Virus record (IMG/VR): IMGVR_UViG_3300028588_000015
Location: 96,001-160,000 of that record
Reading direction: 5' to 3' (one strand)
From: a virus
Lineage: Duplodnaviria > Caudoviricetes
DNA: 64,000 nucleotides
This document shows positions 1 through 64,000 of this stretch, piece after piece. A program made the position numbers and the translations under genes. Under the pieces are notes generated by a model. It saw nothing but the letters and a program-made list of their open reading frames with translations. It was not told the origin of the DNA and ran no database searches. Numbering within the stretch: position 1 is the stretch's first letter; the number at the start of each line of letters is the position of its first letter.

Positions 1-118
1 CACTCCAAAAATCAAAGGCAGTCACCTGTCGCTGGTAAAATAGTTTCTGTTGTAAAAAATTAAATGTTCAAGAACTTGTATGAAAGTCCCTATTAACCAC
101 AACAACTAAGGATGTCCT

Positions 119-703
119 ATGCAATTCGCTATCGCTCGTCGTAACCGCAACATTGCAGTGGTACTTTATTTCGTATCGTTGGCGGCCCTGTTGTTCGCCA
201 GCTATCAGGACCGGTCGATGTCGCACAATGTGGAGATCGCTCTCGTCGGCCACATCGCGGCGGTTATCCTCTTGATTGCGGCCATACGCATGCACGCTAT
301 CGGTGAAGCGACCGAAGCTGGTCAGAACATCATCGCGTACACTTTCGGTGAACAAAACGAGGTGCGCATCCTCGTAGGCACTGCCTGCGGCTTCATCAAC
401 CGTTTCCAAGGCGCAGCCGAGGAAAGCGTACAGTACTTGGCGATGAAAGGGCGTGATGGCTTGATCTACGCCGCAGGCAGTGCCCTGCTGCACGAGCATA
501 TGCGCCAATATGTCAATGGCTTGAACCCGGGTCCGATCCGCAGCTACGGGTGGCTGACCAACACCGGACGATACATCGACAACGGCACCGCATGGGAACT
601 TGCAGTGGACGCCGGTCAATTGCAAGGTACAAACGGTGACGCCGAAGGCGTGCTCTCGCCATTGCATCTCTGGCCCCAACTCTATCAACAAAAGACTGCA
701 TAA
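119..703 (+). CDS. Hypothetical membrane protein (2 N-terminal TM segments)
   Basis: 194-aa ORF; two hydrophobic stretches in first 60 aa; C-terminal GWLTNTGRYID motif. Confidence 0.75.
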   Translation: MQFAIARRNRNIAVVLYFVSLAALLFASYQDRSMSHNVEIALVGHIAAVILLIAAIRMHAIGEATEAGQNIIAYTFGEQNEVRILVGTACGFINRFQGAAEESVQYLAMKGRDGLIYAAGSALLHEHMRQYVNGLNPGPIRSYGWLTNTGRYIDNGTAWELAVDAGQLQGTNGDAEGVLSPLHLWPQLYQQKTA

Positions 704-706
704 ACT

Positions 707-826
707 ATGTACTACCCTGCTGTTAGACTCATTCTGGTTTTCCTGTTGGCAACGCTTTGTGCGTGGTTCTATCACGAATATGCACAAGAAGAAGGCACTA
801 ACAGGGGCCGTTTGGTGCAGCGATAA
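707..826 (+). CDS. Small membrane peptide (39 aa), absent from ORF track
   Basis: MYYPAVRLILVFLLATLCAWFYHEYAQEEGTNRGRLVQR fills the gap between the upstream gene and the terminator. Confidence 0.5.
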   Translation: MYYPAVRLILVFLLATLCAWFYHEYAQEEGTNRGRLVQR

Positions 827-828
827 CG

Positions 829-854
829 GCCACCCTTCGGGGTGGCTTTTATGC
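829..854 (+). terminator. Intrinsic terminator with TTTATGC tail
   Basis: GCCACCC-TTCG-GGGTGGC then TTTTATGC. Confidence 0.85.
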
Positions 855-912
855 TGCATTTTTTACTAGGTTGCTACACTTCTATGTGCACCTTTATCCA
901 CTAGGAACTATC

Positions 913-1488
913 ATGCAAAATCAAGCCAGCATCACCATCGAAACCGACGAGTTCAAATTTGACATGGACGACCGTGCATTCTACGAGAAGCACATCTTTT
1001 CGCGCTATGCGCCGGCCTTCGCCAAGGCAGCCAAACTGATGCGGGAGACGATCGAGGTCGCCGAGATGCAACCGAAGTTCAGCGTGCAGGCCGCGCTGGC
1101 TGCAAACAAGGAAGGTGTCGGGGAAAACTACACTGTGTACTTCAAGCGCGATATGCCAGCCACTGCGCTCTTGTCTGTCGGCATCCAGCAAACCGGCGAT
1201 TCCTCTGACGACGGTGAAGTCTATCTGTCGAAAGAGAATGCACTGGCCAAGTTCGATGAATTCGTTGTAAAACACCACGGCATGGCACTGGTCTCGCAAG
1301 ACGGTATCGACAGCGTCGAGTTTGTTTCGCTGGCGCACAAGGTGCGGGTGTTCATGCGCCTGATCGATGAACGCAGCTGCATGATCGCGTGCGCGGTCGA
1401 CCTCGATGAAAATGAACCCTCGGTCACGGTGAGTTTCGATTTCGAGGAACCAGGCGCGCTCATCGTGTTTACCCTCTACGCTCGTTAA
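913..1488 (+). CDS. Hypothetical protein
   Basis: ATG at 913 after AGGA RBS; followed by terminator. Confidence 0.75.
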   Translation: MQNQASITIETDEFKFDMDDRAFYEKHIFSRYAPAFAKAAKLMRETIEVAEMQPKFSVQAALAANKEGVGENYTVYFKRDMPATALLSVGIQQTGDSSDDGEVYLSKENALAKFDEFVVKHHGMALVSQDGIDSVEFVSLAHKVRVFMRLIDERSCMIACAVDLDENEPSVTVSFDFEEPGALIVFTLYAR

Positions 1489-1496
1489 GGCAACTG

Positions 1497-1523
1497 CCCC
1501 GCCTTCGGGTGGGGTTTTTATGC
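1497..1523 (+). terminator. Intrinsic terminator with TTTATGC tail
   Basis: CCCCGCC-TTCG-GGTGGGG then TTTTTATGC. Confidence 0.85.
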
Positions 1524-1579
1524 TTGGTTTTTTACTGAGGTAGCACTGGGTATAGACATTTACCACAGGAACTTTCGCG

Positions 1580-2806
1580 ATGAGTCATAAAAAACCAAGT
1601 GCTGAGCAATACCGTCAACTCGCCGGTGAGATTTATAAAGAAGCATCAACGGTCAATAACTTGGCACAGGTAATGTCGACCAAGTTCTCCCAAGCACTGC
1701 TGATGATCGCCACCAATTTGCCGGTAGAAGGGCGCCAGGCGTTGATGGCCTTACACGAAGAGTTCCTGATCGAGATGGACCCGTTCCGTGCGCACGAACG
1801 CTTGTCTTTCGACGAAGCTTTCTCGGGTCACGGCACGCTTGCCAGTTATCTGCGTGAAAAGACCGATCTGAGTAAGATCGCCCCGCTCTATCCCGAGCAT
1901 AACGGGGAAACTATCCTCGATGCAATCCGCGCCGATTTGGTCGATTTCGATTACGGCCTGTATCAGGACGAGAAAGAAATTGAAGAGTTCAAAGCATTCT
2001 TGTCGGATTTGCATAAGAACGCACATGAAATCATGCCGCCGTTTTTCAATAAGTGCGATGACTTCCGTGGGTTTCTGGGTGTATGCAATCAGGAAAAGAT
2101 GGTCAATATTGAAAAGGAATACGCATCGGGTTTTTATGAGGACACCGCGCGACCATGCCATCTCGATGGTTCGTTCCCTTGGATTCTCTTCATCAAGAAG
2201 ACCTTCTTCCCGCGAAGTAAACATGCGGTCCATGCAGTACTCCTCTTGCGGCAAGGTTGGGCGCCGCAAGTGCTTATCCAACACCCGTTGGAAGATTGCT
2301 GGTATGAATGGGATCAGTGTCATTTGATTCCGGGCATGACGGAAGCACTGCTGCGTGAATACACCTTCATCAGTATTCCGCTGATGAGCACTTCCGAACG
2401 GGGTTGGGATTTCGAAGCCTTATTGGCCCAGATCAAGAAAGACAATGGCGCCCGCCTACGCCAGCACGCTGTTTTACCGAAATCGCAGATCATGTTTCAA
2501 CGCGCTGCGGACAAACCGAAGCCGGTGTTTGGCGACTTTATGTTTGTCGACGGCAGCGCGCGACTGACTGTTACCGCAGGTAACGTCTGCCTTGTTATTT
2601 ACTGCTCCGAAGTCAATGGGCAGTGGGGAGAGGAAATTCGTTTTATCCGCCCGCAAAATCCGAACTGCCTTATCAGTATCCCCGTGGACTTGAAGGACAT
2701 CCCACTTCAACAGCAGCGCGTCTTGGTCCAACGCGCGTTCCACGCCATCGAGCGCAAGAACCAGCTGATTATCCAACACCAACAGAAAGAAAAGGAATCC
2801 ACATGA
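1580..2806 (+). CDS. Hypothetical protein (408 aa)
   Basis: Long ORF with AGGA RBS; ATGA overlap with next gene. Confidence 0.8.
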   Translation: MSHKKPSAEQYRQLAGEIYKEASTVNNLAQVMSTKFSQALLMIATNLPVEGRQALMALHEEFLIEMDPFRAHERLSFDEAFSGHGTLASYLREKTDLSKIAPLYPEHNGETILDAIRADLVDFDYGLYQDEKEIEEFKAFLSDLHKNAHEIMPPFFNKCDDFRGFLGVCNQEKMVNIEKEYASGFYEDTARPCHLDGSFPWILFIKKTFFPRSKHAVHAVLLLRQGWAPQVLIQHPLEDCWYEWDQCHLIPGMTEALLREYTFISIPLMSTSERGWDFEALLAQIKKDNGARLRQHAVLPKSQIMFQRAADKPKPVFGDFMFVDGSARLTVTAGNVCLVIYCSEVNGQWGEEIRFIRPQNPNCLISIPVDLKDIPLQQQRVLVQRAFHAIERKNQLIIQHQQKEKEST

Positions 2807-4263
2807 AAGTTAACTACGATATCAATAAGAAGCACCCGCAATCCATCCTGGGCTTTTTCAGCCAGTACTTCGAAGGCCGTTTTCATAACGGCTTGACCGA
2901 GTACCCGTACGAGCGGTTCTTGGAAGAGGTGTATCCCTACCATCTCACGGCCGAGCGCAACATGCTGGAAAACTGGGATGGCGTGCGTCAAGCGCTGCCC
3001 TGCGTAGCGATCCGACAGAAACGTCCGAACGGCGAAACGCAGTACTGGGGTTTCCGCCGCACTGACAAGGTCGGCGAGGCCCGCATCGCCGGCATGGTGG
3101 CCTGCTTCTGGGGTGGTCACGTCGATGCTGTCGACGTATCGTTTAACGACAAGTCGGTTCTCGCGCTGGATCTTACGCTCAAGGTTGGCCGTGACCGTGA
3201 ACAAGGTGAAGAATACCGCATCTTCCGTGAAGCCTCGCCCTTCGAGAAAGACTGGTCGATCAAGCTACCACTGACGCCAGCCAACCAATTCATCGCCAAC
3301 AGTACGGTTGAAGTCGATCGGCACCACGTGGCAATCATCTATACGGTCGACCTGCCGGAAGACCACGCGGTCGAAGTGCGCGAAGACGAACTGGAAGACG
3401 TGCCGCCGATGACGGCGCAAGAAGCTCTCGACGCGCACGAAGCCGGCCAGTTCGAACTGGAAAGCTGGGCGCTGATCTACTTCCGCCACGTGCGTGCCAA
3501 GGAACTGCTCGACTCTGGCGCCGTAGTCGCTATCGACCCCGTACCCGAGCGGCTGGCGGACGTTTCTCTGACCCCTTACAAGCGTAGTATCGCCGGCATC
3601 GTGAAAGACGGCGAGATCAGCGAGGCCGATAAAGCGCAGGGCTACAGCTGGCCTGTCAAAATCCAATTCGGCCAAGCTACCGACTGGGACCATGGCCCGT
3701 TGTACGACGCTTACGTAGCGCGCCGTGGCAAGAACTGGGACGAGTTTAAGCGCAAGGTGATCCTGATGTTCGGCATCGAAGGCAGCAAGAAAGTCTGGGA
3801 AACACCGGAAGACACGAATGCAACGGCACTCTTTCCGGCCGAGGCAGAAGCGTACCGAATGCTGTTCCGCTCGGCGGGTGTTGAACACACAGTCGGTCAG
3901 ATGCTGACGGTACTTGACCTCTTGGCGATGGACACGGTCAAAGCAATGACCCTCATCCATGTGCAGTTCGACGCCGACATGAATATCGTCGATGGCCCGT
4001 ACAAGCTCGTCAACGGCGAAAAGGTGCCCCATAAGTCGGTCGCTCTCGAAAGACCGCCGCAGGTGGTCCATGAAGAAGGTGGTGACGAGGATCTGGCAGC
4101 ACATACCCGCCAAGCGGCCGAAGCATGGTTCAGCGGCATCGATCATCCAGACATCGTTGAAATCCGCGAAGCCGTGATCGCCAAAATCTTGGAAAAGCAG
4201 CGGCTACAAGAATCCAAACCGGACGCATGGGATAACTTCAAGCCCAGCAAGTCAGTCGAATAA
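2803..4263 (+). CDS. Nudix-like hydrolase domain (N-terminal) fused to unknown C-terminal region
   Basis: RQALPCV..., GEARI, FWGGHVD and REQGEE motifs resemble COG4112-type Nudix proteins; start at 2803 after AAGGA. Confidence 0.55.
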   Translation: MKVNYDINKKHPQSILGFFSQYFEGRFHNGLTEYPYERFLEEVYPYHLTAERNMLENWDGVRQALPCVAIRQKRPNGETQYWGFRRTDKVGEARIAGMVACFWGGHVDAVDVSFNDKSVLALDLTLKVGRDREQGEEYRIFREASPFEKDWSIKLPLTPANQFIANSTVEVDRHHVAIIYTVDLPEDHAVEVREDELEDVPPMTAQEALDAHEAGQFELESWALIYFRHVRAKELLDSGAVVAIDPVPERLADVSLTPYKRSIAGIVKDGEISEADKAQGYSWPVKIQFGQATDWDHGPLYDAYVARRGKNWDEFKRKVILMFGIEGSKKVWETPEDTNATALFPAEAEAYRMLFRSAGVEHTVGQMLTVLDLLAMDTVKAMTLIHVQFDADMNIVDGPYKLVNGEKVPHKSVALERPPQVVHEEGGDEDLAAHTRQAAEAWFSGIDHPDIVEIREAVIAKILEKQRLQESKPDAWDNFKPSKSVE

Positions 4264-4268
4264 ACTAT

Positions 4269-4298
4269 CGGCATAAAACCGCTACCTTCGGGTAGCGG
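4269..4298. terminator. Terminator hairpin; GGCATAAA (TTTATGCC on - strand) on its left side
   Basis: CCGCTACC-TTCG-GGTAGCGG preceded by CGGCATAAAA. Confidence 0.65.
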
Positions 4299-4321
4299 GT
4301 ATTGACTAGGAAAAAATAAGA

Positions 4322-5080
4322 ATGGAAAAGAAGAAGGTTCCTTTGCTGTTGTTCTCGGGCGGTCTCGATTCGTCCTACATGTTGCAAACGTATCTGGAAA
4401 AGGGTGACGTTGAAACACTTTACGTCAAAGGAGCACAGCATCCAGACAAAGTCACGCTCGAATTGCGGGCTCGCACGCGCATCATTGCCGAACTGGAAAA
4501 GAAGACCGGCAATAGGGTTCTCAAGGACCGTGTCGTTAATCTCCACGATTTGTTCGAAGGCGACATGCCTGACCGTGCTTTTGTTCAACCCATCACCTGG
4601 ATCACCGGTGCGCTCCAAGTATCGAACGGAGAGAAGCATGCTCACCTTGCTATTGGCTATGTCAGTGGCGACCAAGTTTCTTCCGAAATTCCGTTCATAC
4701 ACGCTGCATGGGAAAACATACAGCACTTCACGAAGCAAAATACTATCCCGGTTGAGTTTCCATTGAAGGTCACCACCAAGCTGATGATCCTCGATAACAT
4801 CTGGCCTGAAGTGGTTCAGCACGTCTGGGTCTGTGAAATGCCCGAGCGGCGCGGTGACCGTATCGACGGCGTGGGTAGTAAAAAAAGACCAAAATCATGC
4901 GAATGGTGCGCAGCATGTCTTACACAGGCTGGCACCTTGGCGATGTGGAAACAGAAACACGGTGAGCCATACAGCCATAGATTCATCGCGCGGCTGCGTT
5001 GCAATAAGTTAAGAGAAGAAGATGCGTTAAAACGAGTACTACTGAAAGAAACTATCCCTCCAAGAGAAAATTCAAGATGA
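4322..5080 (+). CDS. queC: QueC-like PP-loop ATPase (7-cyano-7-deazaguanine synthase family)
   Basis: LLLFSGGLDS PP-loop near N-terminus; C-terminal WVCE...CEWCAAC Zn-binding cysteines. Confidence 0.75.
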   Translation: MEKKKVPLLLFSGGLDSSYMLQTYLEKGDVETLYVKGAQHPDKVTLELRARTRIIAELEKKTGNRVLKDRVVNLHDLFEGDMPDRAFVQPITWITGALQVSNGEKHAHLAIGYVSGDQVSSEIPFIHAAWENIQHFTKQNTIPVEFPLKVTTKLMILDNIWPEVVQHVWVCEMPERRGDRIDGVGSKKRPKSCEWCAACLTQAGTLAMWKQKHGEPYSHRFIARLRCNKLREEDALKRVLLKETIPPRENSR

Positions 5081-5403
5081 AAATCAAACGTTTCGATATC
5101 CCTATCAAAATCTTCGTCACCCGTTTCTTCACGCCCTATCCCAAGAAAACAGTCGAACGTGAGCGCTCGACCGTCGAGACCCGAGAAGGTCGAATACGGG
5201 CACCGAAAGACATCGAAGACGAACTGATCAAGCTCCTCGCCGACGCCAAGGCATCCAATCTCGTGATTACGGTGACCCAACAGTCCGTGTTCCCGCCGGC
5301 GATGGGCCGCATCCAAGATCACATCGTGATTCGCGAGTCATATGAAGTTGCGCGCATGATCATGGAGCGCAAAGACTTCAACCAAGACAAGGAACAAGAG
5401 TGA
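5077..5403 (+). CDS. Hypothetical protein
   Basis: 108-aa ORF, ATGA-coupled to the queC-like gene. Confidence 0.7.
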   Translation: MKIKRFDIPIKIFVTRFFTPYPKKTVERERSTVETREGRIRAPKDIEDELIKLLADAKASNLVITVTQQSVFPPAMGRIQDHIVIRESYEVARMIMERKDFNQDKEQE

Positions 5404-5404
5404 T

Positions 5405-5818
5405 ATGGACGATTCCTTGATTGTGCGTGAAATCTTCGCCCACCGCGTCGACGATCACGTGTCGCCGCTCAAGATCGAGTGCCTTGGGGTTGCGGCACAG
5501 GGCGGCGCACAGAACTATTACCGGATCACCGGTTTTAATTACGCAGCCGACGGCAAAACGGTCAATGCCCTGCCAATCTCTTTTCAGATTGGCAACCCCG
5601 AGGTGTTGGGCGTCAACGGTGTGACCATGGAAGCACTGCTGGCGGTGGTCATTGACCGCCTGTCAGGATTGCAAAAAGGGATGTACCCGTGTAGCGAAAA
5701 CAATATGGCTTTGGGGCATCTCGAAGCCAGCATGACTTACCTGCACGCACGGTCGCGCCGTATTCAACAGACGCTGTTTGAAATTGAAGCCATGCCTGAA
5801 CTGCCAGAAAAGAATTGA
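5405..5818 (+). CDS. tad1: Tad1-like anti-defence signal-sponge protein
   Basis: GGAQNYYRI, ISFQIG, GVTMEALLAVVIDRLSGLQKGMYPCSENNMALGHLEASMTYLHAR align by eye with Tad1 ([60 protein letters not shown], recalled). Confidence 0.8.
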   Translation: MDDSLIVREIFAHRVDDHVSPLKIECLGVAAQGGAQNYYRITGFNYAADGKTVNALPISFQIGNPEVLGVNGVTMEALLAVVIDRLSGLQKGMYPCSENNMALGHLEASMTYLHARSRRIQQTLFEIEAMPELPEKN

Positions 5819-5924
5819 TGTAAATTATTACATTAATTTCCCTATGGTATGTTTAGTACTGGGTAACTCATTTTCCCCAACCTGAATAAAGGGTAACCGA
5901 TGAACAAACTCGAATAACCAAAAA

Positions 5925-6570
5925 CTATCTGATGATCCGTGAAAACCGGAGCCACGTGCTGAGCACTGTGCGAGGTGTCACCGTATCCAGCGGTGTGGTA
6001 CGTGGTTGGGATAATACCCCATGAAACCCGAGGGCTCCAGAAGTTGTTCTGGGATTGCTTCTGCCGGTTGACAGACCCTTCACGGAGTCTAACAACTGAG
6101 TGTGTGTGCCTCTGGTCATAGAACGTGACGTTTTTGGGTTACGGTACGTCGCATTTTCCTTTCCTAGGAAAAGATACCATGCAAGCTTCCAACTTGTGAA
6201 AACCGTACGGCCAAACTTTCTGGGTGGAACCAGTCATGTTTGGCAAGTTGTCCACATTCCCGTGGCGGCCCTCCCTTGGGCAGCGGACAGCGGGAAAGAG
6301 CATATTACCCCGGCCCGTGTGGAGTGTGGGTGGTTGGTGCCGCGGCCTGCGGCCAGTGCTCTGTGTGCAGCCTGTAACACCTTTCTCGTGTTGGCTGAAA
6401 ACAGCCGGCCTCTTTGGAACCCGCCAAAGATGATTCGCTCGATATTGGGATACCGACGGGATGTCGGGGTCGGGGGAATGCGTGTGAGGGTGTTACGGGA
6501 TGTACAGTGTTTTCATGGATCGTGATAGGGATGTCCGATCTTGACAGTCACCCTTCGGGGTGACTTTTTT
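5925..6570 (+). ncRNA. Candidate large highly structured ncRNA (~600-650 nt), family unassigned
   Basis: No credible CDS; 13-bp closing helix 5934-5946 with 6509-6521 (one G-U), extended by CTATC/GATAG; more than 10 internal hairpins; 3' UUCG intrinsic terminator. Confidence 0.75.
6546..6570 (+). terminator. Intrinsic terminator ending the candidate ncRNA
   Basis: AGTCACCC-TTCG-GGGTGACT then TTTTT. Confidence 0.9.
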
Positions 6571-6594
6571 CCGACTACTAAAGAAAACGATACC

Positions 6595-7146
6595 ATGAAA
6601 CATTTACGATTGGCATTGGAGCATAACTCACCATTAGCTAACATGGAAGAGGTGAGGGCGGAACCAGAAGGAAATATGTGGTTTCGACACACCTCGCCGT
6701 ATGCGCTGGCTGAATTGAAACCGTTGAGTTACGATGAATTGGAAAAGGTTCGGCCCGATTACGATGTTGAGGCACGTAAAAGGACAGAAAAGAAATACCA
6801 TCGCTTGGCACACACGAATCCCGACACGAGTTTTCTTTACGCCACGATGGTGGGATTTCATCAGATGGAAGATGTGCTGTCTTACCCAGGTTACACATAT
6901 TTCTTCAAACTGGAACTATGGCAATTGCCCGAATGTATCTTTGATGTCGTCGATCAAAAGAAGTGGATGGAGCCGACCAAAGGTATTGCTGGATACACGC
7001 TGGCACGAGACATTTGGACGCGGCATCGGCGAGAATTTAAACCGTACGAGGAAGAAGGTCTCGGCACTATTGAACCACGTATCGAGCTTATCATTCCGTA
7101 TTCGGTAAAACCCAAACTCTATGTCCCGCAAGAAGAAGACCGTTAG
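6595..7146 (+). CDS. Hypothetical protein with N-terminal LRLALE motif (possible head-packaged protein, possible ART-like fold)
   Basis: MKHLRLALEH start; FRHTS...FLYAT...RIELII pattern; start at 6595 rather than 6541 (which lies in the terminator). Confidence 0.7.
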   Translation: MKHLRLALEHNSPLANMEEVRAEPEGNMWFRHTSPYALAELKPLSYDELEKVRPDYDVEARKRTEKKYHRLAHTNPDTSFLYATMVGFHQMEDVLSYPGYTYFFKLELWQLPECIFDVVDQKKWMEPTKGIAGYTLARDIWTRHRREFKPYEEEGLGTIEPRIELIIPYSVKPKLYVPQEEDR

Positions 7147-7151
7147 AAGGC

Positions 7152-7182
7152 AGAGGGAGGCTAACGCCTCTCTTTATGCCGG
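7152..7182 (+). terminator. Terminator with TTTATGCC tail
   Basis: AGAGGGAGGC-TAAC-GCCTCTCT then TTATGCCGG. Confidence 0.75.
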
Positions 7183-7235
7183 ATTGTGAAAAATACCGAG
7201 GCAAGATATTTCATAGTGAACACAGGGAGAAACAG

Positions 7236-7661
7236 ATGTGGCCGTCAGTCATCGTACTCGATACGCAGCGTATCATGAAAGCGTTTCGCGAACACGCGGA
7301 GCAGTCCGGTAAACCACTCGATTTTCCAGATGAAATGGTACGTGAGATTGTGGTCTGTCTTCGTCATGCAAGACGCGCGACGCTGCGCCTGGACCAACTC
7401 ATGTGGTGTATCTTGAGTAACGAATTCGAGCACCATTACGCAGCGTACGCGGATTCCACCGTATTGGTATTTATTGAAGAACTGGGCAATGTACTAATGG
7501 ATAGCATTATCCGACATAATCTCTACGACCAATACGGCACGCTGCACTATCGTTATCTAGAACCCCGAGTGGTTGATTTTAACTGTATCATTTTAAAGAG
7601 GAGTGAAAATGTTGGTAGCGACGACCCCCTCCCCAGCCCAACCCCCCGTTATCATTTTTGA
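7236..7661 (+). CDS. Paralog family A member (P-x-V/I-x-x-L-D N-terminus)
   Basis: MWPSVIVLD... and C-terminal LYDQYGTLHY...CIILK; GGGAG RBS. Confidence 0.7.
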   Translation: MWPSVIVLDTQRIMKAFREHAEQSGKPLDFPDEMVREIVVCLRHARRATLRLDQLMWCILSNEFEHHYAAYADSTVLVFIEELGNVLMDSIIRHNLYDQYGTLHYRYLEPRVVDFNCIILKRSENVGSDDPLPSPTPRYHF

Positions 7662-8016
7662 TATCAGTGAAGTGATGTGGGAGTACCGAGACTGCTTTGG
7701 TCCAGAGAGCGATGCAGGCATCGATATGGAGTATCTCTTCAATGATATTTTGCAAGCATTGAAAGTTCACCAGTATCACCCCAATGTACTCTTTATCTTG
7801 GCGAAGGCAGTGATTGCCAATAGCCGCGAGTACTTGCCTGTCGAAGAAAAAAGAATTGAAGAAGCCATCTTACAGTTGGGTGAGGTGATTCACAAGAAGT
7901 TACAGAGCAGCGGCTTTTACATCAACCAACAACACCCGTACCATTTACATCGTCTTTTCATGAACAACAGTTTGGTGCTTGCTCATGAAGGGTATTCGGA
8001 CTACGTGGAATTCTAA
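7609..8016 (+). CDS. Paralog family A member
   Basis: PPVIIFDI..., C-terminal HPYHLH...NSLVLAH; GAGGAG RBS. Confidence 0.7.
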   Translation: MLVATTPSPAQPPVIIFDISEVMWEYRDCFGPESDAGIDMEYLFNDILQALKVHQYHPNVLFILAKAVIANSREYLPVEEKRIEEAILQLGEVIHKKLQSSGFYINQQHPYHLHRLFMNNSLVLAHEGYSDYVEF

Positions 8017-8074
8017 TCGATGGGCCTTCAGGCTCATCTTTTTTTTTTGTCTGTTCAAGAACCATTAGAATTAA

Positions 8075-8091
8075 TTACAGCAACATATTAC
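8075..8091 (+). promoter_or_regulatory. Putative phage promoter motif copy
   Basis: TTACAGCAACATATTAC between a terminator and the next gene. Confidence 0.5.
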
Positions 8092-8146
8092 AAAGGGAGC
8101 ACAAGTGAATGTGACTCTTAACTAACTTGAAGAAAGAGGAAAGAAC

Positions 8147-8545
8147 ATGAAAATCGAAATTGCAGACTGCATGAAAGTCGCCAAAGACTTGGTGGAAATG
8201 ATGAAAAAGATCGATGGGTGTGACCCGCGCGACACTTCGCAATTAAGTGTTCGCATTAACCCTATTATGCTGGAAGACAACAATGGCACGGAACGGCCGG
8301 GTATTCAGGTGCTTAATACCGAGAATAGCTCAACCGTAAGTTACATGGTCGTGGGCGGTCATCCGAGATGTTTTACGATCGAATACATGATGCTGACGCT
8401 GGCGGAACACGAGTCTGAAGAAGAAGATTTTCCAAGTAATTTCTTGGACCTCGACCGCGACGGCATGGCTTTGTTTAGTTTGCACGTATTTAATTTCCTA
8501 GGATTCGGTGTGAAACCCACCGTACCTGGCGGCGAAGGCGATTAA
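8147..8545 (+). CDS. Hypothetical protein
   Basis: 132-aa ORF with AAGAGGAAAGAAC-ATG leader. Confidence 0.8.
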   Translation: MKIEIADCMKVAKDLVEMMKKIDGCDPRDTSQLSVRINPIMLEDNNGTERPGIQVLNTENSSTVSYMVVGGHPRCFTIEYMMLTLAEHESEEEDFPSNFLDLDRDGMALFSLHVFNFLGFGVKPTVPGGEGD

Positions 8546-8619
8546 GAAAAAAGTACGAGAAGGGGGGCAATAATGTGATTGACCTCCCCATTGTTTTGTC
8601 TAACTGAAAGAGACTTATC

Positions 8620-8916
8620 ATGACTACCGCCTGTGCAGTTGCTCAAGAGTCGTATCGTATCAGGATGGACATCGGTATCAAAAGTGATAATGGCCATGTG
8701 CTCCTTCGTGCGAGGGAATATACGACCACGATCACGCCGCCGGTGCAGAAGTACACGACACATGCCGCAATCATGACGCGTTGTGAAAACCTCGCGCTGG
8801 CGGAATACGCCAAGCAATTTGAAACACAAATGGATGGCGACATGACCATCCAACGTCTGCTCCGTGGAAAAGATTGGAGCTTCTTCTACAAAGTCAATAC
8901 GTTTAAAAAGGAGTAA
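8620..8916 (+). CDS. Hypothetical protein
   Basis: 98-aa ORF in co-oriented run. Confidence 0.65.
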   Translation: MTTACAVAQESYRIRMDIGIKSDNGHVLLRAREYTTTITPPVQKYTTHAAIMTRCENLALAEYAKQFETQMDGDMTIQRLLRGKDWSFFYKVNTFKKE

Positions 8917-8920
8917 TACG

Positions 8921-9163
8921 GTGAAATCGAAAGAAATGATGATCAAGGATGCACGCATGTATTTGCGTTCGGCCAAAGCGGGGATTAGCGAGGATGGCGC
9001 TTCCCTTACGTTTATGGAAGCAATGGCGGCAGCTAAACAAGCCGAACAAGCCGCTGCCGAGCTTTATCGCTTGGCCGGGCGTATCGAAGTTGAAGCGGAC
9101 ATTAAACGAAAGAAGGCAATCGGCAGTGCCGCCGACGAATTGAAATACATCGTCGCGGCGTAA
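8921..9163 (+). CDS. Hypothetical helical protein
   Basis: GTG start after AAGGAG RBS. Confidence 0.65.
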   Translation: MKSKEMMIKDARMYLRSAKAGISEDGASLTFMEAMAAAKQAEQAAAELYRLAGRIEVEADIKRKKAIGSAADELKYIVAA

Positions 9164-9187
9164 ACAAATAAAAAGGAATAAGAAGAA

Positions 9188-9700
9188 ATGAGTACTCGTA
9201 AGAAAAAGGTTGAGGAGTTTAAGTACAAAGTCAAGACGACCCAAATTCCCGTGATGACACTTGAACAAAAGCAAGAAACGCTGGTACGCGAAGAACAAAG
9301 CAAACGCTTGCTTCGTATCCAGTGCTACATGGGGCTGGAGAAGATGCAACTCGGTATCGCCACACAGGCCGATTGGTATTTGATTCAGTTGCGTCTCAGC
9401 GTCGGTGACCGGATGGTGGATGTTTTGGAAAAGAACAACGTCGATCTGAGTACGGATGACATCCGCGATTTGAATACGGTTGCCGACGCCGGACTGAAAG
9501 CGTTATACGCGATCGGTGAGCGCATCAACGATAACTTGACGACGGAGTTCTATACCACGTTTGACGAGCGTGGAGATATCGAAGCCGCGCTGAACCTATC
9601 GGATGAACTTGAAGACCTCGTCACTGAGTTCTACGGCAGTGCGGTCTTCGCGCGTCTGTACTTGGACACCAAGAACCATTTGATCAGGATGCATCCATAG
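9188..9700 (+). CDS. Hypothetical protein
   Basis: 170-aa ORF, purine-rich leader, followed by terminator at 9703-9731. Confidence 0.8.
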   Translation: MSTRKKKVEEFKYKVKTTQIPVMTLEQKQETLVREEQSKRLLRIQCYMGLEKMQLGIATQADWYLIQLRLSVGDRMVDVLEKNNVDLSTDDIRDLNTVADAGLKALYAIGERINDNLTTEFYTTFDERGDIEAALNLSDELEDLVTEFYGSAVFARLYLDTKNHLIRMHP

Positions 9701-9781
9701 CGTAAGGGAGGCCCATGCCTCCTTTATGCCGTGTGGTGAAAGTTTATTGGGTCGAGATTATTATTGAGGAGGGCATCTAAG

Positions 9782-10336
9782 ATGACAATCGCTATTATCG
9801 GTACTGCGGGACGCGACAAGACCAAACCCATGAGGCTTCCCCTCTACATGTGGATGTTGGGGGATGTCTATCAACGGGTTCCGAAAGGGGCGCACGTGAA
9901 GTCAGGTGGTGCAGCATGGGCCGACCACCTATCGGTCTCACTTTTTTTGTTCGGCCACGCAGGTGAAATCACATTGCATTTGCCGGCGCCGTTCGTGAAC
10001 GGGCGTTTCGTGGACAGTGGGTTCAAAAGCGCAGGTAGCGCGGCCAATTACTATCATGGTCTCTTCAGTCAAATCATTGGCCGTGATACCTTGGGACAAA
10101 TTGCTCAAGTTATTGAAATGGGGCAAGTGCAGGGAAACCGGTTTGTCCACATTGAATGTGAACCTGCTTCACCCGGAATCGGCGGCATGTTTGCCCGCAA
10201 TAGCAAAGTCGCAGTCGCTGATGAAATGCTGGCCTACACCTTCGGCAAAGGCGACATCCCGGCCGATGGCGGCACACTCGATACATGGAACAAATGTAAC
10301 GGTAAGAAGACGCACATTTCTTTGCCGTATCTTTAG
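9782..10336 (+). CDS. SLOG-superfamily (YspA/DprA-like) nucleotide-binding protein
   Basis: IAIIGTAGR, SGGAAWAD, ARNSKV, GGTLDT motifs typical of SLOG Rossmannoid domains. Confidence 0.7.
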   Translation: MTIAIIGTAGRDKTKPMRLPLYMWMLGDVYQRVPKGAHVKSGGAAWADHLSVSLFLFGHAGEITLHLPAPFVNGRFVDSGFKSAGSAANYYHGLFSQIIGRDTLGQIAQVIEMGQVQGNRFVHIECEPASPGIGGMFARNSKVAVADEMLAYTFGKGDIPADGGTLDTWNKCNGKKTHISLPYL

Positions 10337-10360
10337 GAATAGAAAAGAAAGGATAAGAAC

Positions 10361-11197
10361 ATGTTTCAAGTGATCAAACTCAATGACGGGACCAAGGTCG
10401 AATATTACAAAGACAGTCGTCCTTTCGTCCGTGGTTTCGGTACGGTGATCAAATCAATTCTGGGCCTCAATCACGTGCTGCACTGGAAACAGATGAAGCG
10501 TAATGAAGGGTTCGAATTGATGAAGAAGTATCCGCCCTTCATGAAGTTCTTTACACCACCCCGGCTAATCTTGGAAAAACGTAAAGAACTACGCGATGGC
10601 GAGATAGTTCACCCGTACTACTACGTCGACGAAACAATCTTCGTGCCAGCTGGACCATGGCCGACCTGCCCGATCCACCTCTGGATGCCGCTGGATACTG
10701 ACGCGTGGGTGCGTCAGCGTGTCGACATCATCGTCGACCACTGGAAGGGCGCCGAAACGGCCACAAGCGCAGAAGAATGGGTCATAACGGTGCATCAACG
10801 TACCAAGGTAGAGAAAATCTCTCCATCTTTCGAATGGGCCAGCTTTGACATACTCACAGCACGGTCCCAAGGAAAGTCGATCTATCAAGATTCTGCAAGC
10901 CGTCGGCAGTACGATGGTTCGTCGATGGCATGGCTGCGCGAACTGTTCGAGGCATCGAAAGAAGTCCCGGATCAGGAACTGCCATCGTCGTACCCGAACG
11001 TGCGTGCCAAGTGGCGCAGTCTCGCCAGCCAAGTATCCCTCGCATGGCGGCTGATCACAAAGGGCCTCACGCGAACGACCGACCTGTTCGTACTCAACAT
11101 GATGAACTGGACGTCAAAACCCAAGATCAGTCTGTCAAGCGCACTGTGGCAGCACGAACGCATGCACCATGTGCTTAATTGTATCATGCCGTACTGA
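10361..11197 (+). CDS. Hypothetical protein
   Basis: 278-aa ORF with RBS. Confidence 0.75.
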   Translation: MFQVIKLNDGTKVEYYKDSRPFVRGFGTVIKSILGLNHVLHWKQMKRNEGFELMKKYPPFMKFFTPPRLILEKRKELRDGEIVHPYYYVDETIFVPAGPWPTCPIHLWMPLDTDAWVRQRVDIIVDHWKGAETATSAEEWVITVHQRTKVEKISPSFEWASFDILTARSQGKSIYQDSASRRQYDGSSMAWLRELFEASKEVPDQELPSSYPNVRAKWRSLASQVSLAWRLITKGLTRTTDLFVLNMMNWTSKPKISLSSALWQHERMHHVLNCIMPY

Positions 11198-11208
11198 AAG
11201 AGAAGACT

Positions 11209-11598
11209 ATGATCAAAGCAGCTATCGGCAATACCGCCATTCTTGGCTTGGAAGAGAAGAATATCGAGGCACTGCAACAAAATAAGCCCATGGTGGTCAA
11301 ACTCAAAGAAATTGGCTTGGCCGACATCGCAGTCGTCATTGCGTACATTGAAAGCGGGCGTGCACTAATGCCCCGGTTGCCGACTGGCGATGTTGCAGCC
11401 ATTGGGCTTGACACCAACGATATCGCAAAAATCAAGGCCGGTACGCCGGTCATGATCAAACTGAAAGACCTTGGTTTAGCCGACATTGTCGTCGGCATCA
11501 TCTACGGTACTACACAAGCGGATATCGTGGCGTACATGGAGAAAGAACTCGGTCTCAAAATGCCTGCAATCAATCCAATCGACAACAAACCCATCTAA
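11209..11598 (+). CDS. Hypothetical protein with internal two-fold repeat
   Basis: ILGLEEKNIEALQQNKPMVVKLKEIGLADIAV repeated as AIGLDTNDIAKIKAGTPVMIKLKDLGLADIVV. Confidence 0.75.
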   Translation: MIKAAIGNTAILGLEEKNIEALQQNKPMVVKLKEIGLADIAVVIAYIESGRALMPRLPTGDVAAIGLDTNDIAKIKAGTPVMIKLKDLGLADIVVGIIYGTTQADIVAYMEKELGLKMPAINPIDNKPI

Positions 11599-11613
11599 AC
11601 TAGAAAGAACAAC

Positions 11614-12441
11614 ATGTCCATTCTGAGCGACAAAACCATCCGTTCCCTGTGCGAGCACCCGATGGCGTACGTGATCTACTGCATCCAGGTGCCGGGCGCA
11701 GGTTTGAAAGAAGTAAAGGAGCCGGTCTATTTCCCGACCAACTGGGAAAGACTGAGCCACCGGGAATTGTTTGATCTCGCTTGGCCCGAAGGCCGCGCCA
11801 TCGCACAGAAGCGCGGCGCGGTGGGCACCGTTCAAGTGATGATGAGTGACTTCGCTACGCCCGTCATGGAAAACACCATGATCGAACCGTACGAGCCGCA
11901 GCAAGTGCGGGAACGGGATAAACCTATTCCCGATGGCAGCGACGGCGTCAAGCTCGTCATGGGGAGCGAGAAAATCGTCTCCTACGGTACCTCGTCCTAC
12001 GGCTACGACATCCGTTGCGGGCGCGAGTTTAAAGTATTCACGAATACGTATTCGGCTATCGTTGACCCCAAGAACTTCGATGAAAAGGCTTTCGTCGATG
12101 TAGTGGGCGACAAGTGCATTATCCCGCCGAATTCGTTCGCGCTGGCCCGTACGATGGAATACTTCCGTATCCCGCGCAACGTCCTGACCGTGTGTCTCGG
12201 CAAGTCGACCTATGCGCGCTGCGGTATCATCGTCAACGTGACGCCGTTCGAGCCGGAATGGGAAGGGTACGTGACGCTCGAGTTCTCCAACACCACGCCG
12301 CTGCCGGCCGTCATCTATGCCGGTGAAGGCTGCGCCCAAGTGCTGTTCTTCGAGGGCGACGAGCCGTGCGAAGTGTCGTACAAGGACCGCGGCGGTAAGT
12401 ACCAAGGCCAAGCGGCGCTGCCTGTGACGCCGAAGGTGTAA
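11614..12441 (+). CDS. dcd: dCTP deaminase with N-terminal insertion
   Basis: [81 protein letters not shown]. Confidence 0.95.
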
Positions 12442-12508
12442 GGAATAAAAGGTGAGCTACTCTTGCTCACCTTTTCTAAATAACTGAAAGGAAAGAAGGA
12501 GTACTATC

Positions 12509-12997
12509 ATGGCAATTGAAATGAAATCTGAAATTTCGGTATCCCGACCAACTGGTCGGGATGAAGAACGTCGTCAAGAAGTCCCGCATCCGAAGAAGGT
12601 CGGCTATTGGTACAACAAAGACGACTGCCGCAACTTTCCGATGCCGAAGGCGCACCCGATTGGCTGGGAAGGTCAAGCCGAGTTTCTCGCCAAGCTCGAT
12701 GCAATCGAAAAGCCACTGATAGAACACTACGCGGCGGTAAACCGGTTCAACAACACACAGTTGGACAAGCCGCGCGATGAACGCGAACCTCGAAAAGAAC
12801 ACGACGGCACGGTTGAAGGCTATCGTGGATCGTCGACCTGCCGCTGCTGCGGCCACCCGTGGAATGGCAGCCATGAATACAACTTCCAAGGCTGGACTTG
12901 GCCGTCGGGGTACATGCACTACCTGCGCGATCATAACGTACTGCCGGACGAGGGTTTCAAGCAATTCGTACTCAATTATGTCGAGGAACATTCGTGA
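12509..12997 (+). CDS. Hypothetical phage protein (Cys/His motif)
   Basis: YRGSSTCRCCG...NGSHEY...WPSGYMHYLRDH. Confidence 0.8.
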   Translation: MAIEMKSEISVSRPTGRDEERRQEVPHPKKVGYWYNKDDCRNFPMPKAHPIGWEGQAEFLAKLDAIEKPLIEHYAAVNRFNNTQLDKPRDEREPRKEHDGTVEGYRGSSTCRCCGHPWNGSHEYNFQGWTWPSGYMHYLRDHNVLPDEGFKQFVLNYVEEHS

Positions 12998-13419
12998 AAA
13001 CCATCACCGACGACCAAAAGAAAACGGCGCGTGAGAAGTTGATCAAGGTCGTTTCTTCCGTGGTGCCGGAACTCACGCGAGTGGAAGCAAACCCGCAATT
13101 CGGGTACGGCGTGTTCTTGCTGTCCAATGCAGGCCACGCGCGCATTTATCGAGTGCAGCGTGGATTATCGAAAGCGCACAATGAAATCGCGCCGCCGCAA
13201 GAAGGTCGTTACGTGGCAGCGACTGTCACGCTGCTGAAGAAGAACGACCTCGTCCTCGCGTACGGCGAGTATCCGAAGGACGGGGGCGAAAGTGTGCACC
13301 TCGGCATGCTCAAGTATGACGATCACGAATACGATAAGATTCCCGACCATATCGTTGATTTCCTCGTGACCGGCAAAGTACCGATCGCCGACGATAACGC
13401 CCTACCCTTGACGTTGTAA
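12994..13419 (+). CDS. Hypothetical protein
   Basis: GTGA overlap with upstream stop; 141 aa. Confidence 0.7.
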   Translation: MKTITDDQKKTAREKLIKVVSSVVPELTRVEANPQFGYGVFLLSNAGHARIYRVQRGLSKAHNEIAPPQEGRYVAATVTLLKKNDLVLAYGEYPKDGGESVHLGMLKYDDHEYDKIPDHIVDFLVTGKVPIADDNALPLTL

Positions 13420-13441
13420 AACAGAAAAGAGGAGTCTGGTT

Positions 13442-13852
13442 TTGGAGAATGTTCCACAGTGGTTAATCCCAGTATTCAAGGGATTGCAAGAAAAAGCTTC
13501 ACTAGACCCGGCAGTAATTCGCCACGGTGTCTTTGATATAAAGACTCATAACCGCGTTATCAGTGAAGGCGTATTAACGGCTGACGATATCGTAATAGGT
13601 ATCAACCATGGTTTTGGTAAGTTTGCAGAAATGAGTTTCTACATCAATCGAGAACCGATGGGTAGTAACTATGGTGTAGTGTGTTTCAACATAGAAAAAG
13701 ATGGTGCTGATGTTTCTCTACTGGAAGGTAAATGCGATAGGGCGTTTGAAGAAGCACCTTCACGCACGGATGAAATCATCGATCACATTTGGGGTGTGTA
13801 CGTAGCCTGGCGTGGCGTCAACAAAATGCCGAGACTCAGCGTTGTAACTTAA
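13442..13852 (+). CDS. Hypothetical protein (paralog of 13869-14294)
   Basis: TTG start after GAGGAG; HGVFD...IGINHGFG shared motif. Confidence 0.65.
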   Translation: MENVPQWLIPVFKGLQEKASLDPAVIRHGVFDIKTHNRVISEGVLTADDIVIGINHGFGKFAEMSFYINREPMGSNYGVVCFNIEKDGADVSLLEGKCDRAFEEAPSRTDEIIDHIWGVYVAWRGVNKMPRLSVVT

Positions 13853-13868
13853 AAAAAGGAGAAATGAA

Positions 13869-14294
13869 ATGAACCAAATCGAGCAACTGATTCCCGAATA
13901 TTTCCTCCCCGTCGTGGTGAACTTGCGCGCAAGGGCCATGGTCGACAACAGTGGTCTCGGTTACGGTGTCATCGACGTGCTGTCGCCGCCAGAAGAGAAA
14001 GACAGCAAGTACCTCGAACTCGGTATCAGCCATGGGTTCGGCCATTACTCGGTCCACTCCGTTCTCATCGAGAAAAAACCGGAAGAAGAATACTTTTGCA
14101 CGTTGCGGTTCCGGGACGTGACCGCGTCGATCATCGACAACGATCAACACATCGTGGGCACCAAAATATTCGGTATCCCACTTTCGGCCGCCGGGGTCCC
14201 TTCCTTTGCGCTGCGCCATGAAGAAGTGGCCAATCACATCTGGGACTGGTTCAATACGAGAATTTTCCGTACCCATCTCGACGACGCGGCATAA
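13869..14294 (+). CDS. Hypothetical protein (paralog of 13442-13852)
   Basis: YGVID...LGISHGFG shared motif; AAGGAG RBS. Confidence 0.75.
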   Translation: MNQIEQLIPEYFLPVVVNLRARAMVDNSGLGYGVIDVLSPPEEKDSKYLELGISHGFGHYSVHSVLIEKKPEEEYFCTLRFRDVTASIIDNDQHIVGTKIFGIPLSAAGVPSFALRHEEVANHIWDWFNTRIFRTHLDDAA

Positions 14295-14352
14295 AACAAT
14301 AGGGCGGGGTGACTCGCCCTATTGTGCGCAATCTTAAACAAAGGAGAAAGAA

Positions 14353-14871
14353 ATGGTAGAGCACCCTAAGTGGCCAGCTTCGTGTGCGCGGCTGTATCAA
14401 AGCGTGCGCGAGGGCATGATTGAAGTCAGTTGTCGGCATAAAGAAAAAAGTGGCCTGACCTACCCGTCCTTTGACTTTGTCAACATCGGCAAAGATCGTG
14501 TTGTGTTCTCGATGACGTGCATGATCAAGTTCGTAAGGGATGCAACCGTCGAACAACAGAAGATGATGTTGCGCGGTCTTAACCACTACAACGAAAGGAT
14601 GGTGCCGCGCAAGGTCATGGTAAGTTTACCTGACCCGGGCATCTTACCGATACTGGGCCCGGCCAAGAATGTGGTCTGTATCACGTTTGAAAAAACAAAC
14701 GAATTGCCGGACCGTTTCGGTGTTCGCCCCACGCTGTCCTTCTTTTATGCCGATGACGGCGTTGAGAACAGCACACTGTGTTGGCCTTCATCCCAAGGTG
14801 GACCGCACATCACGGAATTTTTGACTCAGGGTACAATTAAGGGCAAAGACTTCTTACAACAACTGAAGTAA
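14353..14871 (+). CDS. Hypothetical protein
   Basis: 172-aa ORF, AAGGAG RBS. Confidence 0.75.
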   Translation: MVEHPKWPASCARLYQSVREGMIEVSCRHKEKSGLTYPSFDFVNIGKDRVVFSMTCMIKFVRDATVEQQKMMLRGLNHYNERMVPRKVMVSLPDPGILPILGPAKNVVCITFEKTNELPDRFGVRPTLSFFYADDGVENSTLCWPSSQGGPHITEFLTQGTIKGKDFLQQLK

Positions 14872-14901
14872 TCTAAACAACAAAGAAAGAAGGGAAAAGA
14901 A

Positions 14902-15462
14902 ATGAGTAGTTACTACGAATTGAGAGCCGACATACGGCTCAAGCCAGTCGAAGAAATCGGACTGGACATCCATGTGCTTTTGTTGCTATTGTTCAAAAGC
15001 CACGAAGCGCCGGAAGCTACGAATGTCAATGAGAAAGCATGCGAGTGGTTTCCCGACCATCCTTTCTGGAAACAGGAACGGTACATGAATATCGGGTACG
15101 CCGGAATCAGTAGTTTGTGGAACAACAACGATCGTCCGGATTACCAACACCCCCTACTGAAAGTAAGGTGTGAAATCAACTATGGGCGCCAAGAGATCCT
15201 GATGTTTCTCGACTGGTTGACGCCTTACGTTGATTCCATGGTGGAGCCCGGCGGTTACCACGATGAACACATGTACGACCGCTGCATCGAACGCACCGTC
15301 GTGACCTTTGAACCCGATCCCAGTGGCACGAAACGGTTCCTGTTCACAAAGCACAAGGTCGTTGATGGCGGTTGGGCGGGTCGAGAAACCAAGGAAGAGA
15401 AAGAGTGGATCGAAGACTATCGGTCGCCCAAACAAACACCTGACTACCGCCAGAAACGCTAG
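14902..15462 (+). CDS. Hypothetical protein
   Basis: 186-aa ORF, purine-rich leader. Confidence 0.75.
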   Translation: MSSYYELRADIRLKPVEEIGLDIHVLLLLLFKSHEAPEATNVNEKACEWFPDHPFWKQERYMNIGYAGISSLWNNNDRPDYQHPLLKVRCEINYGRQEILMFLDWLTPYVDSMVEPGGYHDEHMYDRCIERTVVTFEPDPSGTKRFLFTKHKVVDGGWAGRETKEEKEWIEDYRSPKQTPDYRQKR

Positions 15463-15507
15463 TCTTGAAAAAATACGATAGATGGTAATCAAATAAGGAG
15501 GAAGTTC

Positions 15508-15933
15508 ATGAGCACCCAAGATCAGAATCAAGAAGTCCAGTTTGACACGGAGAAAGTTAATGCGCTGCCGGTATGGAAAGCGGAAGACCAGCTCACATCC
15601 ATGGGCCTCGTCGCAGCATTCGCCAAAGAGTTCACGGCATCCGACGTTAGTGACGCCGAGCGACTCGCTGCGTTGGAAAGCATCGCCAAGACGGAACAAG
15701 CATTCGTCGATCAAGATACGCTCGTTGGGAAACTCGAGCTGGAGGTGTATTGTCAAGATCGCGCCGACCAGATGATCGCGCGTGAAGATGCACTTGCGCA
15801 GCTGGTGAGTGCTAAGAAAAGCCGGGCGTGGTTGAACATGCAAGGCCACGTACTCCAAGTGGTTATCGCGCTGGCCGATCTCGGTTACGGCGTGATCGAG
15901 TTGCCCAAGAAGGAATCCGGTAGCGATTCCTGA
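15508..15933 (+). CDS. Hypothetical protein
   Basis: 141-aa ORF, AAGGAGG RBS. Confidence 0.8.
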   Translation: MSTQDQNQEVQFDTEKVNALPVWKAEDQLTSMGLVAAFAKEFTASDVSDAERLAALESIAKTEQAFVDQDTLVGKLELEVYCQDRADQMIAREDALAQLVSAKKSRAWLNMQGHVLQVVIALADLGYGVIELPKKESGSDS

Positions 15934-15942
15934 TCAAAGAAG

Positions 15943-15960
15943 TTACGGTCACATATCACC
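15943..15960 (+). promoter_or_regulatory. Putative phage promoter motif copy
   Basis: TTACGGTCACATATCACC. Confidence 0.6.
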
Positions 15961-16133
15961 TGTTTGAGATGTAGCGCTCTTATTGCGATACAGTGCCCTT
16001 TGTGCACACACCCTATTTGGCGCACTGTCCCCGTGACGTGCGTTAAATCCCGAAGGCCCTTTGTCTTCGGTGTTAACCCAGGCTTACTCCGCACCGAGTC
16101 GGACGCAGTCATTACTCTCAATGAGGAACTACC

Positions 16134-17015
16134 ATGCAAGCTATCAAAACCATCGATCTCCCGTTCATGTCGATCACGCTCACGTTGGCACCGGCCAAAG
16201 TGCAGCATCTCGACGAACTACCGGATTACGTCCTCCCCTTCAAGGCGACCCGTGTGAATTCCGCCACCGAAGGAAGAACCGAAGATGAATTCGGTATCGC
16301 GTTGGACTTCAACGACATCGACAAAGAGGTGTTCAAGGACGACCTCATTAAGTCAAATGGATTACAAGAAGAAGCGCTGTCATACAGCAGCAGCGCTTTT
16401 CTCCTGACCCAAGAAGCACTCAAGTACACGCTCAACAGTGCAGAAGTCGATAAGGCAATTCGCAACGCAGTGCGACTCGATAAAGGTCGTGTACCTGTTC
16501 TGAAATTCACTTCGCTTCAGAGCACGGTTCGGCGCCGTGGTACCGGCCGCGCAGTCCATGCACAAACGCTCATGCAGCAGATGTGGGAAGTGGCACGCGA
16601 TAAAGCCATACGTACGGACTTCACCCATATTAACTTCAAGGACAACGACAACGGTGTGCTTGAACCCACCATCACGATGAGCCTCACCGGCGGCGTTGTG
16701 CTTGTTAGCCGCAGTGTAGCAAACGTCGCCCCGCTGGATAGCGCTAATCGCATCACTGGGTTAATGTCGGTGGGCGGTAGAGAACAAAACTTCTACATCA
16801 CTCGCCCGCGCAATCCCTCGGTCTTCTTGAACTACCTCGAAGGCTATGGCGCACTGCAAGATGCCTACCAATTCGCCAAGGATGAAATCGAGGGGACAGT
16901 GATTGGTAAAGTACTACATCTTCCTGACCAGCTGATGTTTATCGGTACGCCCGACGTTAAGTTGGAGCCGGTCGCGGAAAACAAAGAAGGAAGCGACGAA
17001 GAATCTGCTGAGTAA
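16134..17015 (+). CDS. Hypothetical protein (acidic C-terminal tail)
   Basis: 293-aa ORF, GAGGA RBS; long structured leader; terminator at 17027-17057. Confidence 0.8.
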   Translation: MQAIKTIDLPFMSITLTLAPAKVQHLDELPDYVLPFKATRVNSATEGRTEDEFGIALDFNDIDKEVFKDDLIKSNGLQEEALSYSSSAFLLTQEALKYTLNSAEVDKAIRNAVRLDKGRVPVLKFTSLQSTVRRRGTGRAVHAQTLMQQMWEVARDKAIRTDFTHINFKDNDNGVLEPTITMSLTGGVVLVSRSVANVAPLDSANRITGLMSVGGREQNFYITRPRNPSVFLNYLEGYGALQDAYQFAKDEIEGTVIGKVLHLPDQLMFIGTPDVKLEPVAENKEGSDEESAE

Positions 17016-17026
17016 TCTGTAGTAAT

Positions 17027-17057
17027 AAGAGCCGGGTTCGCTCGGCTCTTTATGCCC
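17027..17057 (+). terminator. Terminator with TTTATGCC tail
   Basis: AAGAGCCGGG-TTCG-CTCGGCTCTT then TATGCCC. Confidence 0.85.
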
Positions 17058-17093
17058 ATTTGCATTTATCAATTAAAAAGAAAGCGTTAAACC

Positions 17094-17864
17094 ATGAAAC
17101 TTACGTTGAAAACTTTGCCGCGTTTTGAGGAGGATAAATTCGATCGTAACGTCCGTATTTTCCGTTACGTACTCGAAGGCGCTACGCTTCGCGCTGCATC
17201 CAACGCCGCCGGCGCCGGTACTGCGGTCGGCGCGGCAGTGATCAAAAAGATGACGGAAGTCATCTCGCTCTATGGCAAACACATGCAGTATGCTCATCCG
17301 TATTCGATCGAGAAGTATCCCTACATGTGGCACCACACCCGTTTCGATAAGACCGATTCGCCGCAAATTTGTTTCGGCGACATTACCACGGCAGACTTGC
17401 GCGCTGAAAAAGCCTACTGGTTCGATATGCTGGAACGTTTCGTCAAATTCCAGAAGATGCCGCCCAATACGTCAGTTCTGAACGAGGGATCGTCAGCCGC
17501 GCTTCTGAATCTGTCGTTCTTTTCGTACCGGGCAATCGAAAAGATCTTCACCCGACGCAATAAGGACATGACGATCGTTCCGGAAAGCTTACATGTGACC
17601 GTGGGCCAAGTTGTCGATGTTATCCAGAAAGCTCCGCACTGGACACCGAAGACGGAAATTCAAACGGGCTTGAGTAAAGTGGTGCACGAAGACATCAAGC
17701 AAGAACTTAAGAAACGTGGCTTTGACATCGACGCCAAGCCCGGCACCTACAGCATGCGTGAACTGATGGCCAAAGCACTCGACTTGATCGAACACGCCCA
17801 CATGTACAACAACCATCAGCGCCGTACCATTATCCACCTGCTGCGCGAAGCCACCAAAGAGTAA
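17094..17864 (+). CDS. Putative HTH protein with degenerate RNAP alpha-CTD-like domain
   Basis: N-terminal RNVRIFRYVLEGATLRAAS HTH-like segment; LNLSFFSYRAIEK...VTVGQVVD...GLSKVVHEDIKQELKKRGFDI resembles alpha-CTD. Confidence 0.5.
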   Translation: MKLTLKTLPRFEEDKFDRNVRIFRYVLEGATLRAASNAAGAGTAVGAAVIKKMTEVISLYGKHMQYAHPYSIEKYPYMWHHTRFDKTDSPQICFGDITTADLRAEKAYWFDMLERFVKFQKMPPNTSVLNEGSSAALLNLSFFSYRAIEKIFTRRNKDMTIVPESLHVTVGQVVDVIQKAPHWTPKTEIQTGLSKVVHEDIKQELKKRGFDIDAKPGTYSMRELMAKALDLIEHAHMYNNHQRRTIIHLLREATKE

Positions 17865-17961
17865 CTATCACCACAAGTCGATGCTTGTGCTTGTATTAAC
17901 TTCCCCCTCGCTCGGTGACATCGATAGCCGAGTCTTTTTTCTTATCATTACAAACTCTCCT

Positions 17962-18636
17962 ATGAACTTTCATCCTATCGTAACACCGTACGGCCGCCTC
18001 ACTATCGTCCCGCCCGATATGCCAGTCTATAACCCGCATGACATCCCAAATGCGATCATTCGCCTGACCAGGCATGACGGTGCAGATGAATCAACCGATC
18101 TCATGTTACCGTACAAGATCACCGGCATGAACCGCACCAACGTCAATAGTCAACGCGTGGTGCATGCCCTGACTGGACTTGTTAATGCGCAGATCGAAAG
18201 CCGGGAATTTGTAGCAGTCTATGGTCAATGCAGCCTTGGCAGTAAAAATAGGCAGTTGGCACGTGTGGGCGCAGCACTACAGCAGTCGCTGCCGGGTCGT
18301 ACAGGTATCCATTACCGCATCATGGACCCCGCCGCAAAAGACCGCGAGGTACGTAATTACCTCGTCTGCGCGGTGGTCAACGGGGTGGAGTTCCGTACTT
18401 GGCCTGACGAAGAAGAATACAAGAGCAAGACCAACAATGCCGTCCGCACCGAGATTCACGGCACCTGCCAAATCTTCGGCCGAAAAACGCGCTGCACACT
18501 CAAGCACGATTTCTTTTCGCTTGACTTGTTCTCGCCTGAAAAATGGGAAGAAGTCACGATGAAGCGTGTGAACGAATACTTTCCCTTCCTGTATGGTACC
18601 GGCCTGTTCAGTGACCTGATGTTCTCGGTCGGCTAA
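17962..18636 (+). CDS. Hypothetical protein
   Basis: Long ORF; start uncertain (17881 or 17962). Confidence 0.7.
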   Translation: MNFHPIVTPYGRLTIVPPDMPVYNPHDIPNAIIRLTRHDGADESTDLMLPYKITGMNRTNVNSQRVVHALTGLVNAQIESREFVAVYGQCSLGSKNRQLARVGAALQQSLPGRTGIHYRIMDPAAKDREVRNYLVCAVVNGVEFRTWPDEEEYKSKTNNAVRTEIHGTCQIFGRKTRCTLKHDFFSLDLFSPEKWEEVTMKRVNEYFPFLYGTGLFSDLMFSVG

Positions 18637-18736
18637 GCTTTTCGGTTATCTGCTCCGCGAGTGGTTCACTCGCTTTGATGCCCTGTAGTTCGGGGCATCT
18701 TTTTTCTTTGGTTATTTGAAACAGGATTCAAGTCCT

Positions 18737-18754
18737 TTACAGTCACATATAACC
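18737..18754 (+). promoter_or_regulatory. Putative phage promoter motif copy
   Basis: TTACAGTCACATATAACC just after terminator hairpin at ~18678-18708. Confidence 0.6.
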
Positions 18755-18805
18755 TGCCTGTACTGAGTCCAGTATTTCTATTAACCGTAAAGAAAGGAAG
18801 TAATC

Positions 18806-19087
18806 ATGAGCCAAGCCGCCGACCGTAACCTGACCTCCCATGACCTACTGCACGTTGGTATGTCGATGTTCGTATTCGGAAGCACCGACCAAAAACGCCT
18901 GCCGCCGTACATCCAAAATCAAGTGCGTGACGCCCGCGTCAACGAACTGAAAGCCAAGCAAGAACGTCTGCAAAATGCCGAGTGGACCATACCACGTTCG
19001 CTCTCTAAGGAAGAAGCCGAGGAACTCAAGACCCTGGAAGCCGAACAAGCTGCCAACCCCACCCGTACCCTTGCCGTCAAGCCGTAA
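18806..19087 (+). CDS. Hypothetical protein
   Basis: 93-aa ORF with AAAGGAAG RBS. Confidence 0.75.
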   Translation: MSQAADRNLTSHDLLHVGMSMFVFGSTDQKRLPPYIQNQVRDARVNELKAKQERLQNAEWTIPRSLSKEEAEELKTLEAEQAANPTRTLAVKP

Positions 19088-19194
19088 CGCTGTGAACCTC
19101 AGGAGTGACCCAATCGGGTCCTCCTGCTCGGGTAGTCATTTACTCAGTGATTGCCTTAGTTTTTTCTTGTTTGTTGACACAAAGGAAGTACATC

Positions 19195-19566
19195 ATGAAA
19201 GACAATATCCTTGCACAGATGAAAATCTGCTTGGCCGCTTTATTAACGGTCTGCACTGTCGTCATGTTTTTCAGTGGTCCACCGGGCGTCTTAGCGCTGT
19301 GTTATATATTCATGCCGTGGGTCAAGAGCACCTACAATTACGAACTCGCTTACGACCCGCAGTATTTTGCGGTCACCGACACATTCCAAAACGTATTGAC
19401 GGCCTCACTCGCCGTTGGCGTAGCGCTATTATTGGCGCGCATTGGATCGACCCATCCACGTTTCCGCTGGTGGGCGCATTTTGCTGTTTTAATGACGGCA
19501 GTAGTGACCATGGTCTTGATGCTGTGGAGTATTGGTCAAGGCGCAATTAAAACAGGTAGTTTTTAA
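19195..19566 (+). CDS. Multi-pass membrane protein
   Basis: About 3-4 hydrophobic segments; directly upstream of the BCS1-like ATPase. Confidence 0.7.
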   Translation: MKDNILAQMKICLAALLTVCTVVMFFSGPPGVLALCYIFMPWVKSTYNYELAYDPQYFAVTDTFQNVLTASLAVGVALLLARIGSTHPRFRWWAHFAVLMTAVVTMVLMLWSIGQGAIKTGSF

Positions 19567-19584
19567 AGAAAAGGGAAAATCATC

Positions 19585-20865
19585 ATGCAGTCAACTTCGT
19601 TAATGAATGTCATCAGTCATTCGTCCAGTATCTGGACCATGCTTAGCAGTTTGTTACTGCTCTCCGGTGCTGGTTTACTCACCTACGCATTGCGGCGCAT
19701 TCCTAGTAAGATCGGCCGTTTTCTTTTGGCCCGCTTTACGGTCAGCCTGACGATGCATACGGCTGATCCGACTAGTACCATGATTTCGCAATCCTTTTTC
19801 ACTTGGTACATGAACAGCGCGGCGTCTAGACACATGCGGCGGTTCAGCTACGACACTGGTTGGAAAGATCGCGAACGGAATATGTCTGGCTCTGGACCTC
19901 GGCCTAACTCGGGCGTGTTCGCACCAGGTGTCGGGATTCATTTTTTCATGTTCAAGGGTACGCTGGCGTGGTTTACGCGCGAACGCAGCGCTAATTCGCT
20001 TAGCCCGAATACCCATGAAGTGGAAATCTATTTTGCAGGCACGCGCCGGCGGATTATCGAAGACTTCCTAGAAGAAATCAAACCAAAAGTCGACCGGCGC
20101 GATGTGCCGATCTACACACTTGGTCGCAAATACGGGGAAGCGAAGTGGGCCATGAGCCGCGTCAAGCGTAAACGCCAACTGGATTCGGTGGTCATTCGTC
20201 ACGACATCAAAGACATGGTTGTCAACACGATTGACGACTTTTACAAGCGCGAGCATTGGTATCTCGAACGCGGTATCACGTACAAACTGTCCTTTATCCT
20301 TCATGGGCAACCAGGTACCGGCAAAAGCAGTTTCATCTTCGCGCTGGCGTCGCACTTCAATCGTCCGGTGTATATGGTGAACATGAACGCACTGAACGAT
20401 ACCACCTTTCAATCTGTGCTCGATGAGGTAGGTGAAAACGCTTTCATCGTGATCGAGGATGTGGACGTCGGCACAGCCACCGCTGAGCGGGAAGAGGAAC
20501 CAGTCACCTTGGAAAAAGTAGTCAAGAACGGGGAAGAAAAGAAACAAGCCATTTCGATGAGCACGATTTTGAATACGCTTGACGGCATTGCCTCACTCAC
20601 GGGCAATGTGATTTTCCTGTCCACCAACCACTTGCAGAATCTCGACCGTGCATTGACCCGCCGTGGCCGGATTGACCACATCATCGAAATACCACCAATG
20701 CGCCACGAAGAAATTCAAGAATATGCGAGTTTGATGTACGAAAAAGAAGTCTTCCCGGTAGGCATCCACTTCAAGGACATGCCAGGCAGTGACGTCCAAG
20801 GGATTTTCTTGGACCACAAGGAAGACTTCGATGGCTTCGTGGCCGATATGTTGAAACACCAATAA
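19585..20865 (+). CDS. BCS1-like membrane-anchored AAA+ ATPase
   Basis: N-terminal TM; LDSVVI...WYLERGITYKLSFILHGQPGTGKSS (Walker A), IVIEDVD (Walker B), LNTLDG, STNH..LDRALTRRGRID. Confidence 0.9.
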   Translation: MQSTSLMNVISHSSSIWTMLSSLLLLSGAGLLTYALRRIPSKIGRFLLARFTVSLTMHTADPTSTMISQSFFTWYMNSAASRHMRRFSYDTGWKDRERNMSGSGPRPNSGVFAPGVGIHFFMFKGTLAWFTRERSANSLSPNTHEVEIYFAGTRRRIIEDFLEEIKPKVDRRDVPIYTLGRKYGEAKWAMSRVKRKRQLDSVVIRHDIKDMVVNTIDDFYKREHWYLERGITYKLSFILHGQPGTGKSSFIFALASHFNRPVYMVNMNALNDTTFQSVLDEVGENAFIVIEDVDVGTATAEREEEPVTLEKVVKNGEEKKQAISMSTILNTLDGIASLTGNVIFLSTNHLQNLDRALTRRGRIDHIIEIPPMRHEEIQEYASLMYEKEVFPVGIHFKDMPGSDVQGIFLDHKEDFDGFVADMLKHQ

Positions 20866-20887
20866 ACTTTAAGAAAGAGGAAAGAAC

Positions 20888-21469
20888 ATGAGCAATATCG
20901 ATAAACTGATTCACGAGTCGGCGCTCAAAAAGATCAAAGCTGGCATCGCCAAGCGTGGCTTTGAATGCGTGACATTCATCTCGGATGAAAACGGTGAACA
21001 ACACCCGTACCACTATAGCGTGGGCTTGGCTGCCATGGGATTTGCCGAAATCTTCATCTCTGGCCGGCTGCCGCAAGAAACGGCCTACGCCTTCATCGAA
21101 AAGATGGTGGACACCTGGAAAGCCGAGAAAGGCGTGATGCTCGGTAAATTCGGCCCGTTCAAACGGCTGGTCGAAAAGGTGGCCCACAAAATGGTCAGCC
21201 GCAAGGCCACCGTAGTCGGTCACTTCCCGGCTGTTGCACGGCAGCGTAACGGTGCGGCTATCCCGATGACGGTACGCTGGGTATCGGTGGATGAACGTCG
21301 CCAAGCCGCCCCAAGTTTCATGTCGTTCGTCTACGAAGTGTTCCCGGACCAAAAGAACATCCCGGTGGTCCAGTTGCTGTGGCCGGATGACCATGGCCAA
21401 CTGCCAGACTCGCCGCATTACACAGGTGACGAAGAGTACAAGCAAGAGTTGCTGCCGGTTCGAACATAA
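20888..21469 (+). CDS. DUF4262-like protein
   Basis: YHYSVGL...AEIFISG and VVQLLWPDDHGQLP motifs. Confidence 0.6.
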   Translation: MSNIDKLIHESALKKIKAGIAKRGFECVTFISDENGEQHPYHYSVGLAAMGFAEIFISGRLPQETAYAFIEKMVDTWKAEKGVMLGKFGPFKRLVEKVAHKMVSRKATVVGHFPAVARQRNGAAIPMTVRWVSVDERRQAAPSFMSFVYEVFPDQKNIPVVQLLWPDDHGQLPDSPHYTGDEEYKQELLPVRT

Positions 21470-21478
21470 AGGAAAAAC

Positions 21479-21874
21479 ATGGCTTCCTACTATGAAGAAT
21501 TGGTAGACGAAGTCGGTCGGGGTGTGGCGACTATCATCGGCACCCCTGATACGGTGATTCGCTATCAATTGCAACCAGCGCGTGTTTTATTGTTTTTGAT
21601 CACTAGCGAGGACATGCGTGTCCGTATGGGTGCTGGCCATTTGAAGATGCGCGATCTGGGTTACTATGTGGTACTTCGCCCTACCTCAACTGCCGGCTAT
21701 GATCCTTTGGTATATCCATTCGAAGTGGAATACACGACCGGCCAGGAGATCAAGGGTGACCCGATGATTGTCGGGACATACTCCGAAGAAATCCTCGACA
21801 GAGTCATCGGTTATGTGGCGCGATACCTGACCACGGGTCAACACCCAAACTTGGAAAAAACCATGATTAATTAA
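21479..21874 (+). CDS. Hypothetical protein
   Basis: 131-aa ORF with AAGGA RBS. Confidence 0.75.
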   Translation: MASYYEELVDEVGRGVATIIGTPDTVIRYQLQPARVLLFLITSEDMRVRMGAGHLKMRDLGYYVVLRPTSTAGYDPLVYPFEVEYTTGQEIKGDPMIVGTYSEEILDRVIGYVARYLTTGQHPNLEKTMIN

Positions 21875-21886
21875 GGAATAAAGAAC

Positions 21887-22393
21887 ATGAATAAAGAAGA
21901 AAGCAATAAGAAAGAAGATAAAGACATGGCGGACAAACTGCAAGACATGCTTTTTGGCTGGGGCTTATATCTCCAGTATAAAGAGTGTATCGACCATCTT
22001 CTCCAGCTGTACGAAGTGTGGTGCGAAGAGAAAGTGTCCATCAGATTGTTCAGGGAGTACCTCGCGGCCGATCCTGACTTAGTGCGGGCAAGCTTTAAAC
22101 TCATGCATGTAGCGCATGAGTACGACTCAACAATCGCCCAGGCTACAATCAAAGCCGCGATCGACAACATGATTCACAGCGCGATCGGTTCTCGGTGTCG
22201 TGAATTGGACAAGCTGGGAAACTTTCCAATCTACACACTTTCTGTGGACAAAAAAACGTTCAGACTGGAAGTGGTAGGGTACCACTGGACGATGGTCGAT
22301 ACGCAGGGGCGTTTTCTCTTGGTAAAAACAGGGAACTACTTCCTGTCGAAAGAACATGCCCAAGCAGCAATTGCCCGCGCACTTGAGGAATAA
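21887..22393 (+). CDS. Hypothetical protein
   Basis: 168-aa ORF. Confidence 0.7.
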   Translation: MNKEESNKKEDKDMADKLQDMLFGWGLYLQYKECIDHLLQLYEVWCEEKVSIRLFREYLAADPDLVRASFKLMHVAHEYDSTIAQATIKAAIDNMIHSAIGSRCRELDKLGNFPIYTLSVDKKTFRLEVVGYHWTMVDTQGRFLLVKTGNYFLSKEHAQAAIARALEE

Positions 22394-22489
22394 CGTGTGA
22401 AGAAATACGGGTGCTCTGTAGATATTGAATGCTAGGCAGTAATTAAAATAGCGCAGAGCACCTCTTTCTTTCTCATCTCTAGGAGCATT

Positions 22490-22909
22490 ATGTCCGAAGC
22501 CATCACTCCGACCGATCTCGCAAAACGCATCAGTTTCATCGATGCCGCGCGGTCGCTGCAATCCTACATCGGGAACAACAACCCGACCCAATTGCCGCTG
22601 CTGATCGTTTACAGCCAAGACCAGAAGCGCATGTACATCGGTATCGTGAAACCCGGCTTCACGCCCGGCCCGATTCGGGACAATAAGTTCGCGGTTCGCG
22701 GTCATGTCTTCATCGTGTTCGATGCCAGCGAACTCTACCCCGATACCCCGATGGGCGTCATCTTCGATGATGAAAACCTCACCGAAGACCCGTCCAACGA
22801 GGTGCGCTATTACACGACACTTGACACAGTGGTCATGGGCAACACAGCAATGGCATATCTGGGCCTGATCGACGACAGTTCGCTGGCACCGGCAGGCCCC
22901 AGCGCGTAA
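22490..22909 (+). CDS. Hypothetical protein
   Basis: 139-aa ORF, AGGAG RBS; terminator at 22924-22955. Confidence 0.8.
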   Translation: MSEAITPTDLAKRISFIDAARSLQSYIGNNNPTQLPLLIVYSQDQKRMYIGIVKPGFTPGPIRDNKFAVRGHVFIVFDASELYPDTPMGVIFDDENLTEDPSNEVRYYTTLDTVVMGNTAMAYLGLIDDSSLAPAGPSA

Positions 22910-23025
22910 ATACCACATACAACACGGCTAGGGTTACCCCTAGCCGTTATGCCGGATTCGTAAAAGATACTAGGTTAATTTAACTATGGGACGAGACACC
23001 GTCCGCAAAAAAAGAGGATAGAACA

Positions 23026-24054
23026 ATGAATGAAAATCGTAACCCTAAATTGGGTGTGTTTGTCGACGGTGTGCTTGCCTACTTACACCAACCGGCACAA
23101 CAACCCAAGCAACATGTGGCGGTGTCGTACAACGCGGACAACGACACCTACTGGTTTGTGTTGCAAAAAGAAGCAACACTGGTTGAAAACAAAACCAAAA
23201 CCGAACTGGAAAGCATGCGCGGCAAGCTTCCTCGGTTAGTCCAACTGGGGTACGTGGAAAACAACTCCGCCAAGCCTTTCCTTTTGCTTTTCATGAATGA
23301 ACGCGGCCCCTACAGCGACGGTACACCGCACACCCTCCCTTGCGCATCTTGCGACATAACCCAATCGCGCGACGCCATGAAGAGCATCTACAATTACTTA
23401 GTCGGTGGTCTCTTTACGCCGTCCTTAAGTTACGGAGCATACCGTCCCAGAGGGGCGGCCGACCCCAGTGTCGAGTATGTGAAAACAACAGACGCTGAGC
23501 CAGCAGTCATTGCTGCCCGGCGAGAACTCAAACAGAATCTGATGCGTGCCCAGCGCACCCGACTCATGACACGTGAACGCGCTATTTTCGCTGCCACGTA
23601 TTTCCTCGACTACTCCGGGTGGGAACCGTATAACAACGAGGACTACACCAAAGAAGAACTGGACGCCATCGAAGAAAGGTTCGAAAAGAATAGTATTCCC
23701 AAGTACAGTGAAGACATCAATGCGCAGCAGCGTCTTGCTATTTATCTTGTTCTGAACGACGCCATGAATGTGAACCATGCACTCCATGCGCAGATGCTCG
23801 CGCCAGTATTACTGGGTGCCAGTGTTCACGGGTTACGACTACGGACCCAATTGAAGAACCTCCTGACGTGGCATGGCATTTATTTTGTTGGCCAATTGAC
23901 TGAACGATTTGCCCACGAACTCATCCGGGCCGACGGTATTGGTAAAACGTCGATCGCGCAAATCGAACGCGAATTAGAGCGTGTCGGCCTGTCACTCAAG
24001 AAAACCCCCCTTCCCTTTAAAATTACTTCAAAAAGGAACAGAAAAAATGGCTGA
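23026..24054 (+). CDS. Protein with C-terminal RNA polymerase alpha-CTD-like domain
   Basis: LRLRTQLKNLLTWHGIYFVGQLTERFAHELIRADGIGKTSIAQIERELERVGLSL vs RpoA CTD [55 protein letters not shown] (recalled). Confidence 0.75.
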   Translation: MNENRNPKLGVFVDGVLAYLHQPAQQPKQHVAVSYNADNDTYWFVLQKEATLVENKTKTELESMRGKLPRLVQLGYVENNSAKPFLLLFMNERGPYSDGTPHTLPCASCDITQSRDAMKSIYNYLVGGLFTPSLSYGAYRPRGAADPSVEYVKTTDAEPAVIAARRELKQNLMRAQRTRLMTRERAIFAATYFLDYSGWEPYNNEDYTKEELDAIEERFEKNSIPKYSEDINAQQRLAIYLVLNDAMNVNHALHAQMLAPVLLGASVHGLRLRTQLKNLLTWHGIYFVGQLTERFAHELIRADGIGKTSIAQIERELERVGLSLKKTPLPFKITSKRNRKNG

Positions 24055-24847
24055 TACACCCTACAATCCAGATCGAGACCGGCAATTGATTCCCCACCAC
24101 TTACGTACCGTGCTAGCGGCAGCATGCTATAGCGTCATGAACATCGACAATGCTAGGACCCACGTGGGCGAAGCCCGTGAAGTTCTGGCGATGAACGCAC
24201 GCAAAGTGCCGGTCTGGGTGGACGAACTCACACCCGAGCAATGCACCATACTCCATGAATTCGTGGAGAGTAACAAGATTCCCGAAGGGTTCAAACGCCT
24301 GTCGCACGCGGTCCGGGCGGTCATCGCACAGAACTACTTCGACTGGGTGGTGGTCCTGTCAGCGCATGAAGAAGACCAGGTCATCGAGGCCAATGCAATG
24401 GATGCCATGGGTGTGCCGATGTTCGAGCATCAACTCAACAAGACGCAGCGCGAATATCTCGCACTTAACCCACTCGTCGAGATGGGAAGCGAACCCATCA
24501 AAAAGATACTCGCTGCGCCGGCGCCGTTGGAATCGCCCGAGGCCGTCGTCAAGAAAATGGCTGAGGCACTCACGACCGATCAACTCGACGATCTCATCGG
24601 CATCCTGAACCTGCGGCGTTCCGCTGTCAGTCACAACGCACAAAACGAACCGGGCAAGAAGTATGAGCTGCTCACCTGGGAACCGGACGAACAGGGCTTC
24701 ATTTCCGATGAACCGACCGTCGTCAGCAGCCATGCGACGCCTGACGAAGCCGATCTGGCAATGGAGCGCTTCAATGCCCGCCAAGTGTTCGCCGACATTT
24801 TGCTGTTCCAGAAAGACCTGAAAGAAGGTGGACGTGATGCTCAATGA
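24047..24847 (+). CDS. Hypothetical protein
   Basis: ATG at 24047 after AAGGA; overlaps upstream stop. Confidence 0.75.
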   Translation: MADTPYNPDRDRQLIPHHLRTVLAAACYSVMNIDNARTHVGEAREVLAMNARKVPVWVDELTPEQCTILHEFVESNKIPEGFKRLSHAVRAVIAQNYFDWVVVLSAHEEDQVIEANAMDAMGVPMFEHQLNKTQREYLALNPLVEMGSEPIKKILAAPAPLESPEAVVKKMAEALTTDQLDDLIGILNLRRSAVSHNAQNEPGKKYELLTWEPDEQGFISDEPTVVSSHATPDEADLAMERFNARQVFADILLFQKDLKEGGRDAQ

Positions 24848-25238
24848 AAGTCATATCGCCGCGCTTTGGGATCTTTTGCAAGAGCGCGCACCGCTGCGGG
24901 TCATTCGTAATGACGAAGATTACGCGGCAGTAAAAGCGACGGCCGATAGTCTGGCCGACCTAGTGGGGGATGATGTAAGCCATCCTCTCTTCCCGATGTT
25001 TGATTTGGCGATGGCCTTGATCGACAAGTGGAAAGAGTCCATCACGATTCCGGATGTCAAATCTAAATACGTTTTGATGCACTTGATGTTCGAGCATAAC
25101 CTGGCGCCGGCCCAGATGAAAGACATTGCTTCCGAGTCCCACATCATGGCGATTTTGAAAGGCAGTCGCCCCATCAGTAGCCGCTTGGCTAAAAAGTTGA
25201 CCAAGCGGTTTAATGTCGGTATCTCGGCATTCATTTAA
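24837..25238 (+). CDS. higA: HigA-like antitoxin / HTH regulator (orphan)
   Basis: IRNDEDYAAV, HPLFPMFDLAMALIDKWKE, LMHLMFEHNL..AQM.DIASESHIMAILKGSRPISSRLAKKLTKRFNVGISAFI parallel E. coli-type HigA (IQNEEQY...LSGKRKLTLEHAKKLATRFGISPALFI, recalled). Confidence 0.8.
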   Translation: MLNESHIAALWDLLQERAPLRVIRNDEDYAAVKATADSLADLVGDDVSHPLFPMFDLAMALIDKWKESITIPDVKSKYVLMHLMFEHNLAPAQMKDIASESHIMAILKGSRPISSRLAKKLTKRFNVGISAFI

Positions 25239-25262
25239 CTATCATAGAAAGAGGAAAGTACT

Positions 25263-25721
25263 ATGCTGAAAGTACAAGAACAAAACAACAACGAGTCGAT
25301 CCCGCAATACGTACGCGGCATCGTGGCGACCGTTATCGAAGAACTCAAGGGCGAGGAGAACGGCGAACTGCTGGTCAATCACAATATCGGTTCGCAGCAT
25401 ACCTGGCTGATGTTCTCCCTCGGCAACAATGAACATCACTACGTGGCCAAGCTGTCGCATGTCGTGTATCCAGAAGAAACGCTCGTCACTGTCTTCGAAG
25501 ACCGGCGCGATCCGAAGGTCATCCCGATGGAGGCAGGGAAACACCCTATTGTTCTTCCGACGACCAAGACCCGTCATTATCAGCCGAAGAAATACTTCGG
25601 CATGAGCGAACGCGGCGGCCTGAACAGCGCCGTCTACGTGACCGATGTGACGCGGCGCGATGAATCGTTCATGCCGGCCGACATCATCGGTTTCCTCCGC
25701 CACGGCGTGATGCCGAATTAA
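25263..25721 (+). CDS. Hypothetical protein
   Basis: 152-aa ORF, GAGGAAAG RBS. Confidence 0.8.
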   Translation: MLKVQEQNNNESIPQYVRGIVATVIEELKGEENGELLVNHNIGSQHTWLMFSLGNNEHHYVAKLSHVVYPEETLVTVFEDRRDPKVIPMEAGKHPIVLPTTKTRHYQPKKYFGMSERGGLNSAVYVTDVTRRDESFMPADIIGFLRHGVMPN

Positions 25722-25755
25722 TTTCAACCGCAGTCAACCACAGAGGAGTATTACC

Positions 25756-26268
25756 ATGACCATCGATAACAAAGAGAACGCACCACAAGAACCGATTCGC
25801 ATCATCGTGACGGGTCCCAGCGCCTCAGGCAAAACAGCGATCGTGGGCCTGATCGCTGAATTACTCGAGCGCACGGCGGGATTCACTGACATCGTCATCA
25901 CGAACCCAGAAGAAACGTTGAGTGGTATCCGGGAAAAGATGTCCGCGCTCGTCTCGGGCGAAATGAACGCCGTCTTCGATGTCTGCTCGCGCGCGGTCGA
26001 AATCTCGGAAACCGGGCCGCTGACATACGGTCTCGAACAAGACTTCCGCGGTCATGAACGAGCTACCGGTATCGCCTACCATGTGTGGGCGGGCGAGGAC
26101 GCCGGCAAAATGGTTTCGTCCAGGGAAGCGATGGATGCGGCACAGGGGGTCGCTGAAAAGATCGACAGCGTCGATTCGGCGACCAATAACTTCGACAACA
26201 ACGTCAACATCTGTAACCAATGGGCGATTCGCCAGGAGCATCTCGACAACTACGACGTAAAGAAATAA
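25756..26268 (+). CDS. Small P-loop protein (possible relative of paralog family B)
   Basis: IRIIVTGPSASGKT Walker A then IAELLE..AGF. Confidence 0.65.
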   Translation: MTIDNKENAPQEPIRIIVTGPSASGKTAIVGLIAELLERTAGFTDIVITNPEETLSGIREKMSALVSGEMNAVFDVCSRAVEISETGPLTYGLEQDFRGHERATGIAYHVWAGEDAGKMVSSREAMDAAQGVAEKIDSVDSATNNFDNNVNICNQWAIRQEHLDNYDVKK

Positions 26269-26281
26269 GTAATCAAAAGAA

Positions 26282-26299
26282 TTACGGGCACATATCACC
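26282..26299 (+). promoter_or_regulatory. Putative phage promoter motif copy
   Basis: TTACGGGCACATATCACC, near-identical to the copy at 15943. Confidence 0.6.
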
Positions 26300-26363
26300 T
26301 AAGGGTAAGTGTAACCCACTTACTCTTGGGGTTTTTTAACAATCACAAAGAAGGGGAAGTATC

Positions 26364-26585
26364 ATGGCACTGACAATTGAAAATGGCGACAAATTCCGTA
26401 AAGCGCTGGCGGACAAGAAAATGACGCAAGGCGATTTGCATATTGCGATCGCTACGTATGTCGAAAAGAAAATCCATGCGGTTTCGCAGCGCGTGACAGC
26501 TGCGCACAATCTGCGTAAAGAACTGAGCCGAGGCGTGATGTCGGACAAGGTCCTCGCCAAGGGTCTCAAGATTATCGGCGCTTAA
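26364..26585 (+). CDS. Small basic hypothetical protein
   Basis: 73-aa ORF with AAGGGG RBS. Confidence 0.75.
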   Translation: MALTIENGDKFRKALADKKMTQGDLHIAIATYVEKKIHAVSQRVTAAHNLRKELSRGVMSDKVLAKGLKIIGA

Positions 26586-26619
26586 TTCAACAACCAATTA
26601 GAAAGAAAGAAAAAAGAAC

Positions 26620-28203
26620 ATGAACACGAACAAAAACAAAGAACTGTCGTACGAAGCCCGCATGTCGTTGGCCATCACTCTTTACGGTGCCGTCGACATC
26701 GCATCTGGCGCCATCTTCGGCAAGAACAGGGTGATCGAAAAAATGGACCAACTCGGTGTCCCGAAATTCGAATCCGAGCTTACCCCAAAACAACGACAAG
26801 TGCTGGAAGAAAAGGGCCACCTGATTCGCGAAGTGAATCTGGAAAACCCGAAGCAAAATATCCTGTTCGATCAAGAACCATCTGTCGGTGATTTCCGCGA
26901 CCGCGCGCAAAACCTTGAAAAGCCGCTCAACGACGGCGGCGTGTACCACCTCGACGTGTCGCATGGACCGAATGGTTGGCTAGTGGCGCACCATCTGTTT
27001 CATGCACTGAAAGTGCAGGGTGTTTCGATGGAACTGGCCGACGGTACTTTCGTCGATCCGACTGTCCTCGAAGCAGTGCTTGCTGAATCGGGCTGGAACT
27101 GGCAACAAAGCAAGTTCGTGATCGTGCTGCCGGTCTTGAAGGACATCAAAGAGAAGGCCGACGCGTACAACACAATGTACCGGGAAGCAGCCGAAGCGGC
27201 CAGCGCCCTCGAAGACGCCCAAGCGAAGTACACCGAAGCCATGCTCAAGCTGGGCAAAAACCCGGCGCCGGCGATGTTCAAGCCGCAATCCTCGGGCCAG
27301 CCTTTCACCGACGACAACCGTAAGCCGAGCTGGTTGGGTGATGCGCCGGCCAGCCAAGAACATCCCAGCTTCTTTGACGTTCCACGCACCAATTCTGAGA
27401 TCAATCGAGAATCGTTTAGGCACGTGCCGTTCGATGTGCTCGAGCGCGTATTTAAGACTCTTGATCGCGAGATGGTACTCAAAATGTACAGTTTGGAGCT
27501 GAACGAATACGAGGCCATCAAGGAAGCATTGAAGTGCGGTTTCCAGGTTCTCTGGCAAAAGAGTACCGCCATGTTGTATGTAACGGATATACCCATCTCG
27601 TCGCAGGCGGGCATTGAAGGCTTTGCGGCATATATCCAAGATACACGCAAGGCAGAACGTCGCCTGAATCAAGCAAGTCACCGTATTACCCGGCGCTTTA
27701 TTTTGAATGCTCGTCTTGATTCCATGCCAGTTCGCCGCATGGAATTGAATAACCTGCCGATTTCCATGGTGGTGAATGACTTCACGGGATGGCGGCGCGT
27801 TGCGGCGATGCGCTACTACGGTCTGAGCGAGGCAGAAGTCGGTGGCTTCCTGCGCAGCGTACGCAGCGGCTATCGTGCCATCATCAAGGCCGACGGTACG
27901 CTTGGCGGGGACAGCGTCATGCCGGTCGATAAGGAAAAAGGGTTCGGTGGTCACTTGGTGTACGAAAAGGGTGCCGGTCTTATCGGCGGCGACATCAGTC
28001 CTGAGCGACACCAAGAATTGATGTCGGCATTCCGGAAGATTCAGCAATATCCGACGGGCTTCTACATGAAGGAACCGGTTCCAACTCAGCCCGCTGATGT
28101 TAGCGATGATTTTCAGGGCGAGCAGTTGAATGGTACGATCGAATTGCCGGAGAAAGAAAATTTCGATAACCCGCCGACGCCAGAAGAACCGCCGCAATCG
28201 TAA
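26620..28203 (+). CDS. Hypothetical protein (527 aa)
   Basis: Long ORF, purine-rich leader, followed by hairpin 28210-28235. Confidence 0.85.
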   Translation: MNTNKNKELSYEARMSLAITLYGAVDIASGAIFGKNRVIEKMDQLGVPKFESELTPKQRQVLEEKGHLIREVNLENPKQNILFDQEPSVGDFRDRAQNLEKPLNDGGVYHLDVSHGPNGWLVAHHLFHALKVQGVSMELADGTFVDPTVLEAVLAESGWNWQQSKFVIVLPVLKDIKEKADAYNTMYREAAEAASALEDAQAKYTEAMLKLGKNPAPAMFKPQSSGQPFTDDNRKPSWLGDAPASQEHPSFFDVPRTNSEINRESFRHVPFDVLERVFKTLDREMVLKMYSLELNEYEAIKEALKCGFQVLWQKSTAMLYVTDIPISSQAGIEGFAAYIQDTRKAERRLNQASHRITRRFILNARLDSMPVRRMELNNLPISMVVNDFTGWRRVAAMRYYGLSEAEVGGFLRSVRSGYRAIIKADGTLGGDSVMPVDKEKGFGGHLVYEKGAGLIGGDISPERHQELMSAFRKIQQYPTGFYMKEPVPTQPADVSDDFQGEQLNGTIELPEKENFDNPPTPEEPPQS

Positions 28204-28257
28204 TTCACCAGGAGGGACACCGAAATGTCCCTCCTTCTCATTAAGAAAGGAGAAAGC

Positions 28258-28569
28258 ATGTTTGACCTGAATGTATTGTTGGCGCAAATTCGCCAGTTTG
28301 AAGAAGTTACATGTATTCGCATTTTCCAGAAAGATGGCATTTACGATCTGGGGGGTATCAAAAACATCACTCTGCTGTCGGATGACTTTCGTGGTCTAGT
28401 CCATGCCATTTATCTTAACTTGATAATGTACGTGCGTGGACGCGATATCAGTTTCGTACAGGAACATGCAGATGAAATGGAGAACCACGGTTACTCCGTC
28501 CGTACTGAAGGCGAAGGAAGTGATCTGGTGTGCTTCCTGAAAACATCCGTTGGCGACCTGAAGTTCTAG
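28258..28569 (+). CDS. Hypothetical protein
   Basis: ATG at 28258 after AAGGAG (the ATG at 28225 lies inside a hairpin). Confidence 0.65.
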   Translation: MFDLNVLLAQIRQFEEVTCIRIFQKDGIYDLGGIKNITLLSDDFRGLVHAIYLNLIMYVRGRDISFVQEHADEMENHGYSVRTEGEGSDLVCFLKTSVGDLKF

Positions 28570-28632
28570 GCATAAAAAGCAAGGGAGTTCCCTTGCTTTT
28601 TTTTCTTTGTTCGTTTAAGTGATTGGAGAATA

Positions 28633-28650
28633 TTGCGATCACATATCATC
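28633..28650 (+). promoter_or_regulatory. Putative phage promoter motif copy
   Basis: TTGCGATCACATATCATC after terminator at 28569-28607. Confidence 0.5.
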
Positions 28651-28698
28651 GCCCTGTAATGACGATGGTGTCATTCTTTTTCAATCATTGGAGCAATC

Positions 28699-29142
28699 AT
28701 GGCCCGTGTTAACAAACAGTTCTCTATCCACCTGAATTTCAACTATGCGTTTCACGCTTGGTACGACATCATGCAAGAAGCCGAAGATGTCGCCACCTTG
28801 GCCAAAGCGTGCGAGCTTTACCGCGAGTTTGAAGAAGCCGACGAATTGGGGATGAAGGAACTCATTTCGGTAAACTCCGATAAACTCATGCGCCTGAGCG
28901 ACGAGGTAAGGCAGAAACATACCAGCACGTTGATGGTGCTTCGCACGCAGTGGGAGACAGTGGTCAAGTACAAGATTCAAGAAAGCTTGGACACCGACAA
29001 GACCATCACCCAGATCGAGGCCATTACGAAACTCACCAAACAGATCATTCGCGACGATCAACATTATCGTCACCGGATGTCCACCACGATGGCGATGCGC
29101 GTCGCACTGGAAGTGGGTTTGGAATTGATCAAGGCTCTTTGA
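28699..29142 (+). CDS. Hypothetical helical protein
   Basis: 147-aa ORF, GGAG RBS. Confidence 0.8.
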   Translation: MARVNKQFSIHLNFNYAFHAWYDIMQEAEDVATLAKACELYREFEEADELGMKELISVNSDKLMRLSDEVRQKHTSTLMVLRTQWETVVKYKIQESLDTDKTITQIEAITKLTKQIIRDDQHYRHRMSTTMAMRVALEVGLELIKAL

Positions 29143-29196
29143 GTAGTTACGTTTTCATTTGAAGTGAATTAATTAAAAAGAAAGAAGGAAAAAGAA

Positions 29197-29601
29197 ATGG
29201 CAAAGAACGTAAAGAAAGTAAGCGCACGCAAGACAGGCCCGATGCCCGTGGTGACCAACTTCTACGGGACCAGCGGCCGGGTGGTGCTGTGGACCAACCG
29301 CGCCTACGACGAAGAGAACGCCGTCGACCGCGCGTTCCGTTACATGCGACGCAATGAGTACGGCGCCTTTGTGGCCGAAGTGTCGAACTCAGAGACCGGT
29401 GAACTCTACGCCGTGATCATCCACTCGGTGGTGGGTGAAATCAGGGCCATCTTCCGCCGCGATCCGACCACGAAGGTGATCGTAACCGATTTCGATGTGC
29501 GCCTCGTGGAAAGCGCAAAGGGGGAAGATGTGGATCTCATCAATCTGATCCTCCAAGAGAGCCGGCTGGAAAAGAAGATCCAGGAGAAAGTCAATGGATA
29601 G
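29197..29601 (+). CDS. Hypothetical protein
   Basis: 134-aa ORF, purine-rich leader. Confidence 0.8.
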   Translation: MAKNVKKVSARKTGPMPVVTNFYGTSGRVVLWTNRAYDEENAVDRAFRYMRRNEYGAFVAEVSNSETGELYAVIIHSVVGEIRAIFRRDPTTKVIVTDFDVRLVESAKGEDVDLINLILQESRLEKKIQEKVNG

Positions 29602-30118
29602 GACTACTGAATCTGCGATCAAAAAAGCGCAACACTTATCAAAGCTAAATTTACCTCTATCCATAAGTGAAGCCGTGTACAAGTTGTATCTTCGGCTAAA
29701 GCAAATAAAGACAAAAGCAAAAAACGAAGGAAAGGACATCGCAGTCGACTTTGTTTTCAAAAGTGCCGAGAAAGACACCATGGCCGAGGTATATCTTCTC
29801 CCTAACGGGCTGGATAAAAATGAATATCACAATCACTGTCAACATGGTGTGCTAATTGCTTCGCTGCCTAGGAGAAATTCCGACTTGGTGATAGTTTTTA
29901 TGAAATTCCAAATCACCTCCGGCAAGCGGAAATTAATTAGCAATGAAAGAAAGCTCTATCCAACCAAACGCCCTAGGAAAGCGAATCTTGCTACCCAAGA
30001 AATTATTTGGGCTGCACAGAATCAAGTAACCTTAGGTGACATGAGTAAAATGGAAGATGATGTCTTGGATTTTTTGTTCAAAGACATCGAACCGCAACAA
30101 GGAGATATCAATGGATAA
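29594..30118 (+). CDS. Hypothetical protein (paralog of 30111-30605)
   Basis: MDRTTESAIKKAQHLSKLNLPLSISEAV; AT-rich. Confidence 0.7.
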   Translation: MDRTTESAIKKAQHLSKLNLPLSISEAVYKLYLRLKQIKTKAKNEGKDIAVDFVFKSAEKDTMAEVYLLPNGLDKNEYHNHCQHGVLIASLPRRNSDLVIVFMKFQITSGKRKLISNERKLYPTKRPRKANLATQEIIWAAQNQVTLGDMSKMEDDVLDFLFKDIEPQQGDING

Positions 30119-30605
30119 AAGCTTTGGTTCGTTCTTGGAAACAGCAAAAGACTTAGCGGAATTACGGCTTCCACCCAGTGTATCGGACGCAGTGTTGGTA
30201 ATTCAAAACACCATGCAGGCGACCAAGAAAGCGTTTCGTGATCAAAACAAAGAGCATCACGCTCTCCTTTACATCGATCGTTTGGGTCCGGAATTCAAGC
30301 GCCCCGGTGTGTCGATCTGCTGGGTACCTGACGAGCGCAAAACATTTGGCTACGAGGCCAAAGCCGTGATCCATGTCACTGAAATTGATCCCTATACGAG
30401 TGACGTCATGCTGTTGGCGATGCGACTTAACATATCGCACCCCCTCGCTACGGTACGGTATCGCCGGTACTGCAAGGACGATTACCGTAACCTCTCACGT
30501 GCCGCAGCAACGCAAGCGGCGTCGCACGGGATTACGCTACACAACATGCAGGACATCGGCCAGTACGTAATCGCATACCTGATGAAAATCCAAGAAACCC
30601 CATAA
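30111..30605 (+). CDS. Hypothetical protein (paralog of 29594-30118)
   Basis: MDKSFGSFLETAKDLAELRLPPSVSDAV; AAGGAG RBS. Confidence 0.75.
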   Translation: MDKSFGSFLETAKDLAELRLPPSVSDAVLVIQNTMQATKKAFRDQNKEHHALLYIDRLGPEFKRPGVSICWVPDERKTFGYEAKAVIHVTEIDPYTSDVMLLAMRLNISHPLATVRYRRYCKDDYRNLSRAAATQAASHGITLHNMQDIGQYVIAYLMKIQETP

Positions 30606-30621
30606 CAGGAGATTTACAAGA

Positions 30622-31029
30622 ATGGCGCAGCCTATTATTGACCATCTGCTCAGCAGGATTAACAACTTAATGGAGCACACTGACAGCAATAAGTGCTGCG
30701 TCGCATCGCAGGACCCGCGTGATCTCAGCGGCATGACTGACCCTAGCTTTTTGGCTTGGCTTCGTAAGAAAGACAAGCCCACCGACAAGGTGTGCGGGCA
30801 GCATGGCGTAAAGCTAAGCTTACAGACCCGCCACGACAGCGCGGGTGAGAAAGCGTACGTATTGATGTTTGACGATAAAGATGAGATGCACTGCGCCATT
30901 CGTCAATACCGGGTCAGTGATGATGCAGTAAGCGTACTTGCTGGCACCAAAGATTTGTCGTCGATGATTGTCGACGTCGTTGCATTTTTGTTGTGGCGCA
31001 CCATGCCGGCTGCGCCACGCACGGATTAA
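30622..31029 (+). CDS. Hypothetical protein
   Basis: 135-aa ORF, AGGAG RBS. Confidence 0.75.
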   Translation: MAQPIIDHLLSRINNLMEHTDSNKCCVASQDPRDLSGMTDPSFLAWLRKKDKPTDKVCGQHGVKLSLQTRHDSAGEKAYVLMFDDKDEMHCAIRQYRVSDDAVSVLAGTKDLSSMIVDVVAFLLWRTMPAAPRTD

Positions 31030-31047
31030 CCCAAAGGAGATATTGAC

Positions 31048-31428
31048 ATGCAGCAGCATACTGACATCAATCGCGTCATCGACACCATCTACACCTTGGC
31101 CAATAACAAGATCCAGACGGTACCGAAGAACGCATCGGTGATCCGGGCCACTTCCAGCGAGGCGCTCCATGATCTCGCTATCGCGCAGTACGAGCGCGTG
31201 GCAATGATCTTTCCCGTGGAAGACGTGGCTCACGAAGTCGATCAAGTCGGTCTCGTCCTGTACACGAGCTACGGCGGCATGGAAATGACCAAGCAACTCA
31301 TTTTCATGCCAGCAGAAGAAAATGGGATGGTGAACTTTCCCTTGGCTGGGATGGACCGCCGTACCAACGCGCAGCTGGCGAACATCGTGACCGAGTTCAT
31401 CTGCACCGGGAATATGCCACCACAATAG
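31048..31428 (+). CDS. Hypothetical protein
   Basis: 126-aa ORF, AAGGAG RBS. Confidence 0.8.
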   Translation: MQQHTDINRVIDTIYTLANNKIQTVPKNASVIRATSSEALHDLAIAQYERVAMIFPVEDVAHEVDQVGLVLYTSYGGMEMTKQLIFMPAEENGMVNFPLAGMDRRTNAQLANIVTEFICTGNMPPQ

Positions 31429-31437
31429 GAGTGGGTG

Positions 31438-31851
31438 ATGGACAATAAACCCAAGATCGTTATCCTCGATATCAAAAAAGAGTTCGATGCTTTTTGTAAG
31501 CGGGTCGAACCTTTGCTTGTGGGTACCGATTATACGCCAAGCGGACTCATCGAGTTCGTCTGGATAAGTTTCGGGGATCGCCAGATTATGGACGACATGA
31601 TCCCCGACGCTATCGATACCATTCTTCCCGAGGAAGAGTACGACGGTCCAATGTGCCATGAAAATGTGAGGCAACTGTCAAGTGAACTCTGGAACTTTTG
31701 TAGAACACTGGCTTTTCACCTCAACAGCAACGAACTCTACGGTAGCGATAACCTCATGCCGTATCACCTGCGTTTTCATCCGCATCTCGGTTTGTATCTC
31801 AAGTACGATACTGAATGGAAAAAGGAACTCGAAAAACTGCGTAGTTACTAA
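31438..31851 (+). CDS. Paralog family A member
   Basis: KPKIVILDI...LYGSDNLMPYHL...GLYLKY. Confidence 0.75.
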   Translation: MDNKPKIVILDIKKEFDAFCKRVEPLLVGTDYTPSGLIEFVWISFGDRQIMDDMIPDAIDTILPEEEYDGPMCHENVRQLSSELWNFCRTLAFHLNSNELYGSDNLMPYHLRFHPHLGLYLKYDTEWKKELEKLRSY

Positions 31852-31912
31852 TGAAAAGGCGTTACTTCGGTAACGCTTTTTATGCGTAAAAAATAAAGAA
31901 AAGGAAAGAAAA

Positions 31913-32548
31913 ATGGATAGGCATAGAACACTGTATCGCAACGAGCAGGTAGGTATTCTTCTGGTAGTTCCAGAGAAGACTTCGCCGACCACCGGCAAAA
32001 TCTATAAACCAGAAAGATACATGGATCAGCAAGTTCTTAGCAATCTAAAACAACTGTTCGAGACGGTTGGCGATGGCGCCGAGAATCTATTGATTAACGC
32101 CACTGTCGAAAACACGCGCATGCAGTTTGGCGAGATACAATCGCCGAACATAAAAGAAAATCCCAAATTTATCGTGGTTCATAACAACGCGGGGACTACG
32201 CATTATTTCGGCGTGTTCGTCAATCTAAAAGAAACGAGCCAAGACAGCCTTGGTCGTTTCTATGGGTTTCCTGACTGCTGTATTGATTACTTCATGTCGG
32301 ACGCATTCTGGGAAGACAGAAAGAATGACTATATTGCAGTTTTTGATGGTACAGGGTACATTGCGTGTCCGTGTTGCAATCAAAAGGTGAAAGACGATTT
32401 GCAGGCAGAAATCAATGCCAAGCGCAGCGCTAGTGTACCCTTCCCAGAGGTTACGGATAGCAACTATTCATTAGTCTTGGAATATAGTGAATACGTCCTC
32501 GCTTTCGCGCAAGGAAAACTTAATCCACCTGAGGATAAAAATACGTAG
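31913..32548 (+). CDS. Hypothetical phage protein with Cys cluster
   Basis: GRFYGFPDCCIDYF...GTGYIACPCC...PFP. Confidence 0.75.
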   Translation: MDRHRTLYRNEQVGILLVVPEKTSPTTGKIYKPERYMDQQVLSNLKQLFETVGDGAENLLINATVENTRMQFGEIQSPNIKENPKFIVVHNNAGTTHYFGVFVNLKETSQDSLGRFYGFPDCCIDYFMSDAFWEDRKNDYIAVFDGTGYIACPCCNQKVKDDLQAEINAKRSASVPFPEVTDSNYSLVLEYSEYVLAFAQGKLNPPEDKNT

Positions 32549-32578
32549 TCGCTATAATGAGTGAAGGAGGAAAGATGC

Positions 32579-32953
32579 ATGGAACCAAAAATCATCGTGC
32601 TCGACGCCGGCACGAAGGTACATGAGTTAAAGAAAGTGTGTGCAGAAGGGGTCCCTTATCTGTACGATTATCCACGCGACATCTGTTCTAACCTTGTGCG
32701 CTGTGCTACCAACCGTGTGGCGCCCTATGGCGAACTGATCAAGTACGTGGCAAAAATCAAGCATGGTTCCAACGAAAACATGCCACAGGAGATGCTAGTG
32801 CGATTAACCACTGTCGTAGGTGACCTGGGTTTTTCTTTGATCGAATCCATGAAACGATTAAAAACACACGACATTCAATTAGAAGAGGATGAATGGATGC
32901 CGTACCACTTTCACAGTGCGCGGCGGAACGTCGTGGTACTGGCGAAAAACTGA
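32579..32953 (+). CDS. Paralog family A member
   Basis: MEPKIIVLD...WMPYHFHS...VVVLAK. Confidence 0.75.
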   Translation: MEPKIIVLDAGTKVHELKKVCAEGVPYLYDYPRDICSNLVRCATNRVAPYGELIKYVAKIKHGSNENMPQEMLVRLTTVVGDLGFSLIESMKRLKTHDIQLEEDEWMPYHFHSARRNVVVLAKN

Positions 32954-32960
32954 GGTCACC

Positions 32961-33341
32961 ATGAAACAGCCTCGCTATGTGGTACTAGATTTGAAGGAAA
33001 AATTCCGGCGCTTTCGAAACTACGTGGCTGACATTCCAATGACTGTGGGTCTCGTGTCAGTATCGCAGCTACTTCAAGAAGTACTGGAGAGTATTCTCAG
33101 TGATTGCCAGTACTGGGATATATCCATTGGTACGATGTGTCGGAATTGTTTGCAGGTAGTGGACCGCTATGTGCAAAAAGGTGATTTCGAGCCGCGCTTA
33201 GACCTTTACACCGTAAGCACCGAGTTAGCGTTTGTTGTTAGACAGAAGGTGGAGAAACACAGCCTCGAAGAAGGTGACCGCTTTTTGTATGAATACAAGC
33301 AGCACAGTCCAGACGGACTCTTGGTGCTTAAACTGACGTGA
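32961..33341 (+). CDS. Paralog family A member
   Basis: MKQPRYVVLDL...FLYEY...DGLLVLKL. Confidence 0.75.
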   Translation: MKQPRYVVLDLKEKFRRFRNYVADIPMTVGLVSVSQLLQEVLESILSDCQYWDISIGTMCRNCLQVVDRYVQKGDFEPRLDLYTVSTELAFVVRQKVEKHSLEEGDRFLYEYKQHSPDGLLVLKLT

Positions 33342-33374
33342 AAGCCATACATGACATGATCGAATGGGGGGAAC

Positions 33375-33752
33375 ATGCGGCAGCCTAAAGTCATCATCCT
33401 CGATTTGCGCGAAGCCAGTGGTGAATTTTTAGAGAACTTGAAAACAGAATTTGCGGCACCCCAAGAAAGCTGTTTGCAAGCCCTCACAGGCACGCTCGAA
33501 GGCGCTTTCATGACAGGCATCGGGGCATTGGCGTTTCGCTCCAATGAAAGTCGAAAGTTCTTTTCGAGTACGCCTGTCGACAGTGAACGTATGTTGTTTC
33601 GTTTGTACAAGACGCGCCTAGTCAATGAACTCGGTACCAAGATGTTGCAGCACGGTATCGTAGACGTCGATGACGGTGACTACTACTTAAGTGGTGTCGT
33701 ACAACAGGGTGTTCTTGTACTCAAAGCAAAGGACACTCATGGTAAGACCTAA
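33375..33752 (+). CDS. Paralog family A member
   Basis: MRQPKVIILDL...DYYL...GVLVLKA. Confidence 0.75.
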   Translation: MRQPKVIILDLREASGEFLENLKTEFAAPQESCLQALTGTLEGAFMTGIGALAFRSNESRKFFSSTPVDSERMLFRLYKTRLVNELGTKMLQHGIVDVDDGDYYLSGVVQQGVLVLKAKDTHGKT

Positions 33753-34107
33753 GATCGTTTTGCTTGATACCGCAGCGGTCTTAGAGCGTTTCCAAGACCA
33801 CGTAGGGGATTACTTCGACGAGGAAGAGGAAACGCTCCTAATGACCATTGTGAGGCAAATCTGCGAGCTTTTAGAAGACTGGGACACCGCAGACTTTTTA
33901 CTCCGAGAAGTGGCCAGCGATTTGATCGAGTCACTCAACCTCAAAGAGGGGTCAGAGAAAGCGGTTGCGCTGCGTAAGGGTGTGCTGGAAATCGCGCACA
34001 CCATTATCGGTAAAATCGAGCAACACCGCTTGCTCGAAGATGGTATCCTGTATTACAACTTCAGTGGTATGCATGGGTACAATGTTGTATTACGTTCTAT
34101 TTTTTAG
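33739..34107 (+). CDS. Paralog family A member
   Basis: MVRPKIVLLDT...ILYYNF...NVVLRS. Confidence 0.75.
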   Translation: MVRPKIVLLDTAAVLERFQDHVGDYFDEEEETLLMTIVRQICELLEDWDTADFLLREVASDLIESLNLKEGSEKAVALRKGVLEIAHTIIGKIEQHRLLEDGILYYNFSGMHGYNVVLRSIF

Positions 34108-34115
34108 GAGGTATT

Positions 34116-34574
34116 ATGGTGCCACATATTCCCGGTGCCGTGATTCTGGATATACGGCCGGCGTATCGTCAATTTATCAAAGAAGCCAACCCATTTCTCA
34201 TCGGCACCGATGTTAAACCTGAAGCAATTATTGAAGAGATTTGGGAAGCCTTCTTTGACAAAGACACGGTCGATGATCGTTTACTTGACACGGTTTGCGA
34301 CATCGGACGACGTTCTATTTTTGAACGCGCCAATAACGATTCAGAATCTTTCGTACATGTTCTCACTGACTTCGCACAGGTCATGCAGGCGCGGCTTGAG
34401 AGTCATCGTCTGTACGATGGACGCGGTTATCTGCCATTCAATATCGAGGTCGAGCCAGACGGTTTGATTGTTTTGAAACGTGATGACCATCTCGACCAGA
34501 TCCAGCAAGAATGGGACAAGGGCCAAGAAGAAGTAGAAGAGAACCCAGATGACCTTGAATACCTCGACGAATGA
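34116..34574 (+). CDS. Paralog family A member
   Basis: PGAVILDI...LYDGRGYLPFNI...DGLIVLKR; AGGAGG RBS. Confidence 0.75.
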   Translation: MVPHIPGAVILDIRPAYRQFIKEANPFLIGTDVKPEAIIEEIWEAFFDKDTVDDRLLDTVCDIGRRSIFERANNDSESFVHVLTDFAQVMQARLESHRLYDGRGYLPFNIEVEPDGLIVLKRDDHLDQIQQEWDKGQEEVEENPDDLEYLDE

Positions 34575-34620
34575 TATAGGTTCATGTATTCAGTGAACCC
34601 AATCCACTAGGGACGCTGTC

Positions 34621-34746
34621 ATGAAGTCATTCGCAGGTAAAATGTTGTTCTGGTTTATCGGTAGCTTCGTTGCCGGTAGTTTTCTTATTCTCTACGCCTG
34701 TACCGACCAAGCCGATCAGCGGGCGCTGGAGTCATCTTCGCAGTAA
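34621..34746 (+). CDS. Small membrane peptide (41 aa), absent from ORF track
   Basis: MKSFAGKMLFWFIGSFVAGSFLILYACTDQADQRALESSSQ; ends at a bidirectional terminator. Confidence 0.5.
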   Translation: MKSFAGKMLFWFIGSFVAGSFLILYACTDQADQRALESSSQ

Positions 34747-34748
34747 AG

Positions 34749-34820
34749 CGGCATACACCCCCTCTCTACCCTTCCCAATAACGGGATGGCTGTAGAGAGG
34801 GGGTGTATTGCTTTTATGCC
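34749..34820. terminator. Bidirectional terminator between convergent genes
   Basis: ATACACCCCCTCTCTAC...GTAGAGAGGGGGTGTAT long stem; TTTTATGCC on +, TATGCCGC on -. Confidence 0.8.
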
Positions 34821-34845
34821 TTATTTTTTGTTTCCTTGGTGCAAC

Positions 34846-35268
34846 TTACTCTTTGATGTACTGATCGAACTCACGGTCGATCAGGTGGCCTTTTTTGCTA
34901 CCGCCGATCTTTTTCTTGAACCCAGCTTTCGTGAAGACAGCAATCGATGCATGGTTATCGGACTCGATCCATGCACGGCCTTTCTTGTTCATATAGAAAA
35001 TCGTCAAAAAGCCAACGGCTACACCTTTGCCACGGTACTTGGGATCAACGAAGATTGAGTCGGTCTGGTAGTACCCATCTGATTTTCGTTTTACCCAAGC
35101 CAAACCCGCTAACTCACCCTCATGGTAGATCAGGTGCATATTGGAGTCAGGCTCTTCGAGAACGCTCTCACCCAAGAAGCGATCCTTCGACGCCATGCGG
35201 ATAAGTTCGCGGATGCGATCGTCTTCCTTGTGGCCTTCTAGCGCCATGCGCAAGTATTTACTCATCAT
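34846..35268 (-). CDS. GNAT-family acetyltransferase with N-terminal LRMALE motif
   Basis: IFVDPKYRGKGVA (acetyl-CoA motif A), NHASIAVFTKAGF (motif B). Confidence 0.85.
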   Translation of the reverse strand: MMSKYLRMALEGHKEDDRIRELIRMASKDRFLGESVLEEPDSNMHLIYHEGELAGLAWVKRKSDGYYQTDSIFVDPKYRGKGVAVGFLTIFYMNKKGRAWIESDNHASIAVFTKAGFKKKIGGSKKGHLIDREFDQYIKE

Positions 35269-36002
35269 CGTGCCCAAGCCACGAGTGGATTGTCGTGACT
35301 CAACATGGCAGCGCGCAAGACCTTCTCGCCCATGTATTCCCCCTTGGTGATCGACACGGCTGTGAACTCTTGGTCGTGTTTCCAGCTTTCGGTGTTTTGG
35401 TCCACCGGGCCTTCGATCTTCCAGTACCCCTTGTCGAGGTGAATATTCTTGGAGAACCGAATTCCACCCTCCTTCACGATCTCCGCGTAAAAGGTCATGC
35501 GACCCTGCGGGGTCTTTCTTGAACGCGCCACGTACTGCAAGGAAACACAGAAGAACCGCCCCGCAGTCTCAGGAATGAATTCCGTCGTCTCGGGGCTGTA
35601 TGACACCATCCAGTGTTCATCCGAGGCCGCTTGATCGTGCACCATGCTCTTGTTGGGTTTGAGCGCAGCACCGAAGGGGAGGGCATAAATCTTGTACCCG
35701 CCTTTATAGTCCTTCTCTTCCCCGTCGGAAGCATACTCGAAGAAGTCGCTCTCGGTAGCTGCGTAACCGAGGATACAGCCCAACAGCGTCGGTGCCACAT
35801 AGACCCGTGTGATGTCCCGGCATTCGCTGGGTGCACCCCGCAGGGTCAGCTGCGGGATGAATTTGCGAATGTTGGTGTTGGTACTGATGTGGATGAAGTA
35901 GTCGATTCCCACTTCCTCCGGCGTCACCACCGTGGTGTTCTTTTGCACCCGGGCACTACAGTGCTCTAGGTGTTTTTCTAACTTATCCCGATCATTGGCC
36001 AT
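35265..36002 (-). CDS. Hypothetical protein (possible ADP-ribosyltransferase-like fold)
   Basis: FIHIS...FIPQL...RVYVAPTLLGC...DEHW pattern; 245 aa. Confidence 0.65.
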   Translation of the reverse strand: MANDRDKLEKHLEHCSARVQKNTTVVTPEEVGIDYFIHISTNTNIRKFIPQLTLRGAPSECRDITRVYVAPTLLGCILGYAATESDFFEYASDGEEKDYKGGYKIYALPFGAALKPNKSMVHDQAASDEHWMVSYSPETTEFIPETAGRFFCVSLQYVARSRKTPQGRMTFYAEIVKEGGIRFSKNIHLDKGYWKIEGPVDQNTESWKHDQEFTAVSITKGEYMGEKVLRAAMLSHDNPLVAWAR

Positions 36003-36014
36003 AATTGTCCTTTT

Positions 36015-37565
36015 CTAGTGCATGCTGGCAGTTTCCCAAAACTCTTCGCCACCGCCATCAGCCGACAACGCACCGCCACCCACACGTGACAGCGTCGAGT
36101 CTTCTTTACCCACGTCATCGCGCAGTCCACCGATGGGATGGAATCCTATCACCACATGATGAAACTCTTCCGGCAGCGGATCGTTCACACGCTGCTTACC
36201 ACGCTGGATCGTAAGGTAAGATCGCCCGTTGAACTTTTCGATGTGGATGAAGATTTCGCAATCGAATTCGTTGTCGAGCGACGCACAGCCCTTGTAGTAA
36301 CCCTTGCCGACCAGTTCCTTGACAAAGCCCGAAGTGTTGAGGCGCAAGATATTACGCTTGGCATCGGTCGAGATTTGGTGCGGGGTGATCAGGGTGATCT
36401 TACGGGTGTTGCAGAATTCGCGCATCCGGGCAAACATGTCTTGCATGTCACCGCCAGCGACACCACCGCCGAAGCAACCGATCGCCGGTACCAGGCCAAG
36501 ATAGTCGAGGATCAGGGCGTGGATTTCGTAACCCATGCTCTCGTACTTGATGATCTCGTTACAGATGTCGCGGTACGTCATCTGCTTGGCCTTCATTCGC
36601 AGCATCTTGACTTTGTAGCCGTTGACACCCATCTTCAGGCGCACGTACTTGGCGATGTCTTCTGCGGAAAGACCTTGCAAATCGGCCTTCTGGCCGGTTT
36701 CATTCTCGTACAGCGACTTGTACAGGAACTCGTAGTTCTTCTCCAACGTATCTTCAAACGAGATACGCAGGATGAGTGGCTGCTTAGTGTCGGTCGCATC
36801 AAACATGAACGGCTTGTTGTACAACGCGATGTGCTTCATGAGGTTCAGCGTAAACCCCGTTTTGAAATTGTGTTGCAGCGCCGCCACGCACACCAAGTCA
36901 CCACGACGCATGCCGCCTGAGAGCATGCGGTTCACACCCTGCCAGCCGGTCTTGAGCAGGGATTCGCCGCTTTCTTCCATCTGGACTTGGGTACCGATTG
37001 CCGTCATCTCGTCGATGTTGTCCAGATCGATCTCAGCCACTAGCGCCGGGTGCTTGGTGTTGGCACTGTCAATCGTGTAGGGGTCGAGTTCCCCTTGCAA
37101 CTGTTGCAGGTACTTGGCCCAGTTGTCGATCTTCTCCGGTTCGAACTTGGCGGTACGGGCAAACTTCTGGAGAATCTCTTGCGACTTTTCAAACGCAAAA
37201 TGGTTGTTGAGTTTGCGGTTCAGGTTGATGCACGTCTTTTGCAGCGTGCGCTCGTCCATGTCGTGTTCGATACCGTCACGGACGGCTTCGTACGAGATGT
37301 TGTCTTCGCGCAGGTTCATGCGCAGTACTTGCAGCATCTCGGTCAGTTCGTAACGATGCGTTGGTGGGTCATTACACATCATGATGGCCGTGTCCTTGAG
37401 GCCTTGCAAAATGTCGCGCTCACTGTCCACACCGAGGTTAATCTCGGGCATCTTAATACGTTCCAGAACTTCGCGCACCAGCTTGTCCGATCGATCGCCG
37501 TTGTTCAGTTGACTCTGGCGATAGAGTAGGGTAATGCAGGTGATCAAGAGGAGTTTGTTCGTCAT
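36015..37565 (-). CDS. DnaB-like replicative helicase (phiKZ gp118-type)
   Basis: LKTGWQGVNRMLSGGMRRGD, atypical Walker A ALQHNFKT, LILDYL, ITPHQ, QRGK; likely start MTNKLLLIT at 37565. Confidence 0.9.
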   Translation of the reverse strand: MTNKLLLITCITLLYRQSQLNNGDRSDKLVREVLERIKMPEINLGVDSERDILQGLKDTAIMMCNDPPTHRYELTEMLQVLRMNLREDNISYEAVRDGIEHDMDERTLQKTCINLNRKLNNHFAFEKSQEILQKFARTAKFEPEKIDNWAKYLQQLQGELDPYTIDSANTKHPALVAEIDLDNIDEMTAIGTQVQMEESGESLLKTGWQGVNRMLSGGMRRGDLVCVAALQHNFKTGFTLNLMKHIALYNKPFMFDATDTKQPLILRISFEDTLEKNYEFLYKSLYENETGQKADLQGLSAEDIAKYVRLKMGVNGYKVKMLRMKAKQMTYRDICNEIIKYESMGYEIHALILDYLGLVPAIGCFGGGVAGGDMQDMFARMREFCNTRKITLITPHQISTDAKRNILRLNTSGFVKELVGKGYYKGCASLDNEFDCEIFIHIEKFNGRSYLTIQRGKQRVNDPLPEEFHHVVIGFHPIGGLRDDVGKEDSTLSRVGGGALSADGGGEEFWETASMH

Positions 37566-37712
37566 TTTCTTAAGACTTTCGTTTTTCGTGGCACTATTTA
37601 TTGTAAGGCTGTCTGCTCGGCGCAAGGTTTTCTTAGGATGACTCTTGGCTTCGTTCATACATGGAGTAACCCATTTTTTAAATTACTGTTCTACTACTTA
37701 GGGGGTTCTCAA

Positions 37713-38345
37713 GTGAGCATTGGGAATGTGAAAAACAAGCTTTCTTCGGTGATTTTTATCCCGTATTGGATTGCCGAAACCATCCAGCGAATGGGTCTGG
37801 CGTTGAGCGATGTCGTGGACTACGAAAAGATTCGCCCGACGCTCTCCATGCATGATATGGCAGGCTTCATGGCCGTGCAGTATGAATCCGACCGTTTGCT
37901 GTATTCCGGATCGCCCGGCGACGGTCCGGTCAGCTGTATGGGAAACGACCTCATCACGGTGTGGCGGTTCCTCACCCACGCTTGGCCGGTTGAGCAAGGC
38001 ACGTTCAGTGTCGGCAAAAAAACGTCGGAAGATTTCAACCGGACGTACGAATATGCGGGCGATGCCACCGTCAAAGGCGACGTTGTATCCAGATTGTATG
38101 GACAAGCTGTAAAGCAAGCGCGCTATGACCATGCCTTCGATGTGGTCAATCTGGCACCGCAAGTGGTCGGGGTGGTTGTTTATCCCGGTTACTTTGACCA
38201 AGCCAAAATCGATCTGTCCCTGCAACACCAATTGATCTGTTCCTTGATGCAAGTATTTTATGCACAAGGTGCGCCCTACGAACAAATCGCGGCTACCGCA
38301 ATTTATCGTAGACATCTCGAACTATTATCTGGCGAGCAAAGCTAA
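37713..38345 (+). CDS. Conserved jumbo-phage protein upstream of MCP (putative structural)
   Basis: GTG after AGGGGG; position between helicase and MCP as in phiKZ-like genomes. Confidence 0.6.
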   Translation: MSIGNVKNKLSSVIFIPYWIAETIQRMGLALSDVVDYEKIRPTLSMHDMAGFMAVQYESDRLLYSGSPGDGPVSCMGNDLITVWRFLTHAWPVEQGTFSVGKKTSEDFNRTYEYAGDATVKGDVVSRLYGQAVKQARYDHAFDVVNLAPQVVGVVVYPGYFDQAKIDLSLQHQLICSLMQVFYAQGAPYEQIAATAIYRRHLELLSGEQS

Positions 38346-38410
38346 GTAATACTTTGAGGCCACATGCCCCAAAAGCACATTTCCATTAACTAGGATAAGG
38401 TTCCTGAACC

Positions 38411-40606
38411 ATGTCGAAATTCTCCACCAAAGCCGGCGGTCAACGCACCGACGCTTCCCAAGCAAACCTGACCGGCCTGGCGACCATGGTGTCGCAACTG
38501 AAAGCCGACACCCAACACAAGCCGGGCGCCACGCTGGTACCGGCCTCCGTCGCCCAGACCGTCGTCGCCATGGAAGGTTACAGCGACGCCGACGTCAACG
38601 ACATGACCAGCGCCCTGAAGGGCCTGAAGTCGTCGCTGGAAAGCTATTTCGGCGGTTTCCAGATCCAGCCGACCGAACACCAGAAAGAAGCCGCCATGTT
38701 CGGCGCCGCCCTGGCTGCGGACCCGAAAGGCTCGATGAACTGGAACGCGGGCAAGAAGCAGCAGCCGGACGACAACACCGTCTACGTGAACCCGGTCGGC
38801 GGCGACATGTTCTACGAAACGCCGATGAAGAAGGCGATGGAATCGTACGACGAGCGCGACAACACCCACGTCACCACCTACTCGACGACCTACAATCTGA
38901 TGGCCTCGCGCCAGGGCCCGTTCGCCGAGATGTTCTTCCCGACCGTCATCGTCGCGCCCGACCAAGTGGGCTTCGAAACCACCATCCGCCTGAACAGCGT
39001 GATGTCCGAAGTCAAGTCGAGCATCGACGGTTCGGCCGCCGAATTCAACAAGAAGAACCTGATCCAGGCGACCATCAACCCGGACATCTTCACCCCGGAC
39101 CAGACCAAGGTCGTGCCGGTGTACCGTGACGAATCGAAAGCCAAGTTCGTCGATGCGTCGCTGATCACCCCGTACGACGTCCTGGTCGACACCGAGAAGG
39201 TCAAGTCCTCGGCCGTCAAGTTCGGCGTGCGCTTCGGCCTGATGCCGATCAGCCAGTCCGACGCCCTGCTGAAAACCGGCACCATCGACTACGGCGATGC
39301 GCTGGACACCAACGTCGAACTGGAAACCGTGTTCGTCAAGCTGAGCGGCACCGTCGGCGGCAACGCCACCACCGAAGTGTTCAAGGTCTCGACCAAGCGT
39401 CTGCCGACCGCGGTGTTCACCAAGCGCGTGCAGGGCCTGGATCGCGAAATGAACCTCGTGTTCAGCAACGATGCCTTCACCTTCACCAAGGACACCAAGA
39501 CCGCTGGCGGCAATGCGTCGGCACTGCTGGCCGTCCTGGGCACCAACCGCGTGCGCGTGCGCCTGGCTTCGACCGGTACCTGCAACCTGCAAACCTCGGA
39601 AACCCAGCTGATCGCTCACCCGATCGAAGTCGTGGCTGTCCTCGACGAAAACAACGAGCGTCAACCGCTGGACTCCGGCGCCACCGGCACCGCAGCCACC
39701 CTGGTCAACGGCGGTGAACTGATCGGCTTCACGCTGACCGCCCACCGCGTCAACACCAACCAGCGTCAACGTGGCCAGCTGCTGGACACCGTGTACTACA
39801 ACCAGGTCTACACCGTGCCGCTGCGTGCGCCGATGTCGATCCCGCGTCCGCGTACTGCCGGCGAAGAGAACGACGCAGCCGACCTGGCCGCACTGATCAC
39901 CGCCACGCACATCAAGATCAACAACGCCGCCATCGCGACGCTGCTGGAAGCTGCGGAATTCCTGGAAGAGTACTACGACGCCCGCGACACCTTCGAAACC
40001 CAACCGGCCATCCTGGGCGTGGCGCGTCACCTGGTGACCGCGTACTTCAAGCGCACCACGATCCACCTGCCGGACGTGATCCAGTCGCTGACCTCGAGCG
40101 ACAAGCGCGAGAACATCCAGCAAGCCATCGTCGGCGTGCTGCGCGACCAGGTGTTCAACGCGTACCGTGACTCGGGCTGGCAAGCGGCTGCGGACATGCT
40201 GGCTGGCGGTGACGGCGGCAAGCCGGTCATCCTGATCGGTACCGACCCGGTGATCGCTTCCTGGCTGGCGGTGACGGGCGACAACCGTCTGCTGGGTATC
40301 GACGGTTACGAAGTCGAAGTCCAATCGACGCTGAACAAGTACATGCGCGGCAAGATGATCGTCGCCTTCGGCCAGAAGAACTCGACCGGCAAGATCAACC
40401 CGATGCACTTCGGCAACATGGCCTACAAGCCGGAACTGACCCTGGTCCTGCCGACATACCGCAACGGCCAGACCAGCAAGGAACTGATGGTGGCGCCGTC
40501 GTACCTGCACGTGGTCAACTGCCCGATCATGATGGTATTCGACGTGACCGGTATCAGCCAAGTCGCAAGCGGCCAAGTGCCGGTGCCGACCAAAGAAGCC
40601 GCGTAA
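38411..40606 (+). CDS. Major capsid protein (phiKZ gp120-type)
   Basis: 731 aa; extreme C/G-ending codon bias; RQGPFAEMFFPT, HFGNM, APSYLHVVNCPIM motifs; N-terminal AME/SLE sites; synteny. Confidence 0.9.
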   Translation: MSKFSTKAGGQRTDASQANLTGLATMVSQLKADTQHKPGATLVPASVAQTVVAMEGYSDADVNDMTSALKGLKSSLESYFGGFQIQPTEHQKEAAMFGAALAADPKGSMNWNAGKKQQPDDNTVYVNPVGGDMFYETPMKKAMESYDERDNTHVTTYSTTYNLMASRQGPFAEMFFPTVIVAPDQVGFETTIRLNSVMSEVKSSIDGSAAEFNKKNLIQATINPDIFTPDQTKVVPVYRDESKAKFVDASLITPYDVLVDTEKVKSSAVKFGVRFGLMPISQSDALLKTGTIDYGDALDTNVELETVFVKLSGTVGGNATTEVFKVSTKRLPTAVFTKRVQGLDREMNLVFSNDAFTFTKDTKTAGGNASALLAVLGTNRVRVRLASTGTCNLQTSETQLIAHPIEVVAVLDENNERQPLDSGATGTAATLVNGGELIGFTLTAHRVNTNQRQRGQLLDTVYYNQVYTVPLRAPMSIPRPRTAGEENDAADLAALITATHIKINNAAIATLLEAAEFLEEYYDARDTFETQPAILGVARHLVTAYFKRTTIHLPDVIQSLTSSDKRENIQQAIVGVLRDQVFNAYRDSGWQAAADMLAGGDGGKPVILIGTDPVIASWLAVTGDNRLLGIDGYEVEVQSTLNKYMRGKMIVAFGQKNSTGKINPMHFGNMAYKPELTLVLPTYRNGQTSKELMVAPSYLHVVNCPIMMVFDVTGISQVASGQVPVPTKEAA

Positions 40607-40626
40607 GCGCTTCCGGCACAACATGC

Positions 40627-40728
40627 TGGTACGCCACTTCGGTGGCGTACTGGTTTGTGAGATGTCAGCTTTTGGGGCTGCCCCTCGTTCTCGGGCGCGC
40701 TCGGGAGCGAGGGGTTTATGCCGCTTTA
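40627..40728 (+). terminator. Tandem hairpins/terminator after MCP
   Basis: GTACGCCAC-TTCG-GTGGCGTAC, then CCCCTCG...CGAGGGG followed by TTTATGCCGC. Confidence 0.75.
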
Positions 40729-40781
40729 TTAAAATACCGGGTCTATCTATCTCGTAGTCAATTACCTACTGGAGAATACGC

Positions 40782-41636
40782 ATGGACCTCGCCATCGAAA
40801 ACTACACCGAAAACCAAAGCGTAGCACTCTTCTTTCCGGCACAAGAAGTGCAACCGTCGACACTCTTGGAATATGAGCGTACCAACTTTTATTGCAGTGC
40901 CAAGGGTGTCGTGCCGGAAGAAAAATATTTTAGTATCATGCGCCCGGCGCGCAATTCAGATTCAGCGTTGGCTGTGGTGGCCGCGATAACGTTTACTAAT
41001 ATGGCAGTCGACGCACTCGTCGAGAGCCATGACACCCTGAACGATGCGCGCTTTCCCGTCGAGGATCGTTCGATGCCACTTTGGGCGATCGAATACGGAT
41101 TAAAACCTTTTGTATCGGACAAAGCATTTCATTTCTTCCATGATAACAAGAATGCTTTCGAGACAGTCACAAAGATCTGCACTGCGCTGAAAGAATCATT
41201 GTGGTTAATGCGTAAAGCATGTGTTACGCCTGAAACGTATCGGATGCTTGAAGAGAAGAAAAAGACTCTTCACTTCACTGTAATATGCGACGCAAAAATT
41301 CAAGCCTATTTGAATTATCTCGGTAAATTTGATACCGACAACTTCCCCTTCACTGTGAAATTTGTTTCAAGTGTGCATACCAAACTAAAGGGGCAGTTGT
41401 ACTTGTCCATCTCACTGCACGATAAAACTGTGCCAGAAAAGGTAGAACAGGCTTTTGGAGCCCTGCTCTACAACCCGTCGAGTAGGCTGGTAAAAAGTAA
41501 AGATAACTTGACATCGGATGTCCTGTTGGTAAAAGCACGTACAGTCGCAGGTTTGCCGATCTTAAGCCGCTTGAGTTTTACACTCAAGAGCATCGGCGAA
41601 GAAATGAGCACTAACCTCGCACCAAGTTTCGAATAA
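40782..41636 (+). CDS. Hypothetical protein (phiKZ-like core block)
   Basis: 284-aa AT-rich ORF, GGAG RBS. Confidence 0.7.
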   Translation: MDLAIENYTENQSVALFFPAQEVQPSTLLEYERTNFYCSAKGVVPEEKYFSIMRPARNSDSALAVVAAITFTNMAVDALVESHDTLNDARFPVEDRSMPLWAIEYGLKPFVSDKAFHFFHDNKNAFETVTKICTALKESLWLMRKACVTPETYRMLEEKKKTLHFTVICDAKIQAYLNYLGKFDTDNFPFTVKFVSSVHTKLKGQLYLSISLHDKTVPEKVEQAFGALLYNPSSRLVKSKDNLTSDVLLVKARTVAGLPILSRLSFTLKSIGEEMSTNLAPSFE

Positions 41637-41685
41637 GTAAAAGACGGGCGTAGCGTCCGTCTTTTATGCCGCTAAGTCAAAATTC

Positions 41686-41702
41686 GTACAATCACATATT
41701 AC
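41686..41702 (+). promoter_or_regulatory. Putative phage promoter motif copy
   Basis: GTACAATCACATATTAC after terminator 41641-41672. Confidence 0.6.
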
Positions 41703-41765
41703 AAACCTGAGCAGGATCAACTCAGATTCTGTTGGCTTCTGTTTGATTAGATGTGAGAGTCGATT

Positions 41766-42932
41766 ATGGATAATCCACAAAACGTTGTACCTTCGCACTT
41801 TGGTTTGCCAGCGCTAACATCACAGGGCGAACTTAATACCCGCACGACGCTCTCGCCCGTACAGTATCGCGTGGAGTTTGTCAATAATCTAGGTGCGCCT
41901 GTCAGTGTTTTGATGCGTAATGGCTTGAAGTTCAATATGGATTCCGAGCCCAGCTTTACCCACCGGACATTCACCATCCGGGTGTTCATTACCATCAACT
42001 CCAGCGCGTACGGGAGCATTGTTGATTCATTGCGCGCTGCTGCTGCGGGCGATGCTCCAGAGTTGGCAGTATTGAGCCAAGCCTTTGGCATTTCCGTGGA
42101 AGGCAATATGTGGCGCGGCGGTACCTTAACCTTGGACTACGACTTGACCTTGGAGCAGTTATACGACCTGGGCGGTACAGTGTACTACCACGAAGTGGAT
42201 TACGTGGTGTCACTCGAAACCAACCACGCTCACTTGCACCATCCACATAGTGAGCAAGGCAGGAAGAATCAAGTGCTGGTCGAATGTCCTTTATTTAACG
42301 ATCGCTTTGAAAGGGAGACAGGCGGTACCCCGATCGGGTTTGGCTATTCCATCACGATGGTCAACAACGACGGCAAGAAACAAGTGCGGTATATCAACAT
42401 CGCCAATCAAGTCTACCGGATCACGCCCACGGTAGACTTGACCAAAAAGGATGGAATTTATATCGTATCGAACCATTCCATGAGTAACAAAGGAGGAAGA
42501 GGTGGTTTCGAATCACGGTGGTACGACTTTGAGAATGCAGAAGAAACCTTAGGGCTTTGGAAAACACCGGAAGAAGCAAGGCACGGCGGCGACAAGTCGA
42601 TCCTAGCGAAAGAGAACCTAGCGCGCGCCCAGGCTGAAGTTGAACGACTCAGGGCAGAACGTTCCGTGTTGGACGAACAGAACGCCATCGAGAAAGCCCA
42701 ACTGGAAGCAACCATGCGTGAACATGAAGTGAGGATGGAAAAGGAGCGTGAAGAAATTGCACGGGAACGTGCTGAACGTGAATATGAAGAGAAGGTACGT
42801 CGTCAGAAGTTAGCCGACCACTATGAAGAAAAGTCATACGTACGTAAGGACACCAGTGAGGGCTTGAAATTTTTACCAAGTCTCCTTATTGGTTTGGGAG
42901 CACTCTTTAGTGTTCTCAAACTCAGTTCCTAG
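41766..42932 (+). CDS. Conserved jumbo-phage protein with C-terminal coiled coil and hydrophobic tail
   Basis: 388 aa; E/R-rich coiled coil; FLPSLLIGLGALFSVLKL tail; immediately upstream of nvRNAP subunit. Confidence 0.75.
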   Translation: MDNPQNVVPSHFGLPALTSQGELNTRTTLSPVQYRVEFVNNLGAPVSVLMRNGLKFNMDSEPSFTHRTFTIRVFITINSSAYGSIVDSLRAAAAGDAPELAVLSQAFGISVEGNMWRGGTLTLDYDLTLEQLYDLGGTVYYHEVDYVVSLETNHAHLHHPHSEQGRKNQVLVECPLFNDRFERETGGTPIGFGYSITMVNNDGKKQVRYINIANQVYRITPTVDLTKKDGIYIVSNHSMSNKGGRGGFESRWYDFENAEETLGLWKTPEEARHGGDKSILAKENLARAQAEVERLRAERSVLDEQNAIEKAQLEATMREHEVRMEKEREEIARERAEREYEEKVRRQKLADHYEEKSYVRKDTSEGLKFLPSLLIGLGALFSVLKLSS

Positions 42933-42982
42933 CGGCGAAGCACGACGGATAGGTGAAAAGAACTTTTAGAAAGGGAGAAGCT

Positions 42983-44647
42983 GTGCTCAACAGTGCATTT
43001 AGCGACGATGAATTCGCACGCTTGGTGGACAAGTCCACAGTCAAGATCAATCCGCTCATCGGTAATGGTTTGGCCACCACGCTCATTCCGCGTGCAGCTG
43101 ACTACATCGAGAAAGCGTTTCAATCGGTGAAGTCTGATTTTCCAGCATGCGTAATCTACGGCGGAGGATCGCGTTGTACGCCACAAGAATCGTTCGACGA
43201 GAAGACCAGGAAACGTCAGAACAAAGCGGGCAAACAAGGAAGCCGGCGCAGTTACGATATTTCGCCGTCTGACCTGTACATGATGAAGTACCGGTTCCAT
43301 TACTGGGACGGGAAAAACAAGATCGAACTAGATCCGCGTTACATTTTGCTACCCGACATCCGTGACGGCGGCATCATGCAACTGAGCGGCTCGATGTGGG
43401 TGGTGTCCGCAGTGTTGATCGACCGCGTGATCTCGGTGGGCCTGTCCAACGTCTTTGTGCAGTTGAACAAGACGCGATTCATCTTCAAGCGACTGCCACA
43501 CCGCCTGATGATCGACGGGGTGGAAGAACCTGTCCAAGTAATCTGGGCCAAGGTTCACCAAGGCAACCGTACCCAAAAGGCATCCCGGGCCGTGACGACC
43601 ATGATGCATTACCTGCTCTGCAAGTATGGTTTTGCTGAAACATTCGCGCTGTTCGGCAACTGTCATCCGGTGATTCTCACTCCGGACACCGACATGTCGT
43701 TCTTCCCGGAAAACGAGTGGGCGGTAGTGCAGAGCAGTTCGGTACGCTTAAAGAAAGCAGGGCGGGCGCACTATGAGCGTTCGCATGTGCGACTGGCGGT
43801 GCGCCGTAGTGAACTGAACCAGAAGGTGATTTCGATGTTAGGTGGGCTGTTCTACGTGGTGGACCATTTCCCACTGCGAGCGCTACCGGAAAACCTGAAC
43901 TCGAAACGGATGTGGACCATTCTTCTGGGTGAACTCATCCCGGGTGAATCGGACCACGCAGGTGTGCTGTTCGAAGAAGCCGAAAAACATTTGCGCTCAC
44001 TCGACAAGTACATTGACATGCTAACCGATGAGCGCTTGCGCAACATCGGCATGCCAGTGAAGAACATCTACGAACTCTTCTCGATCATCATCGGTAAGTT
44101 CAACGAATGGTTGCTGTCGGGGTCAGAGCGGGTGGCCAGTATGTACGACAAGGAGTTCAGTATTTTGCCGTTCGTGCTGTACAACATCGTCTCGGCAATC
44201 AACAATCTTTACTTCCGCCTCAAAGCGGCTGAAGAGAAAGCAGCAAAAGCAGGAAAAGTCTTGACGCCTGAGAACATCAATGGCATCACCTTTGATTTGC
44301 TCAAGACTGGCTTGATCTTTAACATCAACAAAGGTCATGGTGAAGTGTCCACCTTAAGTGCTCCGGGTGACAACAAAGCGTTTAAGACCACGGTGATTCT
44401 GGTTTCGCAAACCAATTCGAATAACCAATCGTCAAGCCGTGATCGTTCTGGCACAAAGGACCCAACCCGGTGGGTACACGCGTCGATCGTGGAAGTGGGG
44501 TCGGCGTGGGCACTGAAGAAAAGTGATCCGTTCGGGAAAGCGTTTGCTAACCCGACAGTGGAAATGGACCACAACTGGGTGGTCAAAAGAAAGTTAGAAC
44601 ACGTGGAGTTGTTAGACAGTGTTCAAAATAAAATCCGTCGTCGTTAA
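42983..44647 (+). CDS. Non-virion RNA polymerase beta-type subunit (phiKZ gp123-type)
   Basis: KINPLIGNGLA N-terminus, DLYMMKYRF, ILLPDI..GG, LLCKYG, DPFGKAFANP; synteny downstream of MCP; GTG start after AGGGAG. Confidence 0.75.
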   Translation: MLNSAFSDDEFARLVDKSTVKINPLIGNGLATTLIPRAADYIEKAFQSVKSDFPACVIYGGGSRCTPQESFDEKTRKRQNKAGKQGSRRSYDISPSDLYMMKYRFHYWDGKNKIELDPRYILLPDIRDGGIMQLSGSMWVVSAVLIDRVISVGLSNVFVQLNKTRFIFKRLPHRLMIDGVEEPVQVIWAKVHQGNRTQKASRAVTTMMHYLLCKYGFAETFALFGNCHPVILTPDTDMSFFPENEWAVVQSSSVRLKKAGRAHYERSHVRLAVRRSELNQKVISMLGGLFYVVDHFPLRALPENLNSKRMWTILLGELIPGESDHAGVLFEEAEKHLRSLDKYIDMLTDERLRNIGMPVKNIYELFSIIIGKFNEWLLSGSERVASMYDKEFSILPFVLYNIVSAINNLYFRLKAAEEKAAKAGKVLTPENINGITFDLLKTGLIFNINKGHGEVSTLSAPGDNKAFKTTVILVSQTNSNNQSSSRDRSGTKDPTRWVHASIVEVGSAWALKKSDPFGKAFANPTVEMDHNWVVKRKLEHVELLDSVQNKIRRR

Positions 44648-44673
44648 CTAATACCAAGAAAGAGGAAAGAATC

Positions 44674-46578
44674 ATGTTTGCTTCAGCCCAATTAAAGTAC
44701 GATCCAACCAAGCAGTACCATCCATTCATCAACATCAACCCGTCGATGCCGCCGTACGTGACGCGCCTCCAAGGTCTTAACCAAGCGGTCGAACAGTACA
44801 AGGCGTATATCTGCGGCCTGCTGGCAAACAAGGTCCAGAAGTACGCCGGCCAGAATGCCCTGCGCATGACGCTCTTCAACCTGGCCGGCGAAAACAACTT
44901 CAACAACGAGTACTTCGACCGCATGTGTAACATGTCTGTCGATGCGGTCGCGTACCTGATGGAGCGCTCGCGCGACAGCGTGGATGTAGCGCTGGAAAAA
45001 GCCACGGAAACTGTCTGCGAATACTTCGCGGCCGCTAACGCGCGCACTTACGGGGTGCTGGGCAATTACATCGACGATCCGCATGTGCGTGGGGTAGTGC
45101 AAGAAACCATTCGCGAATTCGATACCATCGTGAACGAACTCGCGCAGTTCCGTGCGCAGAAAACGAACGGCGGCACGGGGATGGGTATGGTACAAAATGG
45201 CTTTGCCCAGCCATCGTTCAACAGCCAGTCGCAGTTCTCGGGTAACGGCGGTTCGTCGTTCGCGGCAGGTTTGACTTCGTCCAACCAAGTGTCGAGCAAC
45301 TTTTCCACGACCGTGCCGGCTGCGGCAGCACCGGACAGCAACTCGGGCTTCTCGCAGTGGCCGGGGACGACGGCACCGACGCCTGTCCCACAATCGCAAC
45401 AGCAGCAGTTCGATCCGGTCACCGAAGTGGTGGAGGCGCAGCACCTGCCCGCGCACACGGGCAATTGGGTGCCAAACTTCGCCGAAGAGCCGTACTTCTA
45501 CGCGTACGATCCGCGTGAATGGAACGCACAACTGACCGTGCTGGACTCCGGCGCCACGATCCCCGACTACACCCGCAAATCGGACCAAGAAAAAATGGAC
45601 TACAACCAACACGCTACGCCGCTCGTCCTGGGCAAGATCCCGGCCTTCCTCGACATCACCCAATCGGCGCGCACGATGCAGAAGATCAGCGCCGGCATCC
45701 AGCAACTCAACGGCGAAACCCAGGAAAGCGACGACCAAGACGTGACTACGGTCAAGACCATGGTGGCGCAGGACTGGGCGTTTGCCAACAGCGAAGCCGG
45801 CGCGTGGCTCGAAGCCAGCCTGAAGCGCCTGCAAGTCGAACCGGGCGAAAACGGCCTGCCAAATGTGTACCGGGTGTACGCACGGGTGGTGGATGCCGTG
45901 ATCACTGCCACCGACAAGACCGACGTCATCAAGAGCTTGGTCAAGTGTGAGTCGTTCGTCGGTTTGCGCGACAAGATGGAAGCCCTCGGCGGTGAAATGC
46001 CGGGTGCCCTCTTCAACGTCATCAACCGTCGCCTGACCGATATGGTCAACCGCAAGCTGCGCCTCGTGCTGAGCCTGCGCAAGATCCAGATCGAGAACTT
46101 CTACGACGACATCGGCGAACTGCCCGAGTACCTGGACAACAAGTACGGCAGCGTGGTCAAGGGCGGGTTCCTGCGGGGTCAGAAGCACGACATCGCAGTG
46201 ACCCTGCAAACTCTGACCGAAGGCATGGCAGATGCCGAAGCGGCCGTGGCAATGGCCGGCATGAAGTTCCCGGAAGACAAGAAGCCGGTGATCACGTTCG
46301 TGGCTGCAAACTACAGCCTCACGTATCTCGACTGCTCGTCCTGGGACCTGAGCATGGAATTCGGCGACGACCTCCCGGTCAAGCTGAGCCAAGAATGCAC
46401 GCCGCTGTTCTACCAGCTGGTCAAGGGCGCGTTTGACGACGCCTTGCAGTTCGAAGGCAACGGCGACATGAGCAATGCCGTGGCGCGTGTCATGCTGCGC
46501 ACCAACGACGATCGTGTGTTCGAGTGCACGATGGGCAACCTGGCCGATGAAGCGTTCCTGATCACCCTCATCAAGTGA
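44674..46578 (+). CDS. Conserved jumbo-phage protein, highly expressed codon pattern
   Basis: 634 aa; G/S/Q-rich linker; strong C/G3 bias. Confidence 0.8.
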   Translation: MFASAQLKYDPTKQYHPFININPSMPPYVTRLQGLNQAVEQYKAYICGLLANKVQKYAGQNALRMTLFNLAGENNFNNEYFDRMCNMSVDAVAYLMERSRDSVDVALEKATETVCEYFAAANARTYGVLGNYIDDPHVRGVVQETIREFDTIVNELAQFRAQKTNGGTGMGMVQNGFAQPSFNSQSQFSGNGGSSFAAGLTSSNQVSSNFSTTVPAAAAPDSNSGFSQWPGTTAPTPVPQSQQQQFDPVTEVVEAQHLPAHTGNWVPNFAEEPYFYAYDPREWNAQLTVLDSGATIPDYTRKSDQEKMDYNQHATPLVLGKIPAFLDITQSARTMQKISAGIQQLNGETQESDDQDVTTVKTMVAQDWAFANSEAGAWLEASLKRLQVEPGENGLPNVYRVYARVVDAVITATDKTDVIKSLVKCESFVGLRDKMEALGGEMPGALFNVINRRLTDMVNRKLRLVLSLRKIQIENFYDDIGELPEYLDNKYGSVVKGGFLRGQKHDIAVTLQTLTEGMADAEAAVAMAGMKFPEDKKPVITFVAANYSLTYLDCSSWDLSMEFGDDLPVKLSQECTPLFYQLVKGAFDDALQFEGNGDMSNAVARVMLRTNDDRVFECTMGNLADEAFLITLIK

Positions 46579-46637
46579 TCGGCATAAAGGAGTGGGGCAA
46601 CCCACTCCTTTTTTCTTTATGCTTAAGGAGAAAAGAG

Positions 46638-46994
46638 ATGGATAATGAACAAGATGGCGCGCACAGTGAAATAACCATCGGAGGCGGAGGAAATTTCGTT
46701 CGAATTCAAAATGCGCCTTCATTACGTGATGTAATCGAAAAGAACCAAGTGTGGGAAAAAGTGTTTAACGGCATCACGATGATGCCTGAAGCACAGGGTA
46801 TCATGGTCGACAATGCAATGGAACACTTTCAAGCTGTCGTGGCCGATACCATTCGCAAACTCGACATCGCTGGTTACGATAGCGACCGGATAGCGGAGGT
46901 CACGCAGCTCTCGGGTGAGTGCATCAACAACACCATCAATGTTCTGTTTAGAATGGAGCAGGCGATGGCGAAGGAGAAAGACCGTGGCGGATAA
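46638..46994 (+). CDS. Paralog family C member (HTH-like)
   Basis: SLRDVIEKNQVWEKVF...IRKLDIAGYDSDRIAEVTQLS. Confidence 0.7.
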   Translation: MDNEQDGAHSEITIGGGGNFVRIQNAPSLRDVIEKNQVWEKVFNGITMMPEAQGIMVDNAMEHFQAVVADTIRKLDIAGYDSDRIAEVTQLSGECINNTINVLFRMEQAMAKEKDRGG

Positions 46995-48129
46995 ACTGAA
47001 AGAAGTTGTCGCAGGGGTCCGTGTGAATTACGGCACCGGCACCGTTCCGTCCCTGTTGGAAATCATGCGGGGGACCAACTGGTGGAAGGAAGTCTACGAC
47101 GCCGCTGCTGGCGACGTAAGAGGCTTGATGACCGAAAGCGTCGTCGACCACTTCCACGCACACTCGGTCGAAGCAGTCCAACGGTTGGATCACGCCGGTT
47201 ACACGCCCGATCAAATCTCGATGGAAACCGGCCTCATGCCAGCCAAGATCGATGTGATCTTCGAAGCCATCGGCAGCGACAAGCGGGTCGAAACACCAAG
47301 TGATACGATGGGTGAGCCGCCGTGGCCTGTGGAAAATCGTAAACTGCCGGCTTGCCATCTGTGGGAAGTCAATCACAGTTACTACGGCGAAGCCCAATAC
47401 AACGAGATGGACTTCGCCACATGGGAAGACTTTCTCGAAAGCATGGGCAATGCGGACAACGATTACAACTACTTGATCCGCTGGGATTGGAATGAACGTG
47501 ACCGTGAACTCGATATGATCACGTACAAGGGTGACGACAACGAGCGCACGGGACATGTCAAACTCATCTACCATGCCCAGCGCAAGGGCTTCACCATGAG
47601 CGCTTACGTCAAAGTGTGCCGCAATGACGAACCCAAGGTCCGCAAGTACTTGGAAGAAAAGTGGGTGTACATGGAAAACATGTGGGCACCCATCAGTAAC
47701 GGCACCTCTGAGCGTGTTCCCGATGAAGAATTATCGCCCCGTACGCCTGCGCAGATGATGGAAAACCTGTACAACGAGATCATGCACGGTGAAGACAGCG
47801 ATGAGTATAAACGAATCGTCAAGGAAGCGATGGGGGATTTCGACCCTAAAGCGGTGAACTGGGTGAAGTATATCTTCAAGGTGAATTATAAAAATCTTGA
47901 ACCAGTTGTATTTCCGCCAGCGGGTCCATTTTGGCACGACCGCATGAATCAGGCCGAAGGCACATATACCGTTACAGCCTATTTGCCGGAAGGTGTGTCC
48001 GTGCACCATTACTGGCCGTCGGCAACCATGGCCGAAGAACCTAGGCTGGTTGACCGCATCGTGTACGAGGTAAATCCCAACTATTGGGAGACAAGGGAAA
48101 GCACAAAGCCACAGTGGTGGCCGTTCTAA
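46984..48129 (+). CDS. Multidomain protein with family C N-terminal domain
   Basis: SLLEIMRGTNWWKEVY...VQRLDHAGYTPDQISMETGL then unrelated domains; GTG start after AAGGAG. Confidence 0.75.
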   Translation: MADKLKEVVAGVRVNYGTGTVPSLLEIMRGTNWWKEVYDAAAGDVRGLMTESVVDHFHAHSVEAVQRLDHAGYTPDQISMETGLMPAKIDVIFEAIGSDKRVETPSDTMGEPPWPVENRKLPACHLWEVNHSYYGEAQYNEMDFATWEDFLESMGNADNDYNYLIRWDWNERDRELDMITYKGDDNERTGHVKLIYHAQRKGFTMSAYVKVCRNDEPKVRKYLEEKWVYMENMWAPISNGTSERVPDEELSPRTPAQMMENLYNEIMHGEDSDEYKRIVKEAMGDFDPKAVNWVKYIFKVNYKNLEPVVFPPAGPFWHDRMNQAEGTYTVTAYLPEGVSVHHYWPSATMAEEPRLVDRIVYEVNPNYWETRESTKPQWWPF

Positions 48130-48185
48130 TGCCGTAACGGGGCAACTTCGGTTGCCTATTTTTTTACGTAAACAAGGAGAAGAAA

Positions 48186-48599
48186 ATGGCTGAGAAAGAA
48201 GAATTGTACGTAACAAAAGAAAACAAGCTCACGGCAAAATTCCCATTGCGCGAAGGCGTAACGCTGGATGTCGATGTGGGTTTTTGTGCAAAGAAAGGCG
48301 ACAGAGTCGTGGAAGCGTTCGGACACGTCTCGATTTACAACGTCATGTCCGATAACGTCGCGTGGAAAGGTATTTTCGAAAATGTCGCACCCCTTATGCA
48401 AAAATCGATGGTGCAAAATACCGCAGAAATTTTCAAGGCGGATGCATTCAAGGCGGTATCACGCCTGACGTTTGCCGGTCTTTCACCTGAGCAGGTCGCC
48501 GAAGAAACCGGCCTGAATGCCGAAGCCGTCGAACAACACTTGCGTTATCACGAGTTCCGCACCGGCGAAAGTGACGACGATCCATCCTACGACGAATAA
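48186..48599 (+). CDS. Paralog family C member (HTH-like)
   Basis: SIYNVMSDNVAWKGIF...VSRLTFAGLSPEQVAEETGL. Confidence 0.75.
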   Translation: MAEKEELYVTKENKLTAKFPLREGVTLDVDVGFCAKKGDRVVEAFGHVSIYNVMSDNVAWKGIFENVAPLMQKSMVQNTAEIFKADAFKAVSRLTFAGLSPEQVAEETGLNAEAVEQHLRYHEFRTGESDDDPSYDE

Positions 48600-48737
48600 G
48601 AAAGAAGATGCCAACAGTCAATTTCCTGTTGGCAAAAAAGCAAAAAAATACACAACACCGGTATAGCATAGGAAGAAAAATACTTCTCGCCTTTTATGCT
48701 CAACCATTAAAACGAAAATCAACTTAAGGAGTTTATC

Positions 48738-49256
48738 ATGCTGAGCAATATCAATGTTTCGATCACCGGTGGTGACAACGCCGAACGTGAACTGATGTCC
48801 AACGTGATCACCAACGCGCTGGTCGCCGAAGGCTACTCGAACGTGGCCTTGGTCAATACCGTGGGTGAGCCGATGGTGGGCTCGAACGTGCAGTCGCTCG
48901 CCGATGTGCTGCGCAAGAGTCACCCGGAGTTTCTGGAGCGCCAAGTGCGCGTGTGGTCGATTCCAGTGGCCAACGGCGTCGAGATGTCGCTCGACGATGT
49001 ACAGAAGGCCGCCAGCAGCGACACGCGCGCCTTCGCTGAATACGACGCCAGCATGGATGGTGCTACCACAACCGTCACGATCGCTGAGGGAAAGAATGCC
49101 TCGGCGGCCAATGCGGCATATCGCCTCGACAACGAATTCGCCGAAGACCGCGGCTACGAATACGGTTCGTCGGAACACCGCGAGTACCTCGAAAACGAAG
49201 GCGTACTCAACGGCTACGTCGATCACAATGGCGTTTTCGACAAAGCCCGTAAGTAA
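48738..49256 (+). CDS. Paralog family B member
   Basis: INVSITGG...ITNALVAEGY...SLADVLRKSHPEFL..QVRV. Confidence 0.8.
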   Translation: MLSNINVSITGGDNAERELMSNVITNALVAEGYSNVALVNTVGEPMVGSNVQSLADVLRKSHPEFLERQVRVWSIPVANGVEMSLDDVQKAASSDTRAFAEYDASMDGATTTVTIAEGKNASAANAAYRLDNEFAEDRGYEYGSSEHREYLENEGVLNGYVDHNGVFDKARK

Positions 49257-49268
49257 TCGGAGGTACTC

Positions 49269-50003
49269 ATGAGCACGAATATCACGATCACGAGCGATGA
49301 CGTTGTCAAATCGCAGGTCATTGGCGACGTCATCGCACAGGCGCTGGAAGACAAAGGCTTCGGCCATGTCACGGCGGCATTCTCGCCACCGTTCCAGCAG
49401 CCATTGAATCTGGAAATGACGGACCTGAAGGAATCCCGTTCGGTGCTGGATGAAATCCGCGACACGTATCCGGACTTCTTGCAAGAACCGGTAACGATCC
49501 GCGCGGTGCCAGTCATGGGCCTCGACCCGAACTATAATACCGTGGATACAAACGGCAGCACAGAGACACAAGTGGCCATCGCGGTTGCCGACCAGTACAG
49601 CAAAAATAAGACGGTGCTGGATACGGTGGTAGTGTTTGAAAGTGTGGCTCAGAACCCACCTAAACGCGAGATGGCCTTCGATAGCCCGGAGGTCGCCGAT
49701 GTCATGCGCCGTGCTGCGGCCATCTGCCTCAAGGAGGGTCACACCGAGTGGGAAGAGACCTTCCCGAAAGCCGCACAGGAACTCGAGAAGGAAGGCAAGA
49801 TCAAAAACGCCCATGGTCCCTTGGACGTGATCGAGGAACACCTTATGCAACGCCGCTTAGCCGGCGTACTGGAAGTCATCAAAGACGAAACCGGCTACGG
49901 CAGTCCGGGGATCAGCGAAGAAACCATGCGCTTGATTCGTGAAGGTGCCGAAACGAAGAAACAGCAACCGCAACTCCGCCTCGTCGATAACACGGAGGAC
50001 TGA
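49269..50003 (+). CDS. Paralog family B member
   Basis: NITITSD...IAQALEDKGF...SVLDEIRDTYPDFLQEPVTI. Confidence 0.8.
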   Translation: MSTNITITSDDVVKSQVIGDVIAQALEDKGFGHVTAAFSPPFQQPLNLEMTDLKESRSVLDEIRDTYPDFLQEPVTIRAVPVMGLDPNYNTVDTNGSTETQVAIAVADQYSKNKTVLDTVVVFESVAQNPPKREMAFDSPEVADVMRRAAAICLKEGHTEWEETFPKAAQELEKEGKIKNAHGPLDVIEEHLMQRRLAGVLEVIKDETGYGSPGISEETMRLIREGAETKKQQPQLRLVDNTED

Positions 50004-50004
50004 C

Positions 50005-50955
50005 ATGACGACCAACATCACGGTCGTCAGCGATGAGAAGAAGCATGGTGATCTCATTGCAGAATCCATTGCCCGTACCCTGCGCGATGAAGGGTTTAAA
50101 CAACTCTACCTCGACACCAATGACGGTATGCAAAAGGTCGACCTCGGCGGTCAATCGCTGTTGTCCGTGATACGGAAGACTCATGATCCTGAATTCCTGA
50201 ACAACGAGCAGGTGCGGATCACCGCGATGGCGATGGAAGAGATGAACATGCAGTCGATGGTCATCGTCGAGCGGAACAAGTTCACGGGTGAAACCAAGAA
50301 CCACACCATGCAGTCGCTCAGTGATGCGGTGCTCGCCAATTCTAAAGGCATCAAGGTATCCACCGACGGTGGCATGTCGTACTTTCACCCAACCGGGGCA
50401 ATTCGCATCATTTATCCAGATGCGCATAACAGCGGTGTGGACGAAGAGTCCGACCTGCATTTAATCGTCAGCGATGAAGGCATTGTTGCAGATTTGGTAG
50501 GCAACGAATCCGGCGAAGTTCTCGATACCGCTACGCTGGACATGGAAGAACTGGTTGACACCATTTTTCCAGAGTCAGGGCATGAACCGAACAACGGTCT
50601 TGTCAATGATTTTTTCGACATTGCTAGTAGCGTATCACACGAGGTAGCTGGTCAGAAATGGGAACGTATCATGACCAAGATGGAAGATCGCGGTAGCGTC
50701 ATCAAGGCGGACGAACTCGTTATTGACAATAACGAGGACGAGGCCGAAACGCAGGCAGTTCTGAAGCGGGCACGTGAAATTGGCGAGCGCACCGGCAAAC
50801 GGATGGACATCTCGAAGGCCGTAAATGAACTGAAGCGTGAAGGAGTCATCAGGCAGGATTCCCTAGCCGGTCTTGAGGCTACGGTCGTGATGGCGCAAGA
50901 ACTCGCGTGCGACATGGCCGGTCTCAAGGTCGTCGTTGAGAAGGAGAAGAAGTAA
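50005..50955 (+). CDS. Paralog family B member with C-terminal extension
   Basis: NITVVSD...IARTLRDEGF...SLLSVIRKTHDPEFL..QVRI. Confidence 0.8.
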   Translation: MTTNITVVSDEKKHGDLIAESIARTLRDEGFKQLYLDTNDGMQKVDLGGQSLLSVIRKTHDPEFLNNEQVRITAMAMEEMNMQSMVIVERNKFTGETKNHTMQSLSDAVLANSKGIKVSTDGGMSYFHPTGAIRIIYPDAHNSGVDEESDLHLIVSDEGIVADLVGNESGEVLDTATLDMEELVDTIFPESGHEPNNGLVNDFFDIASSVSHEVAGQKWERIMTKMEDRGSVIKADELVIDNNEDEAETQAVLKRAREIGERTGKRMDISKAVNELKREGVIRQDSLAGLEATVVMAQELACDMAGLKVVVEKEKK

Positions 50956-51149
50956 TGCCGCGTTACAAGAACCATGAAGACTTCTTTAAACAAGTCGGCG
51001 AAGAAACACTGGAAACCGTGCTGCACCATAATCACAGTGCACGGTTCACCGTCGAAGAAATGTATCAGTTTTTCAAGGCACGTTACGACGCCGAGAAAGA
51101 AAAGGGAAAGTTGGATCAGTTCATCGAGGATCGGCATCGCGCGCAGTAA
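50955..51149 (+). CDS. Small hypothetical protein
   Basis: 64 aa; TAATG overlap; AAGGAG RBS. Confidence 0.7.
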   Translation: MPRYKNHEDFFKQVGEETLETVLHHNHSARFTVEEMYQFFKARYDAEKEKGKLDQFIEDRHRAQ

Positions 51150-51231
51150 ACAGTAAGCAGTAAGTCGTAACGCACTAGGGACTAACACTCCCTAGTTTTT
51201 TTCTTAACATAGTTCAAAAAGGAATGTTCAG

Positions 51232-51636
51232 ATGTCGGAGCACAACCAAAACGGGATGGACGTCATCATCGAAGGTGGCAACCAAAGCGAACAATACATC
51301 GTCGGCGCAATCATCAGCAAAGCGCTCACCGAGGCGGGCTACAAGAAAACGCAGCATCACGACAAACCGGGTCACATCGTGACTCCGGAAGTCCAGACGG
51401 TCATGTATCCGTCGCTTCTCAACGTCGTTCGGCAGAATCGGCCGGACTTCCTCAACACCCCTGTGATCGTGTCAGCGTACCACGCACCGCCTGTGCCCCG
51501 AGAGCGCCGTGCGCATGACCGTGTCATGGTGCGGGCGCTCGAAACAGCATTGTCGCCGCGTGACGAGGCGGTCGAACTCGACGACGCGTGGGGCAATCTC
51601 ACCACGATTGAAAAGGAGGACCTGATCGGCGCGTAA
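51232..51636 (+). CDS. Paralog family B member
   Basis: DVIIEGG...ISKALTEAGY...SLLNVVRQNRPDFLNTPVIV. Confidence 0.8.
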   Translation: MSEHNQNGMDVIIEGGNQSEQYIVGAIISKALTEAGYKKTQHHDKPGHIVTPEVQTVMYPSLLNVVRQNRPDFLNTPVIVSAYHAPPVPRERRAHDRVMVRALETALSPRDEAVELDDAWGNLTTIEKEDLIGA

Positions 51637-51673
51637 GGGGGAACCAACTCAGATTAACCAAACAGGAGCAATC

Positions 51674-52018
51674 ATGGCTAATCAAATGGAACAAGAACAA
51701 CTGCGCATCGAAGTGCGCGGACCGGAACGTACCAGCAATACGTTCTTTTGCAATCTCATTGCCGACGCACTGAAAGCGGCTGGCTTGGACAATATGGAAG
51801 TCATCAATCAGCGTGGCGATGACATCGATGGCCTGCCTACCAGTGAACTCTTTGCGGCTGCGCGAGAACACAATCCCTTACTCGGTCTGGCGGGTGTTGC
51901 TATCTATGCAGAAGGTCCGGTGATGGAAGAAGTCGTGGTGTTCGACAACCCTGATCGATTCGAAGACGATGATCCGGACGTGTCGGAATTGATTTTTGAC
52001 TTTGCGCTTGAAGACTAA
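51674..52018 (+). CDS. Paralog family B member
   Basis: RIEVRGP...IADALKAAGL...SELFAAAREHNP. Confidence 0.75.
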   Translation: MANQMEQEQLRIEVRGPERTSNTFFCNLIADALKAAGLDNMEVINQRGDDIDGLPTSELFAAAREHNPLLGLAGVAIYAEGPVMEEVVVFDNPDRFEDDDPDVSELIFDFALED

Positions 52019-52035
52019 CGCTTCGACAAGGAGTC

Positions 52036-52335
52036 ATGATGTTAAACAGTATCAACGATTTTGCTATTGTGCTTACGGGCGCCAATAGCGACACCCGTAG
52101 AACCGCAGCCCTGTTAATCAATCAAGCACTACAAGAGCGCGGTTTTAACATGGTCGATGTGGTGGACGACCACGGCGACCCTATCGAGTTGCCGGAAGCT
52201 GTACCCAGCGTACTGGAAAACATTCGACGCAGTTCACCCCAATTCTACGATACGTTCGTGACCATCCAAGAAGTCAAGGTCCGTACGTACGGCGATGGCT
52301 ACTACGAAGGAGTGAGAAGACATGCTTGGGATTAA
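52036..52335 (+). CDS. Paralog family B member
   Basis: AIVLTGA...INQALQERGF...SVLENIRRSSPQFYDTFVTI. Confidence 0.75.
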   Translation: MMLNSINDFAIVLTGANSDTRRTAALLINQALQERGFNMVDVVDDHGDPIELPEAVPSVLENIRRSSPQFYDTFVTIQEVKVRTYGDGYYEGVRRHAWD

Positions 52336-52448
52336 TGACTGACGGCACGCATCGCGTGACCTATTCAAACACTTTGGGATATCCTGAAATGAATGCTGCT
52401 GCATAGAGCCGTGATGACATAGCCGACAGCGGTATTTAACTAGAGAAA

Positions 52449-52563
52449 AAAGGAAAAGCTTCGGCTTTTCCTTTATGCCGCATGTTTAACTTTGCGGCAT
52501 AAAGGAAAAAGCACACCACCTTGATCGCACCTACCCTTGTCGGGTGAGTGTATCAAGGTGGTG
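52449..52563. terminator. Back-to-back convergent terminators, each with a TTTATGCCGC tail
   Basis: + strand AAAGGAAAAGC-TTCG-GCTTTTCCTTT-ATGCCGC; - strand long stem ACACCACCTTGAT/ATCAAGGTGGTGT followed by TTTCCTTTATGCCGC. Confidence 0.8.
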
Positions 52564-52609
52564 TTACTTTACTTACTCAGACCTTTTTTTCTTGGGTCAT
52601 TTCAGTTGC

Positions 52610-55429
52610 TCAGGCTTGGTTTTGCTCGTCCTCGCCCTTGCCAGTGTCGTCGCTACTGGACTTGTCGTCACCCGTGGGCTCGTCTTCCTTGGGTTCGGTA
52701 CCGTCTTGGTTTTCAACGGGTGCGGTGTTGTCGGGAGCTTGCTCGAGCGGGTTGTCATCGTCACCTCCTAAGTTAAAGTCATCGAAACCGTCGTTACTGC
52801 CGCCGCCACCGCCGGAACCGTCATCGGTAGTGGTATCGCTACCACCGCCGCCACCTTCAACGCCATTTTCTTCCAGCGTCTTATTCGACAGTTCTTTCTG
52901 GGCCCGGAAGGATTTGAGCAAACCAGTCAACGAAGCCGAAACTGCCTGTACGTGGTCCTTCTGTGCTTGATACAAATCGAGCATCGGCTTACCAGCTTCA
53001 TCCTTCGTGGTCAGTTGAGCCAGTTCCGGCATGATGCCGTTTTCTGCCATGTAGACCCGCATGAAGTGACCCTTGACAAGTGCCTTGAGCATTTGGAACT
53101 CGCTGTTCAATTGACCGGTCGACGAATCCGTCAAACCGTCTGGTGGCAGCCATGCTTCCAGCGCCACATCGAGTGCTTTGCTATACTCATCCAGCGCCGC
53201 CATTTGATTCGTGAGCGACGCAGTGTTTGGCTTGGGCAGCGACACTTCAAAGCTGCGAATGAATTGCTCCACCACTTCCCCGATAATCAAGCCGCGCTGC
53301 TGCTTGCCGTCGTCGTTAGTGAAGTCAATCTTCTTACCTTGCTGGTCTTTCAACCAGTCTTCTTTGATTTTATCAAAGTTGTTGTCGATGATTTCTGCCA
53401 AATGACGCAGCAAACCTTCAGTGTTGCGCAGCACTTTACGGTGGTGGTCCGTCAAGAACGGTACCAGTTGTTCTTGGTGCTTCAGCGCACGTTTGGAGAG
53501 CATCAGGTTGTTGTTGTTGGCAACCGTTGCAAACTCTGCATTGTACGTCGCGTCCACCTGCTCCGGACTTACACCGAATGCCATGATCGATTGCTTGCGC
53601 AGTTGCTCGTCCAGTTCGGTATCGATCTTGACGTGGTTGTCGGCTTTCTGCTGCACGTCGATCTTCACCTCTGGCAGATTCGGGCTGCCTTCGGTGACAA
53701 ATTCATAACCCGCGCGTTGCATCCACGACACGATGTCAGCGGGGTTGTTCATCCCGAATGGCATCACCCCTTGACGGGTGTTGAGGAACTCATGCTGGAG
53801 GATTTCAAGCGACTTCTGGGCATCAGGGTCGTCCTGGTCCATCGTAAACGTCACTTGCGTGCGGCCAATGGAATTCTTCATCATGGCCGCTACGTTGGCA
53901 AACATCGTCATGACGCGGATACTGGTCAGCGTCTTCATGCGTTCCAGAATCGACTCGCCAATACCGTCACCGTTGTAGCGCACTGCCATGTAGGTCGTCA
54001 ATTCGACGGGCAGGAACAACAGTTGGGTATGTTGCTTGGCCATGGCGCGTGCCAGCATGATGCGGTAGATTTCTTCTTGCTTGGCCACGGCGACGCCGCT
54101 TGTGTATATGCCGCCATTATTCAGGCGCATGATGAGTTCTTGCTCGATCAGTTCGCCAAAGACACGCGCACTCACATCGATGTGTTGACGGTTGAATGAA
54201 TTGAAGTTGCCTTCAATTTGACCGTGCGTCTTCTTGATCATGGTGGAGGCAAAACTGTCGCCACCCGTGAATCGCGTACTCAGCTGGCGGTACTGGTCGT
54301 CCGCGTTCACTTTTGAAACTGGATTGCCTTCCGCGTCGAGTAGCACGAAGTAGCCAACGTGTTCCTCGGGTTTACCCGGTACGTGAACCGGCATCACCGA
54401 TTCCGACGGCAAGTGCAACACCAGTGGGTTGCCAATCGCGCGGCGTGACAGTTGATCCTGCGTGTAGACCCGCGCCATCGGTTTGTAGGCGAACTGCGGC
54501 GTCTTGAAAATCTGGCTGGCTACTTGCCGCTCTGTGATCGTACCGAATGTCTCGGCGGCGTACTGCGCGGTTCCGGTAGCGCGTTTGATCGCAGTGCCTG
54601 CATTGACCAGCGTGTTGACGCGCTGCTCACGCAGTTTACGCTGGATGTCAGGCAACTTCAGGACATCAGGATTGTCCAGGATCGACACCGTGGTGGGCAA
54701 TTTTGCAGCCAGGTGCCGGTCGATCACCATCATGGGGTCGATGTTACGCGGTGCCTCGTAACCATCGAATGCTTCCATTGACAGACCGGGCCGAGCGGCT
54801 GCTTCCGCCGGGGTATCCTTGACAGCATTGCCCAGCAAACCTTTGGGTTTGACGGTACCGTCGCTATCGATCGATTCTTTCAATCCTTCCAGCGTGATAC
54901 GGCCGGTACCGTTGATGAGTTGATCGATCGAGTTTTCTGGAATCACTGCGTAAACCCAGCTGCCTGTGCGGAAGAAAATATCACGCAGGATCTCGGCCAG
55001 CTGCGACTCTATTTTATAGTTCGTCTGGAAATGTTCCTTGATAGCGTCCGTCAAGGCTGCCGCAACATCGGCCGACACAATGCCTTCCCCGCCCTTGTAG
55101 ACGAGTTCGGTGGTCATCATGTCCTTCGGGGCAATGATGGCACTGATCAGAATTTCTTGCGCCAAACCGAGTTCGGGCAAGATCTCCATGACGGTTTCGG
55201 CATCCGCAATGTTAAGTGCTGTGCGGTCCGACAGGGTCTGCATCTTGCCGATATCTGGCAAGGTCTGCGATGTCTGGCTGTTGGTGGTGGCCGCCGTCGT
55301 GTGCGGCGCCGTATTCAGCTTACTGATGGTGGCGGCCATTTGCGGGTTTTCGCGTGCCATCTTCAAGGCAGGCGCGTAATTCCCTTTTTGGGCGGCAGCA
55401 ATAGCGTTAGCAAAACTTTCTCTGGACAT
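52610..55429 (-). CDS. Portal protein (phiKZ gp129-type)
   Basis: 939 aa; ILPELGLAQEILISAIIAPKDM, GIGESILE, KNSIGRT, FGVSPEQVD; acidic G/D-rich tail; divergent arrangement as in phiKZ-like phages. Confidence 0.75.
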   Translation of the reverse strand: MSRESFANAIAAAQKGNYAPALKMARENPQMAATISKLNTAPHTTAATTNSQTSQTLPDIGKMQTLSDRTALNIADAETVMEILPELGLAQEILISAIIAPKDMMTTELVYKGGEGIVSADVAAALTDAIKEHFQTNYKIESQLAEILRDIFFRTGSWVYAVIPENSIDQLINGTGRITLEGLKESIDSDGTVKPKGLLGNAVKDTPAEAAARPGLSMEAFDGYEAPRNIDPMMVIDRHLAAKLPTTVSILDNPDVLKLPDIQRKLREQRVNTLVNAGTAIKRATGTAQYAAETFGTITERQVASQIFKTPQFAYKPMARVYTQDQLSRRAIGNPLVLHLPSESVMPVHVPGKPEEHVGYFVLLDAEGNPVSKVNADDQYRQLSTRFTGGDSFASTMIKKTHGQIEGNFNSFNRQHIDVSARVFGELIEQELIMRLNNGGIYTSGVAVAKQEEIYRIMLARAMAKQHTQLLFLPVELTTYMAVRYNGDGIGESILERMKTLTSIRVMTMFANVAAMMKNSIGRTQVTFTMDQDDPDAQKSLEILQHEFLNTRQGVMPFGMNNPADIVSWMQRAGYEFVTEGSPNLPEVKIDVQQKADNHVKIDTELDEQLRKQSIMAFGVSPEQVDATYNAEFATVANNNNLMLSKRALKHQEQLVPFLTDHHRKVLRNTEGLLRHLAEIIDNNFDKIKEDWLKDQQGKKIDFTNDDGKQQRGLIIGEVVEQFIRSFEVSLPKPNTASLTNQMAALDEYSKALDVALEAWLPPDGLTDSSTGQLNSEFQMLKALVKGHFMRVYMAENGIMPELAQLTTKDEAGKPMLDLYQAQKDHVQAVSASLTGLLKSFRAQKELSNKTLEENGVEGGGGGSDTTTDDGSGGGGGSNDGFDDFNLGGDDDNPLEQAPDNTAPVENQDGTEPKEDEPTGDDKSSSDDTGKGEDEQNQA

Positions 55430-55461
55430 TCCAACCTCTTACTATTGGGGATGATTTTTGT

Positions 55462-57765
55462 ATGGATAACCGATACCGGTTGTATCTCGATGCCGCAAAC
55501 ACCTTGGCGGAAACAATTGTAATCAAATCCGCCGCAGCGGCAGCGTCGATTAACCAGCGGGTTGTCGAAGAATATGGACCGATCGCCGTCCGTGACGAAG
55601 ACCCGAATAACTGGAAGTACTACATGAATCTGGCCGGTGAGTACCACCCGACTAATGAAGTCATGACAGTCGTATCAATGGATACACAAACGAGCATTGT
55701 GTTTTCTAAAGAGAACTTGGCGATCCACCGCGCGACGGCGCGCAGCTATGCGTACGGTACGCGGCAATACACAGAACTGGTGGCCAAGTACCCGACGCAG
55801 GAAACGTTGATTCTTGGCATTCTGTATCCCGTGGACAAAACCACAGCGATCGAAGCCCCGGATGGCACGATCCTCGGTTTTCCGCCGGGCCTGGTGGAAC
55901 CCAACGAATACAATTTTGTCTCCAAATTGCAAGCATGGATCTGGGGCTACATCTACCGCTGGGTGGTAAAAGGGTTCACTGTCACCGATTCCCTGTACAC
56001 CGCGACTTGGATGGGGATCATGTACGTCAACATGGTTCCGGCGATCTTGACTATCCGGTTGGCGGCTTGCAAAACAAACGAAGCGCATAGCTTCCATGTC
56101 AAGAAGTATTTGGCCAGCCACGGCCTGAACGAAAACCATTTGGAGTACTTGAATTTGGAGCAATCCTTGTGGTTGTACCGAAACATTGAGTACTTGCAGC
56201 GCAATCTCGGCAAGCAAGAAAACTTCGAGCTGCTGATGCAGCAGCTCATGACAAAGCGCAATCTACCGCTGGCTGAATACACCATGCGGCACGATGTACA
56301 ATTAATGCCGACTGAGATTTATCCCACAGTGGCGTTCCGCAAAAAGACACTGAATGTGGAAACGGTGGATTTGATTCCGACGTTTTTGACGCTCGATAAG
56401 TTGCTCGACAAACAAGATCAATTTGCCCGGGCTAACAAGACGATTAAAGAAGATGTGGCGCCCGTCATCAAGGAAATCATGGAGAACGCCAACTCCAATG
56501 TCTTGATGACCAAGTTCTTGGAATCAACCGTGGTGGACTATGGCGACAATACGCCGTACACCATGTACAACGTGCTGATACATCACTGGCTGCACTTAGC
56601 GACCCAAGGTCTCTACGGCGCGTTCATTACCGTGACCAACCCCCGCACGGGTGAGCGGTTCCCGTTGAACGCGCTCGATGCGTTTACCCTATCGTGGTAT
56701 GCCTTTTGGGCTGCACGAGACTATGTACTGGACGAAGTGCCGCACGTCATTGCACGACGTGTACAGCGTATCCCCACTCCATCGGTGGACGATTTATTGT
56801 CCGTGGTGGATAAAACGCTTGTGTCCCGCGAGGATGCAGTGGAAGCCTTGTCGAGACAGCCTGCATTTACACCGATCATCTCGACGGAAGCTTTCTACGC
56901 CAAATGCTTGGAAATTTACCACGCTGAACAGCACCAGCGTGGCTTGGTGTCCTACCAAGAGCATAAAGAAAAACACGCCATGATGCAAAACATGATCGCG
57001 CGCATTTACAGCGACAGCGAGTGTGTGTTGGCACCGAGCGGCGCCGACTACAGTACGTGGTTGGGTCAGCGCAACATCGACCTGAGTAATTTCGCATCCG
57101 CTGACTTCGCTCAGATGTATGAAGCGATTGTGCTCGATGCGACGGGCCTGTCTTTGATCGCCAAAGTTTCCATCAAAGACATCCAGCGCGCGATGGTGGG
57201 TTTGATGACGGGCTTGTCCAGCTACAGTATTCAAATCAACGCCGAAGTCAATGGCAGCGATTTGATGGTCAGCGATACACCCGCTATCCGGTGGGGCGAC
57301 ATTGACCAACATGGTAAAGACTTGGTACCTTTGCAAGAAGAAATTGCCGTGTTCAGTGGCGCGCCAACGCGCGGCAAGAACACGGAGCAGTACGACATCA
57401 ACCTGCCGCAAAATACAAATGTCACCGAAGTCAACAACCATGTCGGCACCATTAACTACGATATTGGCCTACCGCTTGTACTGGCGGACCGGGCGTGGAA
57501 AATGCACGTGGTTTACCCGATCGCAGACGTACGCTTTACACTAGGGGTGCCGGTGCTTGAAAACAACTTGGGCGTCATCGCGGTACCAGGTATCCCTGAA
57601 TGGTTGGCGTTGCCACCCGACCAACGTATCGATATCATCGACATGTACGATACCGGCTTGCCGCCGGTCATGCCAACGCCGGACGATGATCCGGACGACC
57701 TCGCCAATGTGATAAGTCAAAACGTACTGAGCGGTCTGCACTATGGCCCTGAACAACTCCCTTAA
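55462..57765 (+). CDS. Virion structural protein (phiKZ gp128-like)
   Basis: 767 aa; WKYYMNLAGEYHP, YPTQETLILGILYP, LYRNIEYL..NLGKQ; head-to-head with portal. Confidence 0.7.
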   Translation: MDNRYRLYLDAANTLAETIVIKSAAAAASINQRVVEEYGPIAVRDEDPNNWKYYMNLAGEYHPTNEVMTVVSMDTQTSIVFSKENLAIHRATARSYAYGTRQYTELVAKYPTQETLILGILYPVDKTTAIEAPDGTILGFPPGLVEPNEYNFVSKLQAWIWGYIYRWVVKGFTVTDSLYTATWMGIMYVNMVPAILTIRLAACKTNEAHSFHVKKYLASHGLNENHLEYLNLEQSLWLYRNIEYLQRNLGKQENFELLMQQLMTKRNLPLAEYTMRHDVQLMPTEIYPTVAFRKKTLNVETVDLIPTFLTLDKLLDKQDQFARANKTIKEDVAPVIKEIMENANSNVLMTKFLESTVVDYGDNTPYTMYNVLIHHWLHLATQGLYGAFITVTNPRTGERFPLNALDAFTLSWYAFWAARDYVLDEVPHVIARRVQRIPTPSVDDLLSVVDKTLVSREDAVEALSRQPAFTPIISTEAFYAKCLEIYHAEQHQRGLVSYQEHKEKHAMMQNMIARIYSDSECVLAPSGADYSTWLGQRNIDLSNFASADFAQMYEAIVLDATGLSLIAKVSIKDIQRAMVGLMTGLSSYSIQINAEVNGSDLMVSDTPAIRWGDIDQHGKDLVPLQEEIAVFSGAPTRGKNTEQYDINLPQNTNVTEVNNHVGTINYDIGLPLVLADRAWKMHVVYPIADVRFTLGVPVLENNLGVIAVPGIPEWLALPPDQRIDIIDMYDTGLPPVMPTPDDDPDDLANVISQNVLSGLHYGPEQLP

Positions 57766-57847
57766 ACCACACGTGGAATAAAACATCATTTGTTTATTCT
57801 GTGATAGGCGTAGCAATACGCCTTTTAGCTATTGAAAAAGGAATACC

Positions 57848-58696
57848 ATGGAAGTCATTACCCGCACTGGTTACGGCGCGCACCTGCAAACTTGCATGAA
57901 GTTTCGTCGCCCCTACCCGATCTACACCAACACCACGCTCAACGAAAAGCTGAACATTCAGTCAGGCGTGAAACCGCCGGTGGGCGAATACCCGTACTGC
58001 GGTTATCTGGCAATCGGTAACGGTGGCCACAAAGTGGCACAGGGTGCGGACAACATGTCAGCCCCCGACCCGGTCGAACACATCGCCACCGACGCGGCGC
58101 CCTTCAAGATTCTGCCGTTCGTACTGCGCGAACAAACCGACGACCTGAGTGAACCGCAGCGGCGCAAGTACGCCCTGCGCCGGGAAGAAGAACACAACGG
58201 TGTGCGTTACTACGCCTACTACCTGATGCGGATGGACTTGAGTGCGCTCAATCCGACGCTGGAACTGGTGGTAGTCGATGGCGATACCAAAACCACATCG
58301 CCCTTCGTCCCCACCAGCGAAGTCCTGTCGCCTGTGCCGCAAGAACTGTCACCGACTGGCGTCAACACTGTCGATGGTGACTACCTGTCGGCCAGCGCCA
58401 AAGTGCCGATCGTGTTCACCGAAGACGACATGACCGAACTGCGCAATGTCGCCAAGGTGCTGTTCGGGGCGGACAAGTACGCGATCATTTCGGAACTGAT
58501 ACCGTGCTACGGTTACGACAAGATGGTCGATTCGCCAGCGCCGGGCAACACCACCATTCCTTTTAACGAAGCGATCGCAGTTCAAGTCGACTCGTTCATC
58601 AACACCTTTATCGCGGCCAAGTTTACCAAATCCGGTTTCGACATGTTGCTGGATGCTGGTACAAGTGAACCCTTGTTCAAGTTGACTGCACCGTAA
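57848..58696 (+). CDS. Virion structural protein (jumbo-phage conserved)
   Basis: NTTLNEK, YLAIGNGGH, PFVLRE..DDL...R.KYALR motifs. Confidence 0.65.
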   Translation: MEVITRTGYGAHLQTCMKFRRPYPIYTNTTLNEKLNIQSGVKPPVGEYPYCGYLAIGNGGHKVAQGADNMSAPDPVEHIATDAAPFKILPFVLREQTDDLSEPQRRKYALRREEEHNGVRYYAYYLMRMDLSALNPTLELVVVDGDTKTTSPFVPTSEVLSPVPQELSPTGVNTVDGDYLSASAKVPIVFTEDDMTELRNVAKVLFGADKYAIISELIPCYGYDKMVDSPAPGNTTIPFNEAIAVQVDSFINTFIAAKFTKSGFDMLLDAGTSEPLFKLTAP

Positions 58697-58712
58697 TAAA
58701 GAAAGGATCGCC

Positions 58713-59312
58713 ATGCTTTACATGCCAGAAACAGCATCGAGCACGGCGGTACTGATTGGCATCGACCCCGGCTCATCGAAGCTGGGGTTTTGTGTCATGA
58801 CGGTTAATGTGATCACGTGGGAAATCCTCTCCACCAACGCATTTACGATCGTCGGCGAGAAACTGATGAAGAAGGATGGTTTCTTAGGCCACATCCACGG
58901 CGAGCGTTTTTCCCGCATCGATGCCATAGGCCTGCGTCTCCTCGAACTCTTCAAATTGTATCAACCCAATTGGGTCGCCTCAGAATCGCCGTTCTTTAAC
59001 CCCAGTCGCCCGAACGCGTTCGAAGTGTTGGTTGAAGTGCTCTTCAAAATTCGTCAATCCCTCTGGCAATACGACCCGTGGGTGTCGCTGTACCGTATTG
59101 ACCCGCCTACCGTAAAGAATGGTGTGGGCGCCAAAGGGGGAAGTTCCAAAGACCCAGTCCGTGACGCTATTCTAGCGATGGCCCCGGAACTCAAATACAT
59201 CGGCAAGACGCCGCTCGACAAACTCGACAACAATGCCATCGACAGTATCGCGGTGGCCAAAACACGTCTCGAACTCTTAAGGGGAAACATATGTCCCAAG
59301 GTAAAGCGGTAG
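58713..59312 (+). CDS. ruvC: RuvC-like Holliday junction resolvase
   Basis: LIGIDPGSSKLG, ASESPF, DNNAIDSIAVA catalytic acidic motifs. Confidence 0.85.
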   Translation: MLYMPETASSTAVLIGIDPGSSKLGFCVMTVNVITWEILSTNAFTIVGEKLMKKDGFLGHIHGERFSRIDAIGLRLLELFKLYQPNWVASESPFFNPSRPNAFEVLVEVLFKIRQSLWQYDPWVSLYRIDPPTVKNGVGAKGGSSKDPVRDAILAMAPELKYIGKTPLDKLDNNAIDSIAVAKTRLELLRGNICPKVKR

Positions 59313-59794
59313 CATTACTCATTCTGGCGGCTATCCTGGCCATCGGTGGTTGGGTTATCTACGACCAATCCAGCAAGATCGCCGAGTTGAATGTCACCGT
59401 CAAAACGTACGAGAAGACGATCAACAGTCTGAACGACCAGATCGATCTCGACAAGAGTGGTGACGCAATCGACAATAAGGTCACGGCGGCGGCGGCGCAA
59501 GAGAACCAACAAATTCACACCTCAGCGGATGCACGCAAAAGCGTGACTGACAACAAAGAAGATGCCATCCGCAAGAAGTACGACAAGCTCGTGGCCGACG
59601 CAACCGCTCGCGCTCAAACAACCACACCGACTGTAACTGCGCTGCATGTGGCAACCGAAGTCGAATTGCTCCAACAACAAGCGGCGCAGGCAATCAGTGC
59701 CAATCGACTCGATGGCTTGTGGGAAGAATACTGCGCCACCAACGCGTCCAAAGACTGTCCGGTGACGCCCAACATAAAGGAAGAAACATCATGA
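59291..59794 (+). CDS. Putative i-spanin (Rz-like)
   Basis: Single N-terminal TM followed by coiled coil; overlaps lipoprotein gene. Confidence 0.6.
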   Translation: MSQGKAVALLILAAILAIGGWVIYDQSSKIAELNVTVKTYEKTINSLNDQIDLDKSGDAIDNKVTAAAAQENQQIHTSADARKSVTDNKEDAIRKKYDKLVADATARAQTTTPTVTALHVATEVELLQQQAAQAISANRLDGLWEEYCATNASKDCPVTPNIKEETS

Positions 59795-60099
59795 AGAAAA
59801 TCGTGACATTGCTGGTTGCTGCGCTGTTGGTAGGCTGCACGACCCCTGAAATCAAGATCGAGACGAAGTACATCTTCCGCGAAACACCGGCAGTGCTCTT
59901 GATCACTTATGACGGCGTCCCACCACCCAACAAAGAGCAGTATCTCGAACTGTCTTGCGATGCTCGGGAAAAGGTGTGGACTGACATCTATCGAGAACAG
60001 AACACAGTCAACACCCTGTACCGTAACCAAACGCTCAACCAGATCGAATGGAACAAACAACAGAAATCACTTTACGAAGAACACAAAGGGGTACCGTGA
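59791..60099 (+). CDS. Putative o-spanin lipoprotein (Rz1-like)
   Basis: MKKIVTLLVAALLVG-C lipobox; Pro-rich segment; ATGA overlap with i-spanin. Confidence 0.65.
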   Translation: MKKIVTLLVAALLVGCTTPEIKIETKYIFRETPAVLLITYDGVPPPNKEQYLELSCDAREKVWTDIYREQNTVNTLYRNQTLNQIEWNKQQKSLYEEHKGVP

Positions 60100-60563
60100 T
60101 GTCGCTCATGGAAGACATCCTCCACCGCGTGGATGACCGAGAACGCGTGATCGAGCGAATGGAGCGCTCGCCCGCGCTCAAGCAGCTGGTGGAAGATTAC
60201 CAGAAGTACACGCGGGACGACGCAACGTTGCACAACATCACCATGTTCACCACAGGTGCCGATTTGAAGATGGCAATTCGGCGCTTGGAACCTGACACCC
60301 AGTTGACGCTGCTCAAGAAGTACAGCGATACCATTCGTGGTGTGGTGCACGGCGAACCCTTGGGTCAAGTAGAAGAACGTCGCACTCGGCACTGGCTGAT
60401 TAAACTCTTCGGTGTGGTTGCATCGTCTATCCTACTGATCATGGTAACCGCCGTGGTGTCGGCAATGTTTCGGACCAACACTACTGCCAACACAAGTGTG
60501 ACCACCTCCATTTTTTCAACAATAGGAGAGATCGTTAAGTTGATCCTCCTCGGTACCAAGTAA
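60099..60563 (+). CDS. Membrane protein with C-terminal TM (possible lysis-associated)
   Basis: LFGVVASSILLIMVTAVVSAMF TM; coupled to spanin gene. Confidence 0.6.
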   Translation: MSLMEDILHRVDDRERVIERMERSPALKQLVEDYQKYTRDDATLHNITMFTTGADLKMAIRRLEPDTQLTLLKKYSDTIRGVVHGEPLGQVEERRTRHWLIKLFGVVASSILLIMVTAVVSAMFRTNTTANTSVTTSIFSTIGEIVKLILLGTK

Positions 60564-60578
60564 ACCCAAGGATTTCTT

Positions 60579-61211
60579 ATGTTACATAACCTTTCCCGGG
60601 AATTGCGCCTCGCCCTCGAAGACGTCGCGGACGGTAAGGCCCACCTCGAACAAGAGCACGTCCTCTACGCACGCTGCGTGGACTTCGCGTTCTTGAAAAA
60701 CGCGTCTAAGATGGAACACCACGAACAGTGGGAACTGAAGTATCCCAAAACCGAAGAGAACGCTGGTTCGATGCGGATTCGCGCCCGGAAGACAGTCAGG
60801 CCCGGCCTCGACCCGGAATACACCCAGACGTCGAAAACGATCGATCCCGAGACCAAGGGTAACAACGAAGTGACGTTGCCGATCACGGAAGCCCTGTTCC
60901 AACAATTCCGCATCGGCTCGACCAACGGCATGCGCAAGGACCGCTACTTCTTCCCGGTGGACGACGACAGTGGCCTGGTGTACGAAGTCGACATGTTCCT
61001 GAAACATGGCACCCAAGCCGGGGCGGAACAGTACTACGAGTGGTGCAAGATCGATCTTGAGGTCAACGACATGACGACGGCACTGCCGCCGCTGCCGCAA
61101 GGCTTCACGGACATCATTTCGGCACCGTTCGGCAAGCGCACGGACGCTGAAGAAGCCCGCGTCACGGCGCTGTACCATAACGAGTTCACTGCCAAGAACA
61201 TGTTCCTGTAA
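60579..61211 (+). CDS. CYTH-like triphosphate-tunnel protein with N-terminal LRLALE motif
   Basis: LEQEH (ExE), MRIRARK, TSK, KDRYFF, YEVDMF, IDLEV. Confidence 0.7.
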   Translation: MLHNLSRELRLALEDVADGKAHLEQEHVLYARCVDFAFLKNASKMEHHEQWELKYPKTEENAGSMRIRARKTVRPGLDPEYTQTSKTIDPETKGNNEVTLPITEALFQQFRIGSTNGMRKDRYFFPVDDDSGLVYEVDMFLKHGTQAGAEQYYEWCKIDLEVNDMTTALPPLPQGFTDIISAPFGKRTDAEEARVTALYHNEFTAKNMFL

Positions 61212-61220
61212 GGATAATAA

Positions 61221-61251
61221 AGGCCACCCACTACGGGTGGCCTTTATGACG
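61221..61251 (+). terminator. Terminator with TTTATG tail
   Basis: AGGCCACCC-ACTAC-GGGTGGCCT then TTATGACG. Confidence 0.8.
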
Positions 61252-61263
61252 GATTCAAAAAAA

Positions 61264-61279
61264 CTATGGTCACATATAC
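61264..61279 (+). promoter_or_regulatory. Putative phage promoter motif copy
   Basis: CTATGGTCACATATAC after terminator and A-run. Confidence 0.5.
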
Positions 61280-61340
61280 TTAGAAGGAATAAGAGCTGAT
61301 ACCTCTTTCCCATACCCCATTCTTAAGGAGAATAGCAACT

Positions 61341-61688
61341 ATGGCAAACACTATCAACCAAGCCGCTGTTACCGTCGCCAATCTGCTCGACGGTCTTCCT
61401 TGGGTGGATTCGATCGACTTCCTGACGGATGCCGAAGCCGCTGCTGACTACGTCAACATGCGCTCGGACGACGCCGCGAAGTTCGTCCAATCGATCGATT
61501 GGAAGAGTGCCTCGCATGACTGCGAAGTGACGAAAATTTACGGTGTTACCATCGTAAAACACGTCACCGAATCAGCTGGTCGCGTGTGGGGGCAACTGTT
61601 CAAGTACAAGGGTCTCGATGTCGTCGAGGAAAAGACCTTCGGGACTTTCGAGCAGTTTGTCGCCTACATGCTGGCCAGGTACTGGTAA
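61341..61688 (+). CDS. Paralog family D member (C-module only)
   Basis: KIYGVTIVKH...GRVWGQLF...FGTFEQFVAYMLARYW. Confidence 0.8.
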   Translation: MANTINQAAVTVANLLDGLPWVDSIDFLTDAEAAADYVNMRSDDAAKFVQSIDWKSASHDCEVTKIYGVTIVKHVTESAGRVWGQLFKYKGLDVVEEKTFGTFEQFVAYMLARYW

Positions 61689-61760
61689 GCAGTGCGAAGG
61701 AGGGGTGGCGCCCCTCCATTTCATCAATCAGGTTAACTAGCTTCTATGGAGAAACAAAAA

Positions 61761-62369
61761 ATGAACAACTACACCAACGACCACTTCATGACCCTGGAAC
61801 AAGTTCTGGGTAACGCAATCGCTAAGACTTGCTACGCTTACGATTACGAAGAACTGCGTTTCAATTGCCAAGACAAGTATCGTCGCGATGGCGCCGGCCC
61901 GCTGCGCGCTTACCGCTTGTCGTGCAACTACGCCCTGGCTTTGGATGAAGCCATTAAAACTCATCCGGAATTGCGTGACGAAGCCTATCACGCATGCAGT
62001 GGTTCGGACGTTGCTAAACTCGGCATGCGGGTGATCCAGCACGTGCCGGTCGACCGTAGCAGGGTCAATGCTTACGTCGAACTGCTGGAGCGCGTGTCCA
62101 ATACGAACATGGACCGCGCGCTGGACGACGATCGCATCATGGCCAAGCACAACGAAGCACTGGCCGAGTTGTCGAAGGCACGTGAATCGCATCCGATCTA
62201 CTTCTTGATCGGCGCGCTGTACAGCATGGTGCACTATGAAACCACCATCTGGAAACCGTCCCCGCACGGCAGCCGTACGCACGACCAAATCCAGCCGACC
62301 TTGGGTCGCCGCCTGCTGGATGAACTGCGCGTCCTGTGCGGACACGCATCGCGGCCTCTCGCTGCGTAA
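61761..62369 (+). CDS. Hypothetical protein
   Basis: ATG at 61761 after GGAG; 202 aa. Confidence 0.75.
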   Translation: MNNYTNDHFMTLEQVLGNAIAKTCYAYDYEELRFNCQDKYRRDGAGPLRAYRLSCNYALALDEAIKTHPELRDEAYHACSGSDVAKLGMRVIQHVPVDRSRVNAYVELLERVSNTNMDRALDDDRIMAKHNEALAELSKARESHPIYFLIGALYSMVHYETTIWKPSPHGSRTHDQIQPTLGRRLLDELRVLCGHASRPLAA

Positions 62370-62430
62370 TACGTTGTGACCCAAGGGGAGGGGGTGAGTC
62401 CTCCCCAATAGTAGCTATGGAGAAACAGAA

Positions 62431-62598
62431 ATGAACAATGAAGAAAACAAAGAAGTGTCCGAAGAAAAGGTAAGTGTTGTTACTTATCAACACCGCTGTG
62501 GATACTGTGGCTCCACCGAGCCCTTGATTCCATACGAGCAGATGTTCGGCCCCGGTGCCATGGGGTGGGACTGCTGCCCTGACTGTGGTGGTGTTTAA
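62431..62598 (+). CDS. Small Zn-ribbon protein (55 aa), absent from ORF track
   Basis: CGYCG...CPDCG; leader nearly identical to that of the 61761 gene. Confidence 0.7.
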   Translation: MNNEENKEVSEEKVSVVTYQHRCGYCGSTEPLIPYEQMFGPGAMGWDCCPDCGGV

Positions 62599-62689
62599 TA
62601 ACTGATAACCAAGGGTTTATCGGCGAGGGCACTGCGCCCTCCTCGATGCATCTTTGCATCATTAACAAACTAAAAGGAAAATTGTAACT

Positions 62690-63412
62690 ATGAGTACAAA
62701 TATCAGCGAACAAACCCGTCGCAACATGATCGACCTCCTCGCCGTCATGCCCGGTGTGCTCACTAAAGATATTCCCGCTCACATGCACAGCATAGTAACG
62801 ACGCCGGGGTTCGATGAAGGCACCTATCGTCGCAACATCAACCTCAGCGATTGGACGCTCAGTCGTCACAATCGACAAATGGAAACCGATGTTCGCGACT
62901 GGTGGATCATGGGAGACCGCATGGGTGACTCGGCCGCCACGACTCTCGACATGTTCGTGCACTTCGAAGACGACACCTACAGCCAGCGCGTGATCGGCAG
63001 CGATGTCAATACGAATCGCATCTTGTGCCGCGATGGCAAGGTGTACCAGCTGGGCCGCCGCTTGGTGGCGCCGATCGAAGTTGCAGTCACGCGCGAGAAG
63101 CCTTTCGGTTTGCCGGTTGGCGCCGATCTGCTCGCAAGTAATGCATTGCTCGCCAAGAAGTACGTGGAACGTCGTCACCAAGAAGCCATGCAGTTCTTTA
63201 AGAGCCTGTCGTGGACCCCGTGGGCTTACTGTGGGTTCTCGGTCATGGCCGAAGTCTACGGCGTGCGCATCGTGCATGAGATGCAAGAAGGTTCGCTGCA
63301 TGCCGGCAAGACCTGGGGTGAACTGTTCTTCTTGAATGACAAGGACCGTGAACCGATCATCTTCCAGACGTTTGAGAATTTCCTCGCCTATATGCTGGCG
63401 AAAAACTGGTAA
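62690..63412 (+). CDS. Paralog family D member (N-module + C-module fusion)
   Basis: NRILCRDGKVYQLGRR shared with 63467; EVYGVRIVH...GKTWGELF...FQTFENFLAYMLAKNW shared with 61341. Confidence 0.8.
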   Translation: MSTNISEQTRRNMIDLLAVMPGVLTKDIPAHMHSIVTTPGFDEGTYRRNINLSDWTLSRHNRQMETDVRDWWIMGDRMGDSAATTLDMFVHFEDDTYSQRVIGSDVNTNRILCRDGKVYQLGRRLVAPIEVAVTREKPFGLPVGADLLASNALLAKKYVERRHQEAMQFFKSLSWTPWAYCGFSVMAEVYGVRIVHEMQEGSLHAGKTWGELFFLNDKDREPIIFQTFENFLAYMLAKNW

Positions 63413-63466
63413 CACAAACCCGAGGGCTACGGCCCTCCTTTTTTGATTATTTCTTATGGAGATCAC

Positions 63467-63925
63467 ATGGGTACCATGGATACGCACATTATGAAGGAAG
63501 AACAAAAGCGCATGATGGTCGACATCATCCGCGTCTACAAACATCACTCGGCAGCTGACGCCGAGTATTGGGGTGGCCTGCTGGTCGCCATTCCGGGCTT
63601 CAGCCTGTACTACTACCGTACCCATTTGCAGCTGGGCGAGCGCAGCATCTACCGCACCAATGCCCGTGCGGAAAACAAGCAGATGGACAAGATCATGCCG
63701 GTGGACTGGTACATCCCGAACCTGACCGAGGAGGTACGGATGGAGTACCTCCTCGACCGGCGCATATATTTGGTCGACGGTATTGTGACCGAACCCATTC
63801 TCGGCGTGGATGTATTGTTCAACCGCATTCTGTGCGGCGGCGGACAGGTGTATGAACTGCGCCGCCGCGTCGACCCGCCTAAGAAAGTGCTGACGGCGGC
63901 TTTGCTGCAAAAGCCGAACTCGTAA
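63467..63925 (+). CDS. Paralog family D member (N-module only)
   Basis: ENKQMD...DWYI...ILGVDVLFNRILCGGGQVYELRRR. Confidence 0.75.
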   Translation: MGTMDTHIMKEEQKRMMVDIIRVYKHHSAADAEYWGGLLVAIPGFSLYYYRTHLQLGERSIYRTNARAENKQMDKIMPVDWYIPNLTEEVRMEYLLDRRIYLVDGIVTEPILGVDVLFNRILCGGGQVYELRRRVDPPKKVLTAALLQKPNS

Positions 63926-64000
63926 TTTTGAATCACTGAGCAGTCTTCATCTCAATTAGTAACAATAAATAAAGGAAAAGAAATCATGACCATCAACTTC

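Follow-up and report, generated by a model that had tools for sequence, protein, structure and literature searches.

The open reading frame at this locus encodes a true Tad1-family member, as confirmed by its sequence, its fold and its predicted dimer, and it is an unusually divergent one. Sequence evidence supports its phage as a phiKZ-like, nucleus-forming jumbo phage of proteobacterial type. The original prediction had the frame right to the base, with its strand and its length of 137 aa (Table 1). We give a probability of roughly 55% to the reading that this protein (P0001) is a stand-alone, fast-evolving, cytoplasmic, dimer-based Tad1 sponge that lacks the trinucleotide site and captures an adenine-containing signal of TIR or CD-NTase origin. 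If so, P0001 would be made in the cytoplasm of the infected cell, where the phage nucleus could not shield against small-molecule alarm signalling, and it would dimerise head to tail in the Tad1 manner, with a recessed pocket at each end of the dimer. There it would sequester an adenine-containing immune signal, for which the likeliest candidates are a cyclic ADP-ribose isomer made by TIR proteins (Thoeris), a cyclic dinucleotide of CBASS, or both. Once the signal was captured, the host effector would never be switched on. In this scheme we infer ligand binding, the identity of the ligand, the timing of expression and the anti-defence effect.

The window analysed here is a stretch of 64,000 nucleotides, bases 96001-160000 of a 225,547-bp IMG/VR viral record that is estimated to be 85% complete. 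The phage genome is phiKZ-like and comes from leaf litter, and one leaf-litter metagenome run, possibly the source sample, contains the full stretch. We found that the record encodes a homologue of ChmA, the nuclear shell protein gp54 of phiKZ (E = 1.1e-17, 659-aa open frame). For a virion protein of 938 aa encoded in the window, homologues occur in 289 phiKZ-like records; Burkholderia phage FLC9, the closest cultured relative of the phage, has the best of them (42.9% identity). The ChmA homologue and the kinship with FLC9 bear out the earlier assignment to a probable proteobacterial, nucleus-forming jumbo phage. Among cultured phages, there was no megablast or blastn match to the locus or to the RNA region, and no close relative was found. 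P0001 is the sole copy of its family within the 225.5-kb record.

The gene for P0001 is the third of three tightly packed genes, after a QueC-like gene and the orphan ORF108, which ends 1 nt before the ATG of P0001 and is read in a different frame (Table 1). Homologues of the QueC-like gene occur in jumbo phages RSL2, RSF1, FLC6, FLC8, FLC9, SURPRISE13 and PS119XW, and ORF108 has no homologue but itself and no family match in the Pfam or PHROG scans. Gene order 3' of the QueC-like gene has no synteny with RSL2, SURPRISE13 or FLC9, in which the downstream region is wholly different, and no Ralstonia phage is named among the organisms with a Tad1 match. Hence, P0001 lies in a variable, accessory part of the genome.

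Table 1. Features of the locus, with positions counted from the first base of the window
Feature	Position	Strand	Remarks
QueC-like gene	4322..5080	+	First of the three tightly packed genes; PHROG 1550 E = 1.6e-26; Pfam QueC E = 6e-4, below cut-off
ORF108, orphan, 108 aa	5077..5403	+	Start overlaps the QueC-like stop (ATGA)
Tad1-family gene (P0001), 137 aa	5405..5818	+	ATG at 5405, stop TGA at 5816-5818 included; stand-alone domain without N-terminal extension
N-terminal antiparallel beta-sheet, residues 8-60	5426..5584	+	Strands E8-10, E23-27, E38-48 and E51-60 in the AF2 model
N37, at the position of CbTad1 H29	5513-5515	+	Column is H in at least 90% of relatives
Helix alpha1, residues 75-91	5627..5677	+	Conserved E76, LLA and D84-R85-L86 core
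L89, replacing the adenine-stacking F82 of CbTad1	5669-5671	+	Within helix alpha1
Helix alpha2, residues 97-129	5693..5791	+	AF2 model and alignments
Divergent C-terminal tail, TLFEIEAMPELPEKN	5771..5815	+	Stands where the family has the R-G-V-E-G-T lid (CbTad1 116-122)
Large non-coding RNA gene	5925..6572	+	Downstream of P0001; no ORF with a family match here
Stretch covered by RNA contigs	6130-6491		Contigs of two leaf-litter metatranscriptome assemblies
Terminator-like hairpin	6546-6565		After the large non-coding RNA gene

Downstream, the frame is followed by a gene-free stretch in which the RNA contigs lie, as expected from the claim that the gene sits directly upstream of a non-coding RNA. 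The RNA-library contigs are confined to the interval given in Table 1, with none over the Tad1 gene, and are uninformative on transcription of P0001. An Rfam scan of positions 4000-9000 gave a chance-level match only, and a BLAST search for the downstream RNA in FLC9 likewise returned chance matches only. The early-promoter-like word CACATATCAC is absent near the locus and is not enriched in the window.

Using the single P0001 sequence as a phmmer query against PDB chain sequences, we found phiKZ gp184 as the best match (8y6v_I, E = 2.7e-11), then CmTad1 (8kbb, E = 1.4e-6) and CbTad1 (7uav/8kbh/8kbe, E = 5e-6 to 7e-6). These matches span residues 24-121 of P0001, and after the gp184 and Tad1 chains the next match was noise. 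Corroborating these results, P0001 matches PHROG 2428 (E = 2.7e-18), and a profile of 61 stand-alone relatives matches CbTad1 over nearly its full length (E = 5e-27, chain residues 11-124). The first HMM, built from P0001 and its six first relatives and searched against 1.84 billion proteins, gave 5,823 cluster representatives at E <= 1e-3. A precomputed match to PF24729 (Acb2_Tad1_hairpin) is on record for P0001. Our own scans of P0001 with Pfam, NCBIfam and PADLOC gave no match, and PF24729.2 gave none in the phage's own genome; the Pfam copy used also misses strong family members, and blanks from the three scans carry no weight. A scan of IMG/VR for close relatives of P0001 found none, and no relative exceeded 47% identity. 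The fold-determining core is fully kept in P0001: F60, N71, G72, E76, LLA, DRL, Q90, N99, A102, L113 and R116.

The AF2 model of P0001, made with the 61-member alignment, has a mean pLDDT of 91.5 and consists of four strands followed by two long helices. Searching it against the PDB with Foldseek, we found that the top 20 matches are all Tad1 (probability 1.00, TM 0.62-0.78, E about 1e-7 to 1e-5); the first match beyond these 20 chains has E = 0.3. P0001 thus resembles CbTad1 and CmTad1 (PDB 7UAV, 7UAW, 8SMD, 8KBB-8KBH) in its fold of a beta-sheet and two long helices and has their core motifs FQ.G, NG, E.LLA..DRL,.Q.G and.EN..AL, whereas identity to them is only 21-28%. Hence, the Tad1-like motif order that had been read across the whole protein holds in the phmmer, PHROG and profile matches, and the check proposed with it, by HMM and by AlphaFold/Foldseek, returned Tad1 by profile as well as by fold.

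Co-folding of two P0001 copies scored 0.80, in comparison with 0.00 for the best of three controls, and the three runs agreed in at least 94% of contacts, with a partner pLDDT of at least 80. Among the calibration proteins, 20 of the 30 solved as one-chain pairs reached this mark, as did 1 of the 23 solved as single chains; these counts are only rough for P0001 since a custom alignment was used. The predicted interface includes residues 89, 99 and 116. P0001 is therefore predicted, as a model, to form a Tad1-like head-to-tail homodimer like those of CbTad1 and CmTad1, and the pass may reflect its likeness to solved Tad1 dimers.

The founding Tad1 study described eleven contacts of CbTad1 to 1''-2' gcADPR. 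F82 and R109 stack on the adenine, and N92 reads the adenine Hoogsteen edge; the diphosphate is held by R57, R109 and R113 and by backbone contacts of R57 and G120; the adenosine ribose is supported by F87; the ribose-ribose linkage is read by H29, G55 (through its NH), R78 and N122; and residues 116-122 close as a lid. In the CbTad1 double mutants F82A/N92A and R109A/R113A, binding of both gcADPR and 2',3'-cGAMP is severely reduced. We mapped these positions by HMMER alignments, with the PDB chain index equal to the paper's number +1 for CbTad1 and +10 for CmTad1, and found that five of the eleven contacts are kept in P0001 (G55 as G63, R78 as R85, F87 as Y94, N92 as N99 and R109 as R116). 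F82 is conservatively replaced by L89, a hydrophobic contact without aromatic stacking. The other five are altered (H29 to N37, R57 to N64, R113 to I120, G120 to I127 and N122 to A129), so that these diphosphate and ribose-linkage contacts are absent from P0001, as is the RGVEGT lid motif. Across the family, the columns of N99 and R116 vary little or not at all.

For a sponge, then, speak the kept adenine contacts N99 and R116, and the divergent gp184 is treated as a working Tad1 in the literature that cites its activity. Against a sponge speak R113, which belongs to the R109A/R113A pair, and F82, which belongs to the F82A/N92A pair, both changed in P0001.

The C-terminal tail is divergent. 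Where the family consensus reads R-T-R-x-R-x-A-R-G-V-E-G-T, P0001 reads R-S-R-R-I-Q-Q-T-L-F-E-I-E, and the CbTad1 lid RNVLGTN (family consensus RGVEGT) is matched by TLFEIEA... in P0001. In the AF2 model this end of the protein is predicted as a continued helix to residue 129, with no separate tail. Among 157 relatives, which are the top matches of a motif-carrying profile and hence a sample biased towards keeping the motif, the column of L89 holds F in 150 and L in 4, that of I120 holds R in 154 and Q in 2, that of L124 holds G in 137, that of F125 holds V, I or T in 155, and that of I127 holds G in 152; none of the 157 shares the P0001 residues at positions 120, 124, 125 and 127. A frameshifted lid was also considered, and no RGVEG-like motif is present in either of the other frames at 5750-5830. 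Hence, the lid was lost by substitution and not by frameshift.

The original prediction had spoken of variant pocket residues, and this part stands and was understated: in addition to F82 replaced by L and the lost R90 and T97, the R113 equivalent and the whole C-terminal lid are replaced. Its changes of MW to TY and of R to S (SSREN to PCSEN), however, belong to the hexamer/trinucleotide site, outside the gcADPR pocket.

That the loss is selective, with the linkage, phosphate and lid contacts gone and N99, R116, R85, Y94 and G63 retained, would also suit a retargeted sponge, in which the adenine half of the pocket is kept and the linkage/diphosphate half (H29, R113 and the G120/N122 lid) is rebuilt for a signal outside the known Tad1 ligands, such as His-ADPR, N7-cADPR or the signal of an undescribed defence system. 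We regard retargeting as possible but rather doubtful. Shifts in specificity between homologues are known from published work on sponge families, and the intact, high-confidence model with its predicted dimer argues against decay. Published screens, however, found novel specificities in Tad2 and Acb2 and not in Tad1, and the phmmer alignment places R119 beside I120, where it might replace R113 after a small local shift.

To this the family tree adds evidence that can be read in more than one way. P0001 is off the consensus at 7 of the 30 columns that are at least 90% conserved, among them the lid glycine and one arginine of the phosphate-binding pair, in comparison with 0 for the median member. 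None of the other 158 tips of the tree, itself included in that number, has so long a terminal branch (1.67 vs. a median of 0.53). phiKZ gp184 has the second-longest branch and is off the consensus at 14 of 30 such columns. Hence, with gp184 even further from the consensus, divergence alone is no argument for loss of function, and the long branch of P0001 fits a specificity change or relaxed constraint alike.

A decaying or re-purposed Tad1 homologue that is no longer a signal sponge, either a drifting remnant or a small scaffold with another partner, would be expected to look divergent in this manner. Its changed columns, its longest terminal branch and its standing as a singleton without close relatives are consistent with decay, and roughly one in four sponge homologues tested in one study failed to inhibit any of seven systems. 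Nevertheless, P0001 has an intact reading frame in tight coupling with the neighbouring genes, no residue of its fold-determining core is changed, its fold and dimer are predicted with confidence, and gp184 is more divergent yet is reported as active in papers that cite it. We consider decay or re-purposing improbable.

In the tree, P0001 groups with P0007 and P0079 (support 0.87), a grouping that may be due to long-branch attraction. Both of these proteins also have Leu at the F82 site and also lack the RGVEG tail, and together with the longest branch this grouping speaks for retargeting, to the extent that it is not such an artefact. P0079 is encoded on a phiKZ-like contig of 216.7 kb, next to genes for phiKZ internal proteins. 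These findings hint that phiKZ-like phages carry a small group of Tad1-like proteins without the lid. The further proposal that P0001, P0007 and P0079 make up a lid-less, Leu-pocket Tad1 sub-type, retargeted in nucleus-forming jumbo phages to a signal outside the known Tad1 ligands, we hold to be unlikely.

The preferred sponge would work as a dimer and without the second ligand site of the family. CbTad1 and CmTad1 hexamers bind cyclic trinucleotides via R90 and T97 (R88 and T95 in CmTad1), and the hexamer interface residues are K96, Q98, E99, M102, W103 and K106 in CmTad1 numbering. We found that P0001 lacks the R90/T97 pair, with S97 and G104 instead, and that it has H105, E107, A108, T111, Y112 and A115 at the interface positions, with no CmTad1 residue kept. 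The CbTad1 segment ending in ...MW, with which LQKGMYPCSEN...TY of P0001 had been compared, proved correct in the alignment, and it is T111 and Y112 that stand where CbTad1 has the MW of its hexamer interface. An arginine at the R90 position is uncommon in the branch of P0001 (21 of 157 relatives). Because R90 and T97 are absent from P0001, with R rare in its branch and missing in gp184, trinucleotide binding of the CbTad1 type by P0001 appears unlikely from its residues. In the work of Li et al., homologues carry substitutions in the cyclic-dinucleotide/gcADPR site in 12% and in the trinucleotide site in 6%.

phiKZ gp184 (PDB 8Y6V chain I) is the best PDB sequence match of P0001, with 30.6% identity. 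Like P0001, it comes from a nucleus-forming jumbo phage, lacks R90 and T97, and has a long branch in the same part of the tree. Unlike P0001, gp184 retains the equivalent of R113 and has a G-T-E-G-T tail; its length is 230 aa, whereas P0001 is a bare domain. With its N-terminal ~100 residues, gp184 is wedged into the vertex complex of the capsid, and the C-terminal part is reportedly freed by the head protease and injected. A capsid-anchoring N-terminal extension of the gp184 type is not present on P0001; the profile match starts 7 residues after its N-terminus, and the upstream ORF is in another frame and is unrelated. Hence, because it has no N-terminal extension, P0001 probably differs from gp184 in that it is neither packaged into the capsid nor injected.

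A virion-packaged Tad1 like gp184 would require ORF108 and the Tad1 domain to be made as a single chain, either because a +1 frameshift occurs at the 1-nt junction or because the assembly is wrong there, with the N-terminal part as a capsid anchor for injection. The close junction would allow this, as the Tad1 frame is open for 15 codons upstream (a 152-aa open frame), the combined length of ~245 aa resembles that of gp184, and N-terminal extensions of more than 50 aa occur in 62 of the 157 family members. However, ORF108 is unlike the N-termini of gp184, of FLC9 gp131 and of any of the 62 extensions, there is no indel at the junction in a DNA contig (which may itself be the source assembly), and the Tad1 ORF has its own ATG after a purine-rich stretch. 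In addition, stand-alone proteins of 121-150 aa account for ~60 of the 157 relatives, and hence a free cytoplasmic form is ordinary in the family. We judge a packaged fusion to be highly improbable.

In FLC9, gp131 shares 42% identity with P0001 over the Tad1 domain. It differs in its length of 338 aa, in carrying at its N-terminus a prolyl isomerase domain of the cyclophilin type (Pfam PF00160, E = 2.5e-44), which P0001 lacks, in keeping the F, both arginines and KGVEGT, and in its genomic position, which is unrelated to that of P0001. Acb2, like Tad1, is a small homo-oligomeric phage sponge for cyclic nucleotides and shares with it the helical hairpin of Pfam PF24729 (Acb2_Tad1_hairpin), whereas the beta-sheet half is specific to Tad1. 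No Acb2 structure was among the phmmer or Foldseek matches of P0001 in the PDB.

The founding Tad1 paper listed 799 homologues, all in phages or prophages, with Proteobacteria among the hosts, and 10 of the 10 diverse homologues that it tested inhibited Thoeris. A later study, for which 1,587 non-redundant Tad1 homologues were gathered from IMG/VR, confirmed that diverse members inhibit CBASS and type I Thoeris. In recent phiKZ literature gp184 is called Tad1, its activity being given in papers that cite it, and phiKZ is unmentioned in the Li et al. preprint. The original prediction had set Tad1's first description in Bacillus phages against its occurrence here in a proteobacterial jumbo phage. 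The setting is right but not new, as gp184 was already called Tad1 and the founding paper had listed proteobacterial hosts. Hence, a Tad1 in a nucleus-forming jumbo phage is an established kind, with phiKZ gp184 as the example, and P0001 adds to it an altered pocket.

Sponge proteins reveal the host alarm molecules that a phage has to neutralise, and such molecules have been discovered with their help. P0001 is one more case of a nucleus-forming phage investing in counter-signalling, and it fits the published view that the phage nucleus is no protection against signal-based abortive infection. Its practical value is as a natural 'mutant' pocket, in which the adenine side is kept and an arginine and the closing lid are replaced, and which bears on the share of the lid in Tad1 specificity. 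Should P0001 turn out to have a new ligand, this would suggest that soil hosts of the Burkholderiales type use a defence signal not yet described. If the lid-less sub-type is true, P0001 could be a bait to identify that signal, as CbTad1 was for gcADPR.

We found that P0079, from another phiKZ-like phage assembled as a 216.7-kb metagenome contig, is a stand-alone Tad1-like protein. As in P0001, the 137-aa Tad1-family protein under study, P0079 carries Leu at the F82 site (the CbTad1 pocket residue) and is devoid of the RGVEG tail, the C-terminal lid motif of the family. The P0079 gene lies ~1.5 kb downstream of three genes for phiKZ internal proteins (PF12699).

The Tad1 domain also occurs as a fusion in Burkholderia phage FLC9, the closest cultured phage, where gp131, annotated as hypothetical only, has an entire cyclophilin-type peptidyl-prolyl isomerase (Pfam PF00160, E 2.5e-44) N-terminal to its Tad1 domain. 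We found no description of this cyclophilin-Tad1 fusion. Across the family, extensions were measured in the 157 top members of the profile search; N-terminal extensions >50 aa are present in 62 and C-terminal extensions >40 aa in 15. The N-terminal extensions are heterogeneous and mostly singletons; those that are related to one another form groups of at most 12 members. In P0116 (388 aa), a member from the same search, the Tad1 domain is preceded by a segment that matches positions 142-280 of the PhiKZ major capsid protein model (PF25620, E 1.1e-24), which may represent an alternative route for putting the sponge into the capsid.

Coordinates of the features, in the window or in the named sequence
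Feature	Sequence	Position	Strand	Detail
Hairpin, GC-rich, 8-bp	window	4279-4298	minus (T-run)	CCGCTACC-TTCG-GGTAGCGG
QueC-like gene	window	4322-5080	+	
Metatranscriptome-matched segment	window	6130-6491		
ChmA homologue	G000:C1 (whole viral record)	18590-19825		28% identity, E 1.1e-17
FLC9 gp131	L002	1877-2893		
P0079 gene	L009	5001-5432		

Downstream of P0001, the back part of the non-coding RNA is represented in the leaf-litter metatranscriptome assemblies of two separate studies. One contig of ~350 nt comes from each assembly; both contigs are identical to this part of the RNA, and their ends nearly coincide.

Upstream, the QueC-like gene has jumbo-phage homologues at 35-42% identity in RSL2, RSF1, FLC6/8/9, SURPRISE13, pEa_SNUABM_54 and PS119XW, and the downstream neighbours of these homologues are different every time. 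The hairpin follows a 486-aa gene and precedes the QueC-like gene. All the neighbouring genes are on the plus strand, whereas the T-run of the hairpin falls on the minus strand. Outside the window, the viral record encodes a homologue of ChmA, the phiKZ nuclear shell protein, in an open frame of 659 aa.

With version 2 of the Pfam model PF24729 (Acb2_Tad1_hairpin), P0001 and ten strong family members were unmatched at E<=0.001; for version 3, a precomputed match is recorded for P0001 and relatives. Pfam-based screens that use the older model would undercount the branch of Tad1 to which P0001 belongs.

Follow-up and report, generated by a model that had tools for sequence, protein, structure and literature searches.

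A conserved two-domain non-coding RNA with a candidate hammerhead-like head in a lineage of phiKZ-type jumbo phages

What does a gene-free gap of about 0.75 kb encode in the genome of a phiKZ-like jumbo phage? The gap (5819-6594, with a stop codon at 5818 and the next start at 6595) lies in a stretch of 64,000 nt, here called the window, which is part of a 225.5-kb IMG/VR virus record whose source is a leaf-litter metagenome. The virion protein, the major head protein, the DnaB-like helicase and the polymerase of this record match phiKZ-type families, and its nearest cultured relative is the Burkholderia phage FLC9, with 43% identity over a 939-aa virion protein. Phages of this type build a protein nucleus. 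An initial annotation had proposed that the gap contains no gene and is occupied by an independently transcribed, structured RNA of 600-650 nt closed by pairing of its two ends. The present analysis agrees that this phiKZ-like jumbo phage carries a large structured RNA that is conserved and independently transcribed, and it replaces the single end-closed molecule by two domains.

The non-coding status of the gap has been borne out. Codon log-likelihood is negative in all six frames of 5819-6594, 88 of the 104 indels between homologues (85%) are frame-breaking, not being multiples of 3, and each homologue carries at least two stops per frame on both strands. Helix positions often switch between G-C, G-U and A-U, which is workable on the plus strand only; the many G-U pairs therefore identify the plus strand as that of the RNA, the terminator and all neighbouring genes lying on it as well. 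The 0.75-kb gap encodes a real, conserved, structured non-coding RNA.

Ten homologues, forming three subgroups, have been obtained. Three are found on jumbo contigs of 219-224 kb (G001, G004, and G008), one on a partial metagenome contig (L084), one in FLC9, four on FLC9-like contigs, and the last (L124) represents a third type. The sources were whole records of relatives, reached via the virion protein, and exact-word scans with conserved blocks; L084 was the only addition from the metagenome scan, the FLC9 copy was detected by covariance models, and the FLC9-like contigs and L124 by means of an FLC9-compatible word. Identity within the subgroup of the window ranges from 49 to 80%, and all homologues lie in gene-free gaps on the same strand as the flanking genes. 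The FLC9 copy takes up a gap of 507 nt, left without annotation, that separates gp133 from gp132. Two covariance models (R1 and R2), built without FLC9 from different parts of the RNA, both have their best or only match in this phage (321 kb) within that gap, in the correct order and strand. In the FLC9 group the RNA begins 2 nt past a stop codon, ends about 25 nt before the next start codon and is without a promoter or terminator of its own.

Other searches have delimited the distribution of the RNA. Among cultured phages, blastn with either the region or the FLC9 copy as query returned nothing except FLC9 itself from 50,697 phage records, an IMG/VR search baited with the flanking proteins gave no relatives, and R1 and R2 found no match in phiKZ, RSF1, RP31, RaK2, or two more distant IMG/VR relatives. 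A scan with the pattern TGTGTGCAGCCTGTA produced mostly chance matches, and a scan of genome contigs with a hammerhead/stem II word at least 120, mostly by chance and none extending past the motif. A weak R2 match in Xanthomonas phage LucasX was rejected because it lies inside a normal protein gene and is without any family word. The RNA is known from a narrow lineage of phiKZ-type phages from soil and leaf litter. No publication on it was found in the literature on jumbo-phage non-coding RNAs, Chimalliviridae, FLC9, and ROOL/GOLLD; a 2026 review of jumbo phages says only that phiKZ expresses non-coding RNAs.

The RNA gene is single-copy in the genome of the window and sits within an accessory-gene block. 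In four phages the same block has been recognized, namely a QueC-like gene followed by a small ORF, sometimes by a 137-aa ORF, and then by the RNA. The flanking genes are complete and differ between phages, and most neighbouring genes belong to no Pfam or PHROG family. Upstream of the RNA, the TATTAC and TATG words pointed out in the initial annotation are present and conserved, the arrangement TTTTTAC-N12-TAT(G/T)GTATGTTAG being shared by four phages (the window, G001, G004, and G008). These promoter-like words resemble the early word TATATTAC of phiKZ (PMC7058600) and the late promoter (-3)TATG(+1) (PMC7618050). The layout and length of the mini-ORF in the leader are shared by G004 (MKQNY*) and G008 (MNYTR*), and the mini-ORF is missing in G001 and in the FLC9 group. 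At the other end, the tail folds into a local hairpin (-9.6 to -12.5 kcal/mol), present with differing sequences in the window, G001, G004, and G008. The UUCG-loop terminator, likewise recognized in the initial annotation, is kept with compensatory changes in four homologues (G001, G004, G008, and L084) and is missing in the FLC9 group. The features of the locus are collected in Table 1.

Table 1. Elements of the RNA locus, in coordinates of the window.
Feature	Position	Strand	Basis or remark
Promoter-like words	AATTATTAC 5823-5831; TATGGTATGTTTAG 5843-5856 (TATG 5843-5846, 5848-5851)	+	Conservation; putative function
Leader: AAAGGG Shine-Dalgarno-like word and 5-codon mini-ORF	5888-5917 (ATG 5900-TAA 5917)	+	Sequence; MNKLE*
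5' domain, hammerhead-like five-way junction (candidate)	5925-6121	+	Element order, covariation
Stem I	5925-5928/6118-6121	+	Covarying; 4 bp in the window
CUGAUGA	5929-5935	+	Invariant
Hairpin X (stem II position)	5936-5950	+	4-bp hairpin, closing pair covaries
P2	5950-6007, with P2b 5979-5983/5991-5995	+	P2 covaries
P3	6007-6021	+	Small hairpin
GAAA	6023-6026	+	Invariant; abuts P3
Stem III (P4)	6027-6033/6109-6115	+	Covaries; carries P5 6038-6043/6058-6063 and P6 6065-6070/6093-6098
U6116 and C6117	6116-6117	+	U16.1-H17 in the hammerhead layout
Predicted self-cleavage site, C6117 (H17)/A6118	6117-6118	+	Bond after U16.1-H17; putative cleavage
3' domain, probable mature RNA of ~390 nt	6118-6506	+	Covariance-model alignments, double changes
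Metatranscriptome contigs	6130-6491		X2 6132-6491, X3 6130-6477; no mismatches
H6	6140-6145/6202-6207	+	3' domain helix
H7	6154-6160/6166-6172	+	3' domain helix
H8	6181-6185/6193-6197	+	3' domain helix
H9	6210-6216/6238-6244, inner 6220-6223/6230-6233	+	3' domain helix
AAGUUGU	6245-6251	+	Strictly conserved, unpaired
H10	6257-6262/6291-6296	+	3' domain helix
H11	6265-6271/6278-6284	+	3' domain helix
H12	6298-6302/6357-6361	+	3' domain helix
H14	6339-6343/6349-6353	+	3' domain helix
H1, long 21-bp helix	6364-6384/6486-6506	+	Encloses H2-H5
H2	6393-6397/6402-6406	+	Inside H1
H3	6409-6417/6424-6432	+	Inside H1
H4	6438-6443/6469-6474	+	Inside H1
H5	6453-6457/6463-6467	+	Inside H1
3' tail	6507-6545	+	Local hairpin GGAUCG 6517-6522/CGAUCU 6533-6538; strand GUUUUCAUGGAUC can pair with 5934-5946
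Intrinsic terminator: 8-bp stem, UUCG loop, U run	6546-6575	+	Stem-loop 6546-6565; compensatory changes

Judging from the comparison of sequences, the RNA gene consists of a 5' domain that closes on itself and contains hammerhead core words, and of a 3' domain of about 390 nt. In the 3' domain at least 14 helices are preserved by compensatory changes, arranged as a 21-bp helix around three arms, a central module likewise of three arms, and a 5' module of three hairpins. The homologues were aligned by three covariance models and the pairs then counted, a procedure that favours structure, and the counts were compared with controls in which the partner strand was slid: 88.2% of cells are paired vs 32-44% in module 6136-6254 (30 pairs; 19 double-change pairs vs 2-5), 87.4% vs 39-51% in module 6248-6368 (29 pairs; 10 vs 2-6), and 89.6% vs 37-48% in module 6362-6506 (46 pairs; 26 vs 4-10). 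On nearly all measures, none of 500 shuffles reaches the values observed for these modules. With an unfitted MAFFT alignment and single-sequence MFE structures, compensatory cells are about 1.8 times those of slid controls. Folding energies, which are weak evidence alone, are better than those of shuffles for the whole RNA (z = -3.2) and the 3' domain (-2.4), but no better for the 5' domain (-1.4).

Most of the local helices drawn in the initial annotation exist and covary: AGCCACGTGC/GTACGTGGTT, CACCG/CGGTG, TTTTCCT/AGGAAAA, GCCAAAC/GTTTGGC with CTGG/CCAG, TTCCCG/CGGGAA, GAGCAT/GTGCTC, GGCTG/CAGCC, TCTTTGG/CCAAAGA, and CCGAC/GTCGG. Two had to be given up: CCAGAA/TTCTGG is superseded by CAGAAG/CUUCUG (6038-6043/6058-6063), which is supported by G001 and G008, and GTGACGT/ACGTCGC belongs to an insert peculiar to the window and is incompatible with the conserved helix at 6140-6145. 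Strict conservation extends to single-stranded words, namely AAGUUGU, AAGUUGUAC, the GAACCCGC loop, and the UGUGCAGCC strand. A kissing interaction between the UUCCA (H8) and UGGAA (H9) loops was considered and dropped, both words being invariant and hence offering no covariation to test. The domain also holds a purine-rich GGAGG arm and pyrimidine-rich CCUCC-like loops.

The 5' domain looks like an elaborated type I hammerhead-like ribozyme, a candidate suggested by its succession of elements. This succession (stem I, CUGAUGA, a 4-bp hairpin, P2, P3, GAAA, stem III, U-H, and stem I again) is kept in 10 of the 10 family sequences having a 5' end, and it reproduces a type I hammerhead in its layout and in all its core words. 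CUGAUGA directly follows the stem I strand, is invariant in all ten and agrees with the core strand C3-U4-G5-A6-N7-G8-A9; after A9 comes hairpin X in the position of stem II (closing pair U-A, C-G, or G-C), and GAAA is reached only after an insert of 63-113 nt made up of P2 and P3. The junction between stem III and stem I is UC, UA, or UU in every sequence (10/10), with no G at H17 (C, A, or U), and each of them allows an A15.1-U16.1 pair, a U lying opposite the last A of GAAA. Stem I has been found in six combinations (CUAU/AUAG, ACUAC/GUAGU, GCUAU/AUAGC, GCUAC/GUAGC, GCUCU/AGAGC, and GCUGU/ACAGC), one position being A-U, C-G, or G-C among homologues. Stem III covaries as well (GACGAAG/CUUCGUC, GGGGGAU/GUCCCCC, GGGGAGU/GCUCCCC, and others); it is a plain 7-bp hairpin in FLC9 and is branched in the window (subgroup A). 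By chance, the hammerhead layout appeared in 2 of 2000 shuffles of the window segment, and the two strands of the genome (451 kb) contain one further instance.

The Rfam hammerhead model RF00163 has no match at the locus in five genomes at E<=10, and no hammerhead family appeared in the other Rfam scans. These models probably miss the locus because the 63-113-nt insert makes the core a five-way junction, and with such a core catalysis cannot be assumed. To our knowledge, every described hammerhead is a three-way junction, and we know of no active five-way precedent. The five-way core also precludes the usual stacking of G12 on stem II, which counts against the hammerhead reading, as does the shortness of stem I in the window (4 bp). 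Phage and prophage intergenic regions commonly carry hammerheads, and a very short stem II is possible in them (PMC3088659); tolerated insertions within the GAAA strand have been reported as well, none of them of such size (Perreault et al., 2011; PMC3088659). Other arrangements were tried and set aside. A second hammerhead register in the window, with a cut at 6140|6141, scores equally well; it is non-homologous to the others, and contigs starting at 6130 argue against it. A canonical three-way hammerhead with GAAA in the X loop would leave no stem II, and a K-turn or box C/D interpretation of CUGAUGA failed for want of a partner GA.

Expression of the RNA has been observed in two leaf-litter metatranscriptomes of small size (~100 Mb), which come from separate samples and studies (X2 and X3). 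Each holds one contig of the 3' domain, with a depth of 18.9 in X2 and 14.4 in X3, and no other contig within 3500-9500; no RNA run was listed for 5860-6129, a stretch that spans the 5' domain. As a control, the region 30001-50000, with capsid, helicase, and polymerase genes, gave seven pieces of 151-238 nt with depth 2-3.6 in one run and one piece with depth 2.3 in the other. Since both mRNA pieces and RNA contigs are present, the phage was active in both samples. By per-contig depth, which is a rough measure, the 3' domain exceeds every mRNA piece detected in these samples several-fold, and it outnumbers the 5' domain at least several-fold. The contigs give neither strand nor true ends. They begin 12-14 nt 3' of the predicted cut at C6117|A6118, which fits a 5' end at that bond given the usual loss of coverage at ends, and they finish inside helix H1, so that their ends are approximate and a 3' end of the mature RNA near 6506 is a guess. 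Because the gene has two domains and the RNA libraries hold the 3' domain only, the mature RNA is probably of about 390 nt and released by cleavage; its FLC9 counterpart would be ~330 nt long.

The following mechanism is proposed. Transcription would start near 5845, at the conserved TATG and TTTTTAC words, and end at the terminator near 6575. The 5' domain (5925-6121) would then cut its own chain between C6117 and A6118, and this self-cleavage would release, with a 5'-OH end, the 3' domain (6118 to ~6506). This part would be the stable and abundant product, as seen for 6130-6491 in environmental RNA, and the tail and terminator would be trimmed away. For the RNA of the FLC9 group, excision from a longer transcript is required, given its start 2 nt after a stop codon and the lack of promoter and terminator, and this requirement suits a self-cleaving head. 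The reading of the locus as a single-copy gene for a two-domain non-coding RNA, whose hammerhead-like head releases a 3' domain of ~390 nt, in one phiKZ-type lineage, is given a probability of about 0.6.

Among the alternatives, the first is that 5925-6528 forms one molecule of ~600 nt closed by the end helix, in which CUGAUGA, GAAA, and UH build a non-catalytic structural junction and the missing 5' half reflects host RNase cleavage, uneven assembly, or filtering. The pairing on which it turns (5934-5946 with 6509-6521, plus CTATC/GATAG), part of the initial annotation, is real and above chance in the window, where the 13-bp duplex has -26.5 kcal/mol vs -15.9+-3.1 for shuffles, 1 of 500 being as good. 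Its conservation has failed, since the duplex is non-significant in G001 and G004 (lost in the latter), adopts another register in G008, is missing in FLC9 and has no covariation support. G001 and G008 do show a weaker complementarity of the X-loop region with the 3' tail, and the one-piece molecule would also agree with the lack of an Rfam hammerhead match, with the five-way junction of the core, and with contigs that cannot show ends and records dropped by a filter. However, the end duplex of the window would sequester G8, A9, and stem II, and the CUAU strand (5925-5928) has a conserved, covarying partner, AUAG at 6118-6121, in every homologue. Furthermore, the same 5' boundary is found in two independent samples, both without 5'-domain words, and chance is very unlikely to have placed seven hammerhead core features on the right junction strands in all homologues. 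The comparative data show two domains instead of one end-paired molecule of 600-650 nt, and the one-piece RNA is considered unlikely.

A cis-acting role is still less probable. According to this explanation the hammerhead would only cut a polycistronic transcript, a role already proposed for hammerheads of prophages, and the 3' part would be a leader controlling the stability or translation of the downstream gene. It draws on the position of the RNA in the FLC9 group, between two genes, close to the next start codon and lacking transcription signals of its own, and on the hammerheads that flank genes in prophages (Perreault et al., PMC3088659). On the other hand, a strong intrinsic terminator divides the RNA from the next gene in five members, and that gene varies, being a 183-aa ORF in the window, ribonucleotide reductase beta in G001, and a 125-aa ORF in G004 and G008. 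The RNA contigs stop short of the terminator and do not enter the downstream gene, and a 390-nt leader with at least 14 conserved helices far exceeds known leaders.

That the RNA is a diverged member of ROOL, GOLLD, OLE, the group I or II introns, RNase P RNA, or tmRNA is very improbable, even if its size, phage setting, and many junctions recall ROOL and GOLLD. Against Rfam 15, the whole window gave no match at gathering scores, the region 5700-6700 gave only chance-level matches at E<=10, and at E<=5 no family matched the RNA body in five homologous loci. ROOL (RF03087) and GOLLD (RF01998) were absent from the window region at E<=10 and from the five loci at E<=5, and no OLE or intron match appeared at any threshold used. 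The single-copy state of the RNA also speaks against these catalogued classes, group I and II introns are further contradicted by the lack of flanking exons, no RNase P RNA or tmRNA was matched by Rfam in the window, and ARAGORN found no tRNA or tmRNA; the inability of the initial annotation to assign the RNA to tmRNA, RNase P, or group I/II introns is thereby upheld. RNase P-like GGAAAG and ACCCG words were noticed and are not conserved. The RNA is a new family, distinct from ROOL, GOLLD, tmRNA, RNase P, and group I/II introns. Finally, a protein-coding gene or its decayed remnant on either strand has a negligible probability: a 141-aa ORF is present on the plus strand (6100-6525, the sole long one) and antisense ORFs of 87-175 aa in G001, G004, and G008 match one another at E<1e-5, but the codon score of the former is -0.15 vs 0.215+-0.107 for real genes, ORF lengths and positions vary between homologues, no PHROG is matched, the helix substitutions are compensatory and without a three-base period, the codon statistics, frame-breaking indels, and stops already described tell against coding in every frame, and the antisense ORFs grouped by BLAST are a by-product of RNA conservation.

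As to the function of the 3' domain, our best guess is a trans-acting scaffold or decoy that binds protein while the host is being taken over, a proposal based on its accessory-gene block, its strictly conserved single-stranded words, and its abundance far above that of phage mRNAs. Its abundance, conserved words, junctions, GGAGG arm, and CCUCC-like loops would fit an RNA that binds protein in trans or self-assembles, roles that have been put forward for other ornate RNAs of phages. A CsrA/RsmA sponge, suggested by repeated GGGAUG words, was abandoned, as these words are missing in the FLC9 group. A more far-reaching version, possible though doubtful, is that the 3' domain constitutes a new functional class of RNA in nucleus-forming-type phages (for instance an assembly made of RNA alone, a ribozyme, or a decoy of the ribosome or of some host factor that binds RNA), which would be freed by a five-way-junction hammerhead gated via pairing of the stem II loop region with the 3' tail, so that the cut would occur only after, or unless, the whole molecule has folded.

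Large conserved RNAs without assigned function are rare and have repeatedly led to new biochemistry, and this one is expressed in nature well above phage mRNA levels. Its location in an accessory region of nucleus-building phages may bear on RNA traffic and host takeover, and the cultured phage FLC9, which infects the plant pathogen Burkholderia glumae, makes a copy open to deletion, mapping, and purification. Cleavage by the 5' domain, if it occurs, would mean that a two-helix insertion in the GAAA strand is compatible with the hammerhead core, which would widen the search targets for this ribozyme and explain why covariance models miss such cases.

Two known systems can be compared with the new RNA. 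The type I hammerhead (RF00163; PMC3088659) shares with its 5' domain the order of elements, with both ends leaving through stem I, an H17 that is never G, the possible A15.1-U16.1 pair, an intergenic site in phages, and the predicted release of the RNA lying 3' of the ribozyme. The new domain differs by the P2/P3 module of 63-113 nt between stem II and GAAA, by a stem III that is itself branched in subgroup A, by its size (131-240 nt, whereas type I hammerheads have ~45-100 nt), and by its invisibility to Rfam hammerhead models, its activity being a prediction. ROOL and GOLLD, ornate RNAs of large size known from phages and prophages, assemble into cages made of RNA only (bioRxiv 10.1101/2024.12.08.627333; Weinberg et al., 2017, PMC5737381). 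Like them, the new RNA is large, non-coding, and carried by phages, has many junctions and conserved single-stranded words, and comes with a promoter and terminator of its own. In contrast to them, it matches neither in sequence nor in structure, is led by a hammerhead-like domain, and is confined to a narrow phiKZ-type lineage of soil and leaf litter.

The ribonucleic acid encoded in the window, in which a hammerhead-like 5' domain precedes a 3' domain, has a reduced homologue in Burkholderia phage FLC9, whose hammerhead-like head measures 135 nt; in the GenBank record of this phage no feature is annotated in the gap between gp133 and gp132 (see table). Another, more diverged form (L124) carries the same hammerhead-like head as the other forms, with a stem I of GCUGU/ACAGC, and a much smaller 3' domain retaining only the unpaired word AAGUUGU, the UAACCGAAUGGAGG hairpin and the long-helix module. 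This form may define the minimal functional core.

Coordinates of the homologues of the RNA and of the open reading frames preceding it in the window
Feature	Coordinates	Strand	Setting
137-aa ORF	window 5405-5818		directly upstream of the RNA
Five-codon mini-ORF (MNKLE*) with a ribosome-binding-like word, AAAGGG	window 5888-5917		immediately upstream of stem I
Reduced homologue of the RNA, ~480 nt	L099 (part of FLC9):1942-2448; LC667451.1 137441-137947	minus	507-nt gap, gp133-gp132
Third form of the RNA, more diverged	L124:2800-3400		IMGVR_UViG_3300010399_000031, 243 kb

The surroundings of the RNA have been also compared. The sole local homologue of the 137-aa ORF is the 338-aa FLC9 protein gp131 (L103:6832-7848), encoded two genes downstream of the RNA in that phage; among the related jumbo-phage contigs, the relative in G001 is a 133-aa copy, and no copy is found at the corresponding place in G004 or G008. 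The mini-ORF has the same layout and length in G004 (MKQNY*) and G008 (MNYTR*), with peptides that differ from that of the window, and is absent from G001 and from the FLC9 group in the homologue comparison.

Elsewhere in the window, contigs of the leaf-litter metatranscriptome X2 lie at 32574-32805 and 32873-33023 and overlap a 340-nt stretch (32549-32888), gene-free by a crude ORF call; this region (32549-33023) may represent a second expressed non-coding one. In a relaxed scan of the source genome (C1) for the hammerhead layout, only one other place passed, C1:15755-15946, about 80 kb upstream and outside the window; it does not fall within the long ORF-free stretches of the crude ORF call and therefore probably lies in a gene and matches by chance.

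Within the RNA, the H8 hairpin loop CUUCCAA (6186-6192) is complementary to the H9 loop GUGGAA (6224-6229) through UUCCA/UGGAA, and this candidate kissing contact may join two loops that are both invariant within subgroup A, hence without covariation. Pyrimidine-rich loops, UCCCUU (6272-6277) and CCCUUCAC (6075-6082), which resemble the anti-Shine-Dalgarno sequence, are recurrent and have equivalents at loci L005, L054 and L057; also recurrent is a purine-rich AAGGAGG arm, in the UUAACCGNAAGGAGG hairpin, whose location varies among subgroups A, B and C. The recurrence of these loops together with the arm suggests either internal tertiary pairing or mimicry of the ribosome.
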